This document shows positions 1-64,000 of a stretch of DNA of 64,000 bases, in pieces (within the stretch, counting starts at the first letter, position 1; each line of letters starts with the position of its first letter). The translations under genes were made by a program, and so were the position numbers. A model generated the notes under the pieces. It was not told where the DNA came from, did not search any database, and saw nothing but the letters and a program-made list of their open reading frames with translations. The stretch comes from Gammaproteobacteria bacterium (GTDB lineage Bacteria > Pseudomonadota > Gammaproteobacteria > Pseudomonadales > Halieaceae), in contig JAUHXH010000006.1 in the NCBI GenBank assembly GCA_030427085.1, forward strand, positions 52,023-116,022, in the 5' to 3' direction.

Positions 1-426
1 GAGCGCTGAGGGTTGATTGACTGGGTACCATTCCGGCTGATTTGGGTCGTTATCGTAATTGCGCTGAATACAATAGAACCCGTCCAGATCGGTGTCAGCG
101 ATGGTCCGCTGGATCAGACCAAAATCCTGCTCAGAAATGCGTTCGTCGGCATCAAGAACGAGTATCCAGTCGCCCGTTGCCAGCTCAATAGAGGCATTGC
201 GCGCTGCGGAGAAATCGTCCACCCAATCGAAATCTTCCACTACGTCCGCGTACTGCCGTGCGATTTGCGCACTGCCGTCGGTAGATCCCGTGTCCAGCAC
301 GACGATTTGATCAACATGATCACGTACGCTGGCCAGACAATCCGCCAGGAAAAAGGCTTCGTCCTTGATGATCATGCACAGGGAAAGGGACGGGGTTCGA
401 CTGGGTGTTTCGAAGGTGGCAGACAT
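1..426 (-). CDS. Family 2 glycosyltransferase, N-terminal 142 aa. The 3' end lies outside the window.
   Basis: The reverse complement from the ATG at 426-424 has no stop codon down to position 1. The translation MSATFETPSRTPSLSLCMIIKDEAFFLADCL..VVLDTGSTDGS..DDFSAARN..VLDADE shows GT-A/GT2 hallmarks. The listed plus-strand ORF 13..432 is its antisense shadow. Confidence 0.8.
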   Translation of the reverse strand, partial: MSATFETPSRTPSLSLCMIIKDEAFFLADCLASVRDHVDQIVVLDTGSTDGSAQIARQYADVVEDFDWVDDFSAARNASIELATGDWILVLDADERISEQDFGLIQRTIADTDLDGFYCIQRNYDNDPNQPEWYPVNQPSAL

Positions 427-521
427 AGTTAAAACGGCGGTGACAGGGCGCCCGCATTCTAGCACGGCCGGGGCACAAATCGCTTAGCTGCCACTAGCGC
501 CTGGTGTATACTCCTGCGCCT

Positions 522-1718
522 ATGAATTCACCCCTGCCCCCTGTCGATGTCATCGTCCCGGTGTACCGAAACCTGGACGTCACCCGCCGATGTATCGAGT
601 CCGTGCTGCGTGCGCCGAAAGGCCCTCGAGCTCGCTTGATCGTCATCAATGACGCCTCGCCGGAAGCAGCGGTAGGCGAATATTGCCGGGAGCTTCAGTC
701 GCAGGGCCGCCCCGATGTGCTGGTGCTGGAAAACGCCGACAACCTCGGCTTTGTCGCTACCGTCAATCGCGGCATGACCCTGAGTGATGACAACGATGTG
801 GTGCTGCTCAACAGCGACACCCAGGTAGCGAAGGACTGGCTCGCCCGTCTCCAGTACAACGTACATAGCGAGGCCCACTACGGCACCGCTACCCCGTTGT
901 CGAACAATGCGTCCATGCTGTCCTATCCACTGCCCATGCAGGACAATCCCCTGCCATCCGGCTGGAGTCTGGAGGACCTGGCGAGCCTGGCGGCAATGGC
1001 CAATCCCAGCGGCGTGCTGGAATTACCCACCGCAGTGGGTTTCTGTATGTATATTCGCCGCGACTGCCTGAAGGCGGTTGGCCTGTTCGATGTGGAAAAC
1101 TTTGGCCTCGGTTACGGCGAGGAATGCGATTTCTCCATGCGCGTACGCAAGGCCGGCTGGCGCAATATCCTGTCGCCGGATGTATTCGTGTTCCATGAAG
1201 GCGGCCAGAGCTTTCAGGGCACAACCAAGGAGCGTATTGCCCAGGCGGAACAGACCCTCCATCGCCTGCACCCCGAATATCATCCGGATGCTACACGTTT
1301 CATCGACGAAGACCCGGTGCGCCCGTTCCGCGACGCACTGGACCGCGCCCGGCTGAAACAGCGCAGCCAGGACGCGCCCGCCATCATCGAACACCTGCGC
1401 AAGCTGCGCGACCTGCGCATCGAGCAGCGCAGCAACCGGGAGCAGGCCCTGTCCCATGCCGCCGGTGAACTGCGCGAGCAACTGGTCGGCATGGAGCACC
1501 GGGTACAGGAGCACGAGAAGATGGAGAAGATGCTCTCGGCCCAGTTGAAACATGCCCGCGACAGTTTCGCCAAAACTGACAAGGCATTGGCCGAAACCAC
1601 CTCGCTACTCAAGGAGCGCCTCGCTGAATTACAGGCACTGCGCGATCGTGACCAACGCTGGCGTGCGCTGACCAAACTGGTGGAAGGCCTGGACCGGATG
1701 ACCGGCAAAGCGGAGTAG
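522..1718 (+). CDS. Family 2 glycosyltransferase with a C-terminal coiled-coil tail of about 110 aa
   Basis: VIVPVYRNLDVTRRC..INDASPE..LLNSDT..GYGEECDFSMR is a GT2 core. The tail is heptad-like and rich in E/R/L/Q. The ORF track starts at GTG 504. ATG 522 (MNSPLPP) is used here, but the start is uncertain. Confidence 0.85.
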   Translation: MNSPLPPVDVIVPVYRNLDVTRRCIESVLRAPKGPRARLIVINDASPEAAVGEYCRELQSQGRPDVLVLENADNLGFVATVNRGMTLSDDNDVVLLNSDTQVAKDWLARLQYNVHSEAHYGTATPLSNNASMLSYPLPMQDNPLPSGWSLEDLASLAAMANPSGVLELPTAVGFCMYIRRDCLKAVGLFDVENFGLGYGEECDFSMRVRKAGWRNILSPDVFVFHEGGQSFQGTTKERIAQAEQTLHRLHPEYHPDATRFIDEDPVRPFRDALDRARLKQRSQDAPAIIEHLRKLRDLRIEQRSNREQALSHAAGELREQLVGMEHRVQEHEKMEKMLSAQLKHARDSFAKTDKALAETTSLLKERLAELQALRDRDQRWRALTKLVEGLDRMTGKAE

Positions 1719-1728
1719 ATTCATCGAC

Positions 1729-3189
1729 ATGAGCACACCCATCGCCGTAGTAGTCCCCGTTTACCGAAACCTGGAACTGACCCGCAGGTGCCTGAACTCC
1801 CTGTTCGCCAGCGACCTTCCCGATCAAACCCGCATCATCATCGTAGATGACGCGTCTCCAGAGGCAGAACTCTCCGACTATTGCGCGACGCTGGCCAGCG
1901 AAGCCGCAGTTATCTATCACCGCAATCCCGAGAACGGCGGATTCGTCTACAGCGCCAACCAGGGCATGGCACTGGCCGAGGACTGCGATGTCGTACTGTT
2001 AAACAGCGATACCGAGGTTTACGGCGACTGGCTCCAGCGGATGAAGCGCACGGCGTACGCGGAAGACCGCATTGGTACCGTCACACCTTTTTCCAACAAT
2101 GCCACGGTGTGCAGCTATCCCCTGTACCTGACAGACAACGAGCTGCCAGCCGAAATGAGTGGCGCAGAACTGGACGCCTGCTTCGCCGAGGCCAACGCCG
2201 GGCTATACACCGACCTGCCTACCGCCGTTGGCTTCTGCATGTATATCCGCCAGGACTGCCAGCGTGATGTCGGCGTGTTCGACGAAGAGAACTTCGGCCA
2301 GGGCTACGGTGAAGAGTGCGACTTCTCCATGCGTGCGGCCGGGAAGGGCTGGCGCAACGTGATCGCCGCCGATGTATTCGTCCGTCATGCCGGCGCCGCC
2401 AGCTTTGGCAAGGAGGAAGCAGGGCGAAAGGCACAGGCCGATGAGATCATGGATCGCCTGCATCCGGGCTATGCCCCGGCAGTGGGCGCTTACATTCACG
2501 ACGACCCCCTGCTTGAGTTTCGCCACAATGTGAGTACACTGCGCGCCCTTCGCCAGGGAAATTCCCTTGAAATCGTGATGGGGGAACTCGCAGATGCCGC
2601 CCGGCATAGCGCCGAGCGTGGCCGCAAGGCCTACGAGGAGCTGCGCAGCACCCAATCCCGCCTGAAAGAGTCCATGGAGCACAACGCCTGGTTTGAGCGG
2701 GAGAACGAAAAGCTCGCCAAAGAAGCGTTTGAAGGTCGGGAATATCGACGGCTGTACGACGAAGCCCAGGAACACCTGGCCCAGCGCGACCGCGGCATCG
2801 AGCAAATGCAAACCCTGCTCGACAAGCGCGAAGCAGACCTGGGGCAGGCTCTGGAAAAAGCCATCTGGTTTGAAAAGCAGTACGGCGAAACACTGCAACA
2901 GGTGAAGTGGCTGGAAGAGCAGCACGCCGCCGCCAACCAGCGTGCCGATACACTGGTGAACGAACTGACCAGTTCACAGTCTCTACTGGACAGCGCCCGC
3001 GCCGAGTTTCAGCGCACCGACGCTGCGCTGGCGGAGACCCAGGCACAGTTTTCCCAGGCACTGGAGCGCAACAACGCCCTGGAAGGCGAACTGGAACAAA
3101 CCCGCGGTGCCCAAATACGGGCGGAGCAGGAACTGACACAGATTAAAAACAGCCGGGTGTGGCGCTATACCGCCTGGCTGCGTAAGTGA
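1729..3189 (+). CDS. Family 2 glycosyltransferase, a paralog of the previous gene, with a C-terminal coiled-coil tail of about 210 aa
   Basis: VVVPVYRNLELTRRC..VDDASPE..LLNSDTEV..GYGEECDFSMR is highly similar to the upstream gene. It has a long charged heptad-like C-terminus ending in NSRVWRYTAWLRK. Confidence 0.85.
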   Translation: MSTPIAVVVPVYRNLELTRRCLNSLFASDLPDQTRIIIVDDASPEAELSDYCATLASEAAVIYHRNPENGGFVYSANQGMALAEDCDVVLLNSDTEVYGDWLQRMKRTAYAEDRIGTVTPFSNNATVCSYPLYLTDNELPAEMSGAELDACFAEANAGLYTDLPTAVGFCMYIRQDCQRDVGVFDEENFGQGYGEECDFSMRAAGKGWRNVIAADVFVRHAGAASFGKEEAGRKAQADEIMDRLHPGYAPAVGAYIHDDPLLEFRHNVSTLRALRQGNSLEIVMGELADAARHSAERGRKAYEELRSTQSRLKESMEHNAWFERENEKLAKEAFEGREYRRLYDEAQEHLAQRDRGIEQMQTLLDKREADLGQALEKAIWFEKQYGETLQQVKWLEEQHAAANQRADTLVNELTSSQSLLDSARAEFQRTDAALAETQAQFSQALERNNALEGELEQTRGAQIRAEQELTQIKNSRVWRYTAWLRK

Positions 3190-3197
3190 GGACCCCC

Positions 3198-4433
3198 ATG
3201 AACGCCAAAGTGCACGCCTTTACCAGCGTTACCAGCAATTACCTGCCCAAGGCCCGAGTTCTGGCCGAGTCGGTAAAGCGGGTGGATCCCTCTGTGTGCT
3301 TTCACCTGCTGCTGTCAGATGACGCACCTGAAGGCTTCGATTTAGCCAATGAACCCTTCGACAACCTGATCTACGCCGAAGACCTGCCACTGGAAAACTT
3401 CGAACAGTGGGTGTTCTCCCATCGTCTGGTGGAGCTGTGTACAGCGGTAAAAGGCCTCGCGCTGGAAACCCTGTTTGCCGATTTTGGTGCCGAGAAGGTG
3501 TTCTACTTCGACCCCGATATCGCCGTGTTCTCCCGCCTGGATGAACTGATCGGCAAGCTGGATGAGCACAGCGTGCTGCTCACCCCTCACCAGTCCGAGC
3601 CTGAACCCACTACCAAGGGCATCATCGACAACGAGATGTGTAGCCTGCGTTACGGTGTGTTCAACCTGGGCTTCGTCGGCGTATCCAACACCACCGAAGG
3701 CCGCAAGTTTGCCCGCTGGTGGCGTGACCGCCTGATTCACTTCTGCCGCGACGACCACTCCCGCGCCCTGTTCACTGACCAGAAGTGGGTCAATCTCGCA
3801 CCCTGCATGTTCGACGGCGTGCACGTGCTGCGCAGCCCGGCTTTCAACGTGGCCACCTGGAACCTGTCCACTCGCAAAGCCACCGGTAAAGTGGACGGTG
3901 GCATCGACATCCAGATCAATGGCGAACCGCTGGGCTTCTATCACTTCTCCGGCTTCGACAGCGGTGCCCAGGAGCGCCAGCTCAAGGAATACGGTAGCCA
4001 CAGCCCGGTATTATTCAAACTGCGCGACTGGTACATCAGTGAGTGTGATCGCCACGGACAGGAAGAATTGGGCACCCTGCCCTGCAAGTACAACAGCTAC
4101 GAAGACGGCACCAAAATCGAAGACGCCGAGCGCGTCCTCTACCGGGAGCGTGCCGACCTGCAGCGCACCTTCCCCGACCCTTTCGCCACATCCGGCTATG
4201 AACGCAATGATCTGAAGGGCGGCTACCGCGCCTGGTATCGCGTCCACGGTGACGATAGCGGCGGTCCCAATGTGCTGACAGTGAAGCCCAATATAAGCAT
4301 CCGCGAATTCCTCGATCACGCAGCAGCCTATCTGGAAAAACGGGCCAACACGGCACAGGCCACTGGCAGCATGAAAAAGTCAGGGTTGAAGTCGTTGGCG
4401 TGGTTGATGCGTCGGGCTGGTAGTCTCGCTTAA
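3198..4433 (+). CDS. Putative nucleotide-diphospho-sugar transferase (GT8-like fold), polysaccharide cluster
   Basis: ATG 3198 follows GAGGA at 3188-3192. The sequence AFTSVTSNYLPKARVL..YFDPDIAVF carries a DxD-type motif. It is co-oriented with the GT2 genes and overlaps the end of the preceding gene. The family assignment is tentative. Confidence 0.55.
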   Translation: MNAKVHAFTSVTSNYLPKARVLAESVKRVDPSVCFHLLLSDDAPEGFDLANEPFDNLIYAEDLPLENFEQWVFSHRLVELCTAVKGLALETLFADFGAEKVFYFDPDIAVFSRLDELIGKLDEHSVLLTPHQSEPEPTTKGIIDNEMCSLRYGVFNLGFVGVSNTTEGRKFARWWRDRLIHFCRDDHSRALFTDQKWVNLAPCMFDGVHVLRSPAFNVATWNLSTRKATGKVDGGIDIQINGEPLGFYHFSGFDSGAQERQLKEYGSHSPVLFKLRDWYISECDRHGQEELGTLPCKYNSYEDGTKIEDAERVLYRERADLQRTFPDPFATSGYERNDLKGGYRAWYRVHGDDSGGPNVLTVKPNISIREFLDHAAAYLEKRANTAQATGSMKKSGLKSLAWLMRRAGSLA

Positions 4434-4450
4434 ACAGCCTGACCACCCAA

Positions 4451-4631
4451 TCTCCGTACCGTCTGCGGAGATTACGCCTAGGCCACGCCCTCATCGACGC
4501 CAATCACCGCAATATTTGCGGAGATTAATCCTTCCTCTGGGGCAATACGCTCGTATTTACCGCATAATCTGCGGTAAATAATTGACCTCCGCGAGATATT
4601 CGGCGATTATTCTCCGCAATATATGCGGAGA
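4451..4631. promoter_or_regulatory. Four phased 21-bp palindromes (8-N5-8, consensus TCTCCGCA-N5-TGCGGAGA) upstream of fic
   Basis: The copies are at 4451-4471 (TCTCCGTA CCGTC TGCGGAGA), 4504-4524 (TCACCGCA ATATT TGCGGAGA), 4557-4577 (TTACCGCA TAATC TGCGGTAA) and 4611-4631 (TCTCCGCA ATATA TGCGGAGA). Centre-to-centre spacing is 53, 53 and 54 bp. The last copy contains the fic Shine-Dalgarno GGAG. Confidence 0.7.
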
Positions 4632-4635
4632 TAAT

Positions 4636-5736
4636 ATGCGATACATCTGGCAACAAGCTGATTGGCCCAATCTCACCTGGGATTCTGCAGGCCTGCTTCC
4701 ACTGCTGGCACGTGTATCCCGGGCACAGGGGCGCTTGCTAGGGAAAATGGAAGGGCTGGGCTTCGATACTCTGAGGGACGAAGCCCACTTGAAGGCCATG
4801 ACCGACAATGTGGTCAAGTCGAGCGAGATTGAAGGCGAAAACCTTCCCCAGGATGAAGTCAGGTCCTCCATCGCCCGCCAACTTGGCATGAACCACCTTG
4901 AGAACCTTGTGCCCTCCTCCAGGAGTGTGGACGGCGTGGTCGAGATGATGACCGACGCCACGGCGCACTACGATACCCCGCTGACCCGAAAACGCCTGTT
5001 CAGATGGCACGAGTCTCTTTTTCCGGTAGGTGAAAATAGCCTTTCACCGATTGTTACTGGCCAGTTTCGTGATGGGCCCATGCAGGTTGTCTCGGGCCCC
5101 ATGGGCCGGGAGAAGGTACATTTCGAGGCTCCCCCGCCTGAGCGACTCACAGAGGAAATGGCTGTATTTCTGGACTGGCTTGAGGACCCGGCCGACATGG
5201 ACCCAGTCCTCGCTGCAGGCCTGGCACACTTCTGGTTCGTTACCATTCACCCCTTCGACGACGGCAATGGGCGTATCGCTCGCGCAATTGCAGACATGGC
5301 CCTGGCGCGCGCTGAAAACTCCTCTCGCCGCTACTACAGTATGTCGAAGCAGATTCGCAGTGAACGCAATGACTACTACAATCTCCTGGAAACTTGCCAG
5401 CGGGCAAGCTGCGATATCACGCTATGGCAGGAGTGGTTTCTTGGCTGCCTGCTCAGGGCAATAGAAAACGCTGACTTGACCGTCGAAAACATATTGCAGA
5501 AAGCACGCTTCTGGCAGCGCTATGCCGAAGAGTCGCTAAACCAACGCCAGGTAAAAGTGCTCAACAAATTACTGGATGGTTTCGACGGCAAGCTCACCAC
5601 CGCGAGATGGGCCAGGATGACGAAAAGTTCCCCGGACACAGCGCTGCGAGACATCAAGGATTTGATCAAACGTGGGGCGTTGTACCAGGAGCCAGGTGGG
5701 GGACGAAGCACGAGTTATGCGCTTGTGATGGAATAG
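4636..5736 (+). CDS. Fic family protein (class II, canonical AMPylation motif) with a C-terminal winged-helix-like domain
   Basis: HPFDDGNGRIAR matches HxFx(D/E)GNGRxxR. The N-terminal SSEIEG matches the inhibitory (S/T)xxxE(G/N) motif. The MRYIWQQADWPNLTWD start is typical of the DUF4172-type N-terminus. ATG 4636 lies 6 nt after GGAG. Confidence 0.9.
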   Translation: MRYIWQQADWPNLTWDSAGLLPLLARVSRAQGRLLGKMEGLGFDTLRDEAHLKAMTDNVVKSSEIEGENLPQDEVRSSIARQLGMNHLENLVPSSRSVDGVVEMMTDATAHYDTPLTRKRLFRWHESLFPVGENSLSPIVTGQFRDGPMQVVSGPMGREKVHFEAPPPERLTEEMAVFLDWLEDPADMDPVLAAGLAHFWFVTIHPFDDGNGRIARAIADMALARAENSSRRYYSMSKQIRSERNDYYNLLETCQRASCDITLWQEWFLGCLLRAIENADLTVENILQKARFWQRYAEESLNQRQVKVLNKLLDGFDGKLTTARWARMTKSSPDTALRDIKDLIKRGALYQEPGGGRSTSYALVME

Positions 5737-5755
5737 ATAACAGCCGTTGCGGAAA

Positions 5756-6994
5756 TCACGATTTCCCCCAGGGCGCCACCCGGAACAGCAACAGCATCCC
5801 CGGCACCGCCAGAAGCGCACACAGCAGGAAAAAGTCCACGTAACCAACACGCTCAATGATCCAGCCAGTGCTGGCGTTGGCGAAGGTGCGCGGCAAAGTA
5901 GCCAGCGCGGTGAACAGCGCAAATTGAGTGGCTGCGAATTGCCGACTGGTTTCCCGGGCGATAAAGGCCGTAAACGCGGCAGCGCCCAGCCCCACCCCCA
6001 GGTATTCAAAAGCGATCACCACGCCTAACAAGCCTAAACCCGGCTCTTCCGTGGAGGCCAGCACTGCATAGCCGAGAATACTCACCAGCTGCACCACACC
6101 AAACAGCCAAAGCGCTTTGTTGATGCCCAGGCGAATCATCGCCAAACCACCCAGCAAGCCGCCAAACACTGCCGGCCACAGGGCCGCGTTTTTCGCGACT
6201 ACGCCAATTTCGGTCAGACTGAAACCCATATCGATATAAAACGGCGTTGCCAGTGCCGTGGCCATGTTGTCGCCGAGTTTGTAGAGAAACATAAAGCCCA
6301 ACACCAGCAACAGGCCCTGCCAACCGCGGCGGTGAAGGTACTCCAGAAAGGGGGCAACTATCGACTGGCGCAAGCTCAGGCCCTGCGGTGTTTCCGAGGG
6401 GGGCTCTTCCACCAACAGCGCCATCACGATACCTGCCGCCATGAATGCGCCGGTGATCCAGAACACCGAACTCCAGGGCAGGTGATCAGCGAGAATCAGC
6501 GACAGCGAACCGGGCACCAGACCCGCAATGCGGTAGGCCTGAACATGGATGGAGTTACCGAGGCCCAGCTCTTCGTCCGACAGAATCTCGCGCCGATAGG
6601 CGTCCAGCACCACGTCCTGCGTGGCACTGAACAGCGCCACAATGAAGGCCATCGCAGCGATAATGCGCGTGGATTGCTCCGGTTGGAAGGCGCCCAGCAT
6701 GCCGATACTGCACAACAGCGCCACCTGACATATCAGCATCCAGCCCCGCCGCCGTCCGAACAGTGGCGGCGCGTAGCGGTCCAGCAAGGGGGCCCACACG
6801 AACTTCCAGTTGTAGGGCAAGCCCACCAGTGCGAACAGACCAATCTCGGTCAGGGATACGCCACCCTCGCGCAGCCACGCGGGGACAAGTTGAATCAGCA
6901 CATAAAGGGGAAGGCCTGAGGCAAAGCCGGTGAAGATACAGATCAGCATCCGGCGGTTGAACACCACCTCGCGCCAGTGAGTGGTAGCCGTCAA
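5756..6994 (-). CDS. ampG: AmpG family muropeptide MFS permease
   Basis: A 412-aa polytopic membrane protein whose N-terminal FTGFASGLPLYVL..LREGGVSLTEIG and overall pattern are typical of AmpG. It starts 21 nt after the gspH stop. Confidence 0.8.
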   Translation of the reverse strand: MTATTHWREVVFNRRMLICIFTGFASGLPLYVLIQLVPAWLREGGVSLTEIGLFALVGLPYNWKFVWAPLLDRYAPPLFGRRRGWMLICQVALLCSIGMLGAFQPEQSTRIIAAMAFIVALFSATQDVVLDAYRREILSDEELGLGNSIHVQAYRIAGLVPGSLSLILADHLPWSSVFWITGAFMAAGIVMALLVEEPPSETPQGLSLRQSIVAPFLEYLHRRGWQGLLLVLGFMFLYKLGDNMATALATPFYIDMGFSLTEIGVVAKNAALWPAVFGGLLGGLAMIRLGINKALWLFGVVQLVSILGYAVLASTEEPGLGLLGVVIAFEYLGVGLGAAAFTAFIARETSRQFAATQFALFTALATLPRTFANASTGWIIERVGYVDFFLLCALLAVPGMLLLFRVAPWGKS

Positions 6995-7015
6995 AACGCG
7001 TTCGCCGCCTCAGGA

Positions 7016-7483
7016 TCAATCAAAACTGCCACAATCCGATTCGCAAAGGTCGACCCGACCCAGCAGCCAGTCCACCTGCAATTCCGTGAGCTTACCTTGA
7101 GGGCTGGTCAAACCCACTGCACCACCACTGGCGCTGCCGTCGGGATAAAAACGGATCACACCGCCTTCGTCACGGTTCAGCTCGGCCGCACCCAGCACCT
7201 GCACCTCCACCGAAGCGGGGAGCTGGCTGGTTTTGCCGCCGGCCACCATCTGTTTCTGCCGCGGGCGAACCAACACGTCCTGCGCTGTACCGCCCGACAC
7301 CGCCGAGATGCGGGCGGCATTCAAGGTGCTCATCACATCGCGTACCGCGCTGCGGTACTGCATGTTCTCGTACATGCGCGCGCCAGCGGGCGTTGCCACC
7401 GCCAGCACCATCGCCAGGATGCCCAGCGCGATCATCACCTCCATCAAGGTGAACCCGCTGGAACGTCTGGACGTGCTGCGCAT
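7016..7483 (-). CDS. gspH: Type II secretion minor pseudopilin GspH
   Basis: It has a prepilin-type N-terminus, SSGFTLMEVMIALGILAM, is 155 aa long, and lies directly downstream of gspG. Confidence 0.8.
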   Translation of the reverse strand: MRSTSRRSSGFTLMEVMIALGILAMVLAVATPAGARMYENMQYRSAVRDVMSTLNAARISAVSGGTAQDVLVRPRQKQMVAGGKTSQLPASVEVQVLGAAELNRDEGGVIRFYPDGSASGGAVGLTSPQGKLTELQVDWLLGRVDLCESDCGSFD

Positions 7484-7506
7484 GTTTACTCGCTCAACGT
7501 GCGGAA

Positions 7507-7944
7507 TCAGTAATTACTGACATCCGCGTTCTCGCCATCACCACCCGGCGAACCATCCGCGCCGTAGCTGATGATGTCGAAACTGCTGCGCTCGCCCGGA
7601 AACTTGTAGATGTATTCGTTGTTCCAGGGATCTGCGGGGACTTTGGATTTCAGGTAGGGACCATTCCAGCCATCGGCATTGCCGGGCTTGTGAATCAGGG
7701 CATCCAGGCCATCACTATTACTGGGATAGCGGCCCACGTCCAGCTTGTACATCTCCATGGCGTTCTCCAGATCCTTGATCTGGACCTTGGCGGTTTTGCT
7801 CTTGGCGCCGCCGAGCTGGTTCAGCACGGTGGGGCCGATCAGGCCAGCAAGCAAACTCAGGATGGCCAGCACCACCAACAGTTCGATCAGGGTCAGGCCC
7901 GCCTGGCGATCGCGACGGCGCTGCATGTTTGACTGGGCTTTCAT
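7507..7944 (-). CDS. gspG: Type II secretion major pseudopilin GspG
   Basis: AGLTLIELLVVLAILSLLAGLIGP together with DGWNGPYL..DPWNNEYIY are GspG signatures. Confidence 0.95.
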   Translation of the reverse strand: MKAQSNMQRRRDRQAGLTLIELLVVLAILSLLAGLIGPTVLNQLGGAKSKTAKVQIKDLENAMEMYKLDVGRYPSNSDGLDALIHKPGNADGWNGPYLKSKVPADPWNNEYIYKFPGERSSFDIISYGADGSPGGDGENADVSNY

Positions 7945-8030
7945 GTTACTTCCTCGTACTTGGATTCGTTGTCGCCTACTGGCGATGTCGGGGACAATTG
8001 GGCTCGCTTCGCGGCGCTGCGTTCCCTGCC

Positions 8031-9233
8031 TCAGAAGGCCATATCGTTGACCGAAAGGATACCGGAAAGAATGGCGATAATGATAACGGCGATAGCGCCG
8101 CCCATGAACAGGATCAGTGCGGGCTCCAACATGGCCAGCGCGCGTTTTACGCCAGCTTCCACCTCACCGTCGTATACTTCCGCCAGTTCGATCAGCATCT
8201 GGTCAATAGAGCCAGACTCCTCCCCCACGCGCACCATCTGGATTACCAGTGGAGAGACAAAACTGGCTTCATCCAGTGCGTGGGACATACGCTGGCCGCG
8301 TTTTACGGCGGGCTCCAGCACGCTCAGTGCGTCTCTGATCACGGTGTTATCGACAGTACCGGTACCGATAGTGATGGCCTGTAATAGCGACACGCCATTG
8401 CCCACCAATGTGCCCACGGTGCGGGCAAACTTGGCGATTTCGTACTTGAACACAACGTCGCCGAGTATGGGTAATTTCAGCAACCAGCTATCGCGCTTGG
8501 CCTGCCCTTCCGGCGTTGCCAACCAATTTTTCAGGAACCAGCCAATACCGGCGATGATCAGCAGCATCAGCCAGCCCCAGTCGGCAATGGCATCGCCCGC
8601 GGCGATCACCATGCGCGTTAGCACCGGCAGGGAATCGCCCATGTCTGCAAACAGGGCTTCGAACTGGGGCACCACAAAACCGAGAATCACGGCGATGGAC
8701 AGCACTGCTACCGTCAGCAGAATGCTTGGATAGATCAGCGCGGAAATCACACTACTGCGAACTTCCTTGGAACGTTCCAGGTATTCCAACAAACGACCCA
8801 GCACCTGCGCCAGGTGGCCACTGGCTTCACCGGAGCGCACCATATTGATATAGAAATTGCCGAACACTTTCTGGTGCGGCTGCAATGACTGGGAAAGGCC
8901 TTTACCGCCCTTCACACCGGTTAACAGTTCGTCGAGCAGGGCGGCCAACTTCGGCTCCGCCGCCATGTCGATCATCACTTTCAAGGCGCGGTCGATAGGT
9001 AGTCCGGCGCGCAGCAGCACGGTGAGTTCGCGGGTGAGACTAAGTACCTGATCTTTCCCTGCGGCTTTACCACCACCGGCGGCCACCGCAACCGCCTTGC
9101 CCGGTTGCAAGTCCAGTAGCGTAAGCCCCTGTGCACGCAATTGACGGGAGGCCAGCTCTTTGCGATCGGCGGTAACGGAGCCCTGAACAGTCTTACCGTT
9201 GGCACCGATGGCTTTGTAGTTGAAATTGGGCAT
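8031..9233 (-). CDS. gspF: Type II secretion inner-membrane platform protein GspF
   Basis: A 400-aa protein with the duplicated GspF/PilC architecture (..ALIYPSILL.., ..EVYDGEVE..LEPALILFMG). Confidence 0.95.
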   Translation of the reverse strand: MPNFNYKAIGANGKTVQGSVTADRKELASRQLRAQGLTLLDLQPGKAVAVAAGGGKAAGKDQVLSLTRELTVLLRAGLPIDRALKVMIDMAAEPKLAALLDELLTGVKGGKGLSQSLQPHQKVFGNFYINMVRSGEASGHLAQVLGRLLEYLERSKEVRSSVISALIYPSILLTVAVLSIAVILGFVVPQFEALFADMGDSLPVLTRMVIAAGDAIADWGWLMLLIIAGIGWFLKNWLATPEGQAKRDSWLLKLPILGDVVFKYEIAKFARTVGTLVGNGVSLLQAITIGTGTVDNTVIRDALSVLEPAVKRGQRMSHALDEASFVSPLVIQMVRVGEESGSIDQMLIELAEVYDGEVEAGVKRALAMLEPALILFMGGAIAVIIIAILSGILSVNDMAF

Positions 9234-9253
9234 GGAATTGGGTGCTACCGGCC

Positions 9254-10969
9254 TCAGGCAATCGCCGCTTCAGCCTGGGGCTGTGCTTCTTCATCACGCT
9301 GGTCCTGGGTCACGCGGAACACCTCTTCCAGCGAAGTTTGACCACTCACCACCTTGCGCAGGCCATCTTCAAACAAAGTGATCATGCCACCCTTGCGGGC
9401 CACACCGTGCAGCGTACGCGCATCGGAGCCGGCGAGAATGGCGCGGTGCATTTCGCCGTCCAGCACAAACAGTTCGTGAATACCGGTACGCCCGGCATAG
9501 CCGCTGTGGTTGCAATGATCGCAACCCGCCGCGCGGTAAATGGTGTTTTGCCCCTCGGGCAGGAAACGACCCAGGCCGTACTCTTCAATCAATGCTGGCG
9601 TCAGCTCCAGAGGCTCACGACAACTCTGGCACAGGGTACGCACCAGACGCTGGGCCAGCACGCCGTTTACGGCAGAAGTAATCAGGTAGCGCTCGATGCC
9701 CATATCCTCCAGACGGGTAATGGCACCGGCAGCAGTGTTGGTGTGCAGCGTGGACAACACAAGGTGGCCTGTGAGCGCGGATTGCACACCGGTCTGGGCG
9801 GTTTCGGTGTCACGCATCTCACCAATCATGATGATGTCCGGGTCCTGACGCAGGATGGAGCGCAGGGCGCGGGCGAAGTCGAGATCGATCTGCGCCTTCA
9901 CCTGAATCTGGTTTACGCCGTCCAACTGGTATTCCACCGGATCTTCAACGGTGATGATTTTCAGTGCTGAAGAGTCCATCGATGCCAGCGACGCGTAGAG
10001 CGTGGTGGTTTTACCAGAGCCCGTTGGGCCGGTCACCAGCAGCACACCGTGAGGGCGCGCCAGCAGCTCGCGGAAAGTGCCCAGCGTATCTTCACTGAAA
10101 CCCATGTCCGACAGGCTCAGGCGAATACTGTCGCGATCCAGTACCCGCATGACGATGCTCTCGCCATGTACCGTGGGAATGGTGGAAACACGCAGGTCGA
10201 GTTCGTGGCCTTTTACGCGCGTCATGATGCGCCCATCCTGGGGCAGCCGTTGTTCGGCAATATTCAGGTTCGCCATCAGCTTGATCCGCGAGGCGATCGC
10301 TGGAGCCAGATGGGCCGGCGGCGGATCTTCAATTTCGCGGATCACGCCGTCCACGCGGTAACGCACGTGCAGTCCGTCTTCGAAGGGTTCGATATGGATA
10401 TCAGAAGCGCCAAGGTCCATGGCGCGGTGAATCAACTGGTTCCCCAGACGAATGATGGGCGCTTCGCTGGCCAGATCCTTGAGGTGCTCGATGAACTCAT
10501 CGTCGCTGGCGAAGGCGCTGATGCCTTCTTCCTCTTCGGCTTCAGCCTCTTCTTCCTGGGTGTATTTCTGCAGAGCGGAGAGTACATCCCCTTCCAACGC
10601 CAGAGCCAATTGCACAGGTTTACCCAAAGCGAGACCCAGCGCTTTTTTGAGGTAGGGGTCCTGAGGAACAACGGCAGCGAAGGCAACGGCATCTGCGGAA
10701 ACTGAAACAGGCACCACGCTGTTGTTCAGCATAAATTCGAGCGACAAGCCGCCCAGCGTCAGTGGCTCTTCGGGAAACTCGGCAGCGGTAAGCAGCGCAA
10801 CGTCCAACTGGCGGGCAAGCACCTGCACCAAGTCGCTCTCCGACACCAGCCCGAGCTTTACCAACACTTGCCCAAACAGGCCGCCCATTTCCGACTGGGC
10901 CACCAGCGCCCGTTCCAGGTCTCGGGTGGTAATTTTGCCCTGCTCTACCAGCAGTTCACCAAGTTTCAT
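9254..10969 (-). CDS. gspE: Type II secretion ATPase GspE with an MshEN-type N-terminal domain
   Basis: It carries Walker A GPTGSGKTTT, Asp/His boxes and a tetracysteine CQSC..CDHC. The N-terminus holds two 24-aa motifs separated by 5 aa (see finding). Confidence 0.95.
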   Translation of the reverse strand: MKLGELLVEQGKITTRDLERALVAQSEMGGLFGQVLVKLGLVSESDLVQVLARQLDVALLTAAEFPEEPLTLGGLSLEFMLNNSVVPVSVSADAVAFAAVVPQDPYLKKALGLALGKPVQLALALEGDVLSALQKYTQEEEAEAEEEEGISAFASDDEFIEHLKDLASEAPIIRLGNQLIHRAMDLGASDIHIEPFEDGLHVRYRVDGVIREIEDPPPAHLAPAIASRIKLMANLNIAEQRLPQDGRIMTRVKGHELDLRVSTIPTVHGESIVMRVLDRDSIRLSLSDMGFSEDTLGTFRELLARPHGVLLVTGPTGSGKTTTLYASLASMDSSALKIITVEDPVEYQLDGVNQIQVKAQIDLDFARALRSILRQDPDIIMIGEMRDTETAQTGVQSALTGHLVLSTLHTNTAAGAITRLEDMGIERYLITSAVNGVLAQRLVRTLCQSCREPLELTPALIEEYGLGRFLPEGQNTIYRAAGCDHCNHSGYAGRTGIHELFVLDGEMHRAILAGSDARTLHGVARKGGMITLFEDGLRKVVSGQTSLEEVFRVTQDQRDEEAQPQAEAAIA

Positions 10970-11130
10970 GCTGTGTTCCGTCTACTAGCGAAAATGATCG
11001 CGTGGACGCGCCACGCGAACGTGGAGTCTAACACTTCCAGCGTTCAGAGAATGTACGATGTCTACGACAGACCGATAGTGGGCAAGTTCCGCCCCGGACG
11101 GGGCGGAATGGGAGAGATGCTACAAATACC

Positions 11131-12099
11131 TTAATTAGCAGACGTCTTGTCCGCTTTGGCTTTTCCGAGATCAACAGGTACCACGTACTCTTCGCGCAGT
11201 GATTCCAGGGCAGCTGCATCGATAGTGAAGTCAGCGGTGTTAGACCGCATCTGGATCATTTTATCTTGCCATATCTTGCTGCTCATGGCCGCTTGAGCTT
11301 CCAGAATCAACTCATTCTTTGCCTGATCAAAAGGCTTTTTCCCGGCCGGTTTACGACCTTCGTAGCGAATGATGTGGTAGCCAAATCGTGACTTCACCGG
11401 CTCGCTGATTTCACCGGCTTTGGTCATGCCAAAAGCCACTTCTTCAAAAGGCTTGACCATCTGCCCACGCGGGAAGAATCCGAGGTCACCCGCGTTGCGA
11501 CTGGCTGAACTGTCATCAGAGAATTCTTTGGCGAGTTCGCCGAAATCCTCACCTTTCGCCGCACGCTCACGAAGCTCCTTGGCCAGCGCTATGGCCTCTT
11601 CTTCAGTGCGCTCGTCCAGGCCGACAAGTATATGTGATGCGTGCACTTGCTCAGGCTCCTGGAAACGTTCGGGCTCTGCCTTGTAGGTCTCCATCGCCAG
11701 CGCGTCCCAATCAACACCTGCCATCTGTGATTCGACGTAACGGATACGGTACTGCGCTACATTGCGGCGATCGGACATCATTTGACGCGCCCAATCAGAT
11801 TGGGCGGTATCAAAATCTTCACGGGTCTTTGCTTCTGCGGCGACCGCACGAATAATGTACAGACTCTCCGCCATTTCCTTAAAGATACCAGGGCGTCGCA
11901 GAATGGCCGCGGCCTGTTCGGCGGGCAGGTTTTCTGCGATATAGCGCTCTATATCCTCTCGGGTAATCGAAAAGCCAGATTTAGAGCTGAGAATTTCGCT
12001 GTCAGGGTTTCCACTGATCTCCAGAACCTGAGCACTGGCGCCTACGCTTCCCAACCAGCAAAACGCTGCAGCTGAGATAAACTTTGTCATTCCCTTCAT
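11131..12099 (-). CDS. Periplasmic parvulin-type peptidyl-prolyl isomerase (SurA/PpiD-like)
   Basis: Signal peptide MKGMTKFISAAAFCWLGSVGASAQ. The parvulin domain reads HASHILV..GDLGFF..FGYHIIRY. ATG 12099 is preceded by AGAGGAAG. The longer track ORF to 12198 would run through a terminator. Confidence 0.85.
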   Translation of the reverse strand: MKGMTKFISAAAFCWLGSVGASAQVLEISGNPDSEILSSKSGFSITREDIERYIAENLPAEQAAAILRRPGIFKEMAESLYIIRAVAAEAKTREDFDTAQSDWARQMMSDRRNVAQYRIRYVESQMAGVDWDALAMETYKAEPERFQEPEQVHASHILVGLDERTEEEAIALAKELRERAAKGEDFGELAKEFSDDSSASRNAGDLGFFPRGQMVKPFEEVAFGMTKAGEISEPVKSRFGYHIIRYEGRKPAGKKPFDQAKNELILEAQAAMSSKIWQDKMIQMRSNTADFTIDAAALESLREEYVVPVDLGKAKADKTSAN

Positions 12100-12122
12100 C
12101 AACTTCCTCTTTCGTAACAAAC

Positions 12123-12154
12123 AAAAGACGCCAAACCGAGGTTTGGCGTCTTTT
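12123..12154 (-). terminator. Rho-independent terminator after the polyserine protein gene
   Basis: An 11-bp perfect stem, GACGCCAAACC/GGTTTGGCGTC, with a 2-nt loop. On the minus strand it is followed by TTTTGTTTGTT. Confidence 0.85.
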
Positions 12155-12210
12155 ATACTTCTTTTTACCACGCTTCCAGGCATCGCCGGGAAGCGCACTT
12201 GGCGACTATC

Positions 12211-12939
12211 TTACCAGCGAACGTCGAAGTAGAACTGGCAGTGGTAGCCAGAGCAAGAGTCCGAATGAACGTTCAAGTAGTACTTGGTATCCGGCGCCAT
12301 GCTGCAGTAGCCTGGAGAGCTATCTGCCATTTCCGCACGCAGTGATACTACGTTACTGCTCGCTTTCGTACAGGATGCCTCGGGCAACGCGTCGCCGCCG
12401 GGGCACGTTGAAATCCAGGCTGTACGAACAGTGTCGTAGGAACTGGAGTAGGTAGTCACAGAGAACCTCGGGCGAACGGTGGTGCTATTCGGGCTCTGGA
12501 ATGGCATGGACACAATACCGTTGTTAGTACCACGGAGGAGAATTTGGCCACGTTTGTTCATATCGATCGCTCCACCAACATCTACCCCGGAAGGAGTGGA
12601 TGGGCAGTTTGCATCGGGATCCGGAGTAGGATCAGTTCCGCTGGAAGAACTGCTGGAGGTAGTGCCCGAACTGGAGCTGCTACTAGAACTGGAAGTCGTA
12701 CCCGAGCTTGAGCTACTACTTGAACTGGAAGTTGTGCCCGAGCTCGAACTGGAACTACTCGTGCTACCGCCACCGGTAACTGTAACACCGGTACCTTCCG
12801 AAATAGTGATATCACCATTCGTGTCGATGGTGACAGAAGTCGCATCAAAGGAAGCGCCGTTTATTGTAACTGTCAGTGCGAGGGTGGTCAGCGGAGCTGC
12901 AACAGCCGCTACACCCAATGCAATCAGTGATTTACGCAT
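12211..12939 (-). CDS. Secreted protein: small N-domain, polyserine linker and a Cys-containing C-terminal domain of unknown function
   Basis: Signal peptide MRKSLIALGVAAVAAPLTTLA. The linker is (S7-9 GTT)x3-4. The C-terminal roughly 135 aa contain 6 Cys. The gene has its own AT-rich upstream region and terminator. Confidence 0.8.
   Translation of the reverse strand: MRKSLIALGVAAVAAPLTTLALTVTINGASFDATSVTIDTNGDITISEGTGVTVTGGGSTSSSSSSSGTTSSSSSSSSSGTTSSSSSSSSSGTTSSSSSSGTDPTPDPDANCPSTPSGVDVGGAIDMNKRGQILLRGTNNGIVSMPFQSPNSTTVRPRFSVTTYSSSYDTVRTAWISTCPGGDALPEASCTKASSNVVSLRAEMADSSPGYCSMAPDTKYYLNVHSDSCSGYHCQFYFDVRW
12634..12765 (-). repeat. In-frame tandem repeat encoding a polyserine linker (SSSSSSSSSGTT units, about 36 nt)
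   Basis: On the plus strand the units read repeatedly as gaactgga(a/g)(c/g)t(a/g/c)...gtgcccga(g/a)ct. The translation is STSSSSSSSGTTSSSSSSSSSGTTSSSSSSSSSGTTSSSSSSGT. Confidence 0.85.
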
Positions 12940-13210
12940 TTTTCATCTCCCGGAAATGGTCAGAGCGAGATATAACCGTAGTGTATATTGCTTTTCTTTA
13001 AAAGCATTATGTAAGAAAAAAGCACTTTCGCTTGCCGGCATCCCCACACACAGTCAGAGCAATCGCGCTTAATTCACGAATTCCAGTGCATTTTACACAG
13101 GGAACCGAGGTGTGGGAACAGCTTCAGGAGTGAAAAATTGACCATTTTTTGTACAGATTCATGAGAGAAAAAGACTGACACACCTGGCTGGGGAAAACAC
13201 AAATTCAGAG

Positions 13211-13240
13211 CAAAAAAAAGCGCGGCCGGAGCCGCGCTTT
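13211..13240 (-). terminator. Rho-independent terminator after the 478-aa secreted protein gene
   Basis: A 9-bp stem, AAGCGCGGC/GCCGCGCTT, with loop CGGA. An A8 run on the plus strand gives a U8 tract on the minus strand. Confidence 0.85.
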
Positions 13241-13258
13241 TCGTACAACAGCGAGTGA

Positions 13259-14692
13259 TTAGCTGCCAATTACTTTTGTGGTTTTGTGAGTCACAGAACC
13301 AGCGTAGTTGGACAGAACACCACCCAGGTCGCCGTTCACGTACTTCTGTACAGCGAAGCCGATTACGGGCAGACCGTTCAGTACGTCAGGACCGCCAGCG
13401 TCGAGCTTACGGGCAGTACCGTTACCAACAACGGCGGGGATAGAACCACCGAATACTGACTCGTTCATGGACAGGGAAGCCCAGCCATTCTCGAAGTCCA
13501 GCGGGATGCTGGTGATAGTACGGTCGCTAGCTTTCAGTACGTTGCTCTCGTTGAAAGAGATAACGTTAGCTTCGGCACACAGTACGTTCGGCGCAGGACC
13601 AGGACGCGGCGGAGAGTAGTCCAGCGGATCTACACCTTCACGGCCTTCTTCACGGTCGTAGTAAGTGATCTGTACAACTTCACAAGCGGGAGCCGGAGTT
13701 GCAGCAGCACCTTCCCAGATGTCGGTGAAGGGAGCCAGCGGATCGGGGCCAGCGTTTACGTAAGAGCGCTTGGTCGGGAAGGTAACAACCCAGTCAGTGC
13801 CCGCCTGGATAGCTTCTTCCAGTACGTAGTCGTTAGCGATAGAGTCAGCCATCAGGACAGCAGACACAGCGTCGATCGCGTCAACAGCGCTACCAGTTAC
13901 AGGCGCAGCAACAGTTGCGTTGGTGTCGAAGAACGCCCAGTTCAGCTCACCGTCTTCCAGGCTAGGCTGAGTGTTGCCGGGCTGGAAGTGCAGAGGAATG
14001 GTAGAGAAGTGGTCGATGGCAGTCGCGTCGTAAGTTGCGTCAGTACCTTCAGCCACGTCGATCAGTACGCCGTAGCCGTACAGACCACCGCTGGGAGCCA
14101 GGATGGAGTCGTTAGCGTTCAGAGACCAGTTACCACCAGCCTGCCAAGCAGCTTCAACGGTGCCACAGCTAGCAGGAACGCCAGCTACGTGAGTAGCAGC
14201 AGTGCCCACAACGGCGCCGAAAGTGGTGGTCATGTCGATGTCGCCCATCTCGATGACTTCAACGTAACCTTCGCGAGTACGCGCCAGGCTGTTGTCGATG
14301 GTGTCGCCCAGGAAGGCAACGTTACGGAAAGGTACGGTGTCGCCCTGGCTCAGACCGTTAGGAACAGTACAGCTGGTGTCAGCAGTACGGATCACGGCGC
14401 CTTCACCAGCCGGATCGGCGGTGATAACAGCAGACCAGTGGTCTTCGGGGGACAGGTACAGGTTAAAGTCGAGTACTTCCACAGAGTTCATGGACTCGAG
14501 GATACGAACTTTAACGGCTTTAACTTGGTCAGTGGTGTTGACCAGGTTGATCAGGGTGTCCTGGCCGCCTTCTACAGTGTAGAAAGGGTACAGAAGCACC
14601 TGGCCGAGACCGGTGTCGGCAACGTTTACAGCTTGTGCGCTGTTTACGCCTGCCAGAGCCGCGGCTACTGCTACGGGAAGAATCTTCTTCAT
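13259..14692 (-). CDS. Secreted protein of unknown function (478 aa), candidate T2SS substrate
   Basis: ATG 14692 is preceded by AGGAG. The signal peptide is MKKILPVAVAAALAGVNSAQA|VNV. I recognise no catalytic motif. The 70-codon N-terminal extension in the ORF track lacks an RBS or signal peptide logic. Confidence 0.8.
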   Translation of the reverse strand: MKKILPVAVAAALAGVNSAQAVNVADTGLGQVLLYPFYTVEGGQDTLINLVNTTDQVKAVKVRILESMNSVEVLDFNLYLSPEDHWSAVITADPAGEGAVIRTADTSCTVPNGLSQGDTVPFRNVAFLGDTIDNSLARTREGYVEVIEMGDIDMTTTFGAVVGTAATHVAGVPASCGTVEAAWQAGGNWSLNANDSILAPSGGLYGYGVLIDVAEGTDATYDATAIDHFSTIPLHFQPGNTQPSLEDGELNWAFFDTNATVAAPVTGSAVDAIDAVSAVLMADSIANDYVLEEAIQAGTDWVVTFPTKRSYVNAGPDPLAPFTDIWEGAAATPAPACEVVQITYYDREEGREGVDPLDYSPPRPGPAPNVLCAEANVISFNESNVLKASDRTITSIPLDFENGWASLSMNESVFGGSIPAVVGNGTARKLDAGGPDVLNGLPVIGFAVQKYVNGDLGGVLSNYAGSVTHKTTKVIGS

Positions 14693-15061
14693 GTTTATTG
14701 CTCCTAGGTTTAACAATAAGTTTTTGCCACGGAAAGCGGGACAAAAGCTCGCGCAGTATACCCTAAGCCCGTGACCTGTCCACCCCAAGGTGGGCATTTC
14801 AACGGTTTTAGGGGCCACTGCCTGCCAATTCGTGGAAAATTCCCCTAATTGGCTTTGCTCAGCGCCACTTTCTGTAACCAAACTAGCTGGCCTGGGAGGC
14901 ATTGGTTATTAAAAACTTGAGCCACCCGCGCCAAACTATTGGTGATTATAAGAAAAAGGTTCTTGAGCGCAACCGGAATTAGGGCTCGAAACGTGTGTTT
15001 TTTGCGGTGAATAAAATGGGAATAAACTTTCGGCTGGGCCGTCCTCACCTATATGGAGCCG

Positions 15062-15487
15062 TCACTTAGTGGGGACGTATATCCACCACTGCCCTTCGCT
15101 TTTCACCCATCGATAGTCCAAAGAACGGCTGTTCTTCACCCCCATGTGCGGAATGTCGTACTCAACGACCATACGCACTGAGCAGAGATCTTCTACATTA
15201 CACTCTACCTTGCCCACTTTGGCGGAGGTCCAGCGACTGGCACCCGCAATACGCGCATGATAGTGGCCGGTGGTAGCAAACTTGCGGTAGGCGGGGGTTG
15301 TGTACTCAAAAGCAGCTTCAAGATTTTTTGCCATCAGCGCATTTGCCCAGGCCTGCGCCCGCTCGCTGACCTGCTCCGATGGGGAGACTGGCTCAGACTG
15401 GCCACCACAGGCACTCAGTACAGCGATCAGCAAACTCAACCCTGCCAGTCGGGAACCGCGCAATTTTGCTACATTCATTTTAGTCAT
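15062..15487 (-). CDS. Small lipoprotein (about 141 aa) downstream of gspD
   Basis: The lipobox LLIAVLSAC|GG is followed by a compact domain of about 110 aa. The start is ambiguous (15502, 15487 or 15478); 15487 has GGAG 9 nt upstream. Confidence 0.7.
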   Translation of the reverse strand: MTKMNVAKLRGSRLAGLSLLIAVLSACGGQSEPVSPSEQVSERAQAWANALMAKNLEAAFEYTTPAYRKFATTGHYHARIAGASRWTSAKVGKVECNVEDLCSVRMVVEYDIPHMGVKNSRSLDYRWVKSEGQWWIYVPTK

Positions 15488-15559
15488 TTCCAACTTCTCC
15501 ATACCTCGAGCCCGGGGTTCACGCCGCCAGACTCGTCCTATCACGATTCTGACAGCCTG

Positions 15560-17833
15560 TTAATCTGACGTTGACTCACCCAATGAGGGGTTCAACAGGG
15601 TCGATGTGCTCTCAGGGTCAATCAACTTCAGCTCTCGCATCCGCGACCGCATCTCCCGGGTCACAGCCCGCGCCTCTTCTTCATTGAACAGCACGCGCGG
15701 CGTAATGATCACCACCAACTCAGTCCGACGGCCATTGTTGGCCTTGGTCCCGAACAGCGCACCCAGCACCGGAATCTGGTGCAAACCGGGCAGGCCCTGA
15801 CTGGAATCCGTCACATTCTCTCGAATCAAACCACCCAGCACTACCGATTCGCCAGTGCGGACCGCTACACGACTGCTGATATTACGCTCAAGAAAGCGGC
15901 GCTGGCCGGTAGTGAGCTCGATTTCACCGATATCGGTCACTGACTGCTCTACGGTCATGGTCACCATACCGCCCGCATTGACGGACGGAGTAACCGACAA
16001 TTTCACACCCGTATCCCGGAATTCCACCGAGTTGGTGATGTTGCCGCCGCCAGTTACCGTCTGGGAGGAGCGTACCGGCACCTGGTCACCCACGTGGATC
16101 GCGGCAGTGTGGTTGTCCAGCACCATCACGGAAGGCGTGGAGATCACGTTGATCAGTGACTGTGTGGCAAGAGTGTTCAGCACGGCGCTGATCTCACCGC
16201 CGCCATTGGTCACAGTCCATGAGAAGCCGGGGATGCGCGGGCCAATTTCACTGTCGGTATTTACCAGTTGACCCACGGAATCGTAGCGAGTGCCCAAACC
16301 GGCCTTGAACGCCCACTCCAGACCATATTCCAGTTCGTCGGTTAGGCTCACTTCGAGGATGCTGGCCTCAATAATGACCTGGGTAGACACCACGTCGAGT
16401 CGCTCCAGTGCATCGCGGATTTTCCGGTAATCAGTCAGGTTGGCATATATAAGGAGGGCATTATTCTCTTCATCCGCAACAATGCGCACATCGTCAATGG
16501 AGTAATTGGCACTACCACCACCAACTTGCTGTGACCGCTGGAGGTTGCCGCTGATGTTGGACCCCACACCACTGCTGGTGGACCCACTGCGATTGGTATT
16601 GCTGGACAGACTGCTGCCACTACCGGTTACTCGCTCAGCTGTCAGCCCGGGCGACACACCGGCACCGGTGCGATTTTGCCGATTGGCACCACTGGTTTTG
16701 CCGGAGTAGATCTGGCTCAGCAGGTCAGCCAGTCGGATCGCAGAGCTATTCTGCACCGGGTACACGTACAGGCGCTCTTCAAAGTTGGCGTCAGGCTCGC
16801 GATCCAGTCGATCGATCCAGTGTTTCACGCGCTCCAGATAGTGCGCCCGCGGGGTGATGACGAGAATACTGTTCAGTTGCTCCAGCGGGATCACCCGGAT
16901 CAGCCCGGCCAGCGCGCCGTCATCTTTTTCACCCTTTTTTCCCGACGCAGTTTCCACGCCTCCAATCAGGGCATCCAGCGCGGGCTCTACTTCTTCCACG
17001 GTGCTGTGCACCAGCGGGAAGATACCGACCGACATGCCTTTCATGATGTCTATATCGAAGGTGTTGATCATCTCCAGCCAGCCGTCCATTTGCAGGCGGG
17101 TCCCGGCCAGCACCAGCAGATTGCGACGGTTGTCTACGCGCACAAAGGCGGTTTCGTCTGCCATGGGTTCCAGGATGGAGGCCATCTCGCTGGCACTGAT
17201 GTAAGACAGGGGGATGATGACGTTGCTAAATCCCGGGCCCTGGTCCTTGGGGCTGGAAAAGCTGGGGCGAAGGGAAGACATGTTGGGCGAGCCGCTAATA
17301 TAGAAGCGGTCGTTCTCGTCCCGCACCATCACGGCGCCGTTGGACTGGAGTAAAGATTCCAGCACCACCAACACTTCATCACGCTTTAGCAGGCTGCGAG
17401 TGCGCAGGGTGACTTCGCCCTGAATGGGGTGCTCGACGATATAGTCCAAACCAAGCAAATCACCCATTACAGCGTGAATCACTTCGGTCAACGGTGCCTG
17501 TTCAAAATTTAGAGCAACGTCGTCGCCAAACAGCAGCAACTCAGGCTTCTTCTCAGGCATTTTCACTACCTGATTGTTGCCTTTCAAAATCGTCGCCTGC
17601 GCGGGCGGCGTCTCATCCAGCGTCCGCTGCGCCAATTCTGCTGCGCTTGTCGCCGTGGCCTTCTGCGCGCTCTCCTCATTGTTGACGATACGGGCATTCT
17701 CCGGCGGGTCGATCCCGTCGCTGCCGCCTGCATTTAGCCCCAGGGTTTCACACCCTGCCAGACTCAGGCCCAGCAGCAAGGCCAGGCTCCATCGTGCCAA
17801 GTTCATGCTGTACACGTTCCCTTTATTCATCAC
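15560..17833 (-). CDS. gspD: Type II secretion secretin GspD with an N-terminal lipobox (liposecretin-like)
   Basis: The N0 domain (VALNFEQAPLTEVIHAV), the N1-N3 repeats and the secretin core (VISTPSVMVLDNHTA..VPVLGALFG) are present. The N-terminus reads LALLLGLSLAGC. The real start may be M10 at 17806. Confidence 0.95.
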   Translation of the reverse strand: MMNKGNVYSMNLARWSLALLLGLSLAGCETLGLNAGGSDGIDPPENARIVNNEESAQKATATSAAELAQRTLDETPPAQATILKGNNQVVKMPEKKPELLLFGDDVALNFEQAPLTEVIHAVMGDLLGLDYIVEHPIQGEVTLRTRSLLKRDEVLVVLESLLQSNGAVMVRDENDRFYISGSPNMSSLRPSFSSPKDQGPGFSNVIIPLSYISASEMASILEPMADETAFVRVDNRRNLLVLAGTRLQMDGWLEMINTFDIDIMKGMSVGIFPLVHSTVEEVEPALDALIGGVETASGKKGEKDDGALAGLIRVIPLEQLNSILVITPRAHYLERVKHWIDRLDREPDANFEERLYVYPVQNSSAIRLADLLSQIYSGKTSGANRQNRTGAGVSPGLTAERVTGSGSSLSSNTNRSGSTSSGVGSNISGNLQRSQQVGGGSANYSIDDVRIVADEENNALLIYANLTDYRKIRDALERLDVVSTQVIIEASILEVSLTDELEYGLEWAFKAGLGTRYDSVGQLVNTDSEIGPRIPGFSWTVTNGGGEISAVLNTLATQSLINVISTPSVMVLDNHTAAIHVGDQVPVRSSQTVTGGGNITNSVEFRDTGVKLSVTPSVNAGGMVTMTVEQSVTDIGEIELTTGQRRFLERNISSRVAVRTGESVVLGGLIRENVTDSSQGLPGLHQIPVLGALFGTKANNGRRTELVVIITPRVLFNEEEARAVTREMRSRMRELKLIDPESTSTLLNPSLGESTSD

Positions 17834-18446
17834 GGTTGTTGTCAGGCGCTTCGGCCTGCTCTGGTGGTTGATCTTTGGGCGCTGCCTTCGCCTGGTTGGC
17901 CTGTGCCCGGGCGCGCCGTTGGGCTACGCCAGGTTTGGGGGCATTGCGCGGAAAGGCGTGCTCCAGTACGAGCGGGTGGTTTCTGGCACCTTTTTTAAAC
18001 TGGACGCGATCACCAGTGGGCGTCACGCTCGCCAGCTTCCACCCGAGCAAATTCTCCCCAACGGCCACACGATGGGATTCATTGCCCACTCGCACGATAA
18101 CAACCGTGCTGTCGCCAGCCTTCATCACAGCGGTCAGGGTTGCTTTGTTCAGTGCATTGTTTGGCGCGACTTTCTCTTGCTTGGGTGCGTTACTCCCCGC
18201 GCCGGCCAGCTCACGCTGGCGCCCATGCCAATAAAGGGGGCGCTCGGTCATCTCGGCATCTTCTTCAGCCAGCGATGCGCGGTAAGCCAGCTCCGCTGCC
18301 TGCACTGCGCTTTCCGCAGGCGCAACGGGGGATGGATTGCCCGCCATCACCACGCGCATCACCCCCCACAGCACCACTGCAACGGCCAACCCGGTCACAC
18401 CGAGCACAGCCATTCGCACATTATTGGTAGTCAACAGGGGGCTCAT
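17823..18446 (-). CDS. GspC-like (PilP/HR-domain) secretin-coupling protein without a PDZ domain
   Basis: It has a single N-terminal TM segment (VLGVTGLAVAVVLWGV), a linker and a small beta-domain (ATLTAVMKAGDSTVVIVRVGNESHRVAVGENLLGWKLASVTP..VQFKKG). It sits immediately upstream of gspD. An assignment as GspN is not excluded. Confidence 0.55.
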   Translation of the reverse strand: MSPLLTTNNVRMAVLGVTGLAVAVVLWGVMRVVMAGNPSPVAPAESAVQAAELAYRASLAEEDAEMTERPLYWHGRQRELAGAGSNAPKQEKVAPNNALNKATLTAVMKAGDSTVVIVRVGNESHRVAVGENLLGWKLASVTPTGDRVQFKKGARNHPLVLEHAFPRNAPKPGVAQRRARAQANQAKAAPKDQPPEQAEAPDNNRDE

Positions 18447-18489
18447 GCCGTTTTACTCCGACTCATTGACTGCCGATGGCGCCAGAGGT

Positions 18490-19068
18490 TCATTTCAACA
18501 TCCTCAACGACACCATTTTAAAACGGGCCGACAAGGGCCGGCGATCTTCTCCCGCGCGCGGTGTGCCGTCGGAACTACGGCGGACGCGACCGGGCTTGAT
18601 GGTCACCGATTCGATAATTACCAGTGGCCGCGCGGCGCGCAGGTCATCCAGGGTTTGCGCAAGGGCATCAATGCTGCCAACAGCGGTAACATCCAGCCGC
18701 AGTTCGAGCAGATCTCCCTCCCGCCTTTCCGGGAGTATCTGGCTACCGGAGACGGTAAATCCAGCCTCGGTCATCACGTTACGCACCGACTGCTGCATAG
18801 CGGCCGCCGTCATCGCGGTATCGCCATTGGCAGGATAAGCCAGCTCAGCCAGTTGCGCGTTGGCACGCGTAAACGCCGCGGCCAGATCCTCTTCACGTTC
18901 CTGCACACCCAGCAAACGCGCGGTGCGCGGCTCAACCCGATCAATGTGCTCGGCATAGCCCTGGCGGATACCCCACAAACTGGCGAGCACATACAACACC
19001 ACAACGGCCACCAGTGCGAACGTACCTCCCACCACCAGGCGACCAGGAGTTAGCCAGCTATTACTCAC
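18490..19068 (-). CDS. gspM: Type II secretion protein GspM-like
   Basis: A 192-aa bitopic protein with an N-terminal TM and a ferredoxin-like periplasmic domain. It lies after the gspL-like gene, with a 4-nt overlap. Confidence 0.6.
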   Translation of the reverse strand: MSNSWLTPGRLVVGGTFALVAVVVLYVLASLWGIRQGYAEHIDRVEPRTARLLGVQEREEDLAAAFTRANAQLAELAYPANGDTAMTAAAMQQSVRNVMTEAGFTVSGSQILPERREGDLLELRLDVTAVGSIDALAQTLDDLRAARPLVIIESVTIKPGRVRRSSDGTPRAGEDRRPLSARFKMVSLRMLK

Positions 19069-20096
19069 GAGCCTGTCTCCACCGGCCTGGCTTCTTCCGG
19101 CAGCGTCAACTCGAACACGAAGCGCTCCATCCCGTCACGCCCCACCTTGCGAATACCTACGGTGGCTTTTACCCCGTCGTAGTTGGCGGCGTCGGTTAGC
19201 TGTTGCATTACCGCCGAGGCATTGGGGGACTGACCATCGATGCGAATGGAACCGGGGCGCACATCCACCTGGGTAAGGAAGGTGTTGTCATCCAACAGTC
19301 GGGAAATTGCGCTTAACTCGTTGTACACATCGGGGTGGGCCGACAGCAGACTGTTGGCCCGCTCTATTGTTTCGTTGGCGGTGGCGAGACGGTTACGCAG
19401 GCTAACCGCGCGGGCGGCGGTTTGTTTGGCGCCTTCAAACGCCTCTTCCGTCTTGCGCAGTTCCAGGTATTTAAAGCCGGTGGACAGCGCCATGCAAACC
19501 ACCAGCATCCCCATGCAGTAAGCCAGGGCGAGCCCCATGCGCACGAGTTTTTTGCGGTAACGTTCCCCGCGGCCGGCTTCACCGAAGCCCTGCACCATGA
19601 CCGCCTGATTAGAGGCACGAGCCCATACTTCATAGGCTGTGCGCTCGTGCGAATCAAACTGACTAGCGATGTATTCCATCACCGAACTGCGAGCGCACAG
19701 CACCAGCACCACTACCAGGGAATCGCCTCGAGGCTCACCCAGCGTCCAGCCGTAAACGGTATCATCTGCGGGGAAAGGGCTATTGGCCGCTACTTCCATT
19801 GCCAGCACAGCGTCGAGATTGGACTGTGCTGCGAGGGGCAGCGTGAGCTCACGGCTCAGGACGAGTTCGTCAGGCAGCATCACTGCTTCCGCCTGCGTTT
19901 CCACCGTTGCCACTTGCTCTCCACCCTTGAAGGTGTAGGTACTGCCTGCTTCGTGCATTGTCACCGGCTCATCCAGTGACTGGCGGACTGTGGACGTGGG
20001 GCCCCACAGAAAATCGCGCCAACCAGCGCGATAGGTATGACCGATCTGGCGGACGTCGTAGCCGAACAGGGACCATGACTGACTGCTATCGAGCAT
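19065..20096 (-). CDS. gspL: Type II secretion protein GspL-like (cytoplasmic domain, TM and PilN-like periplasmic domain)
   Basis: A 343-aa protein with a central TM (LALAYCMGMLVVCMALS) and a coiled segment followed by a periplasmic domain. It lies between gspK and gspM. Confidence 0.6.
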   Translation of the reverse strand: MLDSSQSWSLFGYDVRQIGHTYRAGWRDFLWGPTSTVRQSLDEPVTMHEAGSTYTFKGGEQVATVETQAEAVMLPDELVLSRELTLPLAAQSNLDAVLAMEVAANSPFPADDTVYGWTLGEPRGDSLVVVLVLCARSSVMEYIASQFDSHERTAYEVWARASNQAVMVQGFGEAGRGERYRKKLVRMGLALAYCMGMLVVCMALSTGFKYLELRKTEEAFEGAKQTAARAVSLRNRLATANETIERANSLLSAHPDVYNELSAISRLLDDNTFLTQVDVRPGSIRIDGQSPNASAVMQQLTDAANYDGVKATVGIRKVGRDGMERFVFELTLPEEARPVETGS

Positions 20097-20141
20097 GCCA
20101 CCCCCTGTTACCTGACTGATTCATCAAACTCTCAACACTCA

Positions 20142-21065
20142 TTACAGCACCCGCACGGGTTCACTGCGAAAAAACGACCAAGGCAGACCATCCTGCCCAC
20201 TGGCGCTGGTATCGGCCCAACGCCGGCGTAAGTACTTTTTACCACCGACTCTCACCACCGCGTCCATTCGGTAAAGCGTTGAGCTGGTGGCCAACAAAAA
20301 CTCGCCTGAAAGATCTGCGGGCGGTAAACCCAGATCGGCACCCTGCTCGCCGCGAGACTGCACAATCTGCTGCGCCAAGGCCGCATCACCACCCACAATG
20401 GCCTGCAGTACCGACGCCGGTGCCGTGCTCCAATTCACCCCTGTCGCTTCCTGGGGCGCAACATACACAGCATCGCGGATCCGATCCATCACGGCGCGGT
20501 TCATTCCCGGGATCAGCAGCAGGTCTTCCAAGATGCGCAGGCGCCCGTATCGCGGCTGGTAGCCAGAAGGCCATACCACACCAGTATTCGCCTGGATTGC
20601 ACCGGGGTTGTAGGTACGCGGCGTGCGCCACTCTACCACACTTTGGGCCAGTAAATTAGCGGCTTCCGGGGCCATACCGCCCACCCCCGCAAACAGCAAT
20701 GCCAACAGTTCCGGCGGCGCAACATTCACGCTAATCAGGCCATCCAGAGGCGTTGCCATTACCTCCACATTGTGCGACCCAAGGCGATACGTCGCGGTGA
20801 AATTGCGGGGCTGGTCTTCCAACATTTGTTGCTGGGCGAGCTGGCGCTCCAAAAGGGCCATCTGGATGGCGCCATCGGCGGCCGCTATGCTTTCGGCGCG
20901 TTCGCGTTGCAGCTGGGCGAGCTTGATGTCCACTCGCGCTTGATAGCTGATACCCGCCGCGAGCAGCGCCAAGGCTGCGAGGAACCACAGCATCACCGCC
21001 AGCGTTACGCCGCGTTGCCGCTGCATCTCGCGTGGGCACCTAGATATCACTGCCGCGCCCCTCAT
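20142..21065 (-). CDS. gspK: Type II secretion minor pseudopilin GspK
   Basis: QRGVTLAVMLWFLAALALLAAGIS is the GspK-type N-terminus, which lacks the conserved Glu5. The protein is about 300 aa. The start may be M14 at 21026. Confidence 0.8.
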   Translation of the reverse strand: MRGAAVISRCPREMQRQRGVTLAVMLWFLAALALLAAGISYQARVDIKLAQLQRERAESIAAADGAIQMALLERQLAQQQMLEDQPRNFTATYRLGSHNVEVMATPLDGLISVNVAPPELLALLFAGVGGMAPEAANLLAQSVVEWRTPRTYNPGAIQANTGVVWPSGYQPRYGRLRILEDLLLIPGMNRAVMDRIRDAVYVAPQEATGVNWSTAPASVLQAIVGGDAALAQQIVQSRGEQGADLGLPPADLSGEFLLATSSTLYRMDAVVRVGGKKYLRRRWADTSASGQDGLPWSFFRSEPVRVL

Positions 21066-21678
21066 CCAGGCGGATTACCAATTCCGGCCAGTAGCGATCG
21101 GCCACTTTCAGATTCATCCGTACACTGACCGGGTTGGAGTAGGCACCGCCCCACTCCGCAATCCACTCCTCGCCATAGCCCGGGCGAAAGCCGAACTCAA
21201 TTTCCTCAACGTCCTCCAGCAGAACATGGGGCTTGATGTCGTCCCAGTCGTCCCATTTCTGCACCCGCCGGTACGGCTGCCAGCGCAGTTGCAACTGCTC
21301 ATTCACCAGCGTCATGCGCAACAGATAAAAACCACCAAAACGCTCACCGGCGGCAAGGGGCGCGGCCCAGATCAGCTCCTGGCCATCGCTCCAGAACAGC
21401 GTGTTTTGCGAGTTGACGCCGGAGTCGCGACCACCAGGTATCACATCCGGGGTCGCCCCCATCACCGGCACCGCCGAACCAATTGAATCGCGCAAAAAGC
21501 TGCTCAACTGCCGTACGGAGGTGATGCGCCCCGTGACATTGTCGAGCGCGGCCTGGGTACGCCCGAACGAGCGCAGTGCAGACACCAGCGCCGCCATGAT
21601 CAGGCTCAACACCACCAACGCGATCAGTACCTCCACGATGGTGAGGCCCTGCTGCCGTTTTGTGTGATACAGGTTCAA
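21040..21678 (-). CDS. gspJ: Type II secretion minor pseudopilin GspJ
   Basis: QQGLTIVEVLIALVVLSLIMAAL is a prepilin N-terminus. The protein is 212 aa and has a 4-nt overlap with gspI. Confidence 0.85.
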   Translation of the reverse strand: MNLYHTKRQQGLTIVEVLIALVVLSLIMAALVSALRSFGRTQAALDNVTGRITSVRQLSSFLRDSIGSAVPVMGATPDVIPGGRDSGVNSQNTLFWSDGQELIWAAPLAAGERFGGFYLLRMTLVNEQLQLRWQPYRRVQKWDDWDDIKPHVLLEDVEEIEFGFRPGYGEEWIAEWGGAYSNPVSVRMNLKVADRYWPELVIRLDEGRGSDI

Positions 21679-22088
21679 ATCGGCGGAGCCTCCATGCCGG
21701 CAACCACTGAGTGAAGAGAGACCTCGCGATCATTCGCGCCGTCTTCCCAACTCACGGTTACCACAATTTCCTGCAACAACCCCGGCTCGAGGGTCGGTGG
21801 CGCGTCATTCACCTGGATAGGGGCCGCATTGACTTGCCAGCGGAAGGCACCGGAAGTTTCGCCGCGATTGCTGAATCCTTCGCGTGGCACCACGGCATTG
21901 TCTGCCAACAGGGATTGGGCGAGTTCAACGGCATAAGCGTACTTTTCGTCCACGCGTACAATGCGCGTGGCGCCGCCAACGATCTCGTAGAGCGCAGCCA
22001 GGGAAATGCCGAGGATGGCAACTGCAACCACCATTTCCAGCAAACTGAATCCGCGCTGACTCTCGCCCGCGCGCTGCCCCCTGATCAT
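21675..22088 (-). CDS. gspI: Type II secretion minor pseudopilin GspI
   Basis: ATG 22088 is preceded by GGGAGAGG. QRGFSLLEMVVAVAILGISLAAL is a prepilin N-terminus, and the protein is 137 aa. Confidence 0.8.
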   Translation of the reverse strand: MIRGQRAGESQRGFSLLEMVVAVAILGISLAALYEIVGGATRIVRVDEKYAYAVELAQSLLADNAVVPREGFSNRGETSGAFRWQVNAAPIQVNDAPPTLEPGLLQEIVVTVSWEDGANDREVSLHSVVAGMEAPPI

Positions 22089-22335
22089 GTCCTCTCCCTG
22101 TTTATCCAACGCCTGGTTTCCGGCGCTGGTTATTTGGCGGCAGTATACCGAATCACCGCCGCGCCGTTGAGTGTGGGGGCTTGGGCATTCGCTGGTGGGG
22201 AAAAGTTCCACGCGGGGTGGAGAAAGGTGTTTTTTACGACGTTTCCGGATATTCGTGCATTTTCAGGGAACCCGCTCGGGGAACTGTGGTCGGCCGTGTC
22301 CATTACAGGCACGGCCGGCACACAAAGGCCTGCAT

Positions 22336-23964
22336 CTACTCGAAACTGAAGTCCGCAAAGATCTCCCGCAAGCGAACCTTCTGTATCTTCCCGGTTGCGG
22401 TGTGCGGCAACTCGTCGATGAACTCAACCGCCTCGGGCATCCACCATTTGGCGATCTTGCCGTCGAACCAGTCAAGCACCTCTTCCACCGTGAGATCGTC
22501 TGCACCCTGGGCCCGCACCACGATCAACAGCGGGCGCTCGGTCCACTTGGGGTGCGGCCGGCCGATCACCGCAGCCTCTGCAATACGCGGGTGATCGGTA
22601 GCCACGTTTTCCACATCGATACTGGAGATCCACTCACCACCAGATTTGATCACGTCCTTGGTGCGGTCGGTAATGGCCATGTAGCCTTCTGGGTCGATAG
22701 TGGCCACGTCGCCTGTTTCAAACCAGCCTTCTTCGCGTTCGTGGGCGTCAGAGCCCTCCAGTTTGAAGTAGCTGCTGCAAATCCAGGGGCCGCGAACCAG
22801 GAGAGAGCCAAAGGCCTCGCCGTCCCAGGGCAATTCATTGCCCTCGTCGTCGACGATCTTCATTTCCACGCCGAACACCGGGCGGCCGGCCTTCTGGCGC
22901 AGTTTGGCGAACTGCTCCGGCGTGTAATCTTCCTTGTTCATGTCACAGGCATTGACGCTGCCCAGCGGGCTCATTTCGGTCATGCCCCAACCCACGCGGG
23001 TGATGACCCCATACTTGTCGAAGTCTTCCATGATCGACAGCGGGCAGGCGGAGCCACCCACGATCACGCGCTCCAGCGATTCCACCCGCAGTCCTGACTG
23101 CTTCAGGTAGTTCAACAGGCCCAGCCACACGGTAGGCACACCGGCTGACATGGTGACCTTTTCCTCGTTAATCAGGGCCGCCAGCGTTTCGCCATCGCCC
23201 ATCTTGTTACCGGGGAAAACAATCTTGGCACCCACCATCGGCGCGGAGTAGGGAATGCCCCAAGCATTCACATGGAACATGGGCACGATGGGCAAGATGC
23301 TGTCCATACGCGACAAGCCCATCACTTCCGGCATCAGGCCCGCATAGGCGTGGACCTTGGTGGAGCGGTGCGAGTACAGCACGCCCTTGGGGTTGCCCGT
23401 GGTGCCGGAGGTGTAGCACAGGGCGCAGGCTGAATCCTCGTCCAGCGCAGGGAATTCAAAGCTGGCATCGTGGCTGGCAATCAGGCTTTCGTAGCACAGC
23501 ACATTGGGCACGCTGGTCTCGGGCATTTGATCGGCCGGCGCCAGAATCACCCAACCTTCAACCTCCGGACACTGCGGGGCAATCGCTTCCACCAGTGGCA
23601 GAAAATCGGGATCGAGGAACACGTAGCGATCCTCGGCGTGGTTGATGATGTAGACAATCTGCTCGGGGAACAGCCGCGGATTGATGGTATGCGTGACATA
23701 ACCGCTACAGGCCACCGCGTAATAAGTTTCCATGTGCCGGTAATCATTCCAGCACAAGGTGCCGATGCGATCGCCGGGATTCAGGTTCCATGTAGCCAGG
23801 GCGCCAGCCAGTTGCCGCGCGCGCTGGAAGCAGTCTTTGTAGGTGTAGCGATGCCGAGGGTTGTCGCGCGTCACTGAAACAATTTCGGCACTGCCGTTAA
23901 CGCGCTCTGCGTGGTGAAGGATGGCGCTCAGGGATAGCGGCGTATCCATCATCAGTCCGTTCAT
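22336..23964 (-). CDS. Medium/long-chain fatty-acid--CoA ligase (AMP-binding family)
   Basis: YTSGTTGNPKGV and GWFETGD are AMP-binding motifs. ATG 23964 is preceded by AGGAAG. Confidence 0.9.
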   Translation of the reverse strand: MNGLMMDTPLSLSAILHHAERVNGSAEIVSVTRDNPRHRYTYKDCFQRARQLAGALATWNLNPGDRIGTLCWNDYRHMETYYAVACSGYVTHTINPRLFPEQIVYIINHAEDRYVFLDPDFLPLVEAIAPQCPEVEGWVILAPADQMPETSVPNVLCYESLIASHDASFEFPALDEDSACALCYTSGTTGNPKGVLYSHRSTKVHAYAGLMPEVMGLSRMDSILPIVPMFHVNAWGIPYSAPMVGAKIVFPGNKMGDGETLAALINEEKVTMSAGVPTVWLGLLNYLKQSGLRVESLERVIVGGSACPLSIMEDFDKYGVITRVGWGMTEMSPLGSVNACDMNKEDYTPEQFAKLRQKAGRPVFGVEMKIVDDEGNELPWDGEAFGSLLVRGPWICSSYFKLEGSDAHEREEGWFETGDVATIDPEGYMAITDRTKDVIKSGGEWISSIDVENVATDHPRIAEAAVIGRPHPKWTERPLLIVVRAQGADDLTVEEVLDWFDGKIAKWWMPEAVEFIDELPHTATGKIQKVRLREIFADFSFE

Positions 23965-24040
23965 GCTGTTCTTCCTGTCGTTATTTGGATAATTGTTATT
24001 GAGCTGGAGAATTGTATTCAAGCCCGGATACGTGACTCTG

Positions 24041-24877
24041 TCAGCTTCGCGTCAGTTCCCAGCGCTCGGCATTGGGCCAATGCCGGGCCCGGCCGTCTTT
24101 TTGTAATTTGATCAAGTGAGCCGTTAGCGACAACGCCGCCATTCGATACAGACTCTTGTCCACGTCGTCGTAAACGTGGGGCAGCAATTCCTCCACGCTG
24201 GCGTCGCCCACCTGCTCCAGGGCGGCCACCACCTTGCCCTCACGTTTCAGCCGGTGTGCCACCAACCAGTCGATCGCCTCCCGAGGCTCTGCGATCACAT
24301 CACCATGCCCCGGGGCGATGGTTTTAACATTGTAAGTAAGCAGCAACTGCAGCGACTCAATATAGGCTTTCATGTCGCCACTGGGGGGAATGATCACCAC
24401 GGTGGAACCGTTCATGATGTGGTCCCCGGCGAACACCATGCCCTCTTCTTCCAGCAGGTAGCAAAAGTGATTACCAACATGGCCGGGTGTGTGGATCGCG
24501 CGCAGGGTAAATTCGGGAGTTTGCAACACGTCATCGTGCTGCACTGGCGTATCGGGATTAAAGGTATCGTCCTGAAACATATCGTCCCAGGGCGGCGCAC
24601 CAATCACCTGTGCCCCGGTCTCTCGCTGTAGCGCCTGCCACGCGGGAGAGTGATCGGGATGAGTGTGGGTAGCGACAATCCAGCGAATCCGGTCGCCGAC
24701 ACTTTCCAGGATGGCGTCGATGTGCTCCGGCAAGTCCGGTCCCGGGTCGAGCACCGCCACCTGCTCCCTGCCAATCAGGTAAGTGTTGGTGCCGGGGCCC
24801 GTCATCACACCGGGGTTGGGTGCCACCAAACGGCGCACCCGGGAGTTCAGTTCAAAGGGGATTCCGTGCTCGAACAT
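24041..24877 (-). CDS. MBL-fold metallo-hydrolase
   Basis: It carries the ATHTHPDHSPA (HxHxDH) motif. The start MFEHGIPFEL at 24877 lies 4 nt after the fabV stop. The longer track ORF overlaps fabV. Confidence 0.85.
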   Translation of the reverse strand: MFEHGIPFELNSRVRRLVAPNPGVMTGPGTNTYLIGREQVAVLDPGPDLPEHIDAILESVGDRIRWIVATHTHPDHSPAWQALQRETGAQVIGAPPWDDMFQDDTFNPDTPVQHDDVLQTPEFTLRAIHTPGHVGNHFCYLLEEEGMVFAGDHIMNGSTVVIIPPSGDMKAYIESLQLLLTYNVKTIAPGHGDVIAEPREAIDWLVAHRLKREGKVVAALEQVGDASVEELLPHVYDDVDKSLYRMAALSLTAHLIKLQKDGRARHWPNAERWELTRS

Positions 24878-24881
24878 GGCC

Positions 24882-26072
24882 TTACACCAGGTTGGCGATG
24901 GGTACCTCGGGGTTGACGTCGGCGTCGTAGTCCACGCCATCGACCTCAAAGCCAAAGAGCTGCAGGAACTCCTGCTGATAACCGTCGAAGTCAGACAGTT
25001 CCCGCAAGGTGTCGGTATTGATCTGGCTCCATAACTCGCCAACGGCCTGCTGGATTTCCGGCGCCAGTTCCTTGCCATCGGCGCGCAGCCGGCCTTCATC
25101 ATCCAGCAGCGGGCTGTCACTGTAGAGCGAATCCCGGAACAGCCCGTCGATCTGCTCGATGCAACCTTCATGCACGCCAGCTTCTTTCATCACTTTGAAC
25201 AACAGCGCGAGGTAGATCGGCATAGCGGGAATGGCGGCGCTGGCCTGCGTAACCACCGCTTTCAACACGGATACACGCGCGTCGCCGCCGTGACTGGCCA
25301 GACGCTCGCGGATATCGATAACCCGCTTGTCGAGATCTTTCTTCGCCGCGCCGATGGTGCCGTGCCAGTAGATGTCCCAGGTGAGTTTTTCGCCGATATA
25401 GGTATAGGCCGTGGTCTTGGCGCCATCGGCAAGTACGCCGGCCTCGTCCAAGGCATCGATCCACATCTGCCAGTCTTCACCGCCCATCACCGCCACGGTG
25501 TTGTCGATGTCTTCTTGGGACGCCGCCTCCAGATGAAAGTCCTGCACTTCGCCCTTGTCGGTATTCACACCTTTTTGTGTGGTGTCCGAGCCAATAGGTT
25601 TCAGGGTGGAGTTATGCAACACGCCAGTGACCGGATGCTGGCGGCGGGGAGCAGCCAGACTGTAAACCACCAGATCCACCTGACCGAGATCGGCTTTGAT
25701 GGTGTCGATGGTCTTCTGTTTGATCTCGTCAGAGAAGGCATCGCCATTGATACTTTTGGCGTAGAGCCCTTCATCTTCGGCGTATTGATGGAAAGCAGCG
25801 GAGTTATACCATCCGGCAGTGCCGGGCTTACGCTCGGTGCCTTCCTTCTCAAAAAAGATACCCAGCGTGGACGCGCCGCTGCCAAAGGCCGCGGTAATAC
25901 GCGACGCCAGGCCATACCCCGTAGACGCACCAATCACCAGCACCCGCTTGGGGCCGTTGGCTATCGGGCCGCGCGCTTTTACGTAGTCGATCTGCCGTTT
26001 GACATTGACTGCGCAACCTTCCGGATGGGTAGTGATGCAGAGGAAGCCGCGTACTCGGGGTTTAATAATCAT
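24882..26072 (-). CDS. fabV: Enoyl-[acyl-carrier-protein] reductase FabV
   Basis: The N-terminus [20 protein letters not shown] and the length of about 396 aa are characteristic of FabV/trans-2-enoyl-CoA reductase. Confidence 0.9.
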
Positions 26073-26217
26073 TCCGGGGTCCTTTGGGTGAAATTACTGA
26101 AGCAACCAGCGCCATCCGCAGCGCGTGCGCTGGGAGTGTAGCACAGGGGCGCCGCGTCGAAAGGGCTTGACGACGGGAGGATTGTGGGGCGACACGGCCA
26201 CCCCAAAAAGGGAGATT

Positions 26218-26236
26218 CCCGGAGCCAGGCTCCGGG
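26218..26236 (-). terminator. Possible terminator hairpin after aceF
   Basis: CCCGGAGCC-A-GGCTCCGGG lies 8 nt after the aceF stop. On the minus strand it is followed by AATCTCCCTTTTT, so the U-tract is displaced. Confidence 0.45.
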
Positions 26237-26243
26237 GGGAAAA

Positions 26244-27848
26244 TCACAGCAGGAGACGTCGGATGTCGCCCAGCAAGGCATTGAGATCCGTAAAGAATCG
26301 ACCGGCCACCGCGCCATTGATCACGCGGTGATCGTAGGACAGAGACAGCGGCAGCATGGTTTTCGGCTGGAAGGCCTGACCATCCCAAACCGGGCGAACC
26401 TCGGCGCGGGAAACACCCAGAATCGCCACCTCAGGTGCGTTTACGATGGGAGTAAAGCCACGCCCACCGATATTGCCGAGGCTGGAAATACTGAAACAGC
26501 CACCCTTCATTTCGTCGGGCTTGAGCTTGCGGTCGCGCGCCTTGCCGGCCAGTTCGACCACTTCCTCACTCAGCTCCCACAAACCCTTTTTGTCCACGTC
26601 GCGAATCACCGGCACCAACAAGCCAGCCGGGGTATCCACCGCCATGCCGATATGCACGTACTGCTTGTACACAATGCTCTCGCCATCAGCGCCGATAGAG
26701 CAGTTAAACCGCGAATGCGCTTTCAGTGCGGCCGCACAGGCTTTCAGCAGGAAAGGCATGGGAGTCAATTTCACCCCGCGGCGCTCGGCCTCGGCTTTCA
26801 TCTCCTTGCGGAAGCGCTCCAACTCGGTGATATCCGCATCGTCGAACTGGGTGACGTGGGGCACATTGAGCCAGGCGGTTTGCATGTTGGCGGCAGTGGC
26901 CTTGTCCATGCGCGTCATCGGCTCGATCTCTACCGGGCCGAACTGACTGAAGTCGACCGCCGGTACCGCTGGAATGCCAGCGCCACCGCTCACGCCAGAA
27001 CTGTCCTTGCTCAGCGCATTCTGCACATAGCCGTGTAAATCTTCTTTCAGAATGCGGCCCTTGGGGCCGCTGCCACTCACTTTCCCGAGGTCTACACCGA
27101 GTTCACGCGCCAGTTTTCGTACTGCAGGACCGGCGTGAACATCGCCGCTCTGGCTGGCCGTGGGGGCACTGGCAGGTGCTGTAGCAGCAGCTGGTTTCGT
27201 GGGTGCGGGGGCAGCAGGCGCTGGGGCTTCGCTTACTTGCTCTGGCGCTGCCGGCGCCGAAGTGCTCACCGCCTCCAACACCAACAGCAGATCGCCCTGC
27301 TTGACCTGTCCGCCTTCGCTTACTTTAAGTTCCAGCACTTTGCCGCCGGCCGGTGACGGCACTTCCATTGAAGCTTTGTCGGATTCCAGAACAACCAACG
27401 AGTCGCCTTCGGCGATTTCATCACCAACCGCTACGCACAACTCGATAATCTCCACGGCATCGTCGGTGCCGATATCGGGCACATGAACGTCCATTGGGCC
27501 CGCAGTGGATGCGGGTTCAGGCGGGGCCGCCTCTGGCTCGGCAGCAGTTTCGGGTTCTGGTGCAGCGGCAGAACTTTCCGAAGACGCCTTGGCATCACCT
27601 TCTGCCTCACCTTCTACCTCCACGACACACACACCAGCACCTTCAGCGAGTGTGTCGCCTTCCTTAATCAGCAACTCCACTACCTTGCCGGCAACCGAAG
27701 CGGGAATTTCCATCGAAGCCTTGTCGGACTCCAGCACGATCAAACCCTGCTCCAGGCTGATCTCGTCGCCGACCGCTACCAGTACCTCAATCACCTCGGC
27801 GTCTTCTGCGCCGCCGATGTCGGGCACCAAAATCGTCTCTTTAGCCAC
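26244..27848 (-). CDS. aceF: Pyruvate dehydrogenase E2 dihydrolipoyllysine acetyltransferase
   Basis: It has two lipoyl domains (LESDKASMEIPA and LESDKASMEVPS), Ala/Pro linkers and the catalytic SYDHRVINGA. Confidence 0.95.
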   Translation of the reverse strand: MAKETILVPDIGGAEDAEVIEVLVAVGDEISLEQGLIVLESDKASMEIPASVAGKVVELLIKEGDTLAEGAGVCVVEVEGEAEGDAKASSESSAAAPEPETAAEPEAAPPEPASTAGPMDVHVPDIGTDDAVEIIELCVAVGDEIAEGDSLVVLESDKASMEVPSPAGGKVLELKVSEGGQVKQGDLLLVLEAVSTSAPAAPEQVSEAPAPAAPAPTKPAAATAPASAPTASQSGDVHAGPAVRKLARELGVDLGKVSGSGPKGRILKEDLHGYVQNALSKDSSGVSGGAGIPAVPAVDFSQFGPVEIEPMTRMDKATAANMQTAWLNVPHVTQFDDADITELERFRKEMKAEAERRGVKLTPMPFLLKACAAALKAHSRFNCSIGADGESIVYKQYVHIGMAVDTPAGLLVPVIRDVDKKGLWELSEEVVELAGKARDRKLKPDEMKGGCFSISSLGNIGGRGFTPIVNAPEVAILGVSRAEVRPVWDGQAFQPKTMLPLSLSYDHRVINGAVAGRFFTDLNALLGDIRRLLL

Positions 27849-27870
27849 GGATACGTCCTTCTCTTATTCG

Positions 27871-30522
27871 CTACAGGTACAGGGGATCGGCTTTTTCAGC
27901 CGGAACACCTAGATTGCGCATGGCTTCGGAGACCACCGAACGCTCGATCTCGCCGTCGTCCGCCAGCGCTTTCAGGGCGGCGATCACCACATACTCGCGG
28001 CTCACTTCAAAGTGCTTGCGCAGCTTGTCCCGTGTATCCGAGCGGCCAAAACCGTCGGTACCCAGCACCACATAGCGCGTGGGAATAAATTCGCGCAATT
28101 GATCGGCGTAGGACTTCATGTAGTCAGTAGCGATCACCACTGGACCCTGAGTCTCTGCCAACTGCGCAGTCACGTAGGCCTGCCTGGGCTCATCTTCCGG
28201 GTGCAGCAGATTCCAGCGCTCAACCGACTTACCTTCGCGTTGCAGTTCATTGACGCTGGTGACGCTCCAAATATCGGCGGCCACTTTGTAGTCACTTTCG
28301 AGGATGGCAGCCGCCGCCTCAACTTCCCGCAGGATGGTGCCAGAGCCCATCAACTGCACGCGCAGCTTGGCGTCGGAGGTGGTGCGTCGCAGGGGATACA
28401 TGCCCTTCACGATGCCCTCTTCCACCCCTTCCGGCATGGCGGGATGGGGGTAGTTCTCGTTCATCGTGGTGATGTAGTAGAACTTGTTCTCGCCCTCGGC
28501 GTACATGCGGCGCAGGCCGTCCTGAATGATCACCGCCAGCTCGTAGCCGTAGGCTGGGTCGTAACTCACACAGTTCGGCACGGTGCTGGCCAGCAGGTGG
28601 CTGTGTCCGTCCTGGTGTTGCAAGCCCTCACCATTCAGGGTGGTACGACCAGCGGTGGCGCCGATCAGGAAGCCCCGCGCCTGGCTGTCGCCTGCAGCCC
28701 AGGCCAGATCGCCAATGCGCTGGAAGCCAAACATGGAGTAGAAAATGTAGAACGGCACCATGGGGAAGCCGCTGGTGCTGTAGGAAGTGGCCGCGGCCAG
28801 CCAGGCGGAAAACGCGCCGGCCTCGTTGATACCCTCTTCCAGAATCTGGCCTTTGATGTCCTCTTTGTAGAACATGATCTGGCCGGCGTCGTGGGGCGTG
28901 TACTTCTGCCCGGCGGAGGAGTAAATGCCAAGCTGGCGGAACATGCCCTCCATGCCGAAAGTACGCGCCTCGTCCGGCACGATGGGCACCATTCGCTCAC
29001 CGATGGCCTTGTCCTTGACCAGGGTGGACAGAATCCGCACGAAGGCCATGGTGGTGGAAATTTCGCGCTTGCCGCTGTCCTTGAGCTGAGCCTGGAAAGC
29101 ATCCAGTGCCGGCGTTGTCATCGGCTCCATGGTGCTGATCCGCGAGGGAATAGGGCCACCCAATTCTGCGCGGCGCTTGTTCATGTAGCGCATTTCAGGG
29201 CTGTCGGGTGCCGGGCGGTAGTAGGGTACGTTCTCCAGCTCGCTGTCGCTGATGGGAATGCCGAAGCGATCGCGAAAGGCCTTCAGGCTGTCGATGTCGA
29301 GCTTCTTCAGCGAGTGGGTTTCGTTGTTCGCTTCGCCCGCCTCGCCGGTGCCGTAACCCTTCACGGTCATCGCCAGGATCACGGTCGGCTGACCTTTGTG
29401 CTCCACCGCACGCGAGTACGCCGCGTAAAGCTTGTAGGGGTCGTGACCGCCGCGGTTGAGGTACATGATGTCCTCGTCGGACAGATCCTTCACCAACTCC
29501 AGCAGCTCCGGGTACTTACCGAAGAAGTGCTCGCGGGTGTAGGCGCCACCGTTGTACTTGTAGTTCTGCAACTCGCCATCGCAGACTTCATTCATGCGCT
29601 TTTGCAGCAGGCCGGATTTGTCGCCTTCCAGCAGCGGATCCCATTTACGGCCCCAGATCACCTTGATCACATTCCAGCCGGCACCGCGGAAAACCCCTTC
29701 CAACTCCTGAATGATCTTACCGTTGCCGCGTACCGGGCCATCCAGTCGCTGCAGGTTACAGTTAATAACGAAAGTCAGGTTATCGAGCGCCTCACGACCC
29801 GCCAGGGAAATCGCACCCAAAGATTCCGGCTCATCACACTCGCCGTCGCCCATGAAACACCACACCTGACGATCGCCGTGATCCAGCAGCCCGCGGTTTT
29901 GCTGATACTGCATCACCCGCGCCTGATAGATGGCCTGAATCGGGCCAAGGCCCATGGACACGGTGGGGAACTGCCAGTAATCGGGCATCAGCCAGGGGTG
30001 GGGGTAGGATGACAAACCGTTGCCGTCGACTTCCCGGCGGAAATTGTCGAGTTGCGCTTCATCGAAGCGCCCTTCCAGGTAAGAGCGGGCGTACATGCCC
30101 GGCGCGCTGTGGCCCTGGTAGTAAACCAGATCACCGAGGCGGCCGTCGTTCCAGCCGCGGAAGAAGTAGTTGAAGCCCACATCGTAGAGAGTGGCGCTGG
30201 AGGAGAAACTGGAGATGTGCCCACCCAGGCCCTCATTGTTGTCATTGGCGCGCATCACCATGGCCAGCGCGTTCCAGCGCACCAGGGAGCGTATGCGGCG
30301 CTCCATAAACAAATCGCCCGGCATGGGCTTTTCGTCATGCGGGGCGATGGTGTTGCGGAAAGGGGTGGTAATGGCGGGCGGCAGGCGTGAGCCCTGCGCT
30401 GAAGCGTGCTCCGCCAGCTCTCGCAGGAGGTAACCGGCGCGTTCCTCGCCCTCCAGCCTGATTACGGAGTCGAGGGCGTCGAGCCACTCACGCGTTTCCT
30501 GAGGATCAATATCGTTCGTCAT
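27871..30522 (-). CDS. aceE: Pyruvate dehydrogenase E1 component
   Basis: The 883-aa protein starts MTNDIDPQETREWLDALDSVI, which is AceE-typical. It lies upstream of aceF. Confidence 0.95.
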   Translation of the reverse strand: MTNDIDPQETREWLDALDSVIRLEGEERAGYLLRELAEHASAQGSRLPPAITTPFRNTIAPHDEKPMPGDLFMERRIRSLVRWNALAMVMRANDNNEGLGGHISSFSSSATLYDVGFNYFFRGWNDGRLGDLVYYQGHSAPGMYARSYLEGRFDEAQLDNFRREVDGNGLSSYPHPWLMPDYWQFPTVSMGLGPIQAIYQARVMQYQQNRGLLDHGDRQVWCFMGDGECDEPESLGAISLAGREALDNLTFVINCNLQRLDGPVRGNGKIIQELEGVFRGAGWNVIKVIWGRKWDPLLEGDKSGLLQKRMNEVCDGELQNYKYNGGAYTREHFFGKYPELLELVKDLSDEDIMYLNRGGHDPYKLYAAYSRAVEHKGQPTVILAMTVKGYGTGEAGEANNETHSLKKLDIDSLKAFRDRFGIPISDSELENVPYYRPAPDSPEMRYMNKRRAELGGPIPSRISTMEPMTTPALDAFQAQLKDSGKREISTTMAFVRILSTLVKDKAIGERMVPIVPDEARTFGMEGMFRQLGIYSSAGQKYTPHDAGQIMFYKEDIKGQILEEGINEAGAFSAWLAAATSYSTSGFPMVPFYIFYSMFGFQRIGDLAWAAGDSQARGFLIGATAGRTTLNGEGLQHQDGHSHLLASTVPNCVSYDPAYGYELAVIIQDGLRRMYAEGENKFYYITTMNENYPHPAMPEGVEEGIVKGMYPLRRTTSDAKLRVQLMGSGTILREVEAAAAILESDYKVAADIWSVTSVNELQREGKSVERWNLLHPEDEPRQAYVTAQLAETQGPVVIATDYMKSYADQLREFIPTRYVVLGTDGFGRSDTRDKLRKHFEVSREYVVIAALKALADDGEIERSVVSEAMRNLGVPAEKADPLYL

Positions 30523-30708
30523 AACAGACCAGGTTCCTGAAACAAGCAATGGCGCAGCCGCATGCCGCCCTTCGGGCCGGTTGCTGGCTGCGCCTTGAAG
30601 TATAGGTGTAAGCCCCTCTGTGCGGGGACTGGCGGTGCACCCTGTATCAAACGGGTAAAATTTTTACAAAAAATCACCCGAATTACAAGGTTCCCAAAAG
30701 AAACTCGC

Positions 30709-30738
30709 CAAAAAAGACCCCGATCACGGGATCTTTTC
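30709..30738 (-). terminator. Rho-independent terminator after the M16 peptidase gene
   Basis: The hairpin GACCCCG-ATCA-CGGGATC has one mismatch. On the minus strand it is followed by TTTTTTGG. Confidence 0.6.
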
Positions 30739-30755
30739 TGTAAAAATACTACAAA

Positions 30756-33647
30756 CTAGTCTATCGCGTAGCTCGGCAGCGCCGCTTTCAACACGGTCGC
30801 ATCAGTGAATTTGCGACCGGCCGGGGGCAGTTTGCTATCCCATTGCCCCGGGGCGACCACCTGCAGGGAGTGAGGTTGATCCAGGAATACGCGCTGGAAG
30901 TAGGTCCGCCAGCCGTCCAGATCGAAGGCGCGCACGGCGGCGGCCAGTTGCTGGCGCCCGTCGAAGGCGTATTCCTTGCGGGCGATGGATTGCCAGTAGT
31001 ACTCAGCCCGCTCCCAGAGATTCTTGTCTGGCTCCAGAATATCTCCCAGCAGGGCGGCCTGGTGGCGGGCAAAGAGCTCGGCATCAACCGACGCCGGAAC
31101 GGCCTCCTTGAAGTCGACCATGGACTGCCACAGGCCGTCGGCACTGTGCCCCGGTGATTGCACCAGCCACATCATGCCGGGCACTTCCAGCAGGGGGTAG
31201 GCAAAAGCACTGACCACATAGCCCAGTTGCTGTTCAGTGCGTAACTGCTCGAAGAACGAGGTTTTAACAATTTGCGCTGTGAGGGCAATGGCTGCGCGGT
31301 TGTGCCAGTCGTCCGCCTCGCCCTGCTGATACCAGGCTTCCACCGCGTCATCGTGAGGAACATTGGCGCGCAGCAAAAGATCATCCCCCGCGCTCAATTT
31401 GGTAACACGCAGCGGCGGCCGCGCTGGCGCCAGGCCATCGGGCAGGTGGGATTCAAGCAATTTGGCCACGGCTTTGGCCCGCTCGGGGTGATAGTTGCCG
31501 TAGACCAATACCTCGGCGGAGGCGTCGCGCCAGAACGCTTCGGCATATGTCTCCACACCCGCCAGATCCAGGCCTTGCAACTGCTCAATAAGCGCCTGAT
31601 CAGACCACTCGCCATGCAACATGGCTTCGCGGAAGCGGCGCATCACCTGACTCGAGGGGCGTGCGGCTTTTATATTTTCCAAAGAGCGCACGATGTCGTC
31701 GCGAATATTGGTGAAGCGCTGGGACGCAAACGAGCCCTCCTCGATGGCCGCCAGAATGCGCTCCAGCAATTTGAGCTGCTTGTCGGTGTAACCGCTCACC
31801 CGCAGGCTCACCCCCTGCCCATGCTTGTAGAGGTCGAAATCCAGGCCCGCCAGCGCGGCCGGGTAGGCAAACTCGTTCACTGAATCTTTGAGCAGCGCTA
31901 CATACACCATGGCCGCTGCACTTTGATCCACGGACTGGCCCACCTGAGGTGAACGGAAATTGATGTAGGTAGCACCTCGGGGAATACGGAACTCTGCGTC
32001 CTGCTGGAACCACACGGCAACGCGGTCCGAGCTGAGCAAGCGCGCAGGTAAGGCGGGGTTGTCAGCCGACACTGGCAGCAGCTCAACATTTTCCGCAATG
32101 AACTCATTGGGAGCCGGCATCGCCAGCGCCACGTCACCCGGTGCACTGAGCCACTGTGCCACGCGTGAGTCATCAACAGGCGCCAGGGCGTAGGGCACTT
32201 CGTAATGCTCAGAGCGTCGATCAGTGGTAACGCCCTCGGCAACGACTTGCACCACAGCGTTGTCCGGGCGCACCCGGTCGATCACTTCGCGCAACTGGGC
32301 GGCACGATAGTCATCCATGATAAACGGCCCGCGCAGCGTATCGATTGGATCGTAGTAGTGCATACCTTGGGCAAGGTTACTGACATAACCCATAGGCTCG
32401 CCTTTTTCGGCGAAGCGGAACGCCAGCGCTGCCTGCTGGGACTGCTCCTGATAGAGCCAGCGTTGCGGACCCTCGTCGCGCAGCATGTCAACATAGGCAA
32501 ACAGCAACTGGATCACCCGATCGTAATTGCCCAGTCCTTGCTCCGTGAGGCTCATCCGCACATTGAATAAGCTCCCCCCTTGCCAGCCCAAACCGGAGCT
32601 GGCAACCAACCCCTCGGCCAGACCTTCGGCTTTTAGCTGAGATAACAGACTCCCCTCCCCTTCATGGCCCAGCAGATTCGACAGGTAGGCCACTGGTTTG
32701 GCGTGGTACAGCGGCCGGTAGTCGGGCATGGGGAACAGCAGGTCAAGGGTACGCTGGGTGGCCTGCGGGGTAATGCGCACTTCCACCGGCAACTGGTCGG
32801 GATCAAAGATAGGCGCATCGATAGTCGCGTGAGACTTGTGTCGATTGGGCACTGGCGCAAACATCGGTCGCACCATTGCTTCCAGTTCATCCAATGGCTG
32901 GGCGCCAAGCACCGCCAGCCGCATTAAATTGGCGGAGTAGTGTTTGGCGTAGAAATCCAGCAACTCGTCTCGAATGGGCGAGCCCGGCCGGTCCGCCAGA
33001 CTGTCCAGACTACCCACGGCAAATTGACTGAAAGGGTGTGCCGGGTTCATTACTTCCTGCAGCACATCCAACCCCCGGCGGGAGTCGCTCTTCAAGCCCA
33101 TTTGATATTCCGCCTGGACCGCATTTTTCTCGCGATCCACATATTGGGCGTCGAAACGAGGGGAGATGAAGAACTGTGCGAAGCGATCCAGGCCCTGCTC
33201 CAGGTGAGGCGCCTCGATGTCGAAGAAGTAGTTGGTGTGCTCGAAACTGGTGTACGCGTTGTGGCCTCCGCCATGCTCGGCAATGAAGGCGCCATATTCA
33301 CCTGGCTCAGGGTACTTGTCGGTTCCAAGGAACAGCATGTGCTCGAGAAAGTGCGCCAGGCCACCGCGTCCCGGGGGGTTGTCACCGCTGCCCACATAAA
33401 CATCCAGTGCGGCAGCGGCCTTCTTCGTATCCGGGTCAGAGATCAGTAATACCTGCAGGTCGTTGTCCAGCGTCACGAGCCGGTAGGCACGGTCATCATT
33501 CGGGCTTTGCACCGGCGCGACAACGCCGCCGGTCGCCGCACTCTTTGTGCCTCCCTCGGGAGCCGAACCACAGGCGGTGACCAACAAGGTCGCGCACAGG
33601 GCGAGCAGCCAGGGAAGGTTGAGCAGGCGAAGCGAAGATCTAATCAT
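30756..33647 (-). CDS. M16 (insulinase/pitrilysin-like) zinc peptidase, probable lipoprotein
   Basis: HFLEHMLF is the inverted zinc motif HxxEH. The signal peptide and lipobox read LLALCATLLVTAC|GS. The start was taken at ATG 33647. Confidence 0.9.
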   Translation of the reverse strand: MIRSSLRLLNLPWLLALCATLLVTACGSAPEGGTKSAATGGVVAPVQSPNDDRAYRLVTLDNDLQVLLISDPDTKKAAAALDVYVGSGDNPPGRGGLAHFLEHMLFLGTDKYPEPGEYGAFIAEHGGGHNAYTSFEHTNYFFDIEAPHLEQGLDRFAQFFISPRFDAQYVDREKNAVQAEYQMGLKSDSRRGLDVLQEVMNPAHPFSQFAVGSLDSLADRPGSPIRDELLDFYAKHYSANLMRLAVLGAQPLDELEAMVRPMFAPVPNRHKSHATIDAPIFDPDQLPVEVRITPQATQRTLDLLFPMPDYRPLYHAKPVAYLSNLLGHEGEGSLLSQLKAEGLAEGLVASSGLGWQGGSLFNVRMSLTEQGLGNYDRVIQLLFAYVDMLRDEGPQRWLYQEQSQQAALAFRFAEKGEPMGYVSNLAQGMHYYDPIDTLRGPFIMDDYRAAQLREVIDRVRPDNAVVQVVAEGVTTDRRSEHYEVPYALAPVDDSRVAQWLSAPGDVALAMPAPNEFIAENVELLPVSADNPALPARLLSSDRVAVWFQQDAEFRIPRGATYINFRSPQVGQSVDQSAAAMVYVALLKDSVNEFAYPAALAGLDFDLYKHGQGVSLRVSGYTDKQLKLLERILAAIEEGSFASQRFTNIRDDIVRSLENIKAARPSSQVMRRFREAMLHGEWSDQALIEQLQGLDLAGVETYAEAFWRDASAEVLVYGNYHPERAKAVAKLLESHLPDGLAPARPPLRVTKLSAGDDLLLRANVPHDDAVEAWYQQGEADDWHNRAAIALTAQIVKTSFFEQLRTEQQLGYVVSAFAYPLLEVPGMMWLVQSPGHSADGLWQSMVDFKEAVPASVDAELFARHQAALLGDILEPDKNLWERAEYYWQSIARKEYAFDGRQQLAAAVRAFDLDGWRTYFQRVFLDQPHSLQVVAPGQWDSKLPPAGRKFTDATVLKAALPSYAID

Positions 33648-33651
33648 TGTT

Positions 33652-34746
33652 TTACTCCACTGTGTCGGCCCGGGTAGCCGCATCAGGTTGATCGAGACTT
33701 TTAGGTTCTGGCCAGGCGTAAATGATGGCCTTGATCAGCGTGGCCAGCGGGATGGCGAAAAACACGCCCCACAGTCCCCAGATACCGCCGAAAAACAGTA
33801 CCGCCACGATGATCGCTACCGGATGGAGATTGACGGCCTCAGAAAACAGCAAAGGCACCAGCACATTGCCATCCAGCGCCTGGATAATCAGGTAGACCGC
33901 GAGCAGCGTATAGAATTCACCGCCCACACCCCACTGGAAGAAGCCCACCGCCAGTACCGGCACCGTCACCAGCAGTGCACCGATGTACGGCACGATAACC
34001 GACAGGCCAACGAGCAGGGCCAAAAGGGCCGCGTAGCTCAGGCCGAGAATTTTGAAGGCGATATAGCTCACCGCCCCCACCACCAGGATTTCGACCGCTT
34101 TGCCGCGCACATAATTGGCGATCTGCATGTTCATCTCACCCCAGATGCGCTTCAGCAGCGGCCGCTCGTTGGGCAGGAATGACGCGATCCAGCTGAGAAT
34201 TTCGTCCCGGTCCTTGAGGAAGAAAAACACCAGCAGTGGCACCAGAATCAGGTAGATACCAAAGCCAAGGATGTTGGGAATGGTCGACAGAGACAGTTTG
34301 ACCAATTCTTGCCCGGCATCGCCCATGCGGCCCTGGGCCATATGGTAGAAGTCCTGAATCTGAGCGGGACTGAGCACCGCCGGATAGCGCTCAGGCAAAA
34401 CGTTCAGCAGGTTCCGAACGGCCTCCAGCATGCGCGGCATTTCACCAACCAACGACACCATCTGCCGCCACACCAGTGGCATCAGGATGAAGATGGCGCC
34501 GAGGAACACAGTGATAAACACCGTAAAGGCCACGCTTACACCCAGCCAGTGGGGCAGCCCGTGACGCTCAAGCGACGCCGCCACCCCCTGCATCAGGAAG
34601 GCGAGAATAATGGCGGCAATGAGCGGCGCGAGGATGTCGCCGATCGTCATCAACAGCAACAGCGCAACCGCGATCATCACCAGCAGAAGGATGGACTCCT
34701 CCTCGAACAGGTAGCGCCGGCTCCATTTACGGAAAATATTGAGCAT
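33652..34746 (-). CDS. AI-2E family transporter (PerM/UPF0118)
   Basis: A 364-aa polytopic membrane protein with the typical AI-2E pattern (..NYVRGK..LVPYIGA..). Confidence 0.85.
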   Translation of the reverse strand: MLNIFRKWSRRYLFEEESILLLVMIAVALLLLMTIGDILAPLIAAIILAFLMQGVAASLERHGLPHWLGVSVAFTVFITVFLGAIFILMPLVWRQMVSLVGEMPRMLEAVRNLLNVLPERYPAVLSPAQIQDFYHMAQGRMGDAGQELVKLSLSTIPNILGFGIYLILVPLLVFFFLKDRDEILSWIASFLPNERPLLKRIWGEMNMQIANYVRGKAVEILVVGAVSYIAFKILGLSYAALLALLVGLSVIVPYIGALLVTVPVLAVGFFQWGVGGEFYTLLAVYLIIQALDGNVLVPLLFSEAVNLHPVAIIVAVLFFGGIWGLWGVFFAIPLATLIKAIIYAWPEPKSLDQPDAATRADTVE

Positions 34747-34748
34747 GC

Positions 34749-35027
34749 TCAGCGCGGCTCCTTTTGCAACAGGTGGACAAAGGTACCTTCAATTTCACCG
34801 GAATACAGCAGGGCGTGACCGGATTGCTGAGAGAACACGCGAAAATCCCGCACCGAGCCCTGGTCAGTCGCCACCACAAGCAGTCGCCCACCGACGTCCA
34901 GCCCATTCAGTGCGCGCTTGGCTTTCAATAATGGCATGGGGCACAGCATTCCGCGCGCATCCACTTCGGTTGCGAGCTGGTCGTGCCACTGTTGGGGTAG
35001 GTATTCTTCTGACAAGCTCTGGTGCAT
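34749..35027 (-). CDS. TusA-family sulfurtransferase-like protein
   Basis: DARGMLCPMPLLKAKRAL contains the CPxP active-site motif. The start was taken at ATG 35027, giving 92 aa. Confidence 0.75.
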   Translation of the reverse strand: MHQSLSEEYLPQQWHDQLATEVDARGMLCPMPLLKAKRALNGLDVGGRLLVVATDQGSVRDFRVFSQQSGHALLYSGEIEGTFVHLLQKEPR

Positions 35028-35105
35028 CGCGACATCATACAGAACTTCATCCGGGCTTAGCACTCTAAGCCCATGGCGCGCGACAGGCGCTCGCCATGCA
35101 GTACA

Positions 35106-36611
35106 ATGACCACTCATTTCAGGGCACTCGATATTTCTGTGACCGCAATTGCGAACAATGTTCTTCGCTGGCCGCTGGCCGCTCTGCTACTGACAAGCCT
35201 GCTGTGGCTACCGTCGCTAAAAGCAGCGGCTCAGGGGCACAACCTGCCCACCATGGGGGAAGGCGGCTCCAGCCTGTTTTCGACCGAATTCGAGCACCAA
35301 CTCGGGCGAGCCTGGCTACGCGCCTTTCGCAGCCAGGTGCCCACCGTGGACGACCCGCTGCTTTTTGACTACCTCGAACACCTTATTTACCAGCTGGCGG
35401 AACATAGCCAACTGGAAGATCGGCGACTGGAACTGGTGGTAGTGGACAACCCGACCATCAATGCCTTTGCCGTGCCTGGCGGTGTGATCGGCGTGCACAA
35501 CGGCCTGCTCAATTACGCGCAATCGGAAGATGAACTGGCCACCGTCCTTGCACACGAACTGGCGCACCTGAGTCAGCGGCACTTTTCACGCGGTGTGGAG
35601 ATGCAAAAGCGCAACTCCCCACTAACCATGGCCGGCATGCTCGCCGGCCTCGTGCTGATGGCCACCACGGGCAGCGACCTCGGCATGGCCGCATTGTCCG
35701 CCAGCCAGGCAGCCGCCATCGACGCACAGCTGCGCTACAGCCGCGCCAATGAATCGGAAGCGGATCGTATCGGCATGCAGACCATGGTGGCTGCGGGCAT
35801 GGACCCTCACGCGGCCTCCGCCATGTTCGAGCGGATGCTGCAAGCCACGCGCTACTCTTCCGCCAACCGTATTCCCGAATTTCTGCGTAGCCACCCCCTG
35901 TCTGAGAGCCGCATTGCGGACACCAAACATCGCGCCCTGCAATACCCACGCAGGATCAAAACCAGTGATCTGCAGTTTCAGCTGATGAGGAGCCGAGTCC
36001 AGGTGGCATTAGCCCAAACACCGGAAGCCGCGATCGAGCAATTCACTGGTGCGCTGGATGGCTCTCCGGCTTCTCAAGAAGCCGCTCGTTATGGCCTGGT
36101 ACTGGCCCTGACCGAGGCCAATCGCGCGGCGGACGCCCGCAAGGAACTGGACAAACTGCTGGCAAAATCGCCGGATCGTCTGGAGTACATTCTCGCTGAG
36201 GCAAAGCTGGACACCACTACCCATGAAACCGCGCGCGCTATCGCCAACCTGGAGAGCCGCTTGCGCCTCAGCCCCGGCAATCACCCGCTGACCATGGCCT
36301 ACGCTGAAGCCCTGATGACAGCGGGAAAGCCGCACATTGCGGAAGAAGTTTTACTGGAGCAGAGCAAACGCAAACCGAATGACCCGGCGCTGTGGTATAT
36401 ATTGGCGGAAGTGCAGGGGCTGTCCGGCAACATCATCGGGTTGCATCAGTCGCGAGCGGAGTTTTTCATCCTGGATGGCAATCTGAACCAGGCCACCAAG
36501 CAGCTCGATTACGCGCTGAAACTAACCGGCGACGATTTCACCACCTCGGCACGCATCAGGCACCGGCAGGCAGCGATTCAGGAGATGCGAGAGCGGATGG
36601 AGCGCCTGTAG
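35106..36611 (+). CDS. M48 family metallopeptidase with a TPR C-terminus (BepA/YfgC-like)
   Basis: It has HELAHLSQRH (HExxH), a second glutamate region NESEADRIG and a C-terminal TPR-like helical repeat. Confidence 0.85.
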   Translation: MTTHFRALDISVTAIANNVLRWPLAALLLTSLLWLPSLKAAAQGHNLPTMGEGGSSLFSTEFEHQLGRAWLRAFRSQVPTVDDPLLFDYLEHLIYQLAEHSQLEDRRLELVVVDNPTINAFAVPGGVIGVHNGLLNYAQSEDELATVLAHELAHLSQRHFSRGVEMQKRNSPLTMAGMLAGLVLMATTGSDLGMAALSASQAAAIDAQLRYSRANESEADRIGMQTMVAAGMDPHAASAMFERMLQATRYSSANRIPEFLRSHPLSESRIADTKHRALQYPRRIKTSDLQFQLMRSRVQVALAQTPEAAIEQFTGALDGSPASQEAARYGLVLALTEANRAADARKELDKLLAKSPDRLEYILAEAKLDTTTHETARAIANLESRLRLSPGNHPLTMAYAEALMTAGKPHIAEEVLLEQSKRKPNDPALWYILAEVQGLSGNIIGLHQSRAEFFILDGNLNQATKQLDYALKLTGDDFTTSARIRHRQAAIQEMRERMERL

Positions 36612-36623
36612 CCCAAATAGGAC

Positions 36624-37697
36624 TCAGGCGTTTCCCTTCACCTGCAGCCGCAGGTCTGCGGCAAAATCCAGCATCCGCCGCAGCGGTACCATGGCGCGCT
36701 CGGCCGTGGCGGGATCAACGAAGATTTCGTTGTCGCCGGCATCGAAGGTCAATGCCAGCCGCTCCAGGTCATTCATCGCCATCCACGGACAGTTGGCGCA
36801 GCTGCGGCAGGTGGCGCCGTTGCCGGCGGTGGGCGCGATGATGAATTCCTTATCCGGCGCGGACTGCTGCAGCTTGTAAAAGATGCCCTGGTCCGTTGCC
36901 ACAATAAAACGCTTGTTGGGCATCTCCGTGGCGGCGCGGATGATTTGCGTGGTAGACCCCACGGCGTCGGCAAGCTCAAGCACCGACCGCGGTGACTCGG
37001 GATGCACCAACACCGCGGCATCCGGGTAAACCTTTTTCATGTCGGCCACACCGCGGGCCTTGAACTCTTCGTGCACGATACAGGCGCCATCCCACATCAG
37101 GATGTCGGCGCCAGTTTCTCGCTGCACGTAGTCGCCCAGGTGACGATCGGGCGCCCAGATGATTTTCTTGTCCTGATCGGCCAGGTGCTCGGCAACTTCC
37201 AGCGCGATACTGGAGGTCACCACCCAATCGGCACGAGCCTTCACCGCGGCGGAGGTGTTGGCGTAGACCACCACCTCACGATCGGGGTGCTGGTCGCAGA
37301 AGGCGGCGAACTCATCGGCGGGGCAGCCGATATCCAGGGAGCAGGTAGCTTCCAGAGTGGGCATTAGTACCCGCTTGTCCGGTGTCAGGATTTTGGCGGT
37401 TTCGCCCATGAACTTGACCCCGGCCACGATCAGGGTCTGTGCCGGGTGGTCGTGGCCAAAGCGGGCCATCTCCAGGGAGTCCGACACGCAGCCGCCAGTT
37501 TCTTCCGCCAGGGCCTGCACGACGGGGCTGGTGTAGTAGTGGGCGACAATCACGGCATTTTCAGCCACCAGGCGCTGCTTGATCTGCTCGATCAATTCCG
37601 CCTCGCGGGCGGGGCTCAATTGGGCGGCTTCAGCCTGGTCCAGGTGCGCCTGCACCTGTTCACGGATCAGTTCCAGTTTCTGTTCGGCGATGCTCAT
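36624..37697 (-). CDS. nadA: Quinolinate synthase A
   Basis: A 357-aa protein with typical NadA sequence blocks (VVAHYYT..., [16 protein letters not shown]). Confidence 0.9.
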
Positions 37698-37964
37698 GGG
37701 ACTACGCGAGCTAACTCAAGAAGGGCCGCCCAGTTTACCACACAAAAGTGTGACGAGCGCCACGTCACACTTTCCGAGGCTGGCCGGTTTTGATGTCGAA
37801 TTAAGGGCTTCCACACCCGTTGGTTTGCCAGTATATTAGTTCGACAATAATTGCTGCTTATATTTTAAGCAGAACAAGCGTGTTCCCAGAACTACCAACC
37901 GGACTCAGGGGAGGGTCACGGTGGCAAAGTGCCCGGCAACAGGGCATGTGATTCTGGGCAACCA

Positions 37965-39710
37965 ATGGGACCAAGGGGCACTGTGGATCAACGACATACC
38001 GTCCTCGTTATATCCGAGAATGCAGCGGATCATCTGATTCTGGCTGAAAGCCTGGAACGCGCCCTCCCCGCGCGGTTTACCCTCGCCAATAACGAAAGCC
38101 TGGAACGCCCCCTGGAAGCACTGCTGGACCCGTCAGTGGATGCCGTGATTGTTTCCCATGGGCCCGAAACCGATTATCTGCTTCGACTCGCGCAGAAAAA
38201 CGGATCCTGCACTCCAATTATCGTATTGCTGGAAGAGCCCGACATGCGACTCGCCGCAGAATTAACCGAGGCTGGCGCCCAGGACTACCTGGTTCGCGGC
38301 CAACTGCAAGACCACCTGATCCATCGCATTCTCGACTACAGCATTCAACTCAAGCAGGCGCGCCTGCAGATCCAGCAATTGTCGAGCCGCGACGGCCTGA
38401 CCGGCACCCTGAACCGGGCCGGCTTTCGGAGCCACGTTGCTCGGGCCATGGAGCGCTCCGAGCGCTACGGTTTTCGCACTGCCCTGCTGTACCTCAACAT
38501 CGACCAGTTCAATTTCATCAACGAACAATTTGGTGAAACCAGCGGTGATAGCCTGATTCAGGAAATGGCCGATCGCCTGTCGAACAAGCTGCGTAATTCT
38601 GACTGCATCGCCCGTATTGGCGGCGACGAATTTGCAGTGGTGCTGGAGGACGTGTCTGACGACGACAATGTCGAGGCCATTGCCAGTAAAATGCTGGACG
38701 CCATCTCCGAACCGCTGGCCCTGGAAAACCAGAAGATCAGTGTAAACGCCTCCATCGGCGCCGCGGTATACCCAGATGATGGCCGCGCCTTCGGCGAACT
38801 GGTCAACGGTGCGCGCAGCGCAATGCAACAGGCCAAGGCAGCGCAGGGTGGCAAGTTTGTTCGGTACAGCGAGCAGATCAGTTTTAATGAAGACGGCAAC
38901 ACCGCAATTGCTGCCGAATTGCGTAATGCCCTTCGCCGGAATGAATTTGGACTGCACTTCCAACCTCGCATCGACCTCTCTACCGGGCAGCTCGTGGGCG
39001 TAGAGGCCTTGTTACGTTGGCTGCATCCTACGCGCGGAATCATCCTGCCCGGCGAATTCCTGGCGGAATGCGAAACCATGGGTCTGATGAAAACCATCGG
39101 TTACCAGGTTATACAACAAGCCTGTAACGCTCTTAAATGGCTGGACGAACAGGGCATGGAACATGTCGTGGTCGCGGTCAATATCTCCTTCTCACAATTT
39201 CAGGACGAGCGCTTTGTCGACATCGTTACGGACATCGTCAAGCGAGCTCGCATCGACCCTAACCGGCTGGAATTCGAACTCACCGAAAGCACCATCCTCA
39301 AGAACGCCCACGACCTGAAACCACGGCTTGAGGCCCTGCGCATGATGGGCATTTCGTTCTCCCTGGACGATTTCGGCACCGGCTTCTCACAGCTCAGCCA
39401 CATCACCGAACTACCCATTTCCGCGCTGAAAATTGACGCGGGGTTTGTGCGCGATGTACCCACTAACGCCCAGCAGGTTGCCGTGTGCAAAATGATAATC
39501 GACATGGCTGAACGGCTGGACATGCTGGTAGTCGCTGAAGGCGCCGAGAGTCGGGAGCAAGTGCGCTTCCTGATGAGCCAGGGATGCCATCAGGTACAGG
39601 GCTTTTACTACAGCCCCGCCATCCCGTTGGAGCGCCTGCCCCGATTTGTTCAGGAGCAGCGCTTCCGACGTCGCGACTTCTCCCGCCACCTGCTCGGCGA
39701 CGGCGCCTGA
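37965..39710 (+). CDS. GGDEF-EAL protein with a degenerate receiver-like N-domain
   Basis: RIGGDEFAVV and EALLRW are intact. The N-terminal CheY-like fold has SEN where the acidic pair is expected. The start could be ATG 37965 or GTG 37929. Confidence 0.85.
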   Translation: MGPRGTVDQRHTVLVISENAADHLILAESLERALPARFTLANNESLERPLEALLDPSVDAVIVSHGPETDYLLRLAQKNGSCTPIIVLLEEPDMRLAAELTEAGAQDYLVRGQLQDHLIHRILDYSIQLKQARLQIQQLSSRDGLTGTLNRAGFRSHVARAMERSERYGFRTALLYLNIDQFNFINEQFGETSGDSLIQEMADRLSNKLRNSDCIARIGGDEFAVVLEDVSDDDNVEAIASKMLDAISEPLALENQKISVNASIGAAVYPDDGRAFGELVNGARSAMQQAKAAQGGKFVRYSEQISFNEDGNTAIAAELRNALRRNEFGLHFQPRIDLSTGQLVGVEALLRWLHPTRGIILPGEFLAECETMGLMKTIGYQVIQQACNALKWLDEQGMEHVVVAVNISFSQFQDERFVDIVTDIVKRARIDPNRLEFELTESTILKNAHDLKPRLEALRMMGISFSLDDFGTGFSQLSHITELPISALKIDAGFVRDVPTNAQQVAVCKMIIDMAERLDMLVVAEGAESREQVRFLMSQGCHQVQGFYYSPAIPLERLPRFVQEQRFRRRDFSRHLLGDGA

Positions 39711-39800
39711 TTTTTTCCAAATTCGACGTTTTCAGCCTGTATTCGACCCGGGCCCGGTGGTAGCCTAACGACATAAAACACAGCGCTAGCGGCACCCCAC

Positions 39801-41615
39801 ATGCCCCCACAGCACGAAACACAATTGAGCCCGAAAATTCTGGTCAGCGACGACGACCTGAATGTTCGTCTGCTCACACGCCAATGCCTGGAAGCGGAGG
39901 GCATGACGGTTGTGGAAGCGGCCAGCGGGCCGGAAACGCTGGACATTTTTGTACGCGAGCGCCCTGACCTCGTTTTCCTCGACGTTGAAATGCCGGGCAT
40001 GAGCGGCCTGGAAGTGTGCCGCCGCATCCGCCAAATGCCGCAGGGCGAGTCTATTCCCATTATGATCGTCACCGGCTCCGATGACCGACAGTCCATCGAC
40101 CAGGGCTTCGACGCTGGCGCAACCCAATACAAAACCAAACCTGTAAACTGGTCGCTTCTCGGTCGCGATGTGCAGTACATGCTGCGCGCCAGCCACGCGT
40201 TTAATTCCCTGAAACGTCAGGAATACCGACTGCGCTACCTGGCGTTCTACGACCCTTTGACCAGCCTACCCAACCGGCGCAGCTTTAACGAACAACTCAA
40301 TCGGATTCTTAAACGCAGCCAGCGGCATGACAGCAGTGCGGCGCTGTTATTTATCGACCTGGATCACTTTAAACGCATCAATGACTCAATCGGCCATGGC
40401 CGCGGCGACCGCCTGCTGGTGGAAATTGCCAAACGACTGACCAATGAACTGCGCGAAGACGACGCGATCAACTATTTCAGTGATCACAGTGACAACGACG
40501 CAGAGCGAAATACGGAAATAGCCCGCCTGGGTGGCGATGAATTCACCGTTGTATTGTCCGACATCGACGACACTACGGCCGTGGAGTCTGTGGCGCGCCG
40601 AATTCTGAATTCGCTGTCGCAACCCATCCCGCTGCAATCACACAATCCAGTTGTAACGCCAAGCATCGGGATTGCACTGTACCCACAGGATGGCACCGAC
40701 CCCGACACACTGGTCCGCAATGCGGACACAGCAATGTACGCCGCCAAAGCAGATGGACGTGCCTGCTATCGTTTCTACAACGAAGAAATGAATGCGCGTG
40801 CGGTCGAGCAGCTCAAAATGGAGGAGGAGCTGCGACACGCACTTCACTTCAATGAATTGGAGCTGCGCTACCAGCCCCAGATCGACACCCGCACCGGCAA
40901 AGTAGTAAGCATGGAAGCACTGGTGAGATGGAAGCATCCGGAACGCGGCATGGTGCCCCCCAACGAATTCATCCCTGTGGCAGAGCGCACTGGCCTGATC
41001 ATTGAACTGGGCGAATGGGTAATGGCCGAAGCGGCCAAGCACTGCATTTATTGGGACAGCCTGGGCTTGAGCGATTTCCGCGTAAGCGTGAACATATCGC
41101 CGCTGCAGTTTAATCAGCCTAACATTACCGAGGTCGTTCGCGACTTCCTGGACCGCTCCGGGCTGCCGCCAGAGCGACTGGAACTCGAACTGACCGAAAG
41201 CGCCATCATGACGGACGCGGAGATCAACATCGAGAAACTCAGGCAACTGAAAGCCCTGGGACTGGCATTGGCGGTGGATGACTTCGGCACCGGTTATTCG
41301 TCACTGAGCTATCTGAAGCGTTTCCCGATCAACACACTTAAAATTGACCAGAGCTTCATAGCCGACCTTTCCAGCCCGGACGGCGCAGCAATTATTGACG
41401 CCATCATCGCCCTGTCGCGCACACTCAGCCTACGCGTTATCGCAGAGGGTATCGAAACAGCAGAACAAATGCGCTACATGGTCGACAAGCAATGTGACCT
41501 GTTGCAAGGCTATTACTTCGCGCGCCCCCTGTATCCCGAGGATGTTCCCAATATGCTCAAGGAGGACTTCCTGGACTACTTTGCACCTTCGATCGGCTCC
41601 TTGACCCGAGCCTGA
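39801..41615 (+). CDS. Response regulator with GGDEF-EAL output
   Basis: The REC domain is canonical (ILVSDDD..VFLDVEMPGMSG..TGSDD). RLGGDEFTVV and EALVRW are both present. Confidence 0.9.
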   Translation: MPPQHETQLSPKILVSDDDLNVRLLTRQCLEAEGMTVVEAASGPETLDIFVRERPDLVFLDVEMPGMSGLEVCRRIRQMPQGESIPIMIVTGSDDRQSIDQGFDAGATQYKTKPVNWSLLGRDVQYMLRASHAFNSLKRQEYRLRYLAFYDPLTSLPNRRSFNEQLNRILKRSQRHDSSAALLFIDLDHFKRINDSIGHGRGDRLLVEIAKRLTNELREDDAINYFSDHSDNDAERNTEIARLGGDEFTVVLSDIDDTTAVESVARRILNSLSQPIPLQSHNPVVTPSIGIALYPQDGTDPDTLVRNADTAMYAAKADGRACYRFYNEEMNARAVEQLKMEEELRHALHFNELELRYQPQIDTRTGKVVSMEALVRWKHPERGMVPPNEFIPVAERTGLIIELGEWVMAEAAKHCIYWDSLGLSDFRVSVNISPLQFNQPNITEVVRDFLDRSGLPPERLELELTESAIMTDAEINIEKLRQLKALGLALAVDDFGTGYSSLSYLKRFPINTLKIDQSFIADLSSPDGAAIIDAIIALSRTLSLRVIAEGIETAEQMRYMVDKQCDLLQGYYFARPLYPEDVPNMLKEDFLDYFAPSIGSLTRA

Positions 41616-41637
41616 TCACCTACTCGGTACACCCGGC

Positions 41638-43650
41638 ATGCCCGGAAAATCTCACATTGCACGCTTGGTTTCGAACCTTCTGTTGACGGGACTGCTCGCC
41701 GCGTGCACGGAACAACCACACGAACTCCCACAGGAAGTCATGCTACAGGGCAACAACGCCCCGGCCATGCGTGAGTTGGTGGAAGTGGCTGGCGGTACCG
41801 TCACCCACGACCTACCACTGATCAACGCCGTGGGAGCGCAACTCACACCGACGCAACTTCGCGCTGTCATCACGTCACCGCAGGTGATCCGCCACATCAC
41901 CGACGTCTCGATCGGTGAATCAGAAACACCAGAGGACACCGAACCGCCGGAGCCCGGCATGCCCTGCGACATCGCCGGCGCGCTGGAACTGGAGTTCGAG
42001 AAAGAAGCACTGACGTGGTCGATTTTCAACAAACGTGCAAAGCCGGGGCGGCTCCAACAGCTACAAATGACGTGGCCCGTCGCACTGGGCAAGCTGGAGT
42101 CACTGACGCTGAATGGCGAGTCGCTGGCAAGTCTTGAAGCGCAGAGGCGTGGCAGCCTGAAGCTGGGACTGGACGACTTCGCCCAGCACCAACTCCCCAA
42201 CGGCGAACGATCGGTACTGTTAGCACGTTTTTCAGAGAATCCTCCCAAGCGCCTGCAAGCGGACTACTCCATCGCACTGGAATTCGACGGGGACTGTGGC
42301 ACGGCACTGGTCCCGGGCTACCCCCACAATGCCGAGGACTCCTATTTCCCCACGGTAGTGGGTGCGGACCAACTGCACAGACACGGTGTAACCGGCGATG
42401 GCGTTACCGTCGCCATTCTCGACTCCGGGCTGTGGGATCACCCACAACTCACCCTCGATACCCGGGATCAACCCCGCGTGCTCAGCCGCTTTGACGCTAT
42501 CACCAACCAGTCCGTGGAGACTGCGTTCGATGAAAGCGGACACGGCACCCACATGGCCAGCGTTATCGTAAACAGCGGCCCCACAACCAATCCCGACCGG
42601 GCCCCGGGCAGCTTCAAAGGCATCGCGCCCGACGCCAACCTGGTGGTGGTTAAGGCGTTCAATGTGGAAGGCCAGGGCAATTACCTGGACATCGTTCGCG
42701 GCATTCAATACGTGGTGGACCACCGCGAAACCTTCGACATCCGGGTGCTCAACCTGTCCTTTGCGGCGCGCCCACGCTGGCACTACTGGGAGGACCCCAT
42801 CAACCAGGCACTGATGCACGCCTGGGCAGCCGGCATCACTATTGTCGCCGCCGCCGGCAATGAGGGGCCGGACGTGATGAGTATGGGCTCCCCCGGCAAC
42901 CTGCCCTACGCCATCACTGTGGGGGCGATAACTGACTCCTGGACACCCGATGACCGCAGTGACGACTACATCCCGGACTTTTCATCCCGCGGCCCTACAC
43001 CAGCCGCTCACATCAAGCCCGACCTGGTAGCACCCGGCGGCCATATCACAGGGCTTACCCGGCCCGACTCAACCCTCCTGCGGGAAAACCCCGAATATCA
43101 ATTGCCAGGCGGTGAGTTTGTACTTACTGGCACATCGCAGGCGGCCGCCGTAGTCAGTGGAATGGTGGCCCTGCTGTTGCAACTACAACCCGAATTGAGC
43201 CCGGACGACGTGAAGTGCAAGTTCACCAGCAGCGCCGAGCCTGCCATTGGCGCCGACGGGCTGCTGGCCTACAGCCCCTTCCAGCAAGGCCACGGCTACG
43301 CCAGCGTGACTCGCGCCATCACTCTGGGAGAAACCGGTTGCGCCAACCAGGGACTCGACATCGCCCGCGATATTGCAGGGCATGATCACTTTGAGGGGCC
43401 CGCCATCATTGACGACCATGGCAACACCAGCCTACCCGGCCTGGAGCAAGTCTATCGCGACACACCGCAGGCCAAAGGATTCAGCACATCTCGTAAATGG
43501 GGCGTAAAAGCCCACATCGAACGCCCCGGCTACCAATGGGGAGCCCAAGGCCAGGCCCCGGACGCTCGCTTCGACTGGGAAAGGCTCTACCAGGCCGAGA
43601 AAGCCAAAATGGACGCACTGGCGCGAAAACAGGCCCCGACAGCAGAATAA
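41638..43650 (+). CDS. S8 (subtilisin-family) serine peptidase, lipoprotein
   Basis: The lipobox is LLTGLLAAC|TE. The catalytic triad contexts are AILDSG, HGTHMASV and GTSQAAAVVSG. An N-terminal I9-like propeptide region is present. Confidence 0.9.
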   Translation: MPGKSHIARLVSNLLLTGLLAACTEQPHELPQEVMLQGNNAPAMRELVEVAGGTVTHDLPLINAVGAQLTPTQLRAVITSPQVIRHITDVSIGESETPEDTEPPEPGMPCDIAGALELEFEKEALTWSIFNKRAKPGRLQQLQMTWPVALGKLESLTLNGESLASLEAQRRGSLKLGLDDFAQHQLPNGERSVLLARFSENPPKRLQADYSIALEFDGDCGTALVPGYPHNAEDSYFPTVVGADQLHRHGVTGDGVTVAILDSGLWDHPQLTLDTRDQPRVLSRFDAITNQSVETAFDESGHGTHMASVIVNSGPTTNPDRAPGSFKGIAPDANLVVVKAFNVEGQGNYLDIVRGIQYVVDHRETFDIRVLNLSFAARPRWHYWEDPINQALMHAWAAGITIVAAAGNEGPDVMSMGSPGNLPYAITVGAITDSWTPDDRSDDYIPDFSSRGPTPAAHIKPDLVAPGGHITGLTRPDSTLLRENPEYQLPGGEFVLTGTSQAAAVVSGMVALLLQLQPELSPDDVKCKFTSSAEPAIGADGLLAYSPFQQGHGYASVTRAITLGETGCANQGLDIARDIAGHDHFEGPAIIDDHGNTSLPGLEQVYRDTPQAKGFSTSRKWGVKAHIERPGYQWGAQGQAPDARFDWERLYQAEKAKMDALARKQAPTAE

Positions 43651-44037
43651 CCCCCCGCCACCCCAGAGTGCGATTCACACGCGCTTACAGACCACACTGA
43701 TCTACACAAGCCATTACAGAGCCAAATGCACTAACCACGCGCAGTGTTCTGCCCGCCTGATCGAAAATGATGTAATTGAAAGTGGGAAAAATGCGCATAA
43801 ATGCGGATTTTATTCAGTTTGGGAATAACAAAAGGGCCTGCTAATAAGTTTTTATAACAAGAGGGTATAAGTTACTCATAGCTACCCCAATTAGGTTATA
43901 TAAATCCCTTCATTGCTTATCGCACCGCGCCTATAACGTTGTCAAGCATCCAAATTTAGAGATGTGGGGCGGGTCTCAGAACACACTTCCCGCGGAATAC
44001 TCTGAAAAGAATTTGCTAGTTGGAAGGCGTGACAATT

Positions 44038-44634
44038 ATGAAAATACTCAATCTCGGATTCAGAACCATCCTCACTGTTGTTGTAGGAACATGTACGGCA
44101 AGCGCCTTGGCGCAAGAGGCCCAGAGTACTCAATCAGTGTTGGTGACAGCAGTGTCACATTCAATAGCAACCGGTACCTCATATGACTCCGTAGAGGTAA
44201 CAAACGGTTTCAAATGGTCTGGAACTGCGAGCACTCCTGCAACCGCTCAACACTGGGACAACAACAACGCGCCTGATGCCTCCGGTTTCAAGTGGCTGTC
44301 AGTCAACTCGTCGACTGGCCAAGACTCTGCTAGAGAAGCCGGCTCAGCATTAGCAACGAGTGAACATCAGACCGCCGGATTCAAGTGGAACAGCAATTCA
44401 GAATCGAACCAAACGGGTTTTAAGTGGGGCATTCGCTCTACTGCCGAGCAGGCTGGCTTCAAATGGGGCATCCGATCCACCGCCGATCAATCAGGATTCA
44501 AGTGGGGTATTCGATCCACCGCTGATCAGTCAGGGTTCAAATGGGGTATCCGATCCACCGCCGACCAGTCCGGATTCAAATGGGGTATCCGATCTACCGC
44601 CGATCAATCAGGATTCAAGTGGGGCATCCGATAG
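44038..44634 (+). CDS. Secreted tandem-repeat protein (10 GFKW motifs; five and a half 13-aa GFKWGIRST[A][DE]Q[SA] units at the C-terminus)
   Basis: ATG 44038. The Sec signal is MKILNLGFRTILTVVVGTCTASALA|QEA. The ORF ends exactly after GFKWGIR. I recognise no similar family. Confidence 0.75.
   Translation: MKILNLGFRTILTVVVGTCTASALAQEAQSTQSVLVTAVSHSIATGTSYDSVEVTNGFKWSGTASTPATAQHWDNNNAPDASGFKWLSVNSSTGQDSAREAGSALATSEHQTAGFKWNSNSESNQTGFKWGIRSTAEQAGFKWGIRSTADQSGFKWGIRSTADQSGFKWGIRSTADQSGFKWGIRSTADQSGFKWGIR
44416..44631 (+). repeat. 39-bp in-frame tandem array (5 full units plus a 21-bp terminal unit)
   Basis: The units start at 44416, 44455, 44494, 44533, 44572 and 44611. Units 2-5 encode identical peptides but differ at 3-6 third-codon positions. 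Confidence 0.95.
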
Positions 44635-44833
44635 CTTCCACCGAAATACCCAGCGTCATACAGCCATCTGCTCCAGGCTCGGAGCGGATGGCCCATACCG
44701 ACGAACAACCACGTGATTAATCTTTGATTTTCCCGTGAGCACTGGGACAGCCCCTTATCCCAACCTCTAGTGCTCACCCGCAACATCATCTAACATGCTG
44801 ATCAACTAAGAGTAAAAGACAGCATTCCTTCCG

Positions 44834-47800
44834 ATGTGGCGAGTCTACAAGCTGGTCATCCTGTTAACCCTTTGGGGTGCGTGTTCCGCGTGGGGCGTAT
44901 CGCCCAGAAATTTCCATCTGAGTGTGGCGCCCTTCACTGCCGAATTCACCTCGCAAACTATTCTCGACACCTATCAAGACCGTCAGGGGTACCTGTGGTT
45001 CGTCGCGCAAGAGGGTATCTACAAATACGATGGATTCAAAACAAAGAACTTTCTGTACAACTTAGAAGACGACCAATCCATAAGCAGCAATTCTCCTAGC
45101 GGAATCGCTGAGGATTACTTAGGCAGGGTCTGGATCGCCACCCGCGGTGGAGGGCTCAATCTTTATAATGCTGCTGACGATACATTCTCGTCTTTACAGC
45201 GGTCTGGAAACACACTGTCATCCACTGAACCATTCGATAACTTCATACTCTCACTGTTCGCCGACTCTAATGGCGATCTATGGCTAGGTCATCAAAATGG
45301 CTTTAGTCAGTTTGACGTTAGCGAACGTCAGTTTACGCACTACAGATTCAGCACTCCCGATGTTCAGTTTGAGGTCAACGGCTTCGCTGAATCGTCCGAT
45401 GGCATCATCTGGATTGCCACATTTGGCGCGGGGCTTCTCTCAGTAGACCCAAAATCTGGAGAATTCAAACCTGGCTTTGGCTCGGAGATGTCATTCACTG
45501 ACAGCGTTTCGCTCAATATCTCGTCCCTCATTGTCGACAAGCACAACAACCTTTGGTTAGCACATAGAAACTCGGGGGTATCAAAACACAACCTCGAGAC
45601 GGGAGATGCAGAAGTATTCAGGCAATCGTCACTTGACGAATTTTCGATCTCTTCAGATTCAACAATAAAAATTTATGAAGACCAGGGTGGGACGATCTGG
45701 GTTGCTACGGAAGATGGACTTAATGTTCAACGTAGCGGTGGAAATGGCTTTATGACCTTTCATGAGGGGAACTCCCAGATCCCCAACAACAAAGTTAGAA
45801 GCATCTTCCAAAGTTCAGATGGAACATACTGGATCGGCACACAATACCAACTAGGCTTTGGCCGTGTCTCGCAATTCAGCCACTACACGTTCGAAGAAAG
45901 CGTCTCTAGCAATTCAGTGAATACATTCTCTACGACGCCGGATAATCGACTTTGGGTGGGCACGGATGATGGTTTGAAAGTAATCGATTTGCCCATTTCC
46001 TCAGAAGAGGAATTTATCTACAAAAACATAAATGAAAGCACCTACCCAACTCGAATCAGTTCATCAAGAGTAATGAGCATTCTGGGTGAGCGTGACTCAT
46101 TATGGGTTGGTACCGCAGACTCCGGGTTGAATCACATAGATCTGACTACGGGTGGTGTTCAAAATTTTCAAAGTAGCAGGCGAGATCAATCCTCTTTAAG
46201 TGCGAACGGCGTTACATCCATTCTCCGTGACAGTGCAGGAAGCTTATGGATAGGCACCTGGGGAGGAGGACTAAACAGACTAAAAGATGATGGTTCCTCG
46301 TTTGAATCCTTCACGCACGACCCAATCGATCAATATTCTATTAGCAGTAACCTCGTAATTGCACTTTATGAAGATAGTAATGGATCGTTGTTTATTGGTA
46401 CAGCTGATGGCATAAACAGATTTGATAGGAATACAAACACTTTCTCCAGGTTCCAGCACGATCCTTACAACAAGAGTAGCCTTTCCAGCCGAATGGCGTG
46501 GACTTTCCATGAAGACTCAAATGGCAGGCTCTGGGTAGGAACTGATAGCGGAGGACTCAACTATTGGACGAAGGAAGATAGAGCAGCGGAAGTAGACCAC
46601 TTTTACCATCTTGCAGATCGCTCACTAATTCCTAGCTCAAGCATATATGGAGTAACAAGCGATTCGAGTGGAACACTATGGATATCTCACAATAGAGGTA
46701 TAACTCGAATAGACAGTACTCTGAATGAATTTAAAACCTATGACTCAACCGACGGCCTGCAAGATAATGAGTTTAATCATGGAGCAATTCACTCGCTCGA
46801 AAACGGCACAATGTTATTCGGAGGAAACAGAGGCTATAACTTGATCGATCCATACGAAATTTCTGATGTCACAAAAGCTCCAACCGTCCAGATTACTGGC
46901 ATCAGTATTTTGAATCAGCCAACTAACTTTGATGTCCCCGTTTACGACCTTCAAACTCTGACAATCGACCACAGAGACTACCTAGTTTCGTTCAATTTCG
47001 CTGTCATGGACTATGTCGCGCCTGAGCACAATCAGTATAAGTACATCCTGGAAGGCTTCGATCCGAACTGGCTAATTTTGCAAGAGTCTCGATCAGCTAC
47101 TTACACAAATTTGCCCTCAGGAAACTACATACTAAGAGTTTCCGGAGCAGGCGCGGATGGCGTATGGAATGAAAGCGGGGCTACCTTACATATCAACGTT
47201 CTTCCACCTCCATGGAAAACCTGGTGGGCTTATAGCGCTTACGCATTCCTGATACTGGTAGTTGCAACATATCTCGCAGCTGCCCAACGCAGGAAAGTAC
47301 TTAATGCGCTAAGTAGGCAACGAGAACTTGAAAAGAAGGTCGAGGAGAGAACTCACGATCTAGTGGAGGCTCGCCGCCAAGCTGAGGATGCGAACGCAGC
47401 AAAGTCCGAATTCCTTGCAACGGTGAGCCACGAGATTCGGACACCCATGCACGGTATCTTGGGTATGAATGAGCTTCTTCTACACACCGAGCTTGACGAA
47501 GAGCAGCGCAAATTCGCGTCAGCTGCAAAATCTAGTGGAGAAACGCTACTATCGTTAATGAACGCTATTCTCGACTTCGCAAAGGTGGAAGCCGCCAAAG
47601 TAGAAGTGGAGTCCATTTCTTTCGATCTTCGCGAACTAATTGAGACGACTTGCTATCTTCAAGGGGAACCAGCATCGAGGAAGGGCTTGGTATTGAACAA
47701 CATACCAGATCCAACGCTGCCAAGCGAAGTTACTGGCGATCCGGATAAGATTCGCCAGGTTTTGATGAACTTGATAACTAACGCAATAAAATTTACGCCA

Positions 47801-49294
47801 TCAGGGAACGTCACAGTTCGTTCAACATTGGGCCAACAACCGAGTTCTACTGAAAAATACACTTTGGCTTTTCAGGTAGAGGATGAAGGAATTGGCATGA
47901 CCGAAGAAACTGTCGCCAAAGTTTTTGATCCTTTCACCCAGGCTGATTCAAGCACCACTCGTCAATTCGGTGGCACCGGGCTTGGACTTGCAATCACCAA
48001 GAATTACGTCGAATTAATGGGTGGCAAAATTGACGTCTATTCTCAGCCGGGGGTTGGAACAAAGATAGCAGTGGAAATCCCTGTCACGGTAAGCAAACCG
48101 TTTTACTCTGTGAATGCGGTTTATGATCAATTAACCGCCCGAGTGATATCAACCAACTCACTTACCGCAGAGATGATTCAAGTCCATCTGATCTATTTCG
48201 GTGTCAATTCGATAATTACCACAAGTCTTGATGACTTTTTCAGCGCCCCAGATGTGGATCTTTATATCGTAGACCTATCCTCAATGGATGAAGCGACATG
48301 TCAAGAATTCCGACTGCGTTGTACTAGGGATGTGGAGTCGCGAGTATTGGCATTAGCAAGGGTGCATACGAAAGACCCTGAGAATATGGTCCCACATCAA
48401 AGACGCATTACTCTTCCCATCTCAACCAAACAGCTTCAGCAGGAAATAAATTACATTGTGGAAGGAGCCCCCACCTGTCATAAGGAAGTCGAGGCCACAC
48501 CACGAGTTCCACAAGGTGTTCAGGCCCACATACTTCTTGCGGAGGACCTCGAGACAAATCAGAAAATTGCGACTGAGATGTTGCAGATGATGGGACATAG
48601 AGTAACGTTAGCCGCGGACGGCTTAGAGGCAATCAAACTATTCGAACGCGACAGGCCAGATTTAATTTTTATGGACTGCCAAATGCCATTGATGGATGGG
48701 TTCACGGCTGCCAAGAAAATACGCGAAACGGAGAAATTAAAAAATTGGCCACATATTCCGGTAATCGCTTTAACAGCTGGCACTAGCGACCATGATCAGA
48801 AAATGTGCATTTCCGCAGGGATGTCTGATCACATTTCAAAACCATTTAGTGTGGAACAAATATCAAGCGTACTCGAACGTTACTTAGGCATCAAAAGTGA
48901 ATATTCAACTATTAAACAACAATCAAAGAGCTCATTTATAGTCGATGCCATAGTCAACAAAGCGGCTGTTGATAACATTGCCGAAGTAGAACGCTTGTCC
49001 GGAAACATAATATTTCCAACAGTTTTGAACGAGTACCATCATCAATTCGAAATTAAGGTTTCCGACCTCAACCAAGCGCTTGAAATCGCTGACGAGTTAG
49101 TTTTCGCACGAACTAGTCATGCCATAAAATCTATGAGCGCGAATGTGGGCGCTGAACAGGTTATGAAGCTGAGTTCAGAAATGGAAAAAAGATCCAGGGA
49201 AGGAGATTTGCGTGAAATGAAAAACGAAATCGAGAAACTTGAAGCCGCATATAAAGCTTTTTCTAGCGCTATACAGCTACACGTCAAACAGTAA
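44834..49294 (+). CDS. Hybrid sensor histidine kinase: periplasmic double beta-propeller plus Y_Y_Y, TM, HisKA-HATPase, degenerate REC, REC and Hpt
   Basis: It has a signal peptide and repeated WIGT/WVAT..GL propeller blades. The Y_Y_Y block is [25 protein letters not shown]. The H-box is [10 protein letters not shown]. HATPase elements are NAIKFT, DEGIGM and GGTGLGLAI. The REC reads [14 protein letters not shown] and the Hpt reads [12 protein letters not shown]. Confidence 0.9.
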
Positions 49295-49300
49295 ACTCTA

Positions 49301-52300
49301 ATGCGAAGAATCACACTCGCGTTAATGAGCGCAGTACTGTGCTGTTCGGTCACTAGTCTTAATGCCTTCGGATCAGAGCTTGAATTTCATGTAGTACCCT
49401 CTGAACTGGCAAATGGGCTTAGGCAAACTTCCGTCTGGGAAGTAATGCAAGATAACTCTGGCTTCCTCTGGGTCTCAAATTTTGCTGGCCTCACCCTCTT
49501 ATCAGGTGAGGGCCAATATGAATACACTCCGAACGAAAATCCAGATTCTAAATATTTCCTCCCAAGCAGACGTATTTTCAAAATACATCAGGACAATGCC
49601 GAGAGAATCTGGGTGATTACTAATGATGCTGGCGTGTATCGGAGTAATCACACAAACGGTGGCTTTGATTTAATCGCCCAAATTAACGATTCGACTTTCC
49701 CAATGGATGGGCTCACAAGTGCGTTAGTTGATTCCAACAATACGCTCTGGCTAGGACACAACTCCCAAGGCATCCGGTCCATAAACCTCGACTCTAAAAT
49801 TGCCTTCACTCCCGAAAATAGGCATGCAGGCCCAGAAATTGTTGAGATAGTGGAGGATGGCAGAGGTTTCATTTGGTTCGTTCGGCAGGACACAACGGTT
49901 CTTAGATACCATCACGACCAAGACGGAAGATTTGAGTTACTTGGACCAGAAATTTGCTCCAACCCATCCGGTGTACCACTTAGAGCTTTTAACGTTTCAA
50001 GTGAGAGTATTTTAATCCAATTCAACACCGGGAAAATTTTTGAGATCTCCCAAAAGGATTTTAAGTGTGAACTGCTGACCATAGAAAATGCCGGTCCTAT
50101 AGCAAACGCTTTAATCAACGACATGGTTAATTATGGCAACAATCTTCAAATCTTCGCCACTGATCATGGAATTATGGTGTATCGAGGCCGTAATTTAATT
50201 CATCACTTTCATTCTGAAAATTCGTCCCTGAACGATAACGAAATTGGAACACTGAGCGCCCCGGAGTCAGGTCCGATCTGGATTGGCACTCACAATGGGC
50301 TTTTTAAACTGATCGAAACTCCTTTTAAGTTATATAACCAGCAAAAAAGTGGGTTCTCCGGCCCCGTAGTAGCTTTTGCAGAGTCTCCTCTCGGTCTTTG
50401 GGTTGCCACATACAATGGCTTGTACCTACGAGATAGTAAATCTGGGCAGCATGCTTCTGTCCGCGATTTATTCCCAGACGCCGACCTCACGAACAAGCAA
50501 ATTATGTCGTTGGCCTATAGAGAAAACAATCTATGGGTAGGATATCGAGCTAACGGCCTGGAAATTCTCAACACAACGAATGGTAGTGTCACAAGATTTT
50601 CTTCTAATTCTTCACCGCCGCTTTCCTCTGACAACATCACCACGATTTATCCGCTCGGGAACAACCTTACTTTGATCGGAACTTACGGGGAAGGCCTGAA
50701 TATACTAGATACTACTCGCGGGTCGATAGAGCATCTAAATGCTGAGCAAGGAAACGGCTCTATCTCTGGAAATAATGTATTGGCGATGACCGAATTCTCG
50801 GCGGGAAAAATGTTAGTTGGGACCGAGCAGGGATTAAACGTTCTTGACTTACATACCCAACGGTTTAGCTTCGATGCCACATCAACTACAGCCACACCCT
50901 TTGAGACTGTACAAGTTTGGGCGATAACTTCTGACTCGACGAACAATTATTGGATAGGAACGCGCGACAGTGGCCTACTGCGCTTGTACACACCTAAAGA
51001 CTCCCAAATTAGCTTGTTACTTGAAAAAATTCAGCCGTCACAAGAGTTTCCAGTTCATACAGTTTTTTCTGCCCAAGTTGATAATCAGGACTACCTTTGG
51101 CTAACGACTCACCTAGGGCTGTGTAGAGCAAAACTAACTGCAGATATATTGCACTGCTACGATGCCGGTCATGGCCTGCAGGGTAGGGAGTTCGACTATG
51201 GGGCCTCCCTGAAATTACGGAATGGCAATTTAGTTTTTGGCGGGAGTTCCGGATATAACGAGTTCAATCCTGAGAAAATTGAGGAGGGTGCAGACCTCCT
51301 GCACCTAAATTTTACAGAGATCCAAATCAGAGGTAGTTCCAGATACAACCCACTTCAGATGAAAAACCGAAAGAGAATCAAATATGCGTACACTGACAAT
51401 GTCGTAGCTTTCTTCTTTTCCGGAATGTCCAATGCGGGTGATACGACAAAAACCTTTAGGTACAAACTGAGCGAACTGAATGAAGACTGGCGGATTTCCA
51501 CCGGGTCAGCCACCTTCACCAACCTCCCCCCGGGCACCTACACCTTCGAAGTACAAGGCGCCAATTCAGCCGGCACCTGGAATCACGACGGCGCCACATT
51601 AGATCTGATCGTACACACTCCCCCCTGGAGAACGGTATGGGCATATTGGATCTACGCCGGCATGTTCCTTACGTTTCTGTGGATTATGCGGCGCGCTTAC
51701 GATGCGATTGGTCAAGTTGCGCACGCTACTGAGCACGCGGAGCGAATGGAGGAAACGGCCACGCTGGCTATGGATCAGTTGCAGGATCAAATGCAAGTAC
51801 AGACTGACATGGCGGACGCGCTACAGGAATACTCTGAGCTCAACATCAATCTAATTCAAAATGTGCTGTCCTACTACTCAGAAAAAGAATCTGAATCACC
51901 TACCGCACAAGAGCTTCGTGCGCGCTGCACGCTTCGCTTGCATACGCTGCACTTGCTTGATTCCTGCATCTATCATCACGGCGCTCTACTCTATGTGAAC
52001 ATGCACGACTTCTCAGAGCGTGTTATCGATGACCTCCTGGAACGGCATGGGCTCGATGAAGAAGCAGTTATTGTCACCAACGATGTAACAGGCGAGCTAT
52101 TCCCGGCGGAGACGGGCAGCCTGCTAGCACTGATCCTCTACGAGTTGCTCGAAAACTGTTTCCAACACGCATTTCATGCGCAAAAAACTGTCAATTTCAT
52201 CATGCTGCGTCTAAACAAGAGTGGCTATGATGCTACAGATCAGCCTGTCTTTGCGCTCGAGGTTGCCGACAATGGCCCGGGCGTTCACGCTGATGAAATC

Positions 52301-52420
52301 CCGGCGCTTATGCAAGGCCCGGGCATGCGGTTTGTGAAATCACTAGCCGAGCGTATCGATGCCTCCGTGCATGTTGATGGCAATAATGGGCTGGACGTTG
52401 AGATATCACGGTCAGTGTAA
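49301..52420 (+). CDS. Sensor kinase-like protein: periplasmic double beta-propeller plus Y_Y_Y, TM, HisKA_2-like dimerisation region without an obvious phospho-His, and HATPase
   Basis: It has propeller blades and a Y_Y_Y block (FRYKLSELNEDW..FTNLPPGTYTFEV), followed by a TM segment. The C-terminus LALILYELLENCFQHAF..VADNGPGV..GPGMRFVKSLA is HATPase-like. It starts 6 nt after the previous gene. Confidence 0.8.
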   Translation: MRRITLALMSAVLCCSVTSLNAFGSELEFHVVPSELANGLRQTSVWEVMQDNSGFLWVSNFAGLTLLSGEGQYEYTPNENPDSKYFLPSRRIFKIHQDNAERIWVITNDAGVYRSNHTNGGFDLIAQINDSTFPMDGLTSALVDSNNTLWLGHNSQGIRSINLDSKIAFTPENRHAGPEIVEIVEDGRGFIWFVRQDTTVLRYHHDQDGRFELLGPEICSNPSGVPLRAFNVSSESILIQFNTGKIFEISQKDFKCELLTIENAGPIANALINDMVNYGNNLQIFATDHGIMVYRGRNLIHHFHSENSSLNDNEIGTLSAPESGPIWIGTHNGLFKLIETPFKLYNQQKSGFSGPVVAFAESPLGLWVATYNGLYLRDSKSGQHASVRDLFPDADLTNKQIMSLAYRENNLWVGYRANGLEILNTTNGSVTRFSSNSSPPLSSDNITTIYPLGNNLTLIGTYGEGLNILDTTRGSIEHLNAEQGNGSISGNNVLAMTEFSAGKMLVGTEQGLNVLDLHTQRFSFDATSTTATPFETVQVWAITSDSTNNYWIGTRDSGLLRLYTPKDSQISLLLEKIQPSQEFPVHTVFSAQVDNQDYLWLTTHLGLCRAKLTADILHCYDAGHGLQGREFDYGASLKLRNGNLVFGGSSGYNEFNPEKIEEGADLLHLNFTEIQIRGSSRYNPLQMKNRKRIKYAYTDNVVAFFFSGMSNAGDTTKTFRYKLSELNEDWRISTGSATFTNLPPGTYTFEVQGANSAGTWNHDGATLDLIVHTPPWRTVWAYWIYAGMFLTFLWIMRRAYDAIGQVAHATEHAERMEETATLAMDQLQDQMQVQTDMADALQEYSELNINLIQNVLSYYSEKESESPTAQELRARCTLRLHTLHLLDSCIYHHGALLYVNMHDFSERVIDDLLERHGLDEEAVIVTNDVTGELFPAETGSLLALILYELLENCFQHAFHAQKTVNFIMLRLNKSGYDATDQPVFALEVADNGPGVHADEIPALMQGPGMRFVKSLAERIDASVHVDGNNGLDVEISRSV

Positions 52421-52448
52421 TTGCCCGATAGGTGCTAGCTCCGGTCGA

Positions 52449-53207
52449 TTACTGTCCGTGAAAAACCGGGCTGCGCTTTTCTCGCTTGGCACGCAACCCT
52501 TCCGCCAGATCCTGTGAATTCTCGCAGCGTTTTATTAGTGCTTCAGCAGCCATCAGGTCAAGCTGGCCAGCGGCGGATTGTTCGATGACATTTTTCATGG
52601 CCTGCACAGACAAGGGAGCAAGGCTGGCCAGCTGCTTGGCGATTTGCGAGGCCCGAGCCTCCAATTTTTCCCGGTCTTCAGTGAAATCGAGGTAGCCCAG
52701 ATCGAGCAGCCCCTCATCGTCAAACTCTTCTGCCAGCATCAACAAACGCTTGGCTGGCCCAACACCCAACCGTTTAACAAAACGCTCGATACCATTAATG
52801 GGATAACACAACCCTATCGCCGCGGCAGGAACACGCAGGCGCATCCCTCGCACGCCCAGGCGAAAGTCACAACTTAGGGCGAGCTCACTCCCACCGCCGT
52901 AGGTGTTGCCATTCATCACACAGACCGTGGGAACCTTCACCGCAGCCAGCCTATCGGTCATGCGCTGAAAGGCGTTCCCGTCAATGGCGCCACTGTCCAT
53001 TTCGTCCAGGGCCGCCCCAGCACAAAATGTTTTCTCTCCAGCACCGCTCACCATCAGCACGCGGATATTTGGATCCTGATCAACTGCATCAAACGCCGCC
53101 TGCATGGCGTTGAGCTCTCGCGCCCCCAGGGAATTGTGTCGATCGGGCCGGTTAATCATTAAACGCGAAATCGGGCCATCCTGAGTGGTGACAATGGTAT
53201 TGGACAT
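52449..53207 (-). CDS. Enoyl-CoA hydratase/isomerase (crotonase) family protein
   Basis: RPDRHNSL..FCAGAAL..NGNTYGGGSELALSCD is the crotonase fold signature. Confidence 0.85.
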   Translation of the reverse strand: MSNTIVTTQDGPISRLMINRPDRHNSLGARELNAMQAAFDAVDQDPNIRVLMVSGAGEKTFCAGAALDEMDSGAIDGNAFQRMTDRLAAVKVPTVCVMNGNTYGGGSELALSCDFRLGVRGMRLRVPAAAIGLCYPINGIERFVKRLGVGPAKRLLMLAEEFDDEGLLDLGYLDFTEDREKLEARASQIAKQLASLAPLSVQAMKNVIEQSAAGQLDLMAAEALIKRCENSQDLAEGLRAKREKRSPVFHGQ

Positions 53208-53316
53208 CTTCTACTCCTGTTGAGGCGCGGAAGTTTCGCACATAGGCGCGTGCCGTCAATTCTAGACAAGCGCCGACGTCCTACGCATACTTGCACTGGC
53301 CGAAAGGAAAATAATA

Positions 53317-53889
53317 ATGACCGAGCGCTGCCCCTGGTGTGGCAATGACCCACTGTACGTTAAATACCACGATGAAGAGTGGGGCGTACCGGTGCGTGAC
53401 GATCACACCCTGTTCGAGTTCCTCACCCTGGAGGGCGCCCAGGCTGGACTGGCGTGGATTACGATATTGCGCAAGCGCGAAGGATATCGCAGCCTGTTTG
53501 ACGGATTCGACGCTGAGAAAATCGCGCGGTACACCGACAAAAAACTCGAAAAGCTGCTCCTGAACCCAGCAATCATCCGCAATCGGCTCAAGGTTTTTGG
53601 CGCCCGAACCAATGCCCGGGCCTTCCTGGAGACTCAGGCCGAGTTCGGTTCATTCAGCGAGTACCTTTGGGATTTCGTTGACGGAACACCGATTCAGAAC
53701 CGCTGGCGCACTCTGGCCGACGTGCCTGCCACTACACCCTTGTCAGACCGTATCAGCAAAGATATGAAGAAGCGGGGCTTCACCTTCGTGGGCTCTACGA
53801 TCATTTACGCCCACATGCAGGCGACGGGAATGGTAAATGATCACTTACTGGGTTGCTCTCGACACAAGGCCTGCGCCGCGCTGGCCTGA
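53317..53889 (+). CDS. tag: DNA-3-methyladenine glycosylase I
   Basis: RCPWCGNDPLYVKYHDEEWGVP..FEFLTLEGAQAGLAW is a Tag signature with the zinc-snap Cys/His residues. Confidence 0.95.
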   Translation: MTERCPWCGNDPLYVKYHDEEWGVPVRDDHTLFEFLTLEGAQAGLAWITILRKREGYRSLFDGFDAEKIARYTDKKLEKLLLNPAIIRNRLKVFGARTNARAFLETQAEFGSFSEYLWDFVDGTPIQNRWRTLADVPATTPLSDRISKDMKKRGFTFVGSTIIYAHMQATGMVNDHLLGCSRHKACAALA

Positions 53890-53990
53890 ACGCGGCCCAG
53901 GCGGCTGTGTACTATAAGTTCAACTTTTAGACTATCTGGTATATTCTATAGCTATCCCGGGAAGGAATATCAGGACAGGCGCCGGTCACC

Positions 53991-55283
53991 ATGGCGAAAA
54001 AAACGCCCCCAGAGGGGAATTCACCGTTCAATAGAACCGCTCAGCACGATGCCAAACGTGCTGCGATCCTCTCTACGGCGGCGAAACTGTTCAATTTCAA
54101 GGGCTCTCGCGCCACCACTTTGATGGATATCGCCCAGAGCCTGGGCCTGACCAAAACAAGCCTGTATTACTACGTCAAAACCAAGGAAGAGCTGATCTAC
54201 CAGTGCTACATGCAGTCACTGGCAAACCAGCACCAGATTCTGGACGAAATTTGTGCAGAATCGGACCTCTCCACGCTGGAGCAATTGCGCCGGTACTTCT
54301 ATCGTCATTTTGAGAACACCTATGCTGCGCACCGCGGTGAACGCCCTCACCAGGCTGCACTGCTGGAGATCGCATCGCTGAAGGACGGGCATCGAACGGA
54401 AGTTGAGCAGTACTACATCGCCATGTTCAAGCGCCTGCGCGACATCATCCGCAGTGGCGTCGAGAATGGCGAGTTATATCGTTGCGAACCCATCGCTACT
54501 ACACGCGCGATGATCGGCTCCCTGGAGTGGTCATTCGATTGGCTGCGCACCTTCCCGGAGCACTCACCTGACGAAATTGCCGGTGCCGCCTGGCGTGTGC
54601 TATTGACCGGATTCAAGTCCTGTCGGGAATCCTACAAACCCGAGCGCTTTGATTTTAGCGAGGCCTCACGCCAGGCCCTGCACAGCTTCGACCGCGAAGA
54701 ACAGCATCGCCTCAAACAGGAAGCCTTCTTCAAAGCAGGCACCCGGTTCTTCAACAAAAAGGGCTTTGATGGCACATCGCTGGATGAGATTGCACAGAGC
54801 CTGAACGTCACCAAAGGTGCGTTCTATTACCATATCAAGAACAAAGAGGACCTCCTCTACAACTGCTACATCCGTTCACTGGATGTCGTTGAGGGCATTT
54901 ACGAGATGGCCGCCCAGTTGGACAGTCCCGGGCTGAGAAAGGTGGAGTATGCGTGTGGTCATGTGTTCGCGGCCCAAAACACCGATCTGGGCCCTTTGAT
55001 TCGCTACAACTCCATCACGTCGCTACCTATCCCCCGGCGCAAGCAAATCCTCGCTCGCACCGACAAATCCAACGAACGATTCGGTGAATTCCTGCGCGAA
55101 GGTATCGCGGATGGCAGCGTTCGCGCAGATATCGATGCGCATATCGCCCAGGAAATGATCGCCGGTGCGGTAAACGCCTCCATGGACATCGGCCTGTGGC
55201 GGAACACGGACAATCTCTCAGCCGCCGCACTGGACTACTTCAACGTTTTCTTCAACGGCCTGCAGCCACCACAAACCACCTGA
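53991..55283 (+). CDS. Tandem (duplicated) TetR-family transcriptional regulator
   Basis: There are two TetR HTH modules in one 430-aa chain: AAKLFNFKGSRATTLMDIAQSLGLTKTSLYYYVKTKEEL and GTRFFNKKGFDGTSLDEIAQSLNVTKGAFYYHIKNKEDL. Confidence 0.85.
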   Translation: MAKKTPPEGNSPFNRTAQHDAKRAAILSTAAKLFNFKGSRATTLMDIAQSLGLTKTSLYYYVKTKEELIYQCYMQSLANQHQILDEICAESDLSTLEQLRRYFYRHFENTYAAHRGERPHQAALLEIASLKDGHRTEVEQYYIAMFKRLRDIIRSGVENGELYRCEPIATTRAMIGSLEWSFDWLRTFPEHSPDEIAGAAWRVLLTGFKSCRESYKPERFDFSEASRQALHSFDREEQHRLKQEAFFKAGTRFFNKKGFDGTSLDEIAQSLNVTKGAFYYHIKNKEDLLYNCYIRSLDVVEGIYEMAAQLDSPGLRKVEYACGHVFAAQNTDLGPLIRYNSITSLPIPRRKQILARTDKSNERFGEFLREGIADGSVRADIDAHIAQEMIAGAVNASMDIGLWRNTDNLSAAALDYFNVFFNGLQPPQTT

Positions 55284-55301
55284 TCTCACGGAGATAACGC
55301 G

Positions 55302-56156
55302 GTGAATCAAGATCTCCAGAAGCTGATCCAAACAATTGAAGTTGAGCAGATCGACAAGTACCTGTTCATCGGCAACAGCCCCAGTTTCCCTCCGCGGATA
55401 TTCGGCGGGCAAGTCCTTGCTCAGGCCCTCAGCGCGGCGGGGCGTACGGTTGAGGAAGACCGTTCTGCACACTCAATGCATGCCTATTTCCTGCGCCCAG
55501 GGAATCCGCAAAAACAAATTGTCTACGACGTTGACCCCATTCGGGACGGCAAAAGCTTTACCACCCGCCGGGTCGTAGCCAAGCAAGATGGTGTTGCCAT
55601 CTTTAACACTTCTATTTCATTCCAGACAGCGGAAGAAGGGCTGGAACACCAGGTTGCAATGCCTGACGTGCCGGGCCCCGAAGGCCTGGAATGCGAAATG
55701 GACTACATGCAGCGCATGAAGGAGAAGTATCCGGAATACGTGAAAGTACCTACGTCACAGGCTTTCGACCGCCGGGCGGTCAAACGCCGCGACCCGATCA
55801 ACCCCGAACCGGAAGAGGAGCCCGTGCAGCACTACTGGTTCAAGGCCAATGGGGACCTGGGGGACGATCAGCGACGTCATCAAGCCTTTCTGGCCTACAT
55901 TTCCGACCATGCCTTGCTCGGCGCCGCTTTGCTCCCTCACGCCTACACCGGCTGGAGTCCCGGCATCCAGGCGGCCAGCCTTGACCACGCGCTGTGGTTT
56001 CATCGCCCCGTGAAGGCGGATGAATATTTGCTGTACACGCAGGACAGCCCCACCGCCGGCGGCTCGCGGGGATTCAGTCGCGGGATGTTCTTTAACCAGC
56101 AGGGAGAACTGGTGGCCTCCACGGCGCAGGAATCCCTGATCCGGGTGCGAAAGTAG
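55302..56156 (+). CDS. tesB: Acyl-CoA thioesterase II
   Basis: A 284-aa double hot-dog protein. LFIGNSP..FGGQVLAQAL..HSMHAYFLRPG..DGKSF is typical of TesB. It has a GTG start after GGAG. Confidence 0.9.
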   Translation: MNQDLQKLIQTIEVEQIDKYLFIGNSPSFPPRIFGGQVLAQALSAAGRTVEEDRSAHSMHAYFLRPGNPQKQIVYDVDPIRDGKSFTTRRVVAKQDGVAIFNTSISFQTAEEGLEHQVAMPDVPGPEGLECEMDYMQRMKEKYPEYVKVPTSQAFDRRAVKRRDPINPEPEEEPVQHYWFKANGDLGDDQRRHQAFLAYISDHALLGAALLPHAYTGWSPGIQAASLDHALWFHRPVKADEYLLYTQDSPTAGGSRGFSRGMFFNQQGELVASTAQESLIRVRK

Positions 56157-56161
56157 TCGGC

Positions 56162-57907
56162 TCAGGACGCCGCTTGTAACACGTCCTTCGGATTCCGGCT
56201 AAAGCGTAAACGGCGGCGATAGGGGAAAAAGTCCTCCACGTAGCCGCTGCGCAGTTTGTCCTGCAATTCCTGCCAGAAGCTCGCCTCGTAGATGTCAGAA
56301 TGCAGGTCATCAAACACTTTCCGCGCCCGCTGGTTCCCGGAGAAGAACAGGCGAAATTCTTCGGGGAAAATGTCGTTTGGTCCCACGGTGTACCAGGGCT
56401 TGCTGGCCATTTCCTCAGCCTCGGTTCTGGGCTCGGGGATGGTGCGGAAATGACAATCCGTCAGCGGACAAATTTCGTCGTAATCGTAGAACACCACACG
56501 CCCGTGCCGGGTAACACCAAAGTTCTTCAGTAGCATGTCGCCCGGGAAGATATTGGCCGAGGCCAGCTCTTTAATGGCGTTACCGTACTCGTCCATCACC
56601 GCCCGCACCTGTTCATCACTCGCGTCCTGCAGGTAGAGATTGAGCGGCGTCATGCGGCGTTCTACATACACGTGCTTGATGATCAGAGCCTTGCCGTGCT
56701 CCTCAAGCATGGAGGGGGCGACTTCTTTCAGCTCCGCCATCAGTTCATCGGAAAACTGTCGGCGGGAGAAGGCCAGGTTAGTGAACTCCTGGGTATCGGC
56801 CATGCGCCCCGCCCGATCGGCGCGCTTCACCATACGGTATTTCTCTTTCACCGCATCACGAGTCATTTCCTTGGGTGGCGTGAAGCGATCCTTGATGATT
56901 TTGAACACAAAATCGTAGGACGGCATGGTGAATACGGTCATCACCATGCCCTTGATCCCCGGCGCCAGAATGAACTGGTCCTTGGCCTGCTTCATGTGGC
57001 GGTAGGCACAGCGGTAGTAGTAAGTTTTACCGTGTTTGTTGTAGCCCATCGCGCTGTAGATTTCGGAGATGGGCTTGGCGGGCATCAACTGTTGCAGGAA
57101 GCGTACGTACTGCGACGGTATACGCGCATCCACCATGAAGTAGGAACGCGTGAAGCTGAACAACACGGAAACCTTGTCGGATCCGAACAGCACCGTGTCG
57201 ACATAAACCATGCCCGAGTCGTTGAGCAGTATTGGCAGTACGAAGGGCATGGAACGCCCGCTACACAGTAGCCGTCCTACGATGTAGGCGCCCTTGTTAC
57301 GGAAGAACAGTGACTCCAGCACCTGCACTTCCAGCTCCGACTCATCGATAGCAAATCGGGGTAGAAGATAGCTGTGCACCAGTGCAAGAACGTTACCGAT
57401 ATCCCGGTCGATATCTTCGAAGGGGTTATTGAAATCAAAGTCCCGCAACAGGCCCCGCAGCATCGCTTCTGATGACCCTTCCGTGCGGTAGGTACGATAA
57501 ATGGGGTCATCCCTGACGGGCGGTATATCGCCGTGGGGAGAAAACACGAAAGCGTGCTCGTCGCGAATTTTCCGGTGCTTGAACACCGAGCAGAAGACTG
57601 AGTTGAAAAAGGTCTCGGCAATCTCGTAGTTGTCGTGCCCGTCGATCAGCCGCGAGTAGTGGCCTCGTGCTTCGGTCCAGAAGTGGTAGTCGTGGAGGGC
57701 GTCACCGGCTATCAGTTCAACAAAGCCGGTAACGTTGATCACCTTTTCTTTGTACAGGTCGATCCGCTGTACTGAGGACTGGTGCATCTCCTGCCATCGC
57801 GCATTTTCAAAACGCGTTTTGGCCGCCAGCGTGATGTTCTGGAAGTCGCTGAAGTAGGACTCGAAGCCGTTCAGTATGGTGCGCGCAAAGCGCAGGTGAA
57901 TCTCCAC
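56162..57907 (-). CDS. aceK: Isocitrate dehydrogenase kinase/phosphatase
   Basis: A 581-aa protein. ILNGFESYFSDFQNIT..A..RF and the C-terminal kinase block (DMLLKNFGVTRHGRVVFYDYDE) are AceK-specific. Confidence 0.9.
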   Translation of the reverse strand: MEIHLRFARTILNGFESYFSDFQNITLAAKTRFENARWQEMHQSSVQRIDLYKEKVINVTGFVELIAGDALHDYHFWTEARGHYSRLIDGHDNYEIAETFFNSVFCSVFKHRKIRDEHAFVFSPHGDIPPVRDDPIYRTYRTEGSSEAMLRGLLRDFDFNNPFEDIDRDIGNVLALVHSYLLPRFAIDESELEVQVLESLFFRNKGAYIVGRLLCSGRSMPFVLPILLNDSGMVYVDTVLFGSDKVSVLFSFTRSYFMVDARIPSQYVRFLQQLMPAKPISEIYSAMGYNKHGKTYYYRCAYRHMKQAKDQFILAPGIKGMVMTVFTMPSYDFVFKIIKDRFTPPKEMTRDAVKEKYRMVKRADRAGRMADTQEFTNLAFSRRQFSDELMAELKEVAPSMLEEHGKALIIKHVYVERRMTPLNLYLQDASDEQVRAVMDEYGNAIKELASANIFPGDMLLKNFGVTRHGRVVFYDYDEICPLTDCHFRTIPEPRTEAEEMASKPWYTVGPNDIFPEEFRLFFSGNQRARKVFDDLHSDIYEASFWQELQDKLRSGYVEDFFPYRRRLRFSRNPKDVLQAAS

Positions 57908-57949
57908 GTTGCTGTTCGTCCGATAGCCTCTGGCCCTACAGTATAACCA

Positions 57950-58738
57950 CTACACCTCGGGAACGCCGATGGCCCGGCGCAGCTTCCGCATGCCACCCAG
58001 CCAGCGATCGTAGTTTTCCGCTTTGTTGGCCTGGTATTTGGCCACTTCTGTGTGGGGGAGGATCAGGAACTTCTCCTCCGCCAGGCCTTTCACCACCGCA
58101 TCGGCTACCTGTTCAGCGCTCAACACGCCGTCCACGCCGGCGGTGCCGCCGTCCGTGTCTCCAACCATCCGCGTTGCCACCGCTTGCGGACACAACGCCG
58201 ACACCTTGATGCCGTCATCGCCATGGGTGATCGCCAGTGACTCGGCAAAGCCAATGGCTGCATGCTTGGTGGTGGAATACGGCGCGGAACCCACCTGGTT
58301 CAATAGGCCCGCGGCGGAAACAGTATTGAGGAAATAGCCCTCACCGCGCTCGATCATCCCGGGCAGACAAGCCCGCGCCGCGTATACGTGCGCCATGACG
58401 TGGATTTCCCACATCGCCGTCCACAGGGCGTTATCGGCAGAAGAAGCCCACCAGGGCTCGCCGTCCAGCCCCAGAATGCCGGCATTACTACAGAAAAGGT
58501 CGATGCGGCCAAACTCCTGTTCTACCTGCTCAACCATTGCCTTGATCTGGTCTTCGTTGCGGACATTAACCTCAAAGGCCCGGCCACCCACGGAACTGGC
58601 CACGGCACGCGCCGCATCAATTTCCAGATCGGCCACAATTACGGCCTGTGCACCCTCGGCATGAAAGCGTTCACACAGCGCCTTCCCGATGCCATTGCCG
58701 CCGCCAGTAACGACTACGATCTTCCCTGATACTTCCAT
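57950..58738 (-). CDS. SDR family oxidoreductase
   Basis: It carries TGGGNGIG and YSTTK (YxxxK). Confidence 0.9.
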   Translation of the reverse strand: MEVSGKIVVVTGGGNGIGKALCERFHAEGAQAVIVADLEIDAARAVASSVGGRAFEVNVRNEDQIKAMVEQVEQEFGRIDLFCSNAGILGLDGEPWWASSADNALWTAMWEIHVMAHVYAARACLPGMIERGEGYFLNTVSAAGLLNQVGSAPYSTTKHAAIGFAESLAITHGDDGIKVSALCPQAVATRMVGDTDGGTAGVDGVLSAEQVADAVVKGLAEEKFLILPHTEVAKYQANKAENYDRWLGGMRKLRRAIGVPEV

Positions 58739-59779
58739 TTACAAAATCTCCGAGGCCAGTAATTCGAGCACTGCCGGGTCATGCGCACCGACCAGCATGG
58801 TGCCCACTTCGCCACGCGCACCCGCTTCTTTCCAGGGCTGCAGGCGCTCGATAATTCGCTCCCGCGGGCCAACCAGAGCCACTTCGTCCAGCAGTTCGCG
58901 AGGCACCTCAGCTTCGGCTTCCTGCTTTTTACCGGCCAGATACAGGTCCTGAATGCGATCCGCTGCATCGCCATAACCCAGGCGAGTGGCGAAATCGTGA
59001 TAGAAGTTTTTACCCTTCGCACCCATGCCACCGATATAGAGGGCCAGCCAGGGGCGCAGGGAGTCGAAGGCAGCGTCCAGATCGTCGTTCATCGCGGTAG
59101 ACACAAAAGGCGCCACATCAAAATTCGCCAGCGACTTACCGTTGCCGGCCTTGTCGAAGCCTTTTTGCAGGTGCTCGCCCAGCACGTCGTACTTGTTGGG
59201 GTCCATCCATACCGGGAACACGCCGTCCGCCACTTCACCCGCGCAGCGCAAACCAGCGGGTGTAATCGACGCGGTGTAAATCGGGATGTCGTTGTTAGCT
59301 TCAAGAATCGACTTGAGCGGCTTGCCAAGGCCGGTAGTCCCCTCGCCCTTATTGGGCATCTGGTACATATCACCCTGGAAGTCCACCGGCCCTTCCCGCG
59401 CCATGATCGCGCGCATGATCTTGATGTACTCGCGTGTGCGCGTCACCGGTTTGCCGTAGGGCACGCCGTGCCAACCTTCCACCACCTGCGGGCCGGAAGC
59501 ACCCAGGCCGGCGATGAAACGGTTGCCGGACAGCTGCGCCAGCGACATTGCCGTCATGGTGGTCATGGCCGGCGTTCGGGCCGGCATCTGCATGATCGCG
59601 GTGCCCACGCGGATTTTCTCGGTTTGCGCCAGAATCCAGGCCGCCACGGAGATGGAATCTGAACCGTAAGCCTCAGCCGTCCACACGGAATCGTAGCCCA
59701 TGGATTCGGCCTGACGGATCAGATCGATATTGACGTGAATCTGCTTGCCGGAATAACCCAGCAGTACACCCAGTTTCAT
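58739..59779 (-). CDS. LLM-class (luciferase-like) flavin-dependent oxidoreductase
   Basis: MKLGVLLGY..AESMGYDSVWTAEAYGSD is typical of the LLM/F420-type TIM barrel family. Confidence 0.8.
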   Translation of the reverse strand: MKLGVLLGYSGKQIHVNIDLIRQAESMGYDSVWTAEAYGSDSISVAAWILAQTEKIRVGTAIMQMPARTPAMTTMTAMSLAQLSGNRFIAGLGASGPQVVEGWHGVPYGKPVTRTREYIKIMRAIMAREGPVDFQGDMYQMPNKGEGTTGLGKPLKSILEANNDIPIYTASITPAGLRCAGEVADGVFPVWMDPNKYDVLGEHLQKGFDKAGNGKSLANFDVAPFVSTAMNDDLDAAFDSLRPWLALYIGGMGAKGKNFYHDFATRLGYGDAADRIQDLYLAGKKQEAEAEVPRELLDEVALVGPRERIIERLQPWKEAGARGEVGTMLVGAHDPAVLELLASEIL

Positions 59780-59803
59780 CTTTGCCTCCTTTGGCGGCGC
59801 CGA

Positions 59804-60925
59804 TCAGTTGTAAACGCGTTCGTTGAATTGCGTCTGGTGGTAGTCACCATCACCAAAGCTGGTGTTGATCATCATCAGGCGCTTGGCGTAGTGGCCAACG
59901 TCCAGTTCGTCGGTCAGGCCCATACCACCGTGCATCTGAATGGCTTCACCGAAGATCAGTCGGCCGTTGCGGTTTACCAGCACCTTCAGTGCGTGCATGG
60001 CTGTGGTGGCGTCTTCCTCTCCGTTGGTGAGGGCACACAGCGCGCGATAGACCATGGAGCGAGTTTGCTCGTAGGCCATGAAAGTTTCCACCATGCGGTG
60101 TTGCAGCGCCTGGAAGCTGCCGATGGTTACACCAAACTGCTCACGCGTTTTGGTGTACTCCAGGGTGGTCGCGTTCAGCTTTTCCATAATGCCCAACGCT
60201 TCCGCGCACAGCGCGAGGTTTGCGTCCTGAGCGATGTCTTCCATCACCGGCAGGGCCGCGCCTTCCTCACCGAGCAACACGCCGGGCGCATCCTTCAGCA
60301 CAATGTTGGCCACGCGTTGGCCGTCCATCATCTGGTACCCAGCACGCTGTACATCAGCGGCAGCAACCAGGAACAGGCTAACGCCGGCCTCGTCATTTTG
60401 CTCACCTGAGGTGCGTGCCGACACGATGAACTGATCCGCCCCCATGCCATTAAACACAACAACTTTCTCGCCATTAAGCACATGGCCATTGGCACCGGCG
60501 CTCGCGGTAGTCGTTACATCGGCCAACTCATGCCGGCTCTGACGCTCCAGATACGCGTAGGCGCCCTGTAAGCCACCTTCAATAATCTGGGGAATCAGGG
60601 TGTTGCGCTGCTCTTCGCTACCCACTTTTTGTAGCAGGCCACCGAACAGAATCACTGTAGCGAGGTAGGGTTCCAGTACCAGGCCCTTGCCGAACTGCTC
60701 CATCAGTACCATTACGTCAATGGCTGAGCCGCCGAAACCGCCGTACTCTTCAGCGAAGGGTACAGACAGCCAGCCCAATTCGGCGAAAGTCTGCCAGTTC
60801 TCCGCGCTCATACCTTCCTCTGAAGCGGCGATGGCGCAGCGTTTGTCCCAGTTGTAGTCGTCCTGAACAAAGCGGGCCACGCTGTCACGCAGCATGTTTT
60901 GCTCTTCGGTAAAATCGAAATTCAT
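59804..60925 (-). CDS. Acyl-CoA dehydrogenase
   Basis: It shows the ACAD fold pattern, with C-terminal IQMHGGMGLTDE. Confidence 0.9.
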   Translation of the reverse strand: MNFDFTEEQNMLRDSVARFVQDDYNWDKRCAIAASEEGMSAENWQTFAELGWLSVPFAEEYGGFGGSAIDVMVLMEQFGKGLVLEPYLATVILFGGLLQKVGSEEQRNTLIPQIIEGGLQGAYAYLERQSRHELADVTTTASAGANGHVLNGEKVVVFNGMGADQFIVSARTSGEQNDEAGVSLFLVAAADVQRAGYQMMDGQRVANIVLKDAPGVLLGEEGAALPVMEDIAQDANLALCAEALGIMEKLNATTLEYTKTREQFGVTIGSFQALQHRMVETFMAYEQTRSMVYRALCALTNGEEDATTAMHALKVLVNRNGRLIFGEAIQMHGGMGLTDELDVGHYAKRLMMINTSFGDGDYHQTQFNERVYN

Positions 60926-60943
60926 TCCAGCTATCTCCCGCTA

Positions 60944-62122
60944 TTAAAGGCCCAGAACGGCCTTCGCAATAATGTTTTTCTGCACTTCGTTGGAACCGCC
61001 ATAGATAGTGGCAGCACGCCCGTACATGAAGGACTGACGAGCGTCGCTACCGAACTCATGACCCAGCTGTTCGGCATTCAGGTCAGTAGGCAACACGCCC
61101 TGGTAGTAAGCAGCCAGGTCCATGTTCAATTCCTGCAAGGCCTGTTGAATCTCAGTGCCCTTGATTTTCAGCATTGACGATTCGGCACCAGGCGCCCCGC
61201 CGGAGGCCACGGTTGCCAGCACGCGCAGCTCGGTGAATTCCAGTGCCATCAGTTCGATTTCCACATCGGAAAGTCGCTTCTGGAACAGCGGGTCGCTGAG
61301 CAGAGAGCGTCCACCGTTCACTTCGGCCGCGGCACGTTTTTTCAAGTTGGCGAGGTTGCGTTTGGAATCGGCAACACCGGCGATACCAGTGCGCTCATGG
61401 GCCAACAGGGCCTTGGCGTAGGTCCAGCCTTTGTTCTCCTCGCCGATTCGATTGGCAACGGGCACACGCACATCGTTGAACTCCACTTCGTTGAGGCTGT
61501 GGTGGTTGTCGATGGAGTGAATCGGGTTAACTTTGATGCCGGGTGTGGTCATGTCAATCAACAGGAAGCTGATGCCTTCCTGCCGCTTACCTTCCGTGCT
61601 GGTGCGTACCAGACAGAAAATCCAGTCAGCGTACTGGGCGTAAGTAGTCCAGATCTTGGCGCCGTTAACGATGTAGTCATCACCGTCACGCACCGCGCGG
61701 GTTTTCAGCGCCGCCAGGTCAGAGCCAGCACCGGGCTCAGAGTAGCCCTGACACCACCAATCCTCGCTCTTCAGAATGCGGGGCAGGAAGCGCGCTTTTT
61801 GTTCCTCGTTGCCGAAGGTGTAGATCACCGGCGCTACCATGCTCAATCCGAAGGGGATTACGCCGCGTGCACCAGCGGCCGAACGCTCGCTGTCGAAGAT
61901 GAATCGCTGGGTATCGGTCCAACCCGTGCCGCCGTACTCTTTCGGCCAGTTGGGTGCAACCCAGCCCTGGTCGTACAGCTTGCGCTGCCACTCGATGATG
62001 GCGTCCTTCATCGTGGCCGGATTGCTGAACCGCTCCACCAGTTCCGGAGTATGCGCTTCCTTGTAAAAGGCCCGCACCTCCTCCCGGAAGGCCAGCTCTT
62101 CAGCGGTGAATTGTGTATGCAC
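60944..62122 (-). CDS. Acyl-CoA dehydrogenase
   Basis: QGYSEPGAGSDLA..GAKIWTT..YGGSNEVQKNIIA are ACAD signatures. Confidence 0.9.
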   Translation of the reverse strand: MHTQFTAEELAFREEVRAFYKEAHTPELVERFSNPATMKDAIIEWQRKLYDQGWVAPNWPKEYGGTGWTDTQRFIFDSERSAAGARGVIPFGLSMVAPVIYTFGNEEQKARFLPRILKSEDWWCQGYSEPGAGSDLAALKTRAVRDGDDYIVNGAKIWTTYAQYADWIFCLVRTSTEGKRQEGISFLLIDMTTPGIKVNPIHSIDNHHSLNEVEFNDVRVPVANRIGEENKGWTYAKALLAHERTGIAGVADSKRNLANLKKRAAAEVNGGRSLLSDPLFQKRLSDVEIELMALEFTELRVLATVASGGAPGAESSMLKIKGTEIQQALQELNMDLAAYYQGVLPTDLNAEQLGHEFGSDARQSFMYGRAATIYGGSNEVQKNIIAKAVLGL

Positions 62123-62549
62123 GTCAGGTTCCTCTTCTCACGTTATAGTCTGCTCAGTGTAGTCGGCACTCAGGCCAGAGCGGGATCGTATGTGCCGGGT
62201 GAGAGCTCCATTTGGCACCTTCATCCCACCGCCCATCCGCTCCACCTGAAAGATCATCTGGGGCGTATTTGAATATTGGGTATTTTTATTGTTACCCAAG
62301 CATGTAACCTTAACCAAGACAGCCATCGGTGACAAGCATTCCGTTGTGTGAGCTTAAAGGAGTTGGTTAAAGGATTAATGAAGTTGGTTAAGACGACGTC
62401 TAATAAATGTGATCAGAATAGCCCCCCCTAGAGGTAACCAAGCATCTGGCGGGACCCAAAATTTCCTCTCAAATTCATATAGTAAACTTTAAATAGCAAT
62501 TTTTAGTTTGAGGAAGGTTGGACTATTCCAATGTGCCGCCTAAGCGACC

Positions 62550-64000
62550 TCAACTGATTTGTTCAACAATTCTTCTAATTAGGTCGCTGTCAATCCCCTG
62601 GCCTTCGTACTCCTCTGTCTCAATCAAGCTACCGGCATTACCCCCACCTTCGTTCATTGGGCAAATTCCATGAGCTATGTAATCCTCCCTTTTTCTACTC
62701 CACCGATCTCGATACTCTGGGTTCGACATCATTCCTAAATGTTCCCAGTAGTAGATTTCACCAGAATCGTCATCCTCAATGACAAAGTCGGGATATCGCT
62801 CTCTACCATTGATTACCACTCTTGGTTCGTAGACATAATCAATTCCGGCTGCGTGCAACTGATTGGCGATTATTACCTCAGACTTGGATCTGACCCGTTC
62901 ACCACGCGCGGTGCGATGGATTCGGTTGCAATCCAGCACGACCCGCCTGCTTCTCACCTCGATATCCACTGGCTGTGGGTCGGTGAAGAGGTTAGTCAAT
63001 CGCCTGGCAACCTCTGAGTAGTCGGGTGAACTGAATCGAGCGATATCTCGGAAGTCTCCCTGATGGAAGATTATGACTCTGTCTTTGTGACGAGTGAGAG
63101 CTGTGTAGAGCATTTCTCTGCTCAACAGACGACAAGGATTGGGGATCACGAGAAATGTCGTGCCGAATTCACTGCCCTGAGTCTTGTGCACCGTCAGTGC
63201 GTAAGCCAGTTCGAGAGGCGGGCTCGCATCTTCCCCTGAAAACTCTGATGCGAAATATTTGTACTGCGGGCTTCCTGATACATAGTCAGGACCGGTTTGT
63301 GCAGCAAGCTCGACTTCGAGGTGTTTGGGTATGCCCTTACCTTTCTGATATTTACCAACGACTATACCTATATCGCCGTTCGCGACATAGGGGCTCTCGA
63401 TATCCGGCCACACCTTACGCTTCGAGCTATTGCGCACGTTGATGACCTTGTCTCCCCAAAGGATGCCTTGAGGCCCCATTGGTTTGGGTATCTTTGGCCA
63501 GCGTTGTGCGGCCATGTGTTGTGCACGCTCGCGAAACTGGCTTTGCAGCCACCTATTGAGCGCGTCGACGCCGACTTGGGAGGCCCTTAGAGGGGACAAT
63601 ATTTGCCAGTTTTCTGCGCTTTCTGCGGCCCCTTTTCTCTCCTTCCAACGATTATTGAAGAAAACTCTATCAGGGTCTTTGTCCCAACGCTCACCACCTA
63701 TGCTGACACCAAACCCAGCCTCGTCTCTATCGGACTCCAATTCGAGCGCTCTTACCAACTCTTCGACGAGCTTGGCCTGAAGTTCATCGGGGGAAGACCA
63801 AGTGACCAACTTGAGTCCATCGACTTCACCGGCACTTATCTTGGTCCAGATTTCGTCGGCTGCGGGATCGAGCTCTCGACCGCTGAAATAGTCAGCAAAG
63901 AGGAGATCTTCTCTGGGCTTGTCGTCTCCGGAGAGTTGGCGACGTGGAATGGTAAGTGATGCGTACCCCGCTTGCACTCGCGGGAACGTGTGTGATTCCC
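62550..64000 (-). CDS. RecD/TraA-like SF1 helicase C-terminal part fused to a PD-(D/E)xK-like nuclease domain. The 5' end lies outside the window.
   Basis: The frame stays open to the window edge (..ESHTFPRVQAGY..). An SH3-like insert reads GDKVINVRN..VANGDIGIV. Helicase motif VI reads AYALTVHKTQGSEF. The C-terminus SKSEVIIANQL..YEPRV..YPDFVIED..YYWEHLGM fits a restriction-endonuclease-like fold. Confidence 0.75.
   Translation of the reverse strand, partial: ESHTFPRVQAGYASLTIPRRQLSGDDKPREDLLFADYFSGRELDPAADEIWTKISAGEVDGLKLVTWSSPDELQAKLVEELVRALELESDRDEAGFGVSIGGERWDKDPDRVFFNNRWKERKGAAESAENWQILSPLRASQVGVDALNRWLQSQFRERAQHMAAQRWPKIPKPMGPQGILWGDKVINVRNSSKRKVWPDIESPYVANGDIGIVVGKYQKGKGIPKHLEVELAAQTGPDYVSGSPQYKYFASEFSGEDASPPLELAYALTVHKTQGSEFGTTFLVIPNPCRLLSREMLYTALTRHKDRVIIFHQGDFRDIARFSSPDYSEVARRLTNLFTDPQPVDIEVRSRRVVLDCNRIHRTARGERVRSKSEVIIANQLHAAGIDYVYEPRVVINGRERYPDFVIEDDDSGEIYYWEHLGMMSNPEYRDRWSRKREDYIAHGICPMNEGGGNAGSLIETEEYEGQGIDSDLIRRIVEQIS

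Follow-up and report, generated by a model that had tools for sequence, protein, structure and literature searches.

The gsp genes in the DNA analysed here, a stretch of 64,000 nucleotides (the window), stand in a rotated order around the genes of two secreted proteins, which raises the question of what this T2SS exports and how its gene order arose. Between positions 7016 and 22087, the minus-strand order is gspI-J-K-L-M-C-D-lipoprotein, a 477-aa secreted protein, a polyserine protein (protein Y), a PPIase, gspE-F-G-H and ampG. A sequence-only reading of this DNA had given the same order, and every gene is confirmed where that reading placed it; hairpins are also found for its two terminators (13242-13215 and 12123-12154). 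We read the block as an NpdA-type S-layer biogenesis locus with a dedicated T2SS, a prediction to which we give a probability of roughly 0.85. On this reading, an 'orphan' secreted protein and the second T2SS of a marine Halieaceae genome gain a predicted function, and a recently described S-layer system is extended.

Layout of the locus

The coordinates of the features are collected in Table 1. The gspI gene starts with the ATG at 22087, with the ribosome-binding site GGGAGAGG, and an acyl-CoA synthetase gene lies about 250 bp upstream of it. The npdA homolog lies between the gspI-D and gspE-H groups, and the promoter-like site lies within a 370-bp region upstream of it.

Table 1 Features of the locus, with positions in the window
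Feature	Position	Strand	Assignment and evidence
gspI	21675-22087	(-)	minor pseudopilin, XpsI-like; first gene of the predicted I-to-lipoprotein operon; N_methyl motif; XpsI profile E 4e-16
gspJ	21040-21678	(-)	minor pseudopilin; N_methyl motif and weak T2SSJ match; position kept in relatives
gspK	20142-21065	(-)	minor pseudopilin; T2SSK 26.8 bits vs cut-off 24.2
gspL, Xps type	19065-20096	(-)	PilN-like C-terminal domain
gspM, XpsM type	18490-19068	(-)	T2SSM_b E 1e-17; NCBIfam T2SS_GspM_XpsM 96 bits vs cut-off 60
short GspC/XpsN-like gene	17823-18446	(-)	transmembrane segment and HR domain, without PDZ domain
gspD	15560-17833	(-)	secretin; TIGR02517 type_II_gspD 434 bits vs cut-off 351; Secretin, Secretin_N and N0 domains
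lipoprotein	15062-15478	(-)	predicted NTF2-like fold; lipobox LSAC; directly after gspD
promoter-like site	14755-14782	(-)	TGGACA-16-TATACT, 10/12 matches; consensus match only
npdA homolog	13259-14692	(-)	477-aa secreted S-layer protein candidate; predicted monocistronic; NpdA homology
terminator after npdA	13215-13242	(-)	predicted intrinsic terminator; 12-bp stem, then T-run
protein Y (polyserine)	12211-12939	(-)	accessory secreted protein; small N-terminal module, polyserine linker, Cys-containing C-terminal domain
terminator hairpin after gene Y	12123-12154	(-)	14-bp palindromic stem
parvulin PPIase	11131-12099	(-)	periplasmic, PrsA/SurA-like; Rotamase_3 E 1e-29; signal peptide
gspE	9254-10969	(-)	ATPase; T2SSE E 1e-141, 472 bits; MshEN domain
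gspF	8031-9233	(-)	platform protein; T2SSF E 4.5e-52, 176 bits
gspG	7507-7944	(-)	major pseudopilin; T2SSG E 6e-42, 142 bits
gspH	7016-7483	(-)	minor pseudopilin, XpsH-like; N_methyl motif; XpsH profile E 2.7e-23
ampG	5756-6994		starts 21 bp past gspH

An Xps-type T2SS beside a canonical one

On profile evidence, the block is a predicted Xps-type T2SS, the second machine in this genome. GspE, GspF, GspG and GspD each exceed their curated cut-offs in the profile search, and prepilin N-methylation motifs are present in H, I and J, with no N_methyl match in K. XpsH and XpsI are the best profiles for gspH and gspI, yet the scores stay far below the equivalog cut-offs. GspL is tentatively assigned through family-wide Pfam matches (PilN in 15, PilM_2 in 6 and T2SSL in 3 of 15 members), which stand in for a direct comparison: matching the GspL family by hhalign to the genome's canonical GspL fails (probability 0.3%). 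The profile of the GspC-like family aligns with residues 49-214 in a comparison with the genome's canonical GspC (hhalign, E 1.2e-4, probability 55%), a region that corresponds to the transmembrane and HR portion without a PDZ domain; its TIGR01713 match is weak. PDB sequence searches with GspL and the GspC-like protein return nothing meaningful. The N-terminus of GspD carries a predicted lipobox, LSLAGC, as read from the translation.

A canonical gspC-D-E-F-G-H-I-J-K-L-M-N cluster is present on a separate contig (C1), and the NpdA-linked T2SS is therefore not the only one in the genome. The earlier reading had named such a cluster as the thing to look for, and had set against its own view the possibility that the organism has a single T2SS, which the cluster on C1 removes. 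The genome contains one prepilin peptidase, a Peptidase_A24 gene at C1:460026 beside pilB/pilC-like genes, and no such gene within the NpdA-linked cluster.

NpdA homology of the 477-aa protein

NpdA is an experimentally demonstrated S-layer protein in Delftia and Paracidovorax (PMC3110197, PMC10765051). In BLASTP, the 477-aa protein aligns with P. citrulli NpdA (WP_011797163; query sequence from the supplement of PMC10765051) over residues 7-407 of 477, with 28% identity and an E-value of 7e-33. It is 58% identical to a Nitrincola protein given as an NpdA ortholog in the data file of PMC10765051. Its N-terminus is the predicted signal peptide MKKILPVAVAAALAGVNSAQA, with the cleavage site placed between SAQA and VNV. 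The protein has no Pfam or NCBIfam match, even at E 10, and a PDB sequence search gives nothing meaningful. In the AF2 model (pLDDT 80, pTM 0.84), Foldseek detects only partial galectin-like jelly-roll matches with a TM of about 0.15 and no convincing structural relative; the fold therefore lends the NpdA reading no support. The sequence-only reading had left this cargo unrecognised.

A 2023 paper had already described npdA genes that follow a gsp cluster in Betaproteobacteria and in Gammaproteobacteria, including Halieaceae, as well as two gsp clusters in P. citrulli (PMC10765051). In the present analysis, NpdA loci prove very widespread: the matches comprise more than 550 loci in genomes and at least 2,400 clusters of proteins.

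Gene order and its rotation

The usual order of the locus is EFGH-IJKLM(C)D-lipoprotein-NpdA-Y-PPIase. The order in the window, type B, is common to a Halioglobus/Haliea clade, and Cellvibrionaceae have a third order, type C; each of the three can be obtained from the others by rotation of a single cyclic order. The rotation described in the sequence-only reading is thus real, but its reference is better taken as the Xps order E-F-G-H-I-J-K-L-M-N(C)-D than as C-D-E...M. In the ancestral arrangement, C-D already follows M, and the lipoprotein and cargo genes come after D; only the EFGH move is derived. The four genes between D and E, which that reading took for an insertion, are instead the original end of the cluster, and EFGH was moved behind them. 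A recent insertion of the cargo block is rejected, as D-lipoprotein-NpdA-PPIase prevails in both Beta- and Gammaproteobacteria.

The direction of the move, from head to tail with unchanged flanks, follows from the arrangement in one relative (G012), which reads ampG...PPI-X-D..I-HGFE, where X is npdA, followed by mbl and the downstream genes as in window 24041-33683. In the NpdA tree, the type B loci group as a single clade (SH-aLRT 92). On the GspD tree, they fall inside one Halieaceae clade, and the AU test does not reject a single origin (p 0.10). We infer that gspEFGH moved from head to tail in an ancestor shared with several Halioglobus/Haliea genomes; the order in the window is a clade-specific reshuffle of an already known locus. 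A search of the cluster edges for relics of tandem duplication finds none, and the approximately 250 bp upstream of gspI hold no gsp-like reading frame; such relics have no room, because this segment and the 21-bp gspH-ampG gap are all that the edges offer.

Among the loci surveyed, all three rotations are found and none of the three non-cyclic block orders. A tentative generalization, which we consider possible though rather doubtful, is that the NpdA locus consists of three blocks, [gspEFGH], [gspIJKLMCD + NTF2-like lipoprotein] and [npdA, Y, parvulin PPIase], of which only the cyclic order is conserved. If true, it would point to tandem duplication and loss or to end-to-end block transfer, with rearrangement under selection that keeps block neighbours together. 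The lipoprotein, protein Y and the PPIase would then be obligatory, so far undescribed S-layer biogenesis factors, and the lipoprotein would act at the secretin. The rotated orders offer natural variation with which to examine the importance of individual gene junctions and transcription units.

Conserved partners of NpdA

Most of 80 other loci, from Halieaceae, Oceanospirillales, Lysobacterales, Gallionellaceae, Rhodocyclaceae and Burkholderiaceae, contain the series D-lipoprotein-NpdA-(Y)-PPIase, and most also have the npdA-gsp linkage. The lipoprotein follows gspD in 57 loci and also stands beside gspD in the type C order. A protein Y homolog, detected by jackhmmer with the C-terminal domain, separates npdA from the PPIase gene in 54 loci, some of them in Betaproteobacteria, and a PPIase homolog lies downstream of npdA in 81. 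The synteny comparison proposed earlier thus identifies the cargo genes and the PPIase as conserved T2SS partners across Gamma- and Betaproteobacteria. In a set of 60 relatives, all 21 NpdA carriers have an Xps-type GspM (T2SSM_b), 37 lack both, and 2, both fragmentary genomes (83% and 94% complete), have GspM only; physical linkage accounts for part of this co-occurrence. The proposal of a specialised secreton with a private cargo and foldase is supported by the second T2SS, the conserved synteny and the 21/21 co-occurrence.

The AF2 model of the lipoprotein (pLDDT 90) matches NTF2-like domains in Foldseek: the PBP2a N-terminal domain, ketosteroid isomerase and SnoaL-like proteins. A classic pilotin of the GspS/AspS type was considered and rejected, given this NTF2-like fold and the lack of any pilotin in the top 50 PDB matches. 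The lipoprotein is most likely a partner of the secretin or of the outer-membrane end of the machine. Protein Y, for which Pfam and PDB searches give no match, is most likely exported as well, in an accessory or anchoring role. The lipoprotein, protein Y and parvulin PPIase form a constant helper set of NpdA loci and are candidate S-layer biogenesis factors. The published NpdA accounts (PMC3110197, PMC10765051) do not discuss the three, and the word 'isomerase' is absent from them. Relative to these accounts, the retention of the lipoprotein with gspD in all three orders, the conservation of protein Y and the PPIase across Beta- and Gammaproteobacteria, and the near-universal terminator after npdA appear to be new.

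Terminators and transcription

A terminator was scored as a hairpin of -15 kcal/mol or stronger with a T-run within 110 nt of the stop. It is present after 82 of 93 npdA homologs and after 10 of 14 polyserine genes; the controls score 0/74 (gspD), 0/23 (gspE) and 0/47 (gspF), so that the terminators exceed chance. The PPIase start codon lies only 24 nt past the gene Y hairpin, and this short gap, as it bears on the transcription of the PPIase and gspEFGH, counts against the NpdA-locus reading.

Proposed function and alternatives

In the proposed pathway, NpdA would be made at a high level from its own promoter, with transcription ending at its own terminator, pass the inner membrane via Sec, and fold in the periplasm, probably aided by the linked parvulin PPIase. 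It would then exit through the dedicated Xps-type T2SS with its lipobox-bearing secretin and assemble as a coat on the outer membrane, by which this organism would form an S-layer. Bulk secretion would be the task of the canonical Gsp system on contig C1.

In one alternative, the T2SS is dedicated, but its 477-aa cargo forms no S-layer lattice and acts as a soluble exoprotein or an adhesin, the homology to NpdA reflecting only a shared secreted beta-rich scaffold. This is unlikely. The cargo's identity to verified NpdA is just 28%, its model has no structural relative, and its family is very divergent in Halieaceae (27-29% identity between two clades); the genome also encodes two further, distant NpdA-like paralogs away from any T2SS, and family membership alone is therefore no proof of coat function. 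The NpdA alignment is nevertheless almost full length and includes the conserved blocks of the family, the locus has the architecture of the published npdA neighbourhood, and the strong private terminator suits a structural gene with very high expression. Cryo-EM revealed S-layers in most of 16 npdA-carrying cultures, two Halieaceae (Congregibacter and Haliea) among those examined (PMC10765051).

We consider it very unlikely that the system is a general-purpose second T2SS and that the adjoining secreted-protein genes are passengers without a functional tie. Many bacteria do have two T2SSs with overlapping substrates; against this, the adjacency survives three rotations and two proteobacterial classes, T2SS and cargo co-occur in every relative that carries the 477-aa protein, and the canonical Gsp system is there for bulk secretion. 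The probability that an error in assembly or scaffolding created the permuted order is close to negligible: although the genome is a draft of 8 contigs, the whole cluster lies in one 154-kb contig with tight junctions, such as that of gspH and ampG, and the same order occurs in at least seven independent assemblies (L034, L036-L040 and L042).

Comparison with known systems

The Hxc T2SS of Pseudomonas aeruginosa is a second, specialised T2SS with a linked cargo, the alkaline phosphatase LapA, and a lipobox-bearing secretin. The T2SS in the window is likewise second, with a linked cargo and a predicted secretin lipobox, whereas the cargoes are unrelated, an alkaline phosphatase in Hxc and an S-layer protein candidate here. 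The analogy to Hxc and LapA drawn in the sequence-only reading therefore holds for the principle of a dedicated secreton with linked cargo, but the closest known system is the published npdA-gsp locus (PMC10765051).

In npdA-gsp1 of Paracidovorax citrulli AAC00-1 and Delftia acidovorans Cs1-4 (PMC3110197, PMC10765051), the cargo is homologous to that in the window and has a signal peptide and no Pfam domain, npdA stands directly behind a complete gsp cluster ending in gspD, and the genome has a second, general gsp cluster. In contrast, the gspEFGH genes in the window follow the cargo block instead of heading the cluster, and the cargo is distant from the verified proteins. Slr4 of Pseudoalteromonas tunicata (PMC7821379) and, as cited in PMC10765051, VapA of Aeromonas salmonicida are likewise encoded together with a T2SS cluster that is regarded as dedicated to them, although these S-layer proteins belong to families other than NpdA. 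Xanthomonas Xps (xpsE-F-G-H-I-J-K-L-M-N-D) shares the component types, with XpsH, XpsI and XpsM as the best profiles. It is a general exoenzyme secreton, whereas the system in the window has a linked cargo, lipoprotein and PPIase; the Xps order is the ancestral order of the NpdA locus family.

The window locus as a probable NpdA surface-layer system

The window locus belongs to an already known kind of system, the NpdA S-layer locus with a type II secretion system (T2SS). Its secreted protein, X, has no relative by sequence in Pfam, NCBIfam or PDB. The X family comprises at least 2,482 protein clusters, annotated 'hypothetical' or 'cell surface protein', from Halioglobus, Haliea, Nitrincola, Neptunomonas and Pseudoteredinibacter. 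In an almost full-length alignment, X is 28% identical (E 7e-33) to NpdA of Paracidovorax citrulli as printed in the supplement of PMC10765051, and a Nitrincola protein from the ortholog file of that paper is 58% identical to X. NpdA constitutes the S-layer of P. citrulli, as demonstrated by mass spectrometry, gene deletion and cryo-EM (PMC10765051), and the Delftia protein had earlier been shown to form an S-layer likewise (PMC3110197). Orthologs of npdA are catalogued in Halieaceae, Gilvimarinus, Nitrincola and others; a 12-gene gsp cluster precedes npdA in Beta- and Gammaproteobacteria alike, and the gsp content around npdA varies, Nitrosococcus for example being without gspEFGHI beside it (PMC10765051). 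The AF2 model of X (pLDDT 80, pTM 0.84) is rich in β-strands and finds no real relative in a PDB structure comparison; it fits an uncharacterised S-layer fold, without being proof of one.

Among known systems, the npdA-gsp1 locus of P. citrulli and Delftia comes closest, and S-layer genes are likewise described as coupled to T2SS clusters for Slr4 and VapA. The analogy with Hxc and LapA drawn in the sequence-only reading is correct in principle but more distant than npdA-gsp1.

Gene content of the cluster

The permuted T2SS gene order first read from the sequence is borne out, with all genes found on the minus strand: gspI, J, K, L, M, a short gspC/XpsN-like gene, gspD, a small lipoprotein gene, X, Y, PPIase, gspE, F, G, H and ampG. 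In profile searches, the E, F, G, D and M proteins exceed curated cut-offs, the best profiles of GspH and GspI are XpsH and XpsI, and GspM is of the XpsM type. GspL is identifiable at the family level through a PilN match in 15/15 members, with PilM_2 or T2SSL in some. The short GspC/XpsN-like protein (207 aa) aligns with the canonical GspC of the same genome across the transmembrane and HR region (hhalign E 1.2e-4). An MshEN-type N-terminal domain occupies GspE residues 56-142 (Pfam E 1.8e-12).

Coordinates of features in the window and of NpdA-like paralogs elsewhere in the source genome
Feature	Position	Strand	Description
T2SS cluster	5.7-22.1 kb	-	gspI to ampG
X (npdA)	13259-14692	-	477 aa, secreted
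X terminator	13242-13215		hairpin and T-run
Y	12211-12939	-	242 aa, polyserine
Y terminator	12154-12123		hairpin and T-run
Y terminator/PPIase junction	12099-12170	-
PPIase	11131-12099	-	parvulin with signal peptide
gspE	9254-10969	-
gspH-ampG gap	6994-7016
G+C dip	11000-15000		PPIase, Y, npdA
Glycosyltransferase region	504-4433	+	two GT2 genes; third gene (3186-4433), no Pfam match
Segment shared with G012	24041-33683		metallo-beta-lactamase-fold gene and genes downstream
NpdA-like paralog	contig C1:269326-270684	-	remote from T2SS genes
NpdA-like paralog	contig C2:101647-103023	-	remote from T2SS genes

A probable dedicated secretion system

The proposal of a specialised secreton with private cargo is supported by a second T2SS, joint inheritance and recurrent synteny. 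A canonical cluster, gspC-D-E-F-G-H-I-J-K-L-M-N, lies on contig C1 with strong equivalog matches; the genome has a single prepilin peptidase gene, beside pilBC-like genes. Among 60 relatives examined, Xps-type GspM is present in all 21 with an X homolog, while 37 have neither; the remaining two, 83% and 94% complete, have GspM without X, matched on a short contig. Because the two genes are physically linked, this co-occurrence reflects inheritance as one unit and not an independent correlation. The string gspD-lipoprotein-X-PPIase recurs in most of 80 loci from named genomes of Halieaceae, Oceanospirillales, Lysobacterales, Halothiobacillus, Gallionellaceae, Rhodocyclaceae, Burkholderiaceae and Ca. 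Nitrotoga.

In the organism, NpdA would reach the periplasm by Sec export and fold there with the linked PPIase, then pass through the linked T2SS and assemble on the outer membrane. Self-assembly of NpdA is reported to be LPS-dependent in Delftia (PMC3110197).

Three rotations of one gene order

In the common arrangement, type A, the cargo block stands at the tail of the Xps order: E-F-G-H-I-J-K-L-M-(C)-D-lipoprotein-X-(Y)-PPIase. Type B, that of the window (I..D-lipoprotein-X-Y-PPIase-E-F-G-H), is also found in Halioglobus and Haliea assemblies (loci L034, L036-L040, L042) and in the relative G010, where about 8.5 kb, including homologs of two glycosyltransferase-like genes, separate the PPIase gene from gspE. 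Type C, X-(Y)-PPIase-E-F-G-H-I-J-K-L-M-C-D-lipoprotein, occurs in Gilvimarinus, Cellvibrio-like genomes and the relative G056. The three types are rotations of the cyclic order [EFGH], [IJKLMCD-lipoprotein], [X-Y-PPIase]; none of the loci long enough to judge shows a non-cyclic block order, but the independent events are few. This set of rotations appears undescribed in the NpdA literature.

The gene order of the window cluster is clade-specific. The NpdA tree unites the window with every other type B locus except that of G010, seven in all (SH-aLRT 92). In the GspD tree type B falls within one Halieaceae clade; the best tree needs two changes, but the AU test does not reject a single origin (p 0.10). 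In G012, a type A relative, ampG flanks the cluster on one side and the metallo-beta-lactamase-fold gene, next to gspE, on the other, which indicates that EFGH moved to the ampG side in the window. There, ampG follows gspH on the same strand after 21 bp and could by now share a transcript with gspEFGH, while type A relatives have it 4.7-6.7 kb off the cluster.

Terminators and transcription

Genes within the I-to-lipoprotein and E-to-H runs overlap or are separated by no more than 86 bp, and X and Y have upstream regions of 370 and 320 bp. The terminators previously assigned to X and Y are confirmed. With a terminator defined as a T-run preceded by a hairpin of -15 kcal/mol or stronger, no more than 110 nt past the stop, one follows X in 82/93 and Y in 10/14 genes, against gspD 0/74, gspE 0/23, gspF 0/47, lipoprotein 1/57 and PPIase 6/81. 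The 'monocistronic cargo' layout thus characterises the family, as would be expected of a structural protein of very high abundance whose gene sits next to those of low-abundance machinery.

The T-run of the Y terminator precedes the PPIase start codon by 24 nt, so that the PPIase gene needs read-through or a promoter that overlaps the 3' end of Y; type B gspEFGH perhaps relies on the same. A TATAAA motif lies immediately upstream of the Y hairpin. A promoter may overlap the terminator, and another may lie in the 161 bp preceding gspE. At -10 kcal/mol, a hairpin and T-run follow gspG, the major pseudopilin gene, in 11/55 loci, more commonly than gspD, E or F; this putative attenuator may set the ratio of G to minor pseudopilins.

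Helper genes and coat diversity

The lipoprotein has a conserved lipobox and a confidently modelled NTF2-like fold (AF2 pLDDT 90); its best PDB structure matches, with the PBP2a N-terminal domain and ketosteroid-isomerase-like proteins at the top, include no pilotin. In type C loci, X is about 17 kb away while the lipoprotein gene still follows gspD, which assigns it to the secretin rather than the cargo. By iterative search, the Y C-terminal domain lies between the X and PPIase genes in 54 loci, including Betaproteobacteria. Y is absent from one Halieaceae clade, whose NpdA is very divergent (27-29% identical to X). The secretin-linked lipoprotein and Y appear undescribed in the NpdA literature, and the conserved PPIase next to npdA appears unreported, the word 'isomerase' being absent from PMC10765051 and PMC3110197.

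G+C drops to 52-54% across PPIase, Y and npdA, against 57-61% on either side. The window NpdA is 58-59% identical to the Nitrincola and G036 proteins and only 27-29% to most other Halieaceae, whereas GspD identity to the same set is uniform at about 50-55%. Either an exchange of the coat genes as a cassette or their very rapid evolution would fit these sequence contrasts. The source genome encodes two more full-length but distant NpdA-like paralogs, of 452 and 458 aa and 26-27% identity; each has a signal peptide, and one adjoins a large outer-membrane-receptor-like gene.

Beyond fic and ampG lies the glycosyltransferase region, whose homologs directly adjoin the PPIase end of the S-layer cluster in three relatives (L019/L116 in G036, L021/L118 in G010, L027 in G008). 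The neighbouring glycosyltransferase genes suggest a glycan or LPS pathway tied to the coat.

Follow-up and report, generated by a model that had tools for sequence, protein, structure and literature searches.

The hybrid two-component sensors of Bacteroides (BT4663 type) carry a periplasmic double beta-propeller with Y_Y_Y domain, one transmembrane helix, HisKA, HATPase and a receiver in one chain. The same build is found in HK1, the first of two adjacent sensor genes in a 64-kb stretch of DNA from a member of the Halieaceae (the window, meaning the whole 64,000 nucleotides analysed). Unlike the BT4663 type, HK1 lacks the C-terminal AraC DNA-binding domain, ends in Hpt and needs a separate regulator, and its locus has no polysaccharide-utilisation context, the candidate cue being a self-encoded peptide array and not an oligosaccharide. 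In Xanthomonas (RpfC-RpfG, RavS-RavR), Vibrio (VieS-VieA) and Legionella (Lpl0330-Lpl0329), unorthodox phosphorelay kinases are coupled to c-di-GMP regulators. HK1 has the HisKA-HATPase-REC-Hpt layout of these kinases, and its partner regulator likewise combines a c-di-GMP-turnover output with the lack of a DNA-binding domain; the Halieaceae locus differs in its sensor domain and in the addition of a pseudokinase-like second sensor (HK2) and a protease/repeat-protein pair. The two sensors also recall the multikinase networks of GacS, RetS and LadS, in that a competent hybrid kinase is accompanied by a second membrane sensor that may modulate without phosphorylating the regulator, although here the sensor folds differ, the two genes are adjacent paralogues and the interaction is a presumed one.

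Multi-copy precursors cut by subtilisin-family proteases include yeast alpha-factor (Kex2), the cyanobactin precursor PatE (PatA-PatG) and the Bacillus Phr peptides (subtilisin, Epr, Vpr). The repeat protein encoded upstream of HK1 resembles them in its tandem, near-identical short units of variable number, its predicted export and putative processing, and its basic closing residue; an S8 protease gene adjoins the repeat gene (rep) here, as in those systems it adjoins or its product acts on the precursor. However, there is no sequence homology to these precursors, dibasic sites are absent in most members, and, in contrast to PatE, neither cyanobactin recognition sequences nor modification enzymes are present. 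As the host is Gram-negative, a gammaproteobacterium, the route would be a periplasmic one, and the processing is a proposal from genomic evidence.

Layout, composition and descent of the locus

The features of the locus, in window positions, are:

39801..41615, + strand: response regulator REC-GGDEF-EAL (Pfam Response_reg, GGDEF, EAL)
41638..43650, + strand: secreted pre-pro-subtilase, S8 (Pfam Peptidase_S8, 6e-49)
43883..43899, strandless: conserved palindrome T[AG]CCCCAA-N2-3-GGGG[TC]A, upstream of the rep promoter
43909..43937, + strand: sigma-70-like rep promoter (TTCATT, 17 nt, TATAAC), read from the sequence
44038-44634, + strand: repeat gene (rep), true start ATG 44038
44416..44631, + strand: tandem array of 39-nt units, GFKWGIR followed by five STA[DE]Q[AS]GFKWGIR units
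44663..44692, + strand: 12-bp GC-rich hairpin in the rep-HK1 spacer (best 60-nt fold, dG -27.5)
44834..49294, + strand: HK1, hybrid (unorthodox) sensor kinase (Pfam domains)
49301..52420, + strand: HK2, second propeller/Y_Y_Y membrane sensor (Pfam Reg_prop, Y_Y_Y)
52449-52451: stop codon of the convergent crotonase gene

The first-pass annotation had described 43690-52440 as a self-contained low-GC cassette, inserted as a unit between the S8 and crotonase genes. Its account of the gene content is borne out (rep, HK1, a 6-nt gap, HK2 and the convergent crotonase), as is the absence of an integrase from the region (domain annotation) and of a tRNA, none of which is found in the 64-kb window. A response regulator had been reported missing; none lies within 43690-52440, but the REC-GGDEF-EAL gene is found just upstream. 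It directly precedes the S8 gene in all loci compared, with a gap of 22 nt here and with the two genes abutting or overlapping in two loci (L003 and L007), and the pair forms an apparent operon. With a response regulator bearing an output domain and a protease as invariant same-strand neighbours, the unit is larger than three genes, and the self-contained cassette has to be abandoned.

The GC drop itself is real, at 0.466 in 43690-52440 vs 0.580 in the remainder of the window, and lies below the minimum (0.557) of the other 8.75-kb windows (mean 0.583, sd 0.014); its size is therefore about 11-13 points and not the 15 or so first estimated. The dip sits in both sensor genes and the spacers, while the repeat gene contributes far less (S8-rep spacer 0.450, rep 0.521, rep-HK1 spacer 0.513, HK1 0.456, HK2 0.472). 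GC3 reaches 0.461 in HK1 and 0.495 in HK2 vs 0.683 +/- 0.061 in the 44 other ORFs, whose GC is 0.583 +/- 0.026. The left edge is abrupt (43650-43700), and the right edge is gradual over the final ~1 kb of HK2. The raw tetranucleotide profile deviates strongly, its correlation with the remainder of the window falling from ~0.9 to ~0 over 44-52 kb, but the base-composition-corrected correlation dips only to 0.62 (mean 0.79, sd 0.085), a deviation of ~2 sd that does not exceed that of an unrelated region at 11-16 kb.

The size of the drop, the abruptness of its left edge and the raw tetranucleotide deviation are what would be expected of a recent horizontal island, i.e., three genes that came as a cassette from a donor of lower GC and landed between S8 and crotonase. 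Such an event is nevertheless so improbable, given the relatives, that we regard recent insertion as refuted. The order regulator, S8 protease, repeat protein, HK1, HK2, crotonase is found, always at one chromosomal position, in ~40 loci that represent at least 11 genera of Halieaceae, comprising 8 metagenomic contexts (all in the same order) and 32 loci from species-representative genomes. The latter stand for about 30 genomes, two pairs being contig ends of one broken locus, and are labelled Halieaceae except for a few MAGs labelled to a higher rank only and one labelled Alteromonadaceae. Throughout these relatives rep and the two sensors remain adjacent, HK2 being missing in a single locus (L026), and none of the loci searched places the module in a different genomic context or clearly outside the family. 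Pairwise identities drop in step for all four genes compared, and the sensors diverge in parallel with their flanking genes, a pattern consistent with vertical descent. Each relative shows a GC deficit in both sensors, over background GC of 0.51 to 0.67, no direct repeats bracket the region, and the corrected k-mer deviation is no larger than that at 11-16 kb. The region forms the downstream half of an envelope-signalling locus of five genes that has been passed on vertically, and its low GC is an old trait of two fast-evolving sensor genes, present in all relatives and no mark of insertion. The flanking NadA, M48, TusA, crotonase and Tag genes are equally syntenic within the family, though unrelated, so that conserved adjacency alone is weak evidence of function.

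An ancient acquisition, by which the ancestor of the Halieaceae obtained the sensor pair or the entire module from a lineage of low GC (e.g., with a Bacteroidota-type propeller sensor), is a different matter; we consider it unlikely. A lower GC set-point would then persist because codon selection or biased gene conversion is weak, or because AT-rich DNA bound by silencing proteins is selected for. The periplasmic domains are indeed closest to Bacteroides sensor structures (4a2l, 1.8e-89 for HK1 and 4e-39 for HK2), the repeat-protein family matches almost exclusively in Halieaceae-labelled genomes, and GC3 along HK1 is uniform (0.42-0.51) regardless of protein conservation, which makes the low GC a regional property. 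On the other hand, synonymous sites are saturated between genera, so that a donor signature should be erased, and no donor lineage has been identified. The HK1 deficit (0.125 +/- 0.037 over 25 loci; 0.026 +/- 0.039 for rep, which does not share it) accompanies an HK1 GC that tracks host GC (slope 0.40, r 0.59), and an equilibrium offset fits this better than a relic. This concerns where the genes came from and agrees with any reading of their function.

The repeat protein, the S8 protease and the two sensors

The repeat protein (198 aa) comprises a signal peptide, a region of ~90 aa with three degenerate GFKW motifs, and the tandem 13-residue units, and its C-terminal end is exactly GFKWGIR; TRF describes the array with period 39, 5.3 copies and 84% matches. 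No Pfam, NCBIfam or PHROG family matches it, and by sequence similarity it belongs to an unannotated family of ~170 clusters. The family units, [SN]xA[DE]QxG[YF][KR]WGIR, occur in 3 to ~20 tandem copies, and a signal peptide is found in all 36 members (36/36). Across 228 units from 36 loci Q5, W10, G11 and R13 are invariant, and 26 of the 30 complete genes end exactly in WG[IVLN]R. Most units finish on a single Arg without a dibasic site, and those of distant variants are closed by RR, RK or R. The five units of the present gene differ in DNA and encode two distinct peptides only (between-unit pS 0.57, pN 0.027); between units of one gene, the family values are pS 0.32 and pN 0.035, synonymous per-site differences being ~10 times the non-synonymous ones. 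Disorder is predicted by AlphaFold2 (pLDDT 46, repeats without secondary structure), and the protein has the look of a disordered array of many peptide copies, kept under strong purifying selection. A dedicated outer-membrane exporter is absent from the locus, which leaves a cell-to-cell role uncertain.

On the sequence elements around it, rep is a separately promoted and terminated gene. The palindrome, here TACCCCAATTAGGTTAT with a degenerate right half, is found in about 30 of the 36 loci, at a distance of 121-225 nt, in most cases 130-175, to the rep ATG and independently of the length of the S8-rep spacer (129-432 nt); its exact 16-mer, present in 14 loci, occurs once per locus, at that position only. 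The blocks cccTTCAtt and cTATAACg follow at fixed spacing 3' of it and are kept across genera, though a generic promoter scan made no call at 43909..43937. The hairpin downstream is a probable terminator or attenuator, here without a T-run; a comparably strong hairpin is found in the rep-HK1 spacer of nearly all orthologous loci, followed by a T-run in about one third (9-11 of the 30 listed).

The S8 protease carries a lipobox (LLAAC) in this window and an ordinary signal peptide in most orthologues, together with an I9-like pro-region (N-termini compared), and its Asp/His/Ser triad and oxyanion Asn are kept in 36/36 orthologues. Among solved structures it comes closest to the Tk-SP-type subtilases 9ues and 3afg (~1e-43), and its match to the PatA/PatG NCBIfam model is weak (1e-11, 44 vs 421 bits). 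We take the S1 pocket to be subtilisin-like and not kexin-like, from a by-eye alignment with subtilisin BPN'. The REC-GGDEF-EAL regulator is probably the phosphorelay output, acting in c-di-GMP synthesis or breakdown: its receiver Asp (LDVEMP) and its GGDEF, EAL and DDFGTG motifs are kept in 36/36 orthologues. Its identity is 74-82% in the bulk of the family and 62-63% in L015 and L041, the two loci of Aequoribacter type, with dN/dS of 0.02-0.09.

HK1 consists of a signal anchor, the periplasmic double beta-propeller with Y_Y_Y, which matches 3v9f as well as 4a2l, a transmembrane helix, HisKA, HATPase, a variable linker, REC and Hpt. Across 28 orthologues its H866, receiver Asp (MDCQMP) and Hpt His (aHaiKS) do not vary, and it has a mean family identity of about 40% and dN/dS of ~0.1; the best NCBIfam matches, BarA and TorS, are partial and far under the equivalog cut-offs (365 vs 890 bits). 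In HK2 the HATPase_c match is below the Pfam cut-off, the DHp-like region has no conserved phospho-acceptor His among orthologues, and the N and G boxes are missing in some of them. Because its kinase-like cytoplasmic module is degenerate, HK2 is probably a pseudokinase or co-sensor; its dN/dS of ~0.2 despite 24% mean family identity indicates a functional gene. In one lineage (L005) rep is frameshifted, HK1 is full of stops and HK2 is cut short, with regulator and S8 intact. The three genes thus appear to decay jointly, although the disruptions could be consensus errors in a strain-variable region of a long-read metagenome assembly.

A possible route from peptide array to c-di-GMP

The mechanism that we tentatively prefer, as possible rather than probable, is that protease-released multi-copy peptides, or the intact multivalent chain, are sensed by the propellers, with HK1 relaying to c-di-GMP turnover. 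The repeat protein would be exported via the Sec pathway and cleaved by the co-located subtilase at the basic residue closing each unit, yielding up to ~3-20 near-identical peptides per molecule of ~10-13 residues (...[DE]QxG[YF][KR]WGIR). These, or the uncut chain, would bind the periplasmic propellers of HK1 and HK2; HK1 would autophosphorylate and hand phosphate from H866 by way of its receiver Asp and its Hpt His to the REC-GGDEF-EAL regulator, and this regulator would change c-di-GMP levels. HK2, without a phospho-acceptor histidine, may modulate HK1 as a co-receptor, and a factor binding the conserved palindrome may set rep transcription, possibly closing a feedback loop. The synteny, vertical descent and shared HK1 GC deficit argue for this mechanism, as do the precursor-like repeat protein (signal peptide, invariant core, WG[IVLN]R ends, variable copy number, low pN, disorder), the conserved promoter and palindrome of rep with its 3' hairpin, the secreted S8 protease with intact catalytic residues, the invariant relay residues of HK1 and the intact regulator motifs. 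The lack of CAZyme and TonB-receptor genes within 10 kb (8 metagenomic contexts and this window) and the L005 pattern point the same way. The tie between repeat protein and propeller sensors, already suggested by the first-pass annotation, stands as a working hypothesis, because all are exported or periplasmic, always adjacent and apparently decaying together in one lineage, and the repeat protein looks like a disordered array under strong purifying selection; direct ligand-receptor contact is presumed. Several observations count against the preferred mechanism: the adjacency shared with unrelated flanks, the missing exporter, the single-Arg unit ends beside a presumably subtilisin-like S1 pocket (judged by eye), and the intact S8 gene in L005, where the disruptions are themselves possibly assembly errors. 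To our knowledge, moreover, oligosaccharides are the sole ligands known for the propeller/Y_Y_Y fold, and a peptide core far more conserved than HK1 (~40%) and HK2 (~24%) is unlike ligand-receptor co-diversification.

The same conservation contrast fits sensors that respond to an external cue, with a glycan, the cue of the only relatives that have been characterised, as the likeliest candidate. In that case the repeat protein would not be a ligand and would be an envelope or surface protein (e.g., adhesive or polymer-binding via its Tyr/Phe-Lys/Arg-Trp motifs), or a regulated or merely neighbouring gene. This reading, which we find somewhat unlikely, draws on the match to 4a2l and 3v9f, presumably the heparin-sensing BT4663 and relatives, on a one-family synteny common to unrelated flanking genes, and on a rep with its own promoter and terminator and without the GC deficit. 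It sits poorly with the absence of glycan-utilisation genes nearby, with a repeat protein predicted to have no fold, and with the possible joint decay in L005, and a same-residue end in 26/30 genes with 3 to ~20 units is hard to explain structurally. The anatomy on which the preferred mechanism is built would also serve for protease-gated signalling, in which the intact chain is an active multivalent clamp or inhibitor on the propellers, removed by the subtilase or by foreign proteases. A multivalent disordered chain could match many-bladed propellers, the degenerate copies of [FY][KR]W in the N-terminal part hint that the motif as such counts and not just a released unit, and the absence of an outer-membrane exporter is in keeping with this. 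Yet the exact C-terminal Arg and the basic closure of each unit point to released units, and activation and inhibition are indistinguishable from the data, so that we consider protease gating decidedly unlikely. If it did operate, the system would report periplasmic or extracellular proteolysis, and not peptide concentration.

Composition, gene order and descent of the locus

The repeat-protein gene (rep) and the two propeller sensor genes that follow it, HK1 and HK2, belong to a locus of five genes transcribed in the same direction, which opens with a response regulator and an S8 protease.

Genes of the locus (window coordinates)
39801-41615, + strand, REC-GGDEF-EAL regulator
41638-43650, + strand, S8 protease (subtilase)
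44038-44634, + strand, rep, repeat protein
44834-49294, + strand, HK1, hybrid propeller kinase
49301-52420, + strand, HK2, second propeller sensor

The gene map of the first-pass annotation proved accurate, comprising rep (whose true start is the ATG at 44038), HK1, the 6-nt gap, HK2 and the convergent crotonase gene. So did its compositional dip: in the computed profile 43690-52440 has a GC of 0.466 and the remaining window one of 0.580, with a minimum of 0.557 among other 8.75-kb windows, and the region thus differs in composition from its host as a genomic island would. GC in 1-kb steps is 0.43-0.49 across 45-52 kb and ~0.59 elsewhere; the step at the left is sharp, directly past the S8 stop codon at 43650, and the right edge is gradual, spread over the final kilobase of HK2. 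HK1 (GC 0.456, GC3 0.461) lies ~4.9 standard deviations below the 44 other ORFs of the window in GC and ~3.6 below them in GC3 (means 0.583 ± 0.026 and 0.683 ± 0.061), HK2 has a GC of 0.472 and a GC3 of 0.495, and rep, at 0.52, is only mildly low. Raw tetranucleotide similarity between the dip and the remaining window drops to about zero; corrected for composition, it is 0.62 against a mean of 0.79, and an unrelated stretch at 11-16 kb does no better. Elsewhere in the window, three ORFs (242, 547 and 160 aa) at 12214-15544 on the minus strand, adjoining a PPIase gene and with no Pfam match, combine mildly low GC (0.52-0.56) with the minimum corrected similarity of the window (0.58). Near the window end, at 62553-63977 on the minus strand, a gene encoding a UvrD_C_2 / SF1-helicase-like domain has a GC of 0.515 and a GC3 of 0.54, and the 62-63 kb segment, mostly spacer upstream of it, has the lowest 1-kb GC outside the studied region (0.485).

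From the dip, the first-pass annotation had read a self-contained island of three genes, with no regulator, inserted between the S8 and crotonase genes. Comparison with relatives contradicts both parts of this reading. The unit comprises five genes, including the REC-GGDEF-EAL regulator and the protease, and the same-strand order regulator, S8, rep, HK1, HK2 occupies the same site in 8 metagenomic contexts and in 32 Halieaceae loci from a scan of species-representative genomes. In the contexts examined, HK2 is followed by the convergent crotonase gene and then Tag, and the regulator is preceded by TusA, M48 and NadA. The carriers include Halioglobus, Pseudohalioglobus, Pseudohaliea, Congregibacter, Aequoribacter and Haliea, together with Chromatocurvus, Sediminihaliea, Parahaliea, Kineobactrum and strain NOR5-3. 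A word-indexed search gave 38 relatives of rep, the named ones all Halieaceae or Halioglobus save two labelled only Pseudomonadota; among the matches listed, all orthologues, the module was not found outside Halieaceae or in another genomic context. No tRNA or integrase domain was found among the window genes, as the first-pass annotation had already seen for the three-gene region, and no bracketing direct repeats at the borders of the region.

Amino-acid identity of orthologues to the window copy
Regulator: 74-82% in most loci, 62-63% in two (L015 and L041)
Tag: 57-85%
S8: 41-64%
rep: 30-57%, full-length matches
HK1: 30-43%
HK2: 23-29%

Genome pairs that are nearest in the regulator are also nearest in S8, HK1 and HK2, as judged by distance ranks rather than full trees, so that by this measure these genes share one history with their flanks. 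This fixed order of identity with concordant pairs is the pattern that vertical descent with gene-specific rates would leave, and four of the genes are under purifying selection (dN/dS 0.02-0.09 in the regulator, 0.09-0.16 in S8, ~0.1 in HK1 and ~0.2 in HK2). A recent island, for which the composition alone would speak, is ruled out by the synteny and the concordant divergence, and by the lack of a tRNA or bracketing repeats. In a subset of genera, though not in the window, a gene for the flavin transferase ApbE lies between HK2 and crotonase; it was called by Pfam in two loci (L004, L005) and inferred solely from an HK2-crotonase gap of ~1 kb in six (L010, L012, L019, L021, L022, L033). Short-read assemblies often break inside rep, with contigs ending within the array (L016/L040, L026/L038, L031, L036, L037, L039), and the family will therefore be under-counted in surveys of metagenome-assembled genomes.

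The low GC of the sensor genes is itself a property of the locus. Across 25 orthologous loci, the GC of the regulator plus S8 exceeds that of HK1 by 0.125 ± 0.037 (minimum 0.055), with a GC3 deficit in HK1 of 0.22 ± 0.08; in orthologous loci the GC deficit is 0.106 ± 0.034 for HK2 and just 0.026 ± 0.039 for rep, and it persists with flank GC anywhere from 0.51 to 0.67. A donor signature should by now be erased, because synonymous sites are saturated between genera. Relaxed constraint at weakly conserved sites is likewise unsupported: GC3 is flat along HK1 (0.42-0.51, in all orthologues) and uncorrelated with segment conservation (Spearman 0.17), and site-level relaxation therefore does not explain the deficit. 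The deficit may stem from selection favouring AT-rich DNA or, at a locus that is weakly expressed and varies between strains, from a weakening of codon selection or of biased gene conversion. The locus is a clean case of core genes that hold a GC deficit of 10-15 points throughout a family, and it cautions against taking a compositional dip as horizontal transfer.

The repeat protein and its transcription unit

The core of this locus, otherwise built from known signalling parts, is an undescribed family of repeat proteins. The family had no match in Pfam, NCBIfam or PHROGs, DUF7211 being reached by a single member, and nothing relevant on the motif or on DUF7211 was found in the searchable literature; an exhaustive search of the rep profile against 1.84 billion cluster representatives returned 168 clusters, nearly all of 110-260 residues. 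A signal peptide is predicted in 36/36 members examined. The stretch after it, of ~60-100 residues, holds two or three degenerate copies of [FY][KR]W and one short, helix-like conserved motif, and leads into a C-terminal part of 3 to ~20 tandem 13-residue units. The consensus of 228 units is [S/N]-x-[A/S]-[D/E]-Q-x-[G/S]-[Y/F]-[K/R]-W-G-[I]-R, in which Q5, W10, G11 and R13 are invariant. Every unit closes on Arg (variants on RR or RK), and the stop codon comes exactly after W-G-x-R in 26 of 30 complete genes. Distant variants have units such as GSKWGRR, GNRWRR/K, GYRWRAQ and ASRWIIR, nearly all with one or two closing basic residues; in the exceptions, GYRWRAQ and GSKWGRS, these stand one or two positions earlier. 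The candidate unit peptide is STADQSGFKWGIR, with DQSGFKWGIR as a shorter 10-mer form.

Between units of one gene, pS is 0.32 overall against a pN of 0.035 (pN/pS 0.11), and in the window copy 0.57 against 0.027 (pN/pS 0.05), where five distinct DNA units encode only two peptides. With such synonymous divergence around a near-constant peptide, each copy must be individually maintained by selection. With a shallow family alignment of 22 sequences, AlphaFold2 reached a pLDDT of 46 and modelled the repeats without secondary structure, which fits a disordered chain; a folded beta-barrel or solenoid was rejected on this lack of modelled structure and on the total motif count, which is odd as well as even and runs from 5 to 21. 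The protein thus combines near-identical tandem units kept at the peptide level with a predicted export signal and a probably non-globular chain, as would be expected of a precursor. The rep profile also matches an animal-type neuropeptide precursor with LRWGKR units and tail proteins of phages (phrog_6079) that consist of DLRWxVR repeats 13 residues long (matched proteins P0238, P0242, P0249, P0253 and P0267 among them); a hydrophobic-basic-Trp-x-hydrophobic-Arg pattern is common to these matches, the period of 13 to the phage proteins only. The large phage tail proteins and the LRWGKR precursor are probably convergent repeat matches, and were treated as such rather than as members of the family.

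Non-coding elements around rep (window coordinates)
43883-43899, palindrome upstream of rep, from cross-locus comparison
43909-43937, putative rep promoter immediately 3' of the palindrome (conserved -35/-10 pair TTCAtt, 17 nt, TATAAC), from cross-locus comparison
44663-44692, hairpin between rep and HK1

The palindrome, T[AG]CCCCAA-N2-3-GGGG[TC]A (TACCCCAAAGGGGGTA type, 16-17 bp), occurs in ~30 of 36 loci, mostly 130-175 nt from the rep start codon irrespective of spacer length. Its exact form is found once per locus, solely upstream of rep, and no second site hinting at a regulon was found in the loci; the sole one-mismatch site in the window, at 34984-34999, falls within a gene and is probably a chance match. 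The promoter was detected only by comparing loci; in a generic scan for promoters and terminators, the region gave the same counts as shuffled sequence. A strong hairpin is present in the rep-HK1 spacer of nearly every locus and is followed by a T-run in about a third. From these elements, rep appears to be a transcription unit of its own. Precursor-peptide genes are commonly small and strongly promoted, with an attenuating hairpin separating them from weaker genes downstream; the succession of rep promoter, hairpin and downstream HK1-HK2 resembles this layout in general terms.

Regulator, protease and propeller sensors

The regulator retains the receiver Asp and the GGDEF, EAL and DDFGTG motifs in the window copy and in 36/36 orthologues, and can be assigned to the REC-GGDEF-EAL class. 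It probably forms one operon with S8, since 22 nt separate the two genes here and they abut or overlap in other genomes. Directly upstream of it lies a second GGDEF-EAL gene devoid of a receiver (37929-39707, + strand), which is present in loci L001, L004 and L005 and absent from L002, L003, L006 and L007. The protease is a predicted secreted pre-pro-subtilase with a signal peptide and an I9-like pro-region; its Asp/His/Ser triad and oxyanion Asn are complete in 36/36 orthologues, and its nearest solved structures are Tk-SP-type subtilases. The window copy carries a lipoprotein-type signal (LLAAC, 41638-41706), and nearly all orthologues have signal-peptidase-I sites; S8 as a lipoprotein in general was rejected, this being limited to the window copy beside orthologues with ordinary signal peptides.

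HK1 has a periplasmic double propeller with Y_Y_Y, homologous to the Bacteroides sensor structure 4a2l (1.8e-89), followed by a TM helix, by HisKA and HATPase and then, past a hypervariable linker, by a receiver and Hpt (Pfam). H866 (HEIRTP), the receiver Asp (MDCQMP) and the Hpt His (aHaiKS) are invariant in 28 orthologues, which gives HK1 all three residues of an unorthodox His-Asp-His relay in one chain. Orthology to a named kinase is not supported by the NCBIfam equivalog models (BarA scores 365 bits and TorS 359, with cut-offs of 890 and 676). HK1 would be the obvious phosphorelay partner of the regulator, because it is the sole kinase near it. HK2 repeats the periplasmic architecture (match to 4a2l, 3.9e-39), but no conserved phospho-acceptor His was found in its dimerisation domain among 22 orthologues, the window copy reading EYSELNINLIQNV where that residue is expected. 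The window copy retains the N and G boxes for ATP binding (ELLENCFQHAF, DNGPG), three loci (L004, L010, L015) have lost them, and HATPase_c stays below its cut-off (22 against 26 bits). On these motifs, HK2 is best read as a pseudokinase-type co-sensor. Its interpretation as a decaying pseudogene is ruled out by its dN/dS and its full-length ORFs, found in all loci that the contig reaches save a truncated copy in L005 and one absence: in the metagenome-assembled genome P01_H01_bin.14 (L026, 416-5600) crotonase directly follows HK1. The rep gene of this genome is split over two contig ends (L026 paired with L038).

A putative peptide-signalling chain

The tie between repeat protein and sensors proposed in the first-pass annotation survives, recast as a testable model of five genes in place of three. 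This model builds on the anatomy of the locus, its intact catalytic and relay residues, its conservation throughout the family and the purifying selection on single units, and also on predicted export signals on S8 and rep and on signal-anchor and TM segments that would put the sensing parts of HK1 and HK2 on the periplasmic side. The subtilase would cut after the closing Arg and free the peptides, or the rep chain would act uncut, as a multivalent ligand; peptide or chain would be bound by the HK1 and HK2 propellers, HK1 would pass phosphate to the REC-GGDEF-EAL regulator and thereby change c-di-GMP, and HK2 would tune HK1. We regard this chain as a whole as a serious possibility that falls somewhat short of probable. 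A stronger version, with the peptide as a true signal that the propellers detect, seems to us unlikely. We are similarly doubtful of the fullest version, in which the secreted subtilase would cut the tandem precursor into peptides of ~10-13 residues, acting through the propeller fold and the phosphorelay on c-di-GMP, and in which this unmodified, genome-encoded, multi-copy peptide would be an envelope or cell-to-cell signal of Halieaceae.

Several observations weigh against the chain. Adjacency within one family is equally common to the unrelated flanking genes, conservation is much higher in the peptide core than in the sensors, and neither an outer-membrane exporter nor a second genomic context was found; furthermore, unit ends are mostly monobasic and the S1 pocket of S8 looks subtilisin-like in an alignment made by eye with subtilisin BPN'. 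In one orthologous locus (L005, 10001-18696, on the 1.57-Mb contig_4491 of ERZ25039514) a frameshift falls inside the repeats of rep, the propeller region of HK1 is interrupted by frame changes and >25 in-frame stops, and ~300 residues are missing from the N-terminus of HK2; the regulator and S8 are intact, as are the genes over 10 kb upstream. These disruptions could be a joint decay of the rep/HK1/HK2 trio, which would lend the chain limited support, or they could be consensus error at a strain-variable region of a long-read contig.

Of the known systems, the hybrid two-component sensors of Bacteroides share with HK1 and HK2 the periplasmic Reg_prop propellers and Y_Y_Y (Pfam, and the matches to 4a2l). 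In contrast, they have a fused AraC-type output, whereas HK1 has HisKA, HATPase, REC and Hpt and no HTH_AraC, and HK2 has no receiver; they are also embedded in polysaccharide-utilisation loci with SusC/SusD and glycoside hydrolases, whereas the neighbours here are NadA, M48, TusA, GGDEF-EAL, crotonase, Tag and TetR. The cytoplasmic half of HK1 resembles unorthodox relays of the BarA/TorS/ArcB type, although at scores far below the equivalog cut-offs, and the output of the locus recalls the kinase-regulator pairs RpfC-RpfG, RavS-RavR and VieS-VieA. A putative tandem-unit precursor beside an S8 protease is reminiscent of alpha-factor with Kex2, of the cyanobactin PatE with PatA/PatG and of subtilisin-cut Phr; the likeness is one of logic only, with no homology.

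Gram-positive bacteria and eukaryotes as a rule make their peptide signals from ribosomal precursors, which Gram-negative bacteria rarely do, and we know of no peptide ligand for the propeller/Y_Y_Y sensor class, a fold so far known to us only for glycans. The locus offers a compact hypothesis, comprising precursor, protease, receptor, co-receptor and c-di-GMP output, that is testable in the culturable Congregibacter, Chromatocurvus and Pseudohaliea. If true, it would represent pro-hormone-like peptide signalling in a Gram-negative bacterium and give the Reg_prop/Y_Y_Y sensors their first proteinaceous ligand, in carriers that form an abundant coastal marine bacterial group.

Follow-up and report, generated by a model that had tools for sequence, protein, structure and literature searches.

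Fungal Kex2-processed repeat proteins (KEPs), including yeast MFalpha1, consist of a signal peptide and tandem near-identical units, have an S8-superfamily protease as partner, are under selection at the peptide level and vary in copy number between species (PMC6339444, PMC7329392, PMC9769878). The repeat ORF studied here, at 44038-44634 on the forward strand of a 64,000-nt window from a member of the Halieaceae, placed there by neighbouring-gene identity and homologue names (the window being the whole stretch of DNA that was analysed), likewise begins with an N-terminal secretion signal, continues with tandem near-identical units and has an S8 protease as neighbour. However, Kex2-processed proteins need dibasic KR/RR sites, whereas the units here (GFKWGIRSTADQS) hold a single Arg and no dibasic pair. 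Kexin has a P-domain, whereas the S8 protein here matches Peptidase_S8 only, with no match to P_proprotein, and its closest solved structure is Tk-SP (3afg). The alpha-factor receptor is a GPCR, whereas the presumed receptor here is a periplasmic propeller sensor; moreover, export in a diderm leads to the periplasm, and the two systems share no sequence homology.

Among bacteria, the cyanobactin precursor PatE also contains several core units and has the S8-family proteases PatA and PatG encoded nearby. The recognition sequences of PatA/PatG are absent here, and the S8 protein of the window scored 44.3 bits with the PatA/PatG NCBIfam model TIGR03895 against a cutoff of 421. Cyanobactin clusters carry heterocyclase/tailoring genes, whereas none is present here, where sensors and c-di-GMP enzymes are the linked genes. 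In Bacillus, subtilisin, Epr and Vpr process Phr peptides, whose precursors are multi-copy in some cases; the peptides are re-imported to bind cytoplasmic Rap (RRNPP) receptors. A Sec-exported pro-peptide from which S8 proteases cut short linear signals, occasionally with several copies per precursor, resembles what we propose here, but no cognate TPR receptor was found beside the array, the neighbours being the S8 subtilase, Reg_prop/Y_Y_Y kinases and GGDEF-EAL genes, and no Opp genes are linked to it. In Myxococcus xanthus the subtilisin-like protease PopC makes the CsgA C-signal by a single cut of a non-repetitive protein. This system resembles the proposed one in that a subtilisin-like protease cuts a specific protein to yield a signal, in the case of PopC an intercellular one, but unlike the locus here it involves neither a tandem array nor an adjacent propeller sensor.

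The LapD/LapG system also couples, genetically and functionally, a periplasmic protease with a repeat-rich substrate to a membrane GGDEF-EAL protein that has a periplasmic domain. LapG is a cysteine protease, whereas the protease here is a serine S8 enzyme, and LapD is degenerate, signals inside-out and has another sensor fold. The intact GGDEF/EAL domains and the histidine kinases found in several lineages of the present module suggest outside-in signalling, unlike LapD/LapG. As for the sensor, BT4663 and PorZ are double beta-propeller plus Y_Y_Y proteins (PMC5121618, PMC8545088), and the known ligands of their fold are glycans (PMC5121618). That these are glycans and not peptides was counted against the mechanism proposed below. 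Bacteroides HTCS similarly carry Reg_prop repeats and Y_Y_Y in the periplasm, but their outputs are AraC-type DNA-binding domains and they lie in polysaccharide utilisation loci. Here the sensors feed into Hpt, GGDEF/EAL or sigma54 AAA+ domains, the loci examined have neither SusC/D nor glycoside hydrolase genes next to them, and the invariant neighbour, in contrast to HTCS and PorZ, is a protease with a Trp array.

The repeat ORF encodes a 198-aa protein. Residues 1-25 (44038..44112; MKILNLGFRTILTVVVGTCTASALA|QE) look by eye like the Sec signal peptide noted in the sequence-only reading made earlier, the sequence being ALA|QE at the junction; a hydrophobic N-terminal leader is common to all homologues. 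In the N-terminal region that comes next (44113..44415) a helix is predicted, three GFKW motifs are degenerate (aa 57, 83, 114), and the conserved islands are V..V.H.LA....Y and SG(F/Y)KWG. The array proper (44416..44634) is built of six units, GFKWGIRSTA[D/E]Q[S/A], the last of which is GFKWGIR followed by the stop codon. The exact 39-nt register of these six from 44416 and the termination right after ...GFKWGIR were both as described before, whereas the ten GFKW motifs that had been counted are in fact nine (aa 57, 83, 114, 127, 140, 153, 166, 179, 192) among ten Trp, the tenth Trp sitting in AQHW. TRF analysis of the ORF gave a period of 39, 5.3 copies and zero indels. The AF2 model of the free protein, computed like that of a fused array (see below) from a shallow alignment (28 and 18 sequences, respectively), had a pLDDT of 53 and a pTM of 0.22, with a helix at 32-48 drawn at low confidence. 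The free repeat protein may therefore be largely unstructured, AF2 having found no confident fold for it.

Units 2-5 (44455-44610) are identical in protein, and each pair differs at 3-6 nucleotides, as had been noticed from the letters; all of the differences (30/30) are synonymous. They go back to 9 variable sites, every one of them a third codon position, and given 24% synonymous sites the chance of 9/9 synonymous is ~2.6e-6. The pN/pS within the repeat gene of the window was 0.04. In 41 homologous arrays, units belonging to the same gene lay at a median distance of pS 0.36 and pN 0.03 from one another, so the selection on the peptide unit that had been proposed is borne out and free non-synonymous drift of the homologous repeats is not seen. 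Within a gene the units are uniform, with residues particular to the species, although their synonymous sites are heavily diverged. Such strong purifying selection on every unit is to be expected if all copies have to give the same product.

Relatives were sought in genomes with a profile made from a repeat-only alignment. The repeat gene is conserved across Halieaceae, and the family is real though small. Copy number varies among homologues, as the sequence-only reading had suggested checking, from 2 to about 19 units per gene in Halieaceae, and members with only 2-3 units exist. The consensus unit is G-(Y/F)-(K/R)-W-G-I-R-(S/N)-x-A-(D/E)-Q-(A/S). Conservation covers 11 of the 13 unit positions in the Halieaceae; a cleavage motif by itself would need fewer, and this was counted against the proposed mechanism. 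Pfam and NCBIfam searches of the repeat ORF and its homologues returned no family, bearing out the earlier statement that no RiPP, autoinducer or adhesin family was recognised. The window protein had no hit to Pfam DUF7211 (PF23847); one homologue alone (P0020) barely passes the gathering threshold of this family, with 28.7 vs 27 bits, and 2 of 28 members match at E<1. A full-text literature search on the motifs, DUF7211 and the domain/taxon combinations of the module gave nothing relevant. The profile search also brought up a eukaryote-like LRWGKR precursor and long phage-like proteins in which DLRWGIRT repeats with a 14-aa period; having no S8 and no Halieaceae N-terminal region, they were judged convergent or unrelated.

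The sequence-only reading had recognised the kinases of the module but overlooked both the S8 subtilase gene directly upstream of the repeat ORF (41638..43650, forward strand; Pfam Peptidase_S8 6e-49) and the homology of the array to S8-fused Trp arrays. The S8 protein is exported by a signal peptide and has an I9-like propeptide and a middle domain besides the catalytic domain, which shows the D/H/S motifs. A role as an outer-membrane lipoprotein, considered for its LAAC lipobox, was rejected in general since orthologues carry ordinary Sec signal peptides. Its C-terminal tail (43489..43587) has three Trp 13 aa apart (SRKWGVK / GYQWGAQ / RFDWERL), the first motif resembling an array unit, and the tail motif EKG.S..R(R/K)WG(V/I)KAHIER with a second (F)DW after it is kept in all Halieaceae S8 orthologues. 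This conserved unit-like tail, R(R/K)WG(V/I)K, was counted in favour of the mechanism.

Outside Halieaceae, Trp-centred tandem arrays are fused to the C-terminus of the same S8 subfamily, in other Gammaproteobacteria as well as in other phyla. We defined the Trp-array S8 clade by short tandem units with one Trp, [GS]-[aromatic/aliphatic]-x-W-[GNS], physically linked to S8, and the window locus shows this arrangement. A C-terminal Trp array was present in 113 of 153 sampled members of the clade, and the window S8 is 45% identical over 489 aa to one S8 fused to Trp arrays (P0137). The profile from the free repeat proteins retrieves the S8-fused arrays. Judged by sequence, the free Halieaceae array is homologous to these arrays and is a detached form of them. 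The array was never found without S8, being either fused in cis or, in Halieaceae, adjacent; S8 adjoins the free array in all ~40 Halieaceae loci. This adjacency, together with the homology to fused arrays, indicates that the protease and not the kinases is the primary partner of the array. Unit spacing across the clade is 5, 6, 10-13, 16, 21 or 24 residues and also varies within single proteins, and arrays of up to 35-40 identical units exist. In the AF2 model of a fused array, the array had a pLDDT of 30-51 beside a confident catalytic domain, and regular beta strands were drawn at low confidence; these may represent a folded state. Low confidence and variable spacing together suggest a linear motif plus spacer and not a fixed solenoid. 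In two independent lineages the arrays stop 2-3 residues past the last Trp (...GFKWGIR, ...GFIWNL), and such an end would fit either the boundary of a unit or the shortest prime side with which the last unit could be cut. Distant S8s carry Trp hexamer arrays with no propeller sensor nearby, so the array need not have depended on a sensor in its original function; this was counted against the mechanism proposed below.

Downstream, two Reg_prop/Y_Y_Y kinases had been reported about 200 bp from the repeat ORF, and they do start 200 nt past it. The first (HK1; 44834..49294, forward strand) is a hybrid sensor kinase with a periplasmic double-propeller (Reg_prop) and Y_Y_Y region at aa ~25-797, a TM segment at 798-816 and then HisKA, HATPase, REC and Hpt (Pfam Reg_prop 1e-46, Y_Y_Y 3e-18). 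The second (HK2; 49301..52420, forward strand) has Reg_prop (9e-19), Y_Y_Y (2e-14) and HATPase_c, and weakly matches the NCBIfam model of the double-propeller protein PorZ. Both are Reg_prop/Y_Y_Y periplasmic sensors in which hydrophobic segments flank the sensor region. Mean pairwise identity of HK1 was 39% for the periplasmic part vs 54% for the kinase core; this divergence of the ectodomain is only modest and gives no clear signature of ligand-receptor co-evolution. Upstream of S8 lies a REC-GGDEF-EAL response regulator (39801..41615, forward strand; Pfam Response_reg, GGDEF, EAL) with intact GGDEF, EAL and DDFGTG motifs. It is likely the protein at which the phosphorelay ends and through which the module acts on c-di-GMP. 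The order REC-GGDEF-EAL, S8 subtilase, repeat ORF and Reg_prop/Y_Y_Y kinase(s) was found at every Halieaceae locus, with HK1 always following the repeat ORF and HK2 present in most loci.

The link to the sensor recurs beyond this family. S8 plus array was immediately upstream of the same propeller/Y_Y_Y sensor in 6 of 6 unrelated non-Halieaceae contexts, with S8-to-sensor gaps of 130, 143, 109, 101 or 1 nt, or an overlap, and nine further metagenome loci showed the same adjacency. In two loci, L044 and L045, the equivalent REC-GGDEF-EAL-type gene is placed downstream of the sensor. The sensor carries five output architectures: hybrid HK+Hpt, PAS-HisKA_2 HK, GGDEF-EAL, GGDEF and PAS-GAF-sigma54. 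A constant sensor with swapped outputs suggests that S8 and the array are tied to the input side of the sensor. The sensor link claimed in the sequence-only reading thus became stronger, recurring across unrelated contexts with five outputs, although the primary partner of the array proved to be S8 and not the kinases.

These observations point to a so far undescribed kind of input to bacterial signalling, made up of a protease and peptides. We put at about 45% the probability that S8 releases Trp peptides by cutting the array and that the sensor responds to them by controlling c-di-GMP. In the mechanism that we infer, in its array proteolysis, its cleavage position (after Trp or Arg), its peptide-sensor binding and its direction of signalling, the repeat ORF would encode an exported, largely unstructured carrier of Trp-centred units, split from the cis array of the S8 clade. 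Sec would export both S8 and the array protein to the periplasm, where S8 would recognise x-(F/Y)-(K/R)-W-G and cut the array and the three N-terminal motifs into ~13-residue Trp peptides. The adjacent hybrid kinase(s) would read the peptides, or the state of the array, via the periplasmic double-propeller/Y_Y_Y domain and phosphorylate the REC-GGDEF-EAL regulator through Hpt, setting c-di-GMP levels. Intact GGDEF and EAL motifs indicate enzymes and not receptors, which favours outside-in signalling. Release by cleavage after each Arg had been suggested earlier, and it is one option. What the array, the N-terminal copies, the S8 tail and the fused arrays have in common is x-[aromatic or aliphatic]-x-W and then a small residue, so cleavage after Trp would fit equally. 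A Sec signal peptide in a diderm reaches only the periplasm, where the sensor domains also lie, and a secreted cell-to-cell pheromone is therefore not implied.

The genetic linkage would be identical if the array stayed uncleaved and served as a multivalent docking array, its Trp units binding the propeller blades or the Y_Y_Y domain. Fused arrays would then tether S8 to the sensor, a free array would act as adaptor or competitor, and the sensor would report occupancy. The linear-motif layout with variable spacers agrees with docking, the low AF2 confidence is consistent with disorder, and the unit-like motif in the Halieaceae S8 tail could be the protease's own docking handle. We consider docking rather unlikely, since up to 35-40 identical units go far beyond its needs, S8s without any sensor also bear arrays, and a substrate-like motif is unlikely to remain uncut beside a broad-specificity subtilase domain. 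Instead of a peptide source, the array might be an inhibitor, a pro-domain or an anchor. As a pseudo-substrate, pro-domain or decoy it would regulate S8 by occupying or buffering its active site, and the actual signal would arise from S8 acting on other targets, for instance by clipping the ectodomain of the sensor, or envelope proteins whose fragments would be sensed. Across phyla the array goes together with the S8 clade whether or not a sensor is present, and the unit-like tail is kept on the Halieaceae S8. C-terminal extensions of subtilases are commonly auto-processed, and a Trp followed by a small residue, with a hydrophobic residue at -1 or -2, as in the motif, suits subtilisin subsites. 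But such regulation would leave unexplained the conservation of the whole 13-mer including the STADQS spacer, as well as a separate gene with its own signal peptide and 3' hairpin, and the I9 propeptide already supplies inhibition, which makes it unlikely.

Whether the units build a structure was also considered, either a beta-rich fibre or solenoid or a binder of peptidoglycan, polysaccharide or membrane. The protein would then belong to the matrix or the surface, in the manner of fungal repellents or curli-type repeats. Each unit is drawn with regular short strands by AF2, the units are rich in Trp and Gly, and the profile matches long phage-like proteins with 14-aa DLRWG(I/V)R(T/S) repeats that are probably structural. 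A structural or envelope protein nevertheless appears quite improbable: pLDDT was low in both AF2 models, members with 2-3 units exist, the repeat period is anything between 5 and 24 residues, differing among proteins and even inside one, searches for known repeat or binding domains gave no match, and the invariant link to the input of a sensor would be left without a reason. A multi-core RiPP precursor, with Trp or Lys cross-linked or modified before release, would share with cyanobactins its formal multi-core architecture beside an S8 protease, and Trp and Lys are often cross-link partners in RiPPs. However, no radical SAM enzyme, cyclodehydratase, P450, MNIO or other tailoring enzyme was conserved across ~50 loci, and this highly improbable reading was rejected for the absence of a conserved tailoring enzyme from the neighbourhood.

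To our knowledge, ligands are known for very few Reg_prop/Y_Y_Y sensors, all of them glycans, and linear peptide signals sensed in the Gram-negative periplasm are almost unknown. If peptides released by S8 are the natural input of these sensors, they would be the first peptide ligand class for the double-propeller/Y_Y_Y sensor fold, and their source the first alpha-factor-like multi-copy precursor known from Gram-negative bacteria, which perhaps signals between cells or reports the state of the envelope. The hypothesis names the 13-mer or its Trp-terminated variant (peptides STADQSGFKWGIR, GIRSTADQSGFKW), the protease, the sensor ectodomain and the c-di-GMP output, and cultured marine carriers are found in Congregibacter, Pseudohaliea, Chromatocurvus, Aliiglaciecola, Psychrosphaera and Glaciecola, among them Congregibacter variabilis IMCC43200, Pseudohaliea rubra DSM 19751 and Chromatocurvus halotolerans DSM 23344. 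We tentatively suggest a widespread, so far undescribed module in which a subtilase would make its own Trp-peptide ligands, in cis or from a separate precursor as in Halieaceae, for propeller/Y_Y_Y sensors controlling c-di-GMP or sigma54 transcription. The C-terminal Trp-repeat appendage itself is unannotated on a large S8 clade across phyla, without a Pfam or NCBIfam model. The array breaks assemblies and gives frameshifted gene calls, and is thereby systematically under-annotated.

Between S8 and the repeat ORF lies a 387-nt intergenic leader (43651..44037), in which a sigma-70 promoter scan gave no match, an Rfam search gave no family, c-di-GMP riboswitches included, and sequence scans showed just two short direct repeats. 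On the other side, 30 nt past the repeat-ORF stop, a 12-bp G+C-rich stem-loop without a U tract (44663..44692, forward strand) has an MFE of -27.7 kcal/mol (z -3.3); a simple terminator scan did not call it. Of 33 Halieaceae loci, 64% have a stable hairpin at the equivalent place, with a median z of -2.9. Lying between the repeat ORF and the gene of the kinase, the stem-loop probably ends the transcript or stabilises it, and a 3' hairpin at this place would allow expression of the array above that of the kinases. Further upstream, the accessory gene at 37929..39710 on the forward strand encodes another GGDEF-EAL protein (Pfam GGDEF 2.6e-39, EAL 4.3e-71), which is present at the orthologous position in only some Halieaceae.

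The repeat ORF (44038-44634, plus strand) is translated without interruption into a 198-aa protein that begins with a leader typical of exported proteins, MKILNLGFRTILTVVVGTCTASALA|QE, and carries 10 Trp residues and 9 GFKW motifs. The sequence-only reading had counted 10 GFKW motifs and described the ORF correctly in all else. The six final motifs, from 44416 on, are in exact 39-nt register, with the stop codon right after ...GFKWGIR, and Tandem Repeats Finder reported 5.3 copies of period 39 with 0 indels. Units 2-5 have the common product GFKWGIRSTADQS, and any pair of them differs at 3-6 nucleotides; as had been claimed, all differences are synonymous (30/30 pairwise), and they come from nine variable sites, 9/9 at third codon positions. 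This unit pattern is far from chance, the probability of nine third-position sites being ~2.6e-6 with 24% synonymous sites.

Relatives of the repeat protein numbered 38 in a word-indexed search of 5.8 billion proteins, and the repeat profile, run exhaustively against 1.84 billion representatives, matched 163 clusters only. The close relatives are all 110-260 aa long, with a leader at the N-terminus, a short conserved N-terminal region bearing 2-3 loose (G/S)(F/Y)(K/R)W motifs, followed by 2 to about 19 units that place a Trp at every 13th residue; in almost all of these proteins the stop comes three residues past the last Trp. The units follow the consensus G-(Y/F)-(K/R)-W-G-I-R-(S/N)-x-A-(D/E)-Q-(A/S), in which position +5 alone is free. 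Scanning one genome per species gave 38 loci with the gene, nearly all of them named Halieaceae or a Halieaceae genus, including Congregibacter, Pseudohaliea, Chromatocurvus, NOR5-3, Haliea, Parahaliea, Halioglobus, Sediminihaliea, Kineobactrum and Aequoribacter. Within a gene, units showed a median pS of 0.36 vs a pN of 0.03 (41 arrays), and they are uniform within a species (SYKWGIRSTADQS in Congregibacter, GYRWGVRSFADQS in Pseudohalioglobus) and vary from species to species. These results show selection on the peptide that is equal for all copies; the repeat-divergence check proposed earlier upheld the view that the peptide unit is selected. The repeat protein family is real but narrow, conserved and under selection.

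The array very often breaks short-read assemblies, with contigs ending inside it, and frameshifts in long-read assemblies turn it into a different fake repeat, e.g. ASAGPTKTSPSRP; trouble of these kinds affects loci L009, L014, L016, L018, L020, L023, L024, L027, L030, L037 and L042 and proteins P0036, P0051, P0089, P0140, P0284 and P0300. The family is thus under-called and mis-called in databases. The profile also matched P0145, a eukaryote-like precursor of 13-aa units ending LRWGKR (Gly amidation donor plus dibasic site), which formally mirrors the bacterial array yet is almost certainly unrelated. Four proteins of 549-998 aa without S8 or Pfam domains (P0117, P0118, P0125 and P0138) have 15-30 tandem 14-aa units, e.g. 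DLRWG(I/V)R(T/S)xxxDxx, very similar to KWGIRS, through convergence or shared origin, and resemble phage or surface fibre proteins.

In the window, the repeat ORF lies between an S8 subtilase (41638-43650) and HK1, a hybrid Reg_prop/Y_Y_Y kinase with HisKA, HATPase, REC and Hpt domains (44834-49294). Pfam assigned GGDEF-EAL at 37929-39710, REC-GGDEF-EAL at 39801-41615 and a second Reg_prop/Y_Y_Y sensor at 49301-52420. All Halieaceae loci examined preserve the order regulator, S8, repeat ORF, kinase(s), with nadA and an enoyl-CoA hydratase gene on either side; taken alone, this is evidence only for vertical inheritance of one locus. Just 3' of the repeat ORF lies a stable stem-loop (44663-44692, z -3.3), and equivalent hairpins occur at about two thirds of orthologous loci, which suggests that expression of the small gene differs in level from that of the kinases. 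The leader 5' of the repeat ORF has two short direct repeats (at 43789-43865), AAATGCGCAT/AAATGCGGAT in adjacent copies and ATAACAAAAGGG/ATAACAAGAGGG in copies 29 nt apart, which could be regulator binding sites. The database gene call of the window S8 (P0163, 636 aa) starts at Met35 and misses the signal peptide; taking the ORF from 41638 instead recovers an export signal (41638-41739), with a possible lipobox LAAC that orthologues do not share.

The exhaustive profile search also returned P0137 (1049 aa), whose S8 domain shares 45% identity with the window S8 over 489 aa. Its C-terminus has about 17 copies of the 12-aa unit AGFIWNLSNPEN and ends ...GFIWNL, and its N-terminus has 15-aa xRYLWExx units. 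P0137 as query led to a whole clade of array-bearing S8 enzymes, with C-terminal units GFIWNL... in Pseudomonadales MAGs, GYIWNL... in Azotimanducaceae (up to 40 copies), SQLWGNVRF... in Aliiglaciecola, SQLWRNSGF... in uncultured relatives of the Aliiglaciecola enzyme (P0316, P0326), NAIIW(Q/P)... in Psychrosphaera (spacing 16, 21 and 24 residues) and G(S/T)HW... in Glaciecola. A C-terminal array was present in 113 of the 153 clade members sampled. In a metagenome scan with an S8 alignment, S8s at least 43% identical nearly always bore C-terminal Trp arrays, many of them hexamers (GYLWNN, STLWNN, TALWSD), and more distant S8s (30-42% identity; soil and other habitats) often had Trp arrays (e.g. 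NIVWGE, NVVWGT, SVLWGD) or 5-mers. The core common to the clade is [GS]-[aromatic/aliphatic]-[LIV, or K/R in Halieaceae]-W-[NGS]. The S8s of Halieaceae are without an array and have a conserved tail, EKG.S..R(R/K)WG(V/I)KAHIER, then a second Trp; in the window S8 tail three Trp residues are exactly 13 apart. The homologous fused arrays and this unit-like tail suggested that the free repeat protein is best understood as a detached version of the S8 appendage, and its 12- and 13-mers as a Trp hexamer plus a Trp-less spacer.

Many fused arrays (P0292, P0296, P0304, P0306, P0311, P0313, P0316, P0318, P0319 and P0326) close with a distinct conserved motif, x(R/K/E)WV(E/A/D/N)(Q/H)E, in place of a repeat unit; the second conserved Trp motif of the Halieaceae S8 tail may be its counterpart. 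Another Trp repeat, (A/S)RYLW(D/E)(D/E/G)... with periods of 12-19 residues, occurs upstream of the protease domain in P0137, P0283-P0287, P0294, P0304 and P0306, so that two kinds of array flank the catalytic domain there. One metagenome contig (L060:556-9694) has at least three tandem S8 paralogues of the clade, each bearing a separate array of Trp hexamers (GSVWNE and similar), and no sensor in the range examined.

On long contigs with unrelated flanking genes, the gene next to a fused-array S8 encoded a periplasmic propeller/Y_Y_Y protein in 6/6 cases, and its cytoplasmic part varied: a PAS-HisKA_2 kinase, then REC-GGDEF-EAL (L044); a hybrid kinase with Hpt, then REC-GGDEF-EAL (L045, Aliiglaciecola); a sensor fused directly to GGDEF-EAL (L046, Psychrosphaera) or to GGDEF (L047, Glaciecola); a PAS-HisKA_2 kinase gene overlapping the S8 gene (L129); and a PAS-GAF-sigma54 activator starting 1 nt past S8 (L130). 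Sensor adjacency was seen in nine further metagenome loci; three metagenome loci had another c-di-GMP protein in the sensor's place (CHASE4-HAMP-GGDEF-EAL, or GGDEF-EAL), and three of those examined showed no sensor adjacency. These neighbourhoods argue that the link is independent of shared ancestry, and the tie to sensor kinases suspected in the sequence-only reading proved stronger, with its six unrelated contexts, than sequence alone could tell. A constant extracytoplasmic sensor with interchangeable outputs, paired with an exported S8 and array, points to a partner on the input side, of which it is the classical signature. The GGDEF and EAL motifs are intact and several lineages have kinases, so outside-in signalling is more likely than LapD-like inside-out signalling. 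GGDEF- or sensor-linked sigma54 enhancer-binding proteins recur beside the module in several lineages (L047:15286-18312, minus strand; L065:3742-5937; L129:5807-8650; L130:11084-15532), which hints at sigma54-dependent transcription as a second common output.

We put the probability of the following model at about 0.45. S8 and the array would meet in the periplasm, S8 would cut at the Trp motif, and the released peptides, or the disappearance of intact array, would be read by the propeller/Y_Y_Y ectodomain; in the window, a phosphorelay from HK1 through Hpt to REC-GGDEF-EAL would set c-di-GMP. Anatomy, selection, homology and linkage in this model come from data, and from these we infer cleavage, its site, binding and signalling direction. 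The cut after Arg suggested earlier is possible, since the array ends ...GIR. The sole element common to all motif copies, including the three N-terminal ones and the S8 tail, is x-(F/Y)-(K/R)-W and then a small residue, and arrays end 2-3 residues past Trp in two lineages (...GFKWGIR, ...GFIWNL); given general knowledge of subtilisin subsites, a cut after Trp with minimal prime side would also fit. The earlier pheromone model, still a hypothesis, should be changed to include the protease, to allow for the periplasm as the arena instead of the extracellular space, and to leave the cleavage site open.

The strongest point against cleavage-coupled sensing is that arrays occur on S8s without sensors: distant array-bearing S8s and an actinobacterial S8 had no propeller sensor neighbour at the loci examined. 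This indicates a protease-centred ancestral role, with the sensor link added later in Gammaproteobacteria. AlphaFold2 with the family alignment gave the window repeat protein no fold (mean pLDDT 53, pTM 0.22; weak evidence from a shallow alignment). For the fused enzyme P0354, also with a shallow alignment, the propeptide and catalytic domain were confident (80-95) and the array was at 30-51, with regular short strands drawn despite the low confidence. The repeat period varies between and within proteins, in agreement with this low confidence, and a linear motif plus spacer fits better than a solenoid. Among the rival readings, an array that stays uncleaved and serves multivalent docking is rather unlikely, an array that is a pseudo-substrate or pro-domain, with S8 acting on something else, possibly the sensor itself, is unlikely, and a structural or envelope-binding repeat protein is improbable. 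A RiPP precursor is very improbable, as tailoring enzymes were absent everywhere examined.

The nearest parallels in function are fungal Kex2-processed repeat proteins and alpha-factor (PMC6339444, PMC7329392, PMC9769878), cyanobactin PatE with PatA/PatG, Bacillus Phr peptides, LapD/LapG and PopC/CsgA. The repeat ORF shares with them only generic features, a signal peptide and tandem units, and lacks every defining feature that could be tested: the dibasic sites and kexin P-domain of the Kex2 systems, a PatA/G-type protease (44 bits vs a cutoff of 421) and tailoring genes, an RRNPP receptor as for Phr, and LapG/LapD-type proteins. The window sensors have the fold of Bacteroides HTCS and PorZ, which have glycans as ligands (PMC5121618), but share neither outputs nor genomic context. 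The motif and the module are without a model in Pfam, NCBIfam and Rfam and without a paper in the literature searched. The module would provide either a multi-copy peptide processed by a protease or a sensor input coupled to one, with a substantial chance of being without precedent in bacteria.

P0361 (L048:10001-11881), a distant S8 of actinobacterial origin whose C-terminus repeats the pentamer RASWS, is encoded inside a trp biosynthesis cluster, with trpE/G/D/C upstream, trpF/B/A downstream and an HtrA-like protease adjoining; a Trp-rich array within a trp operon is curious.
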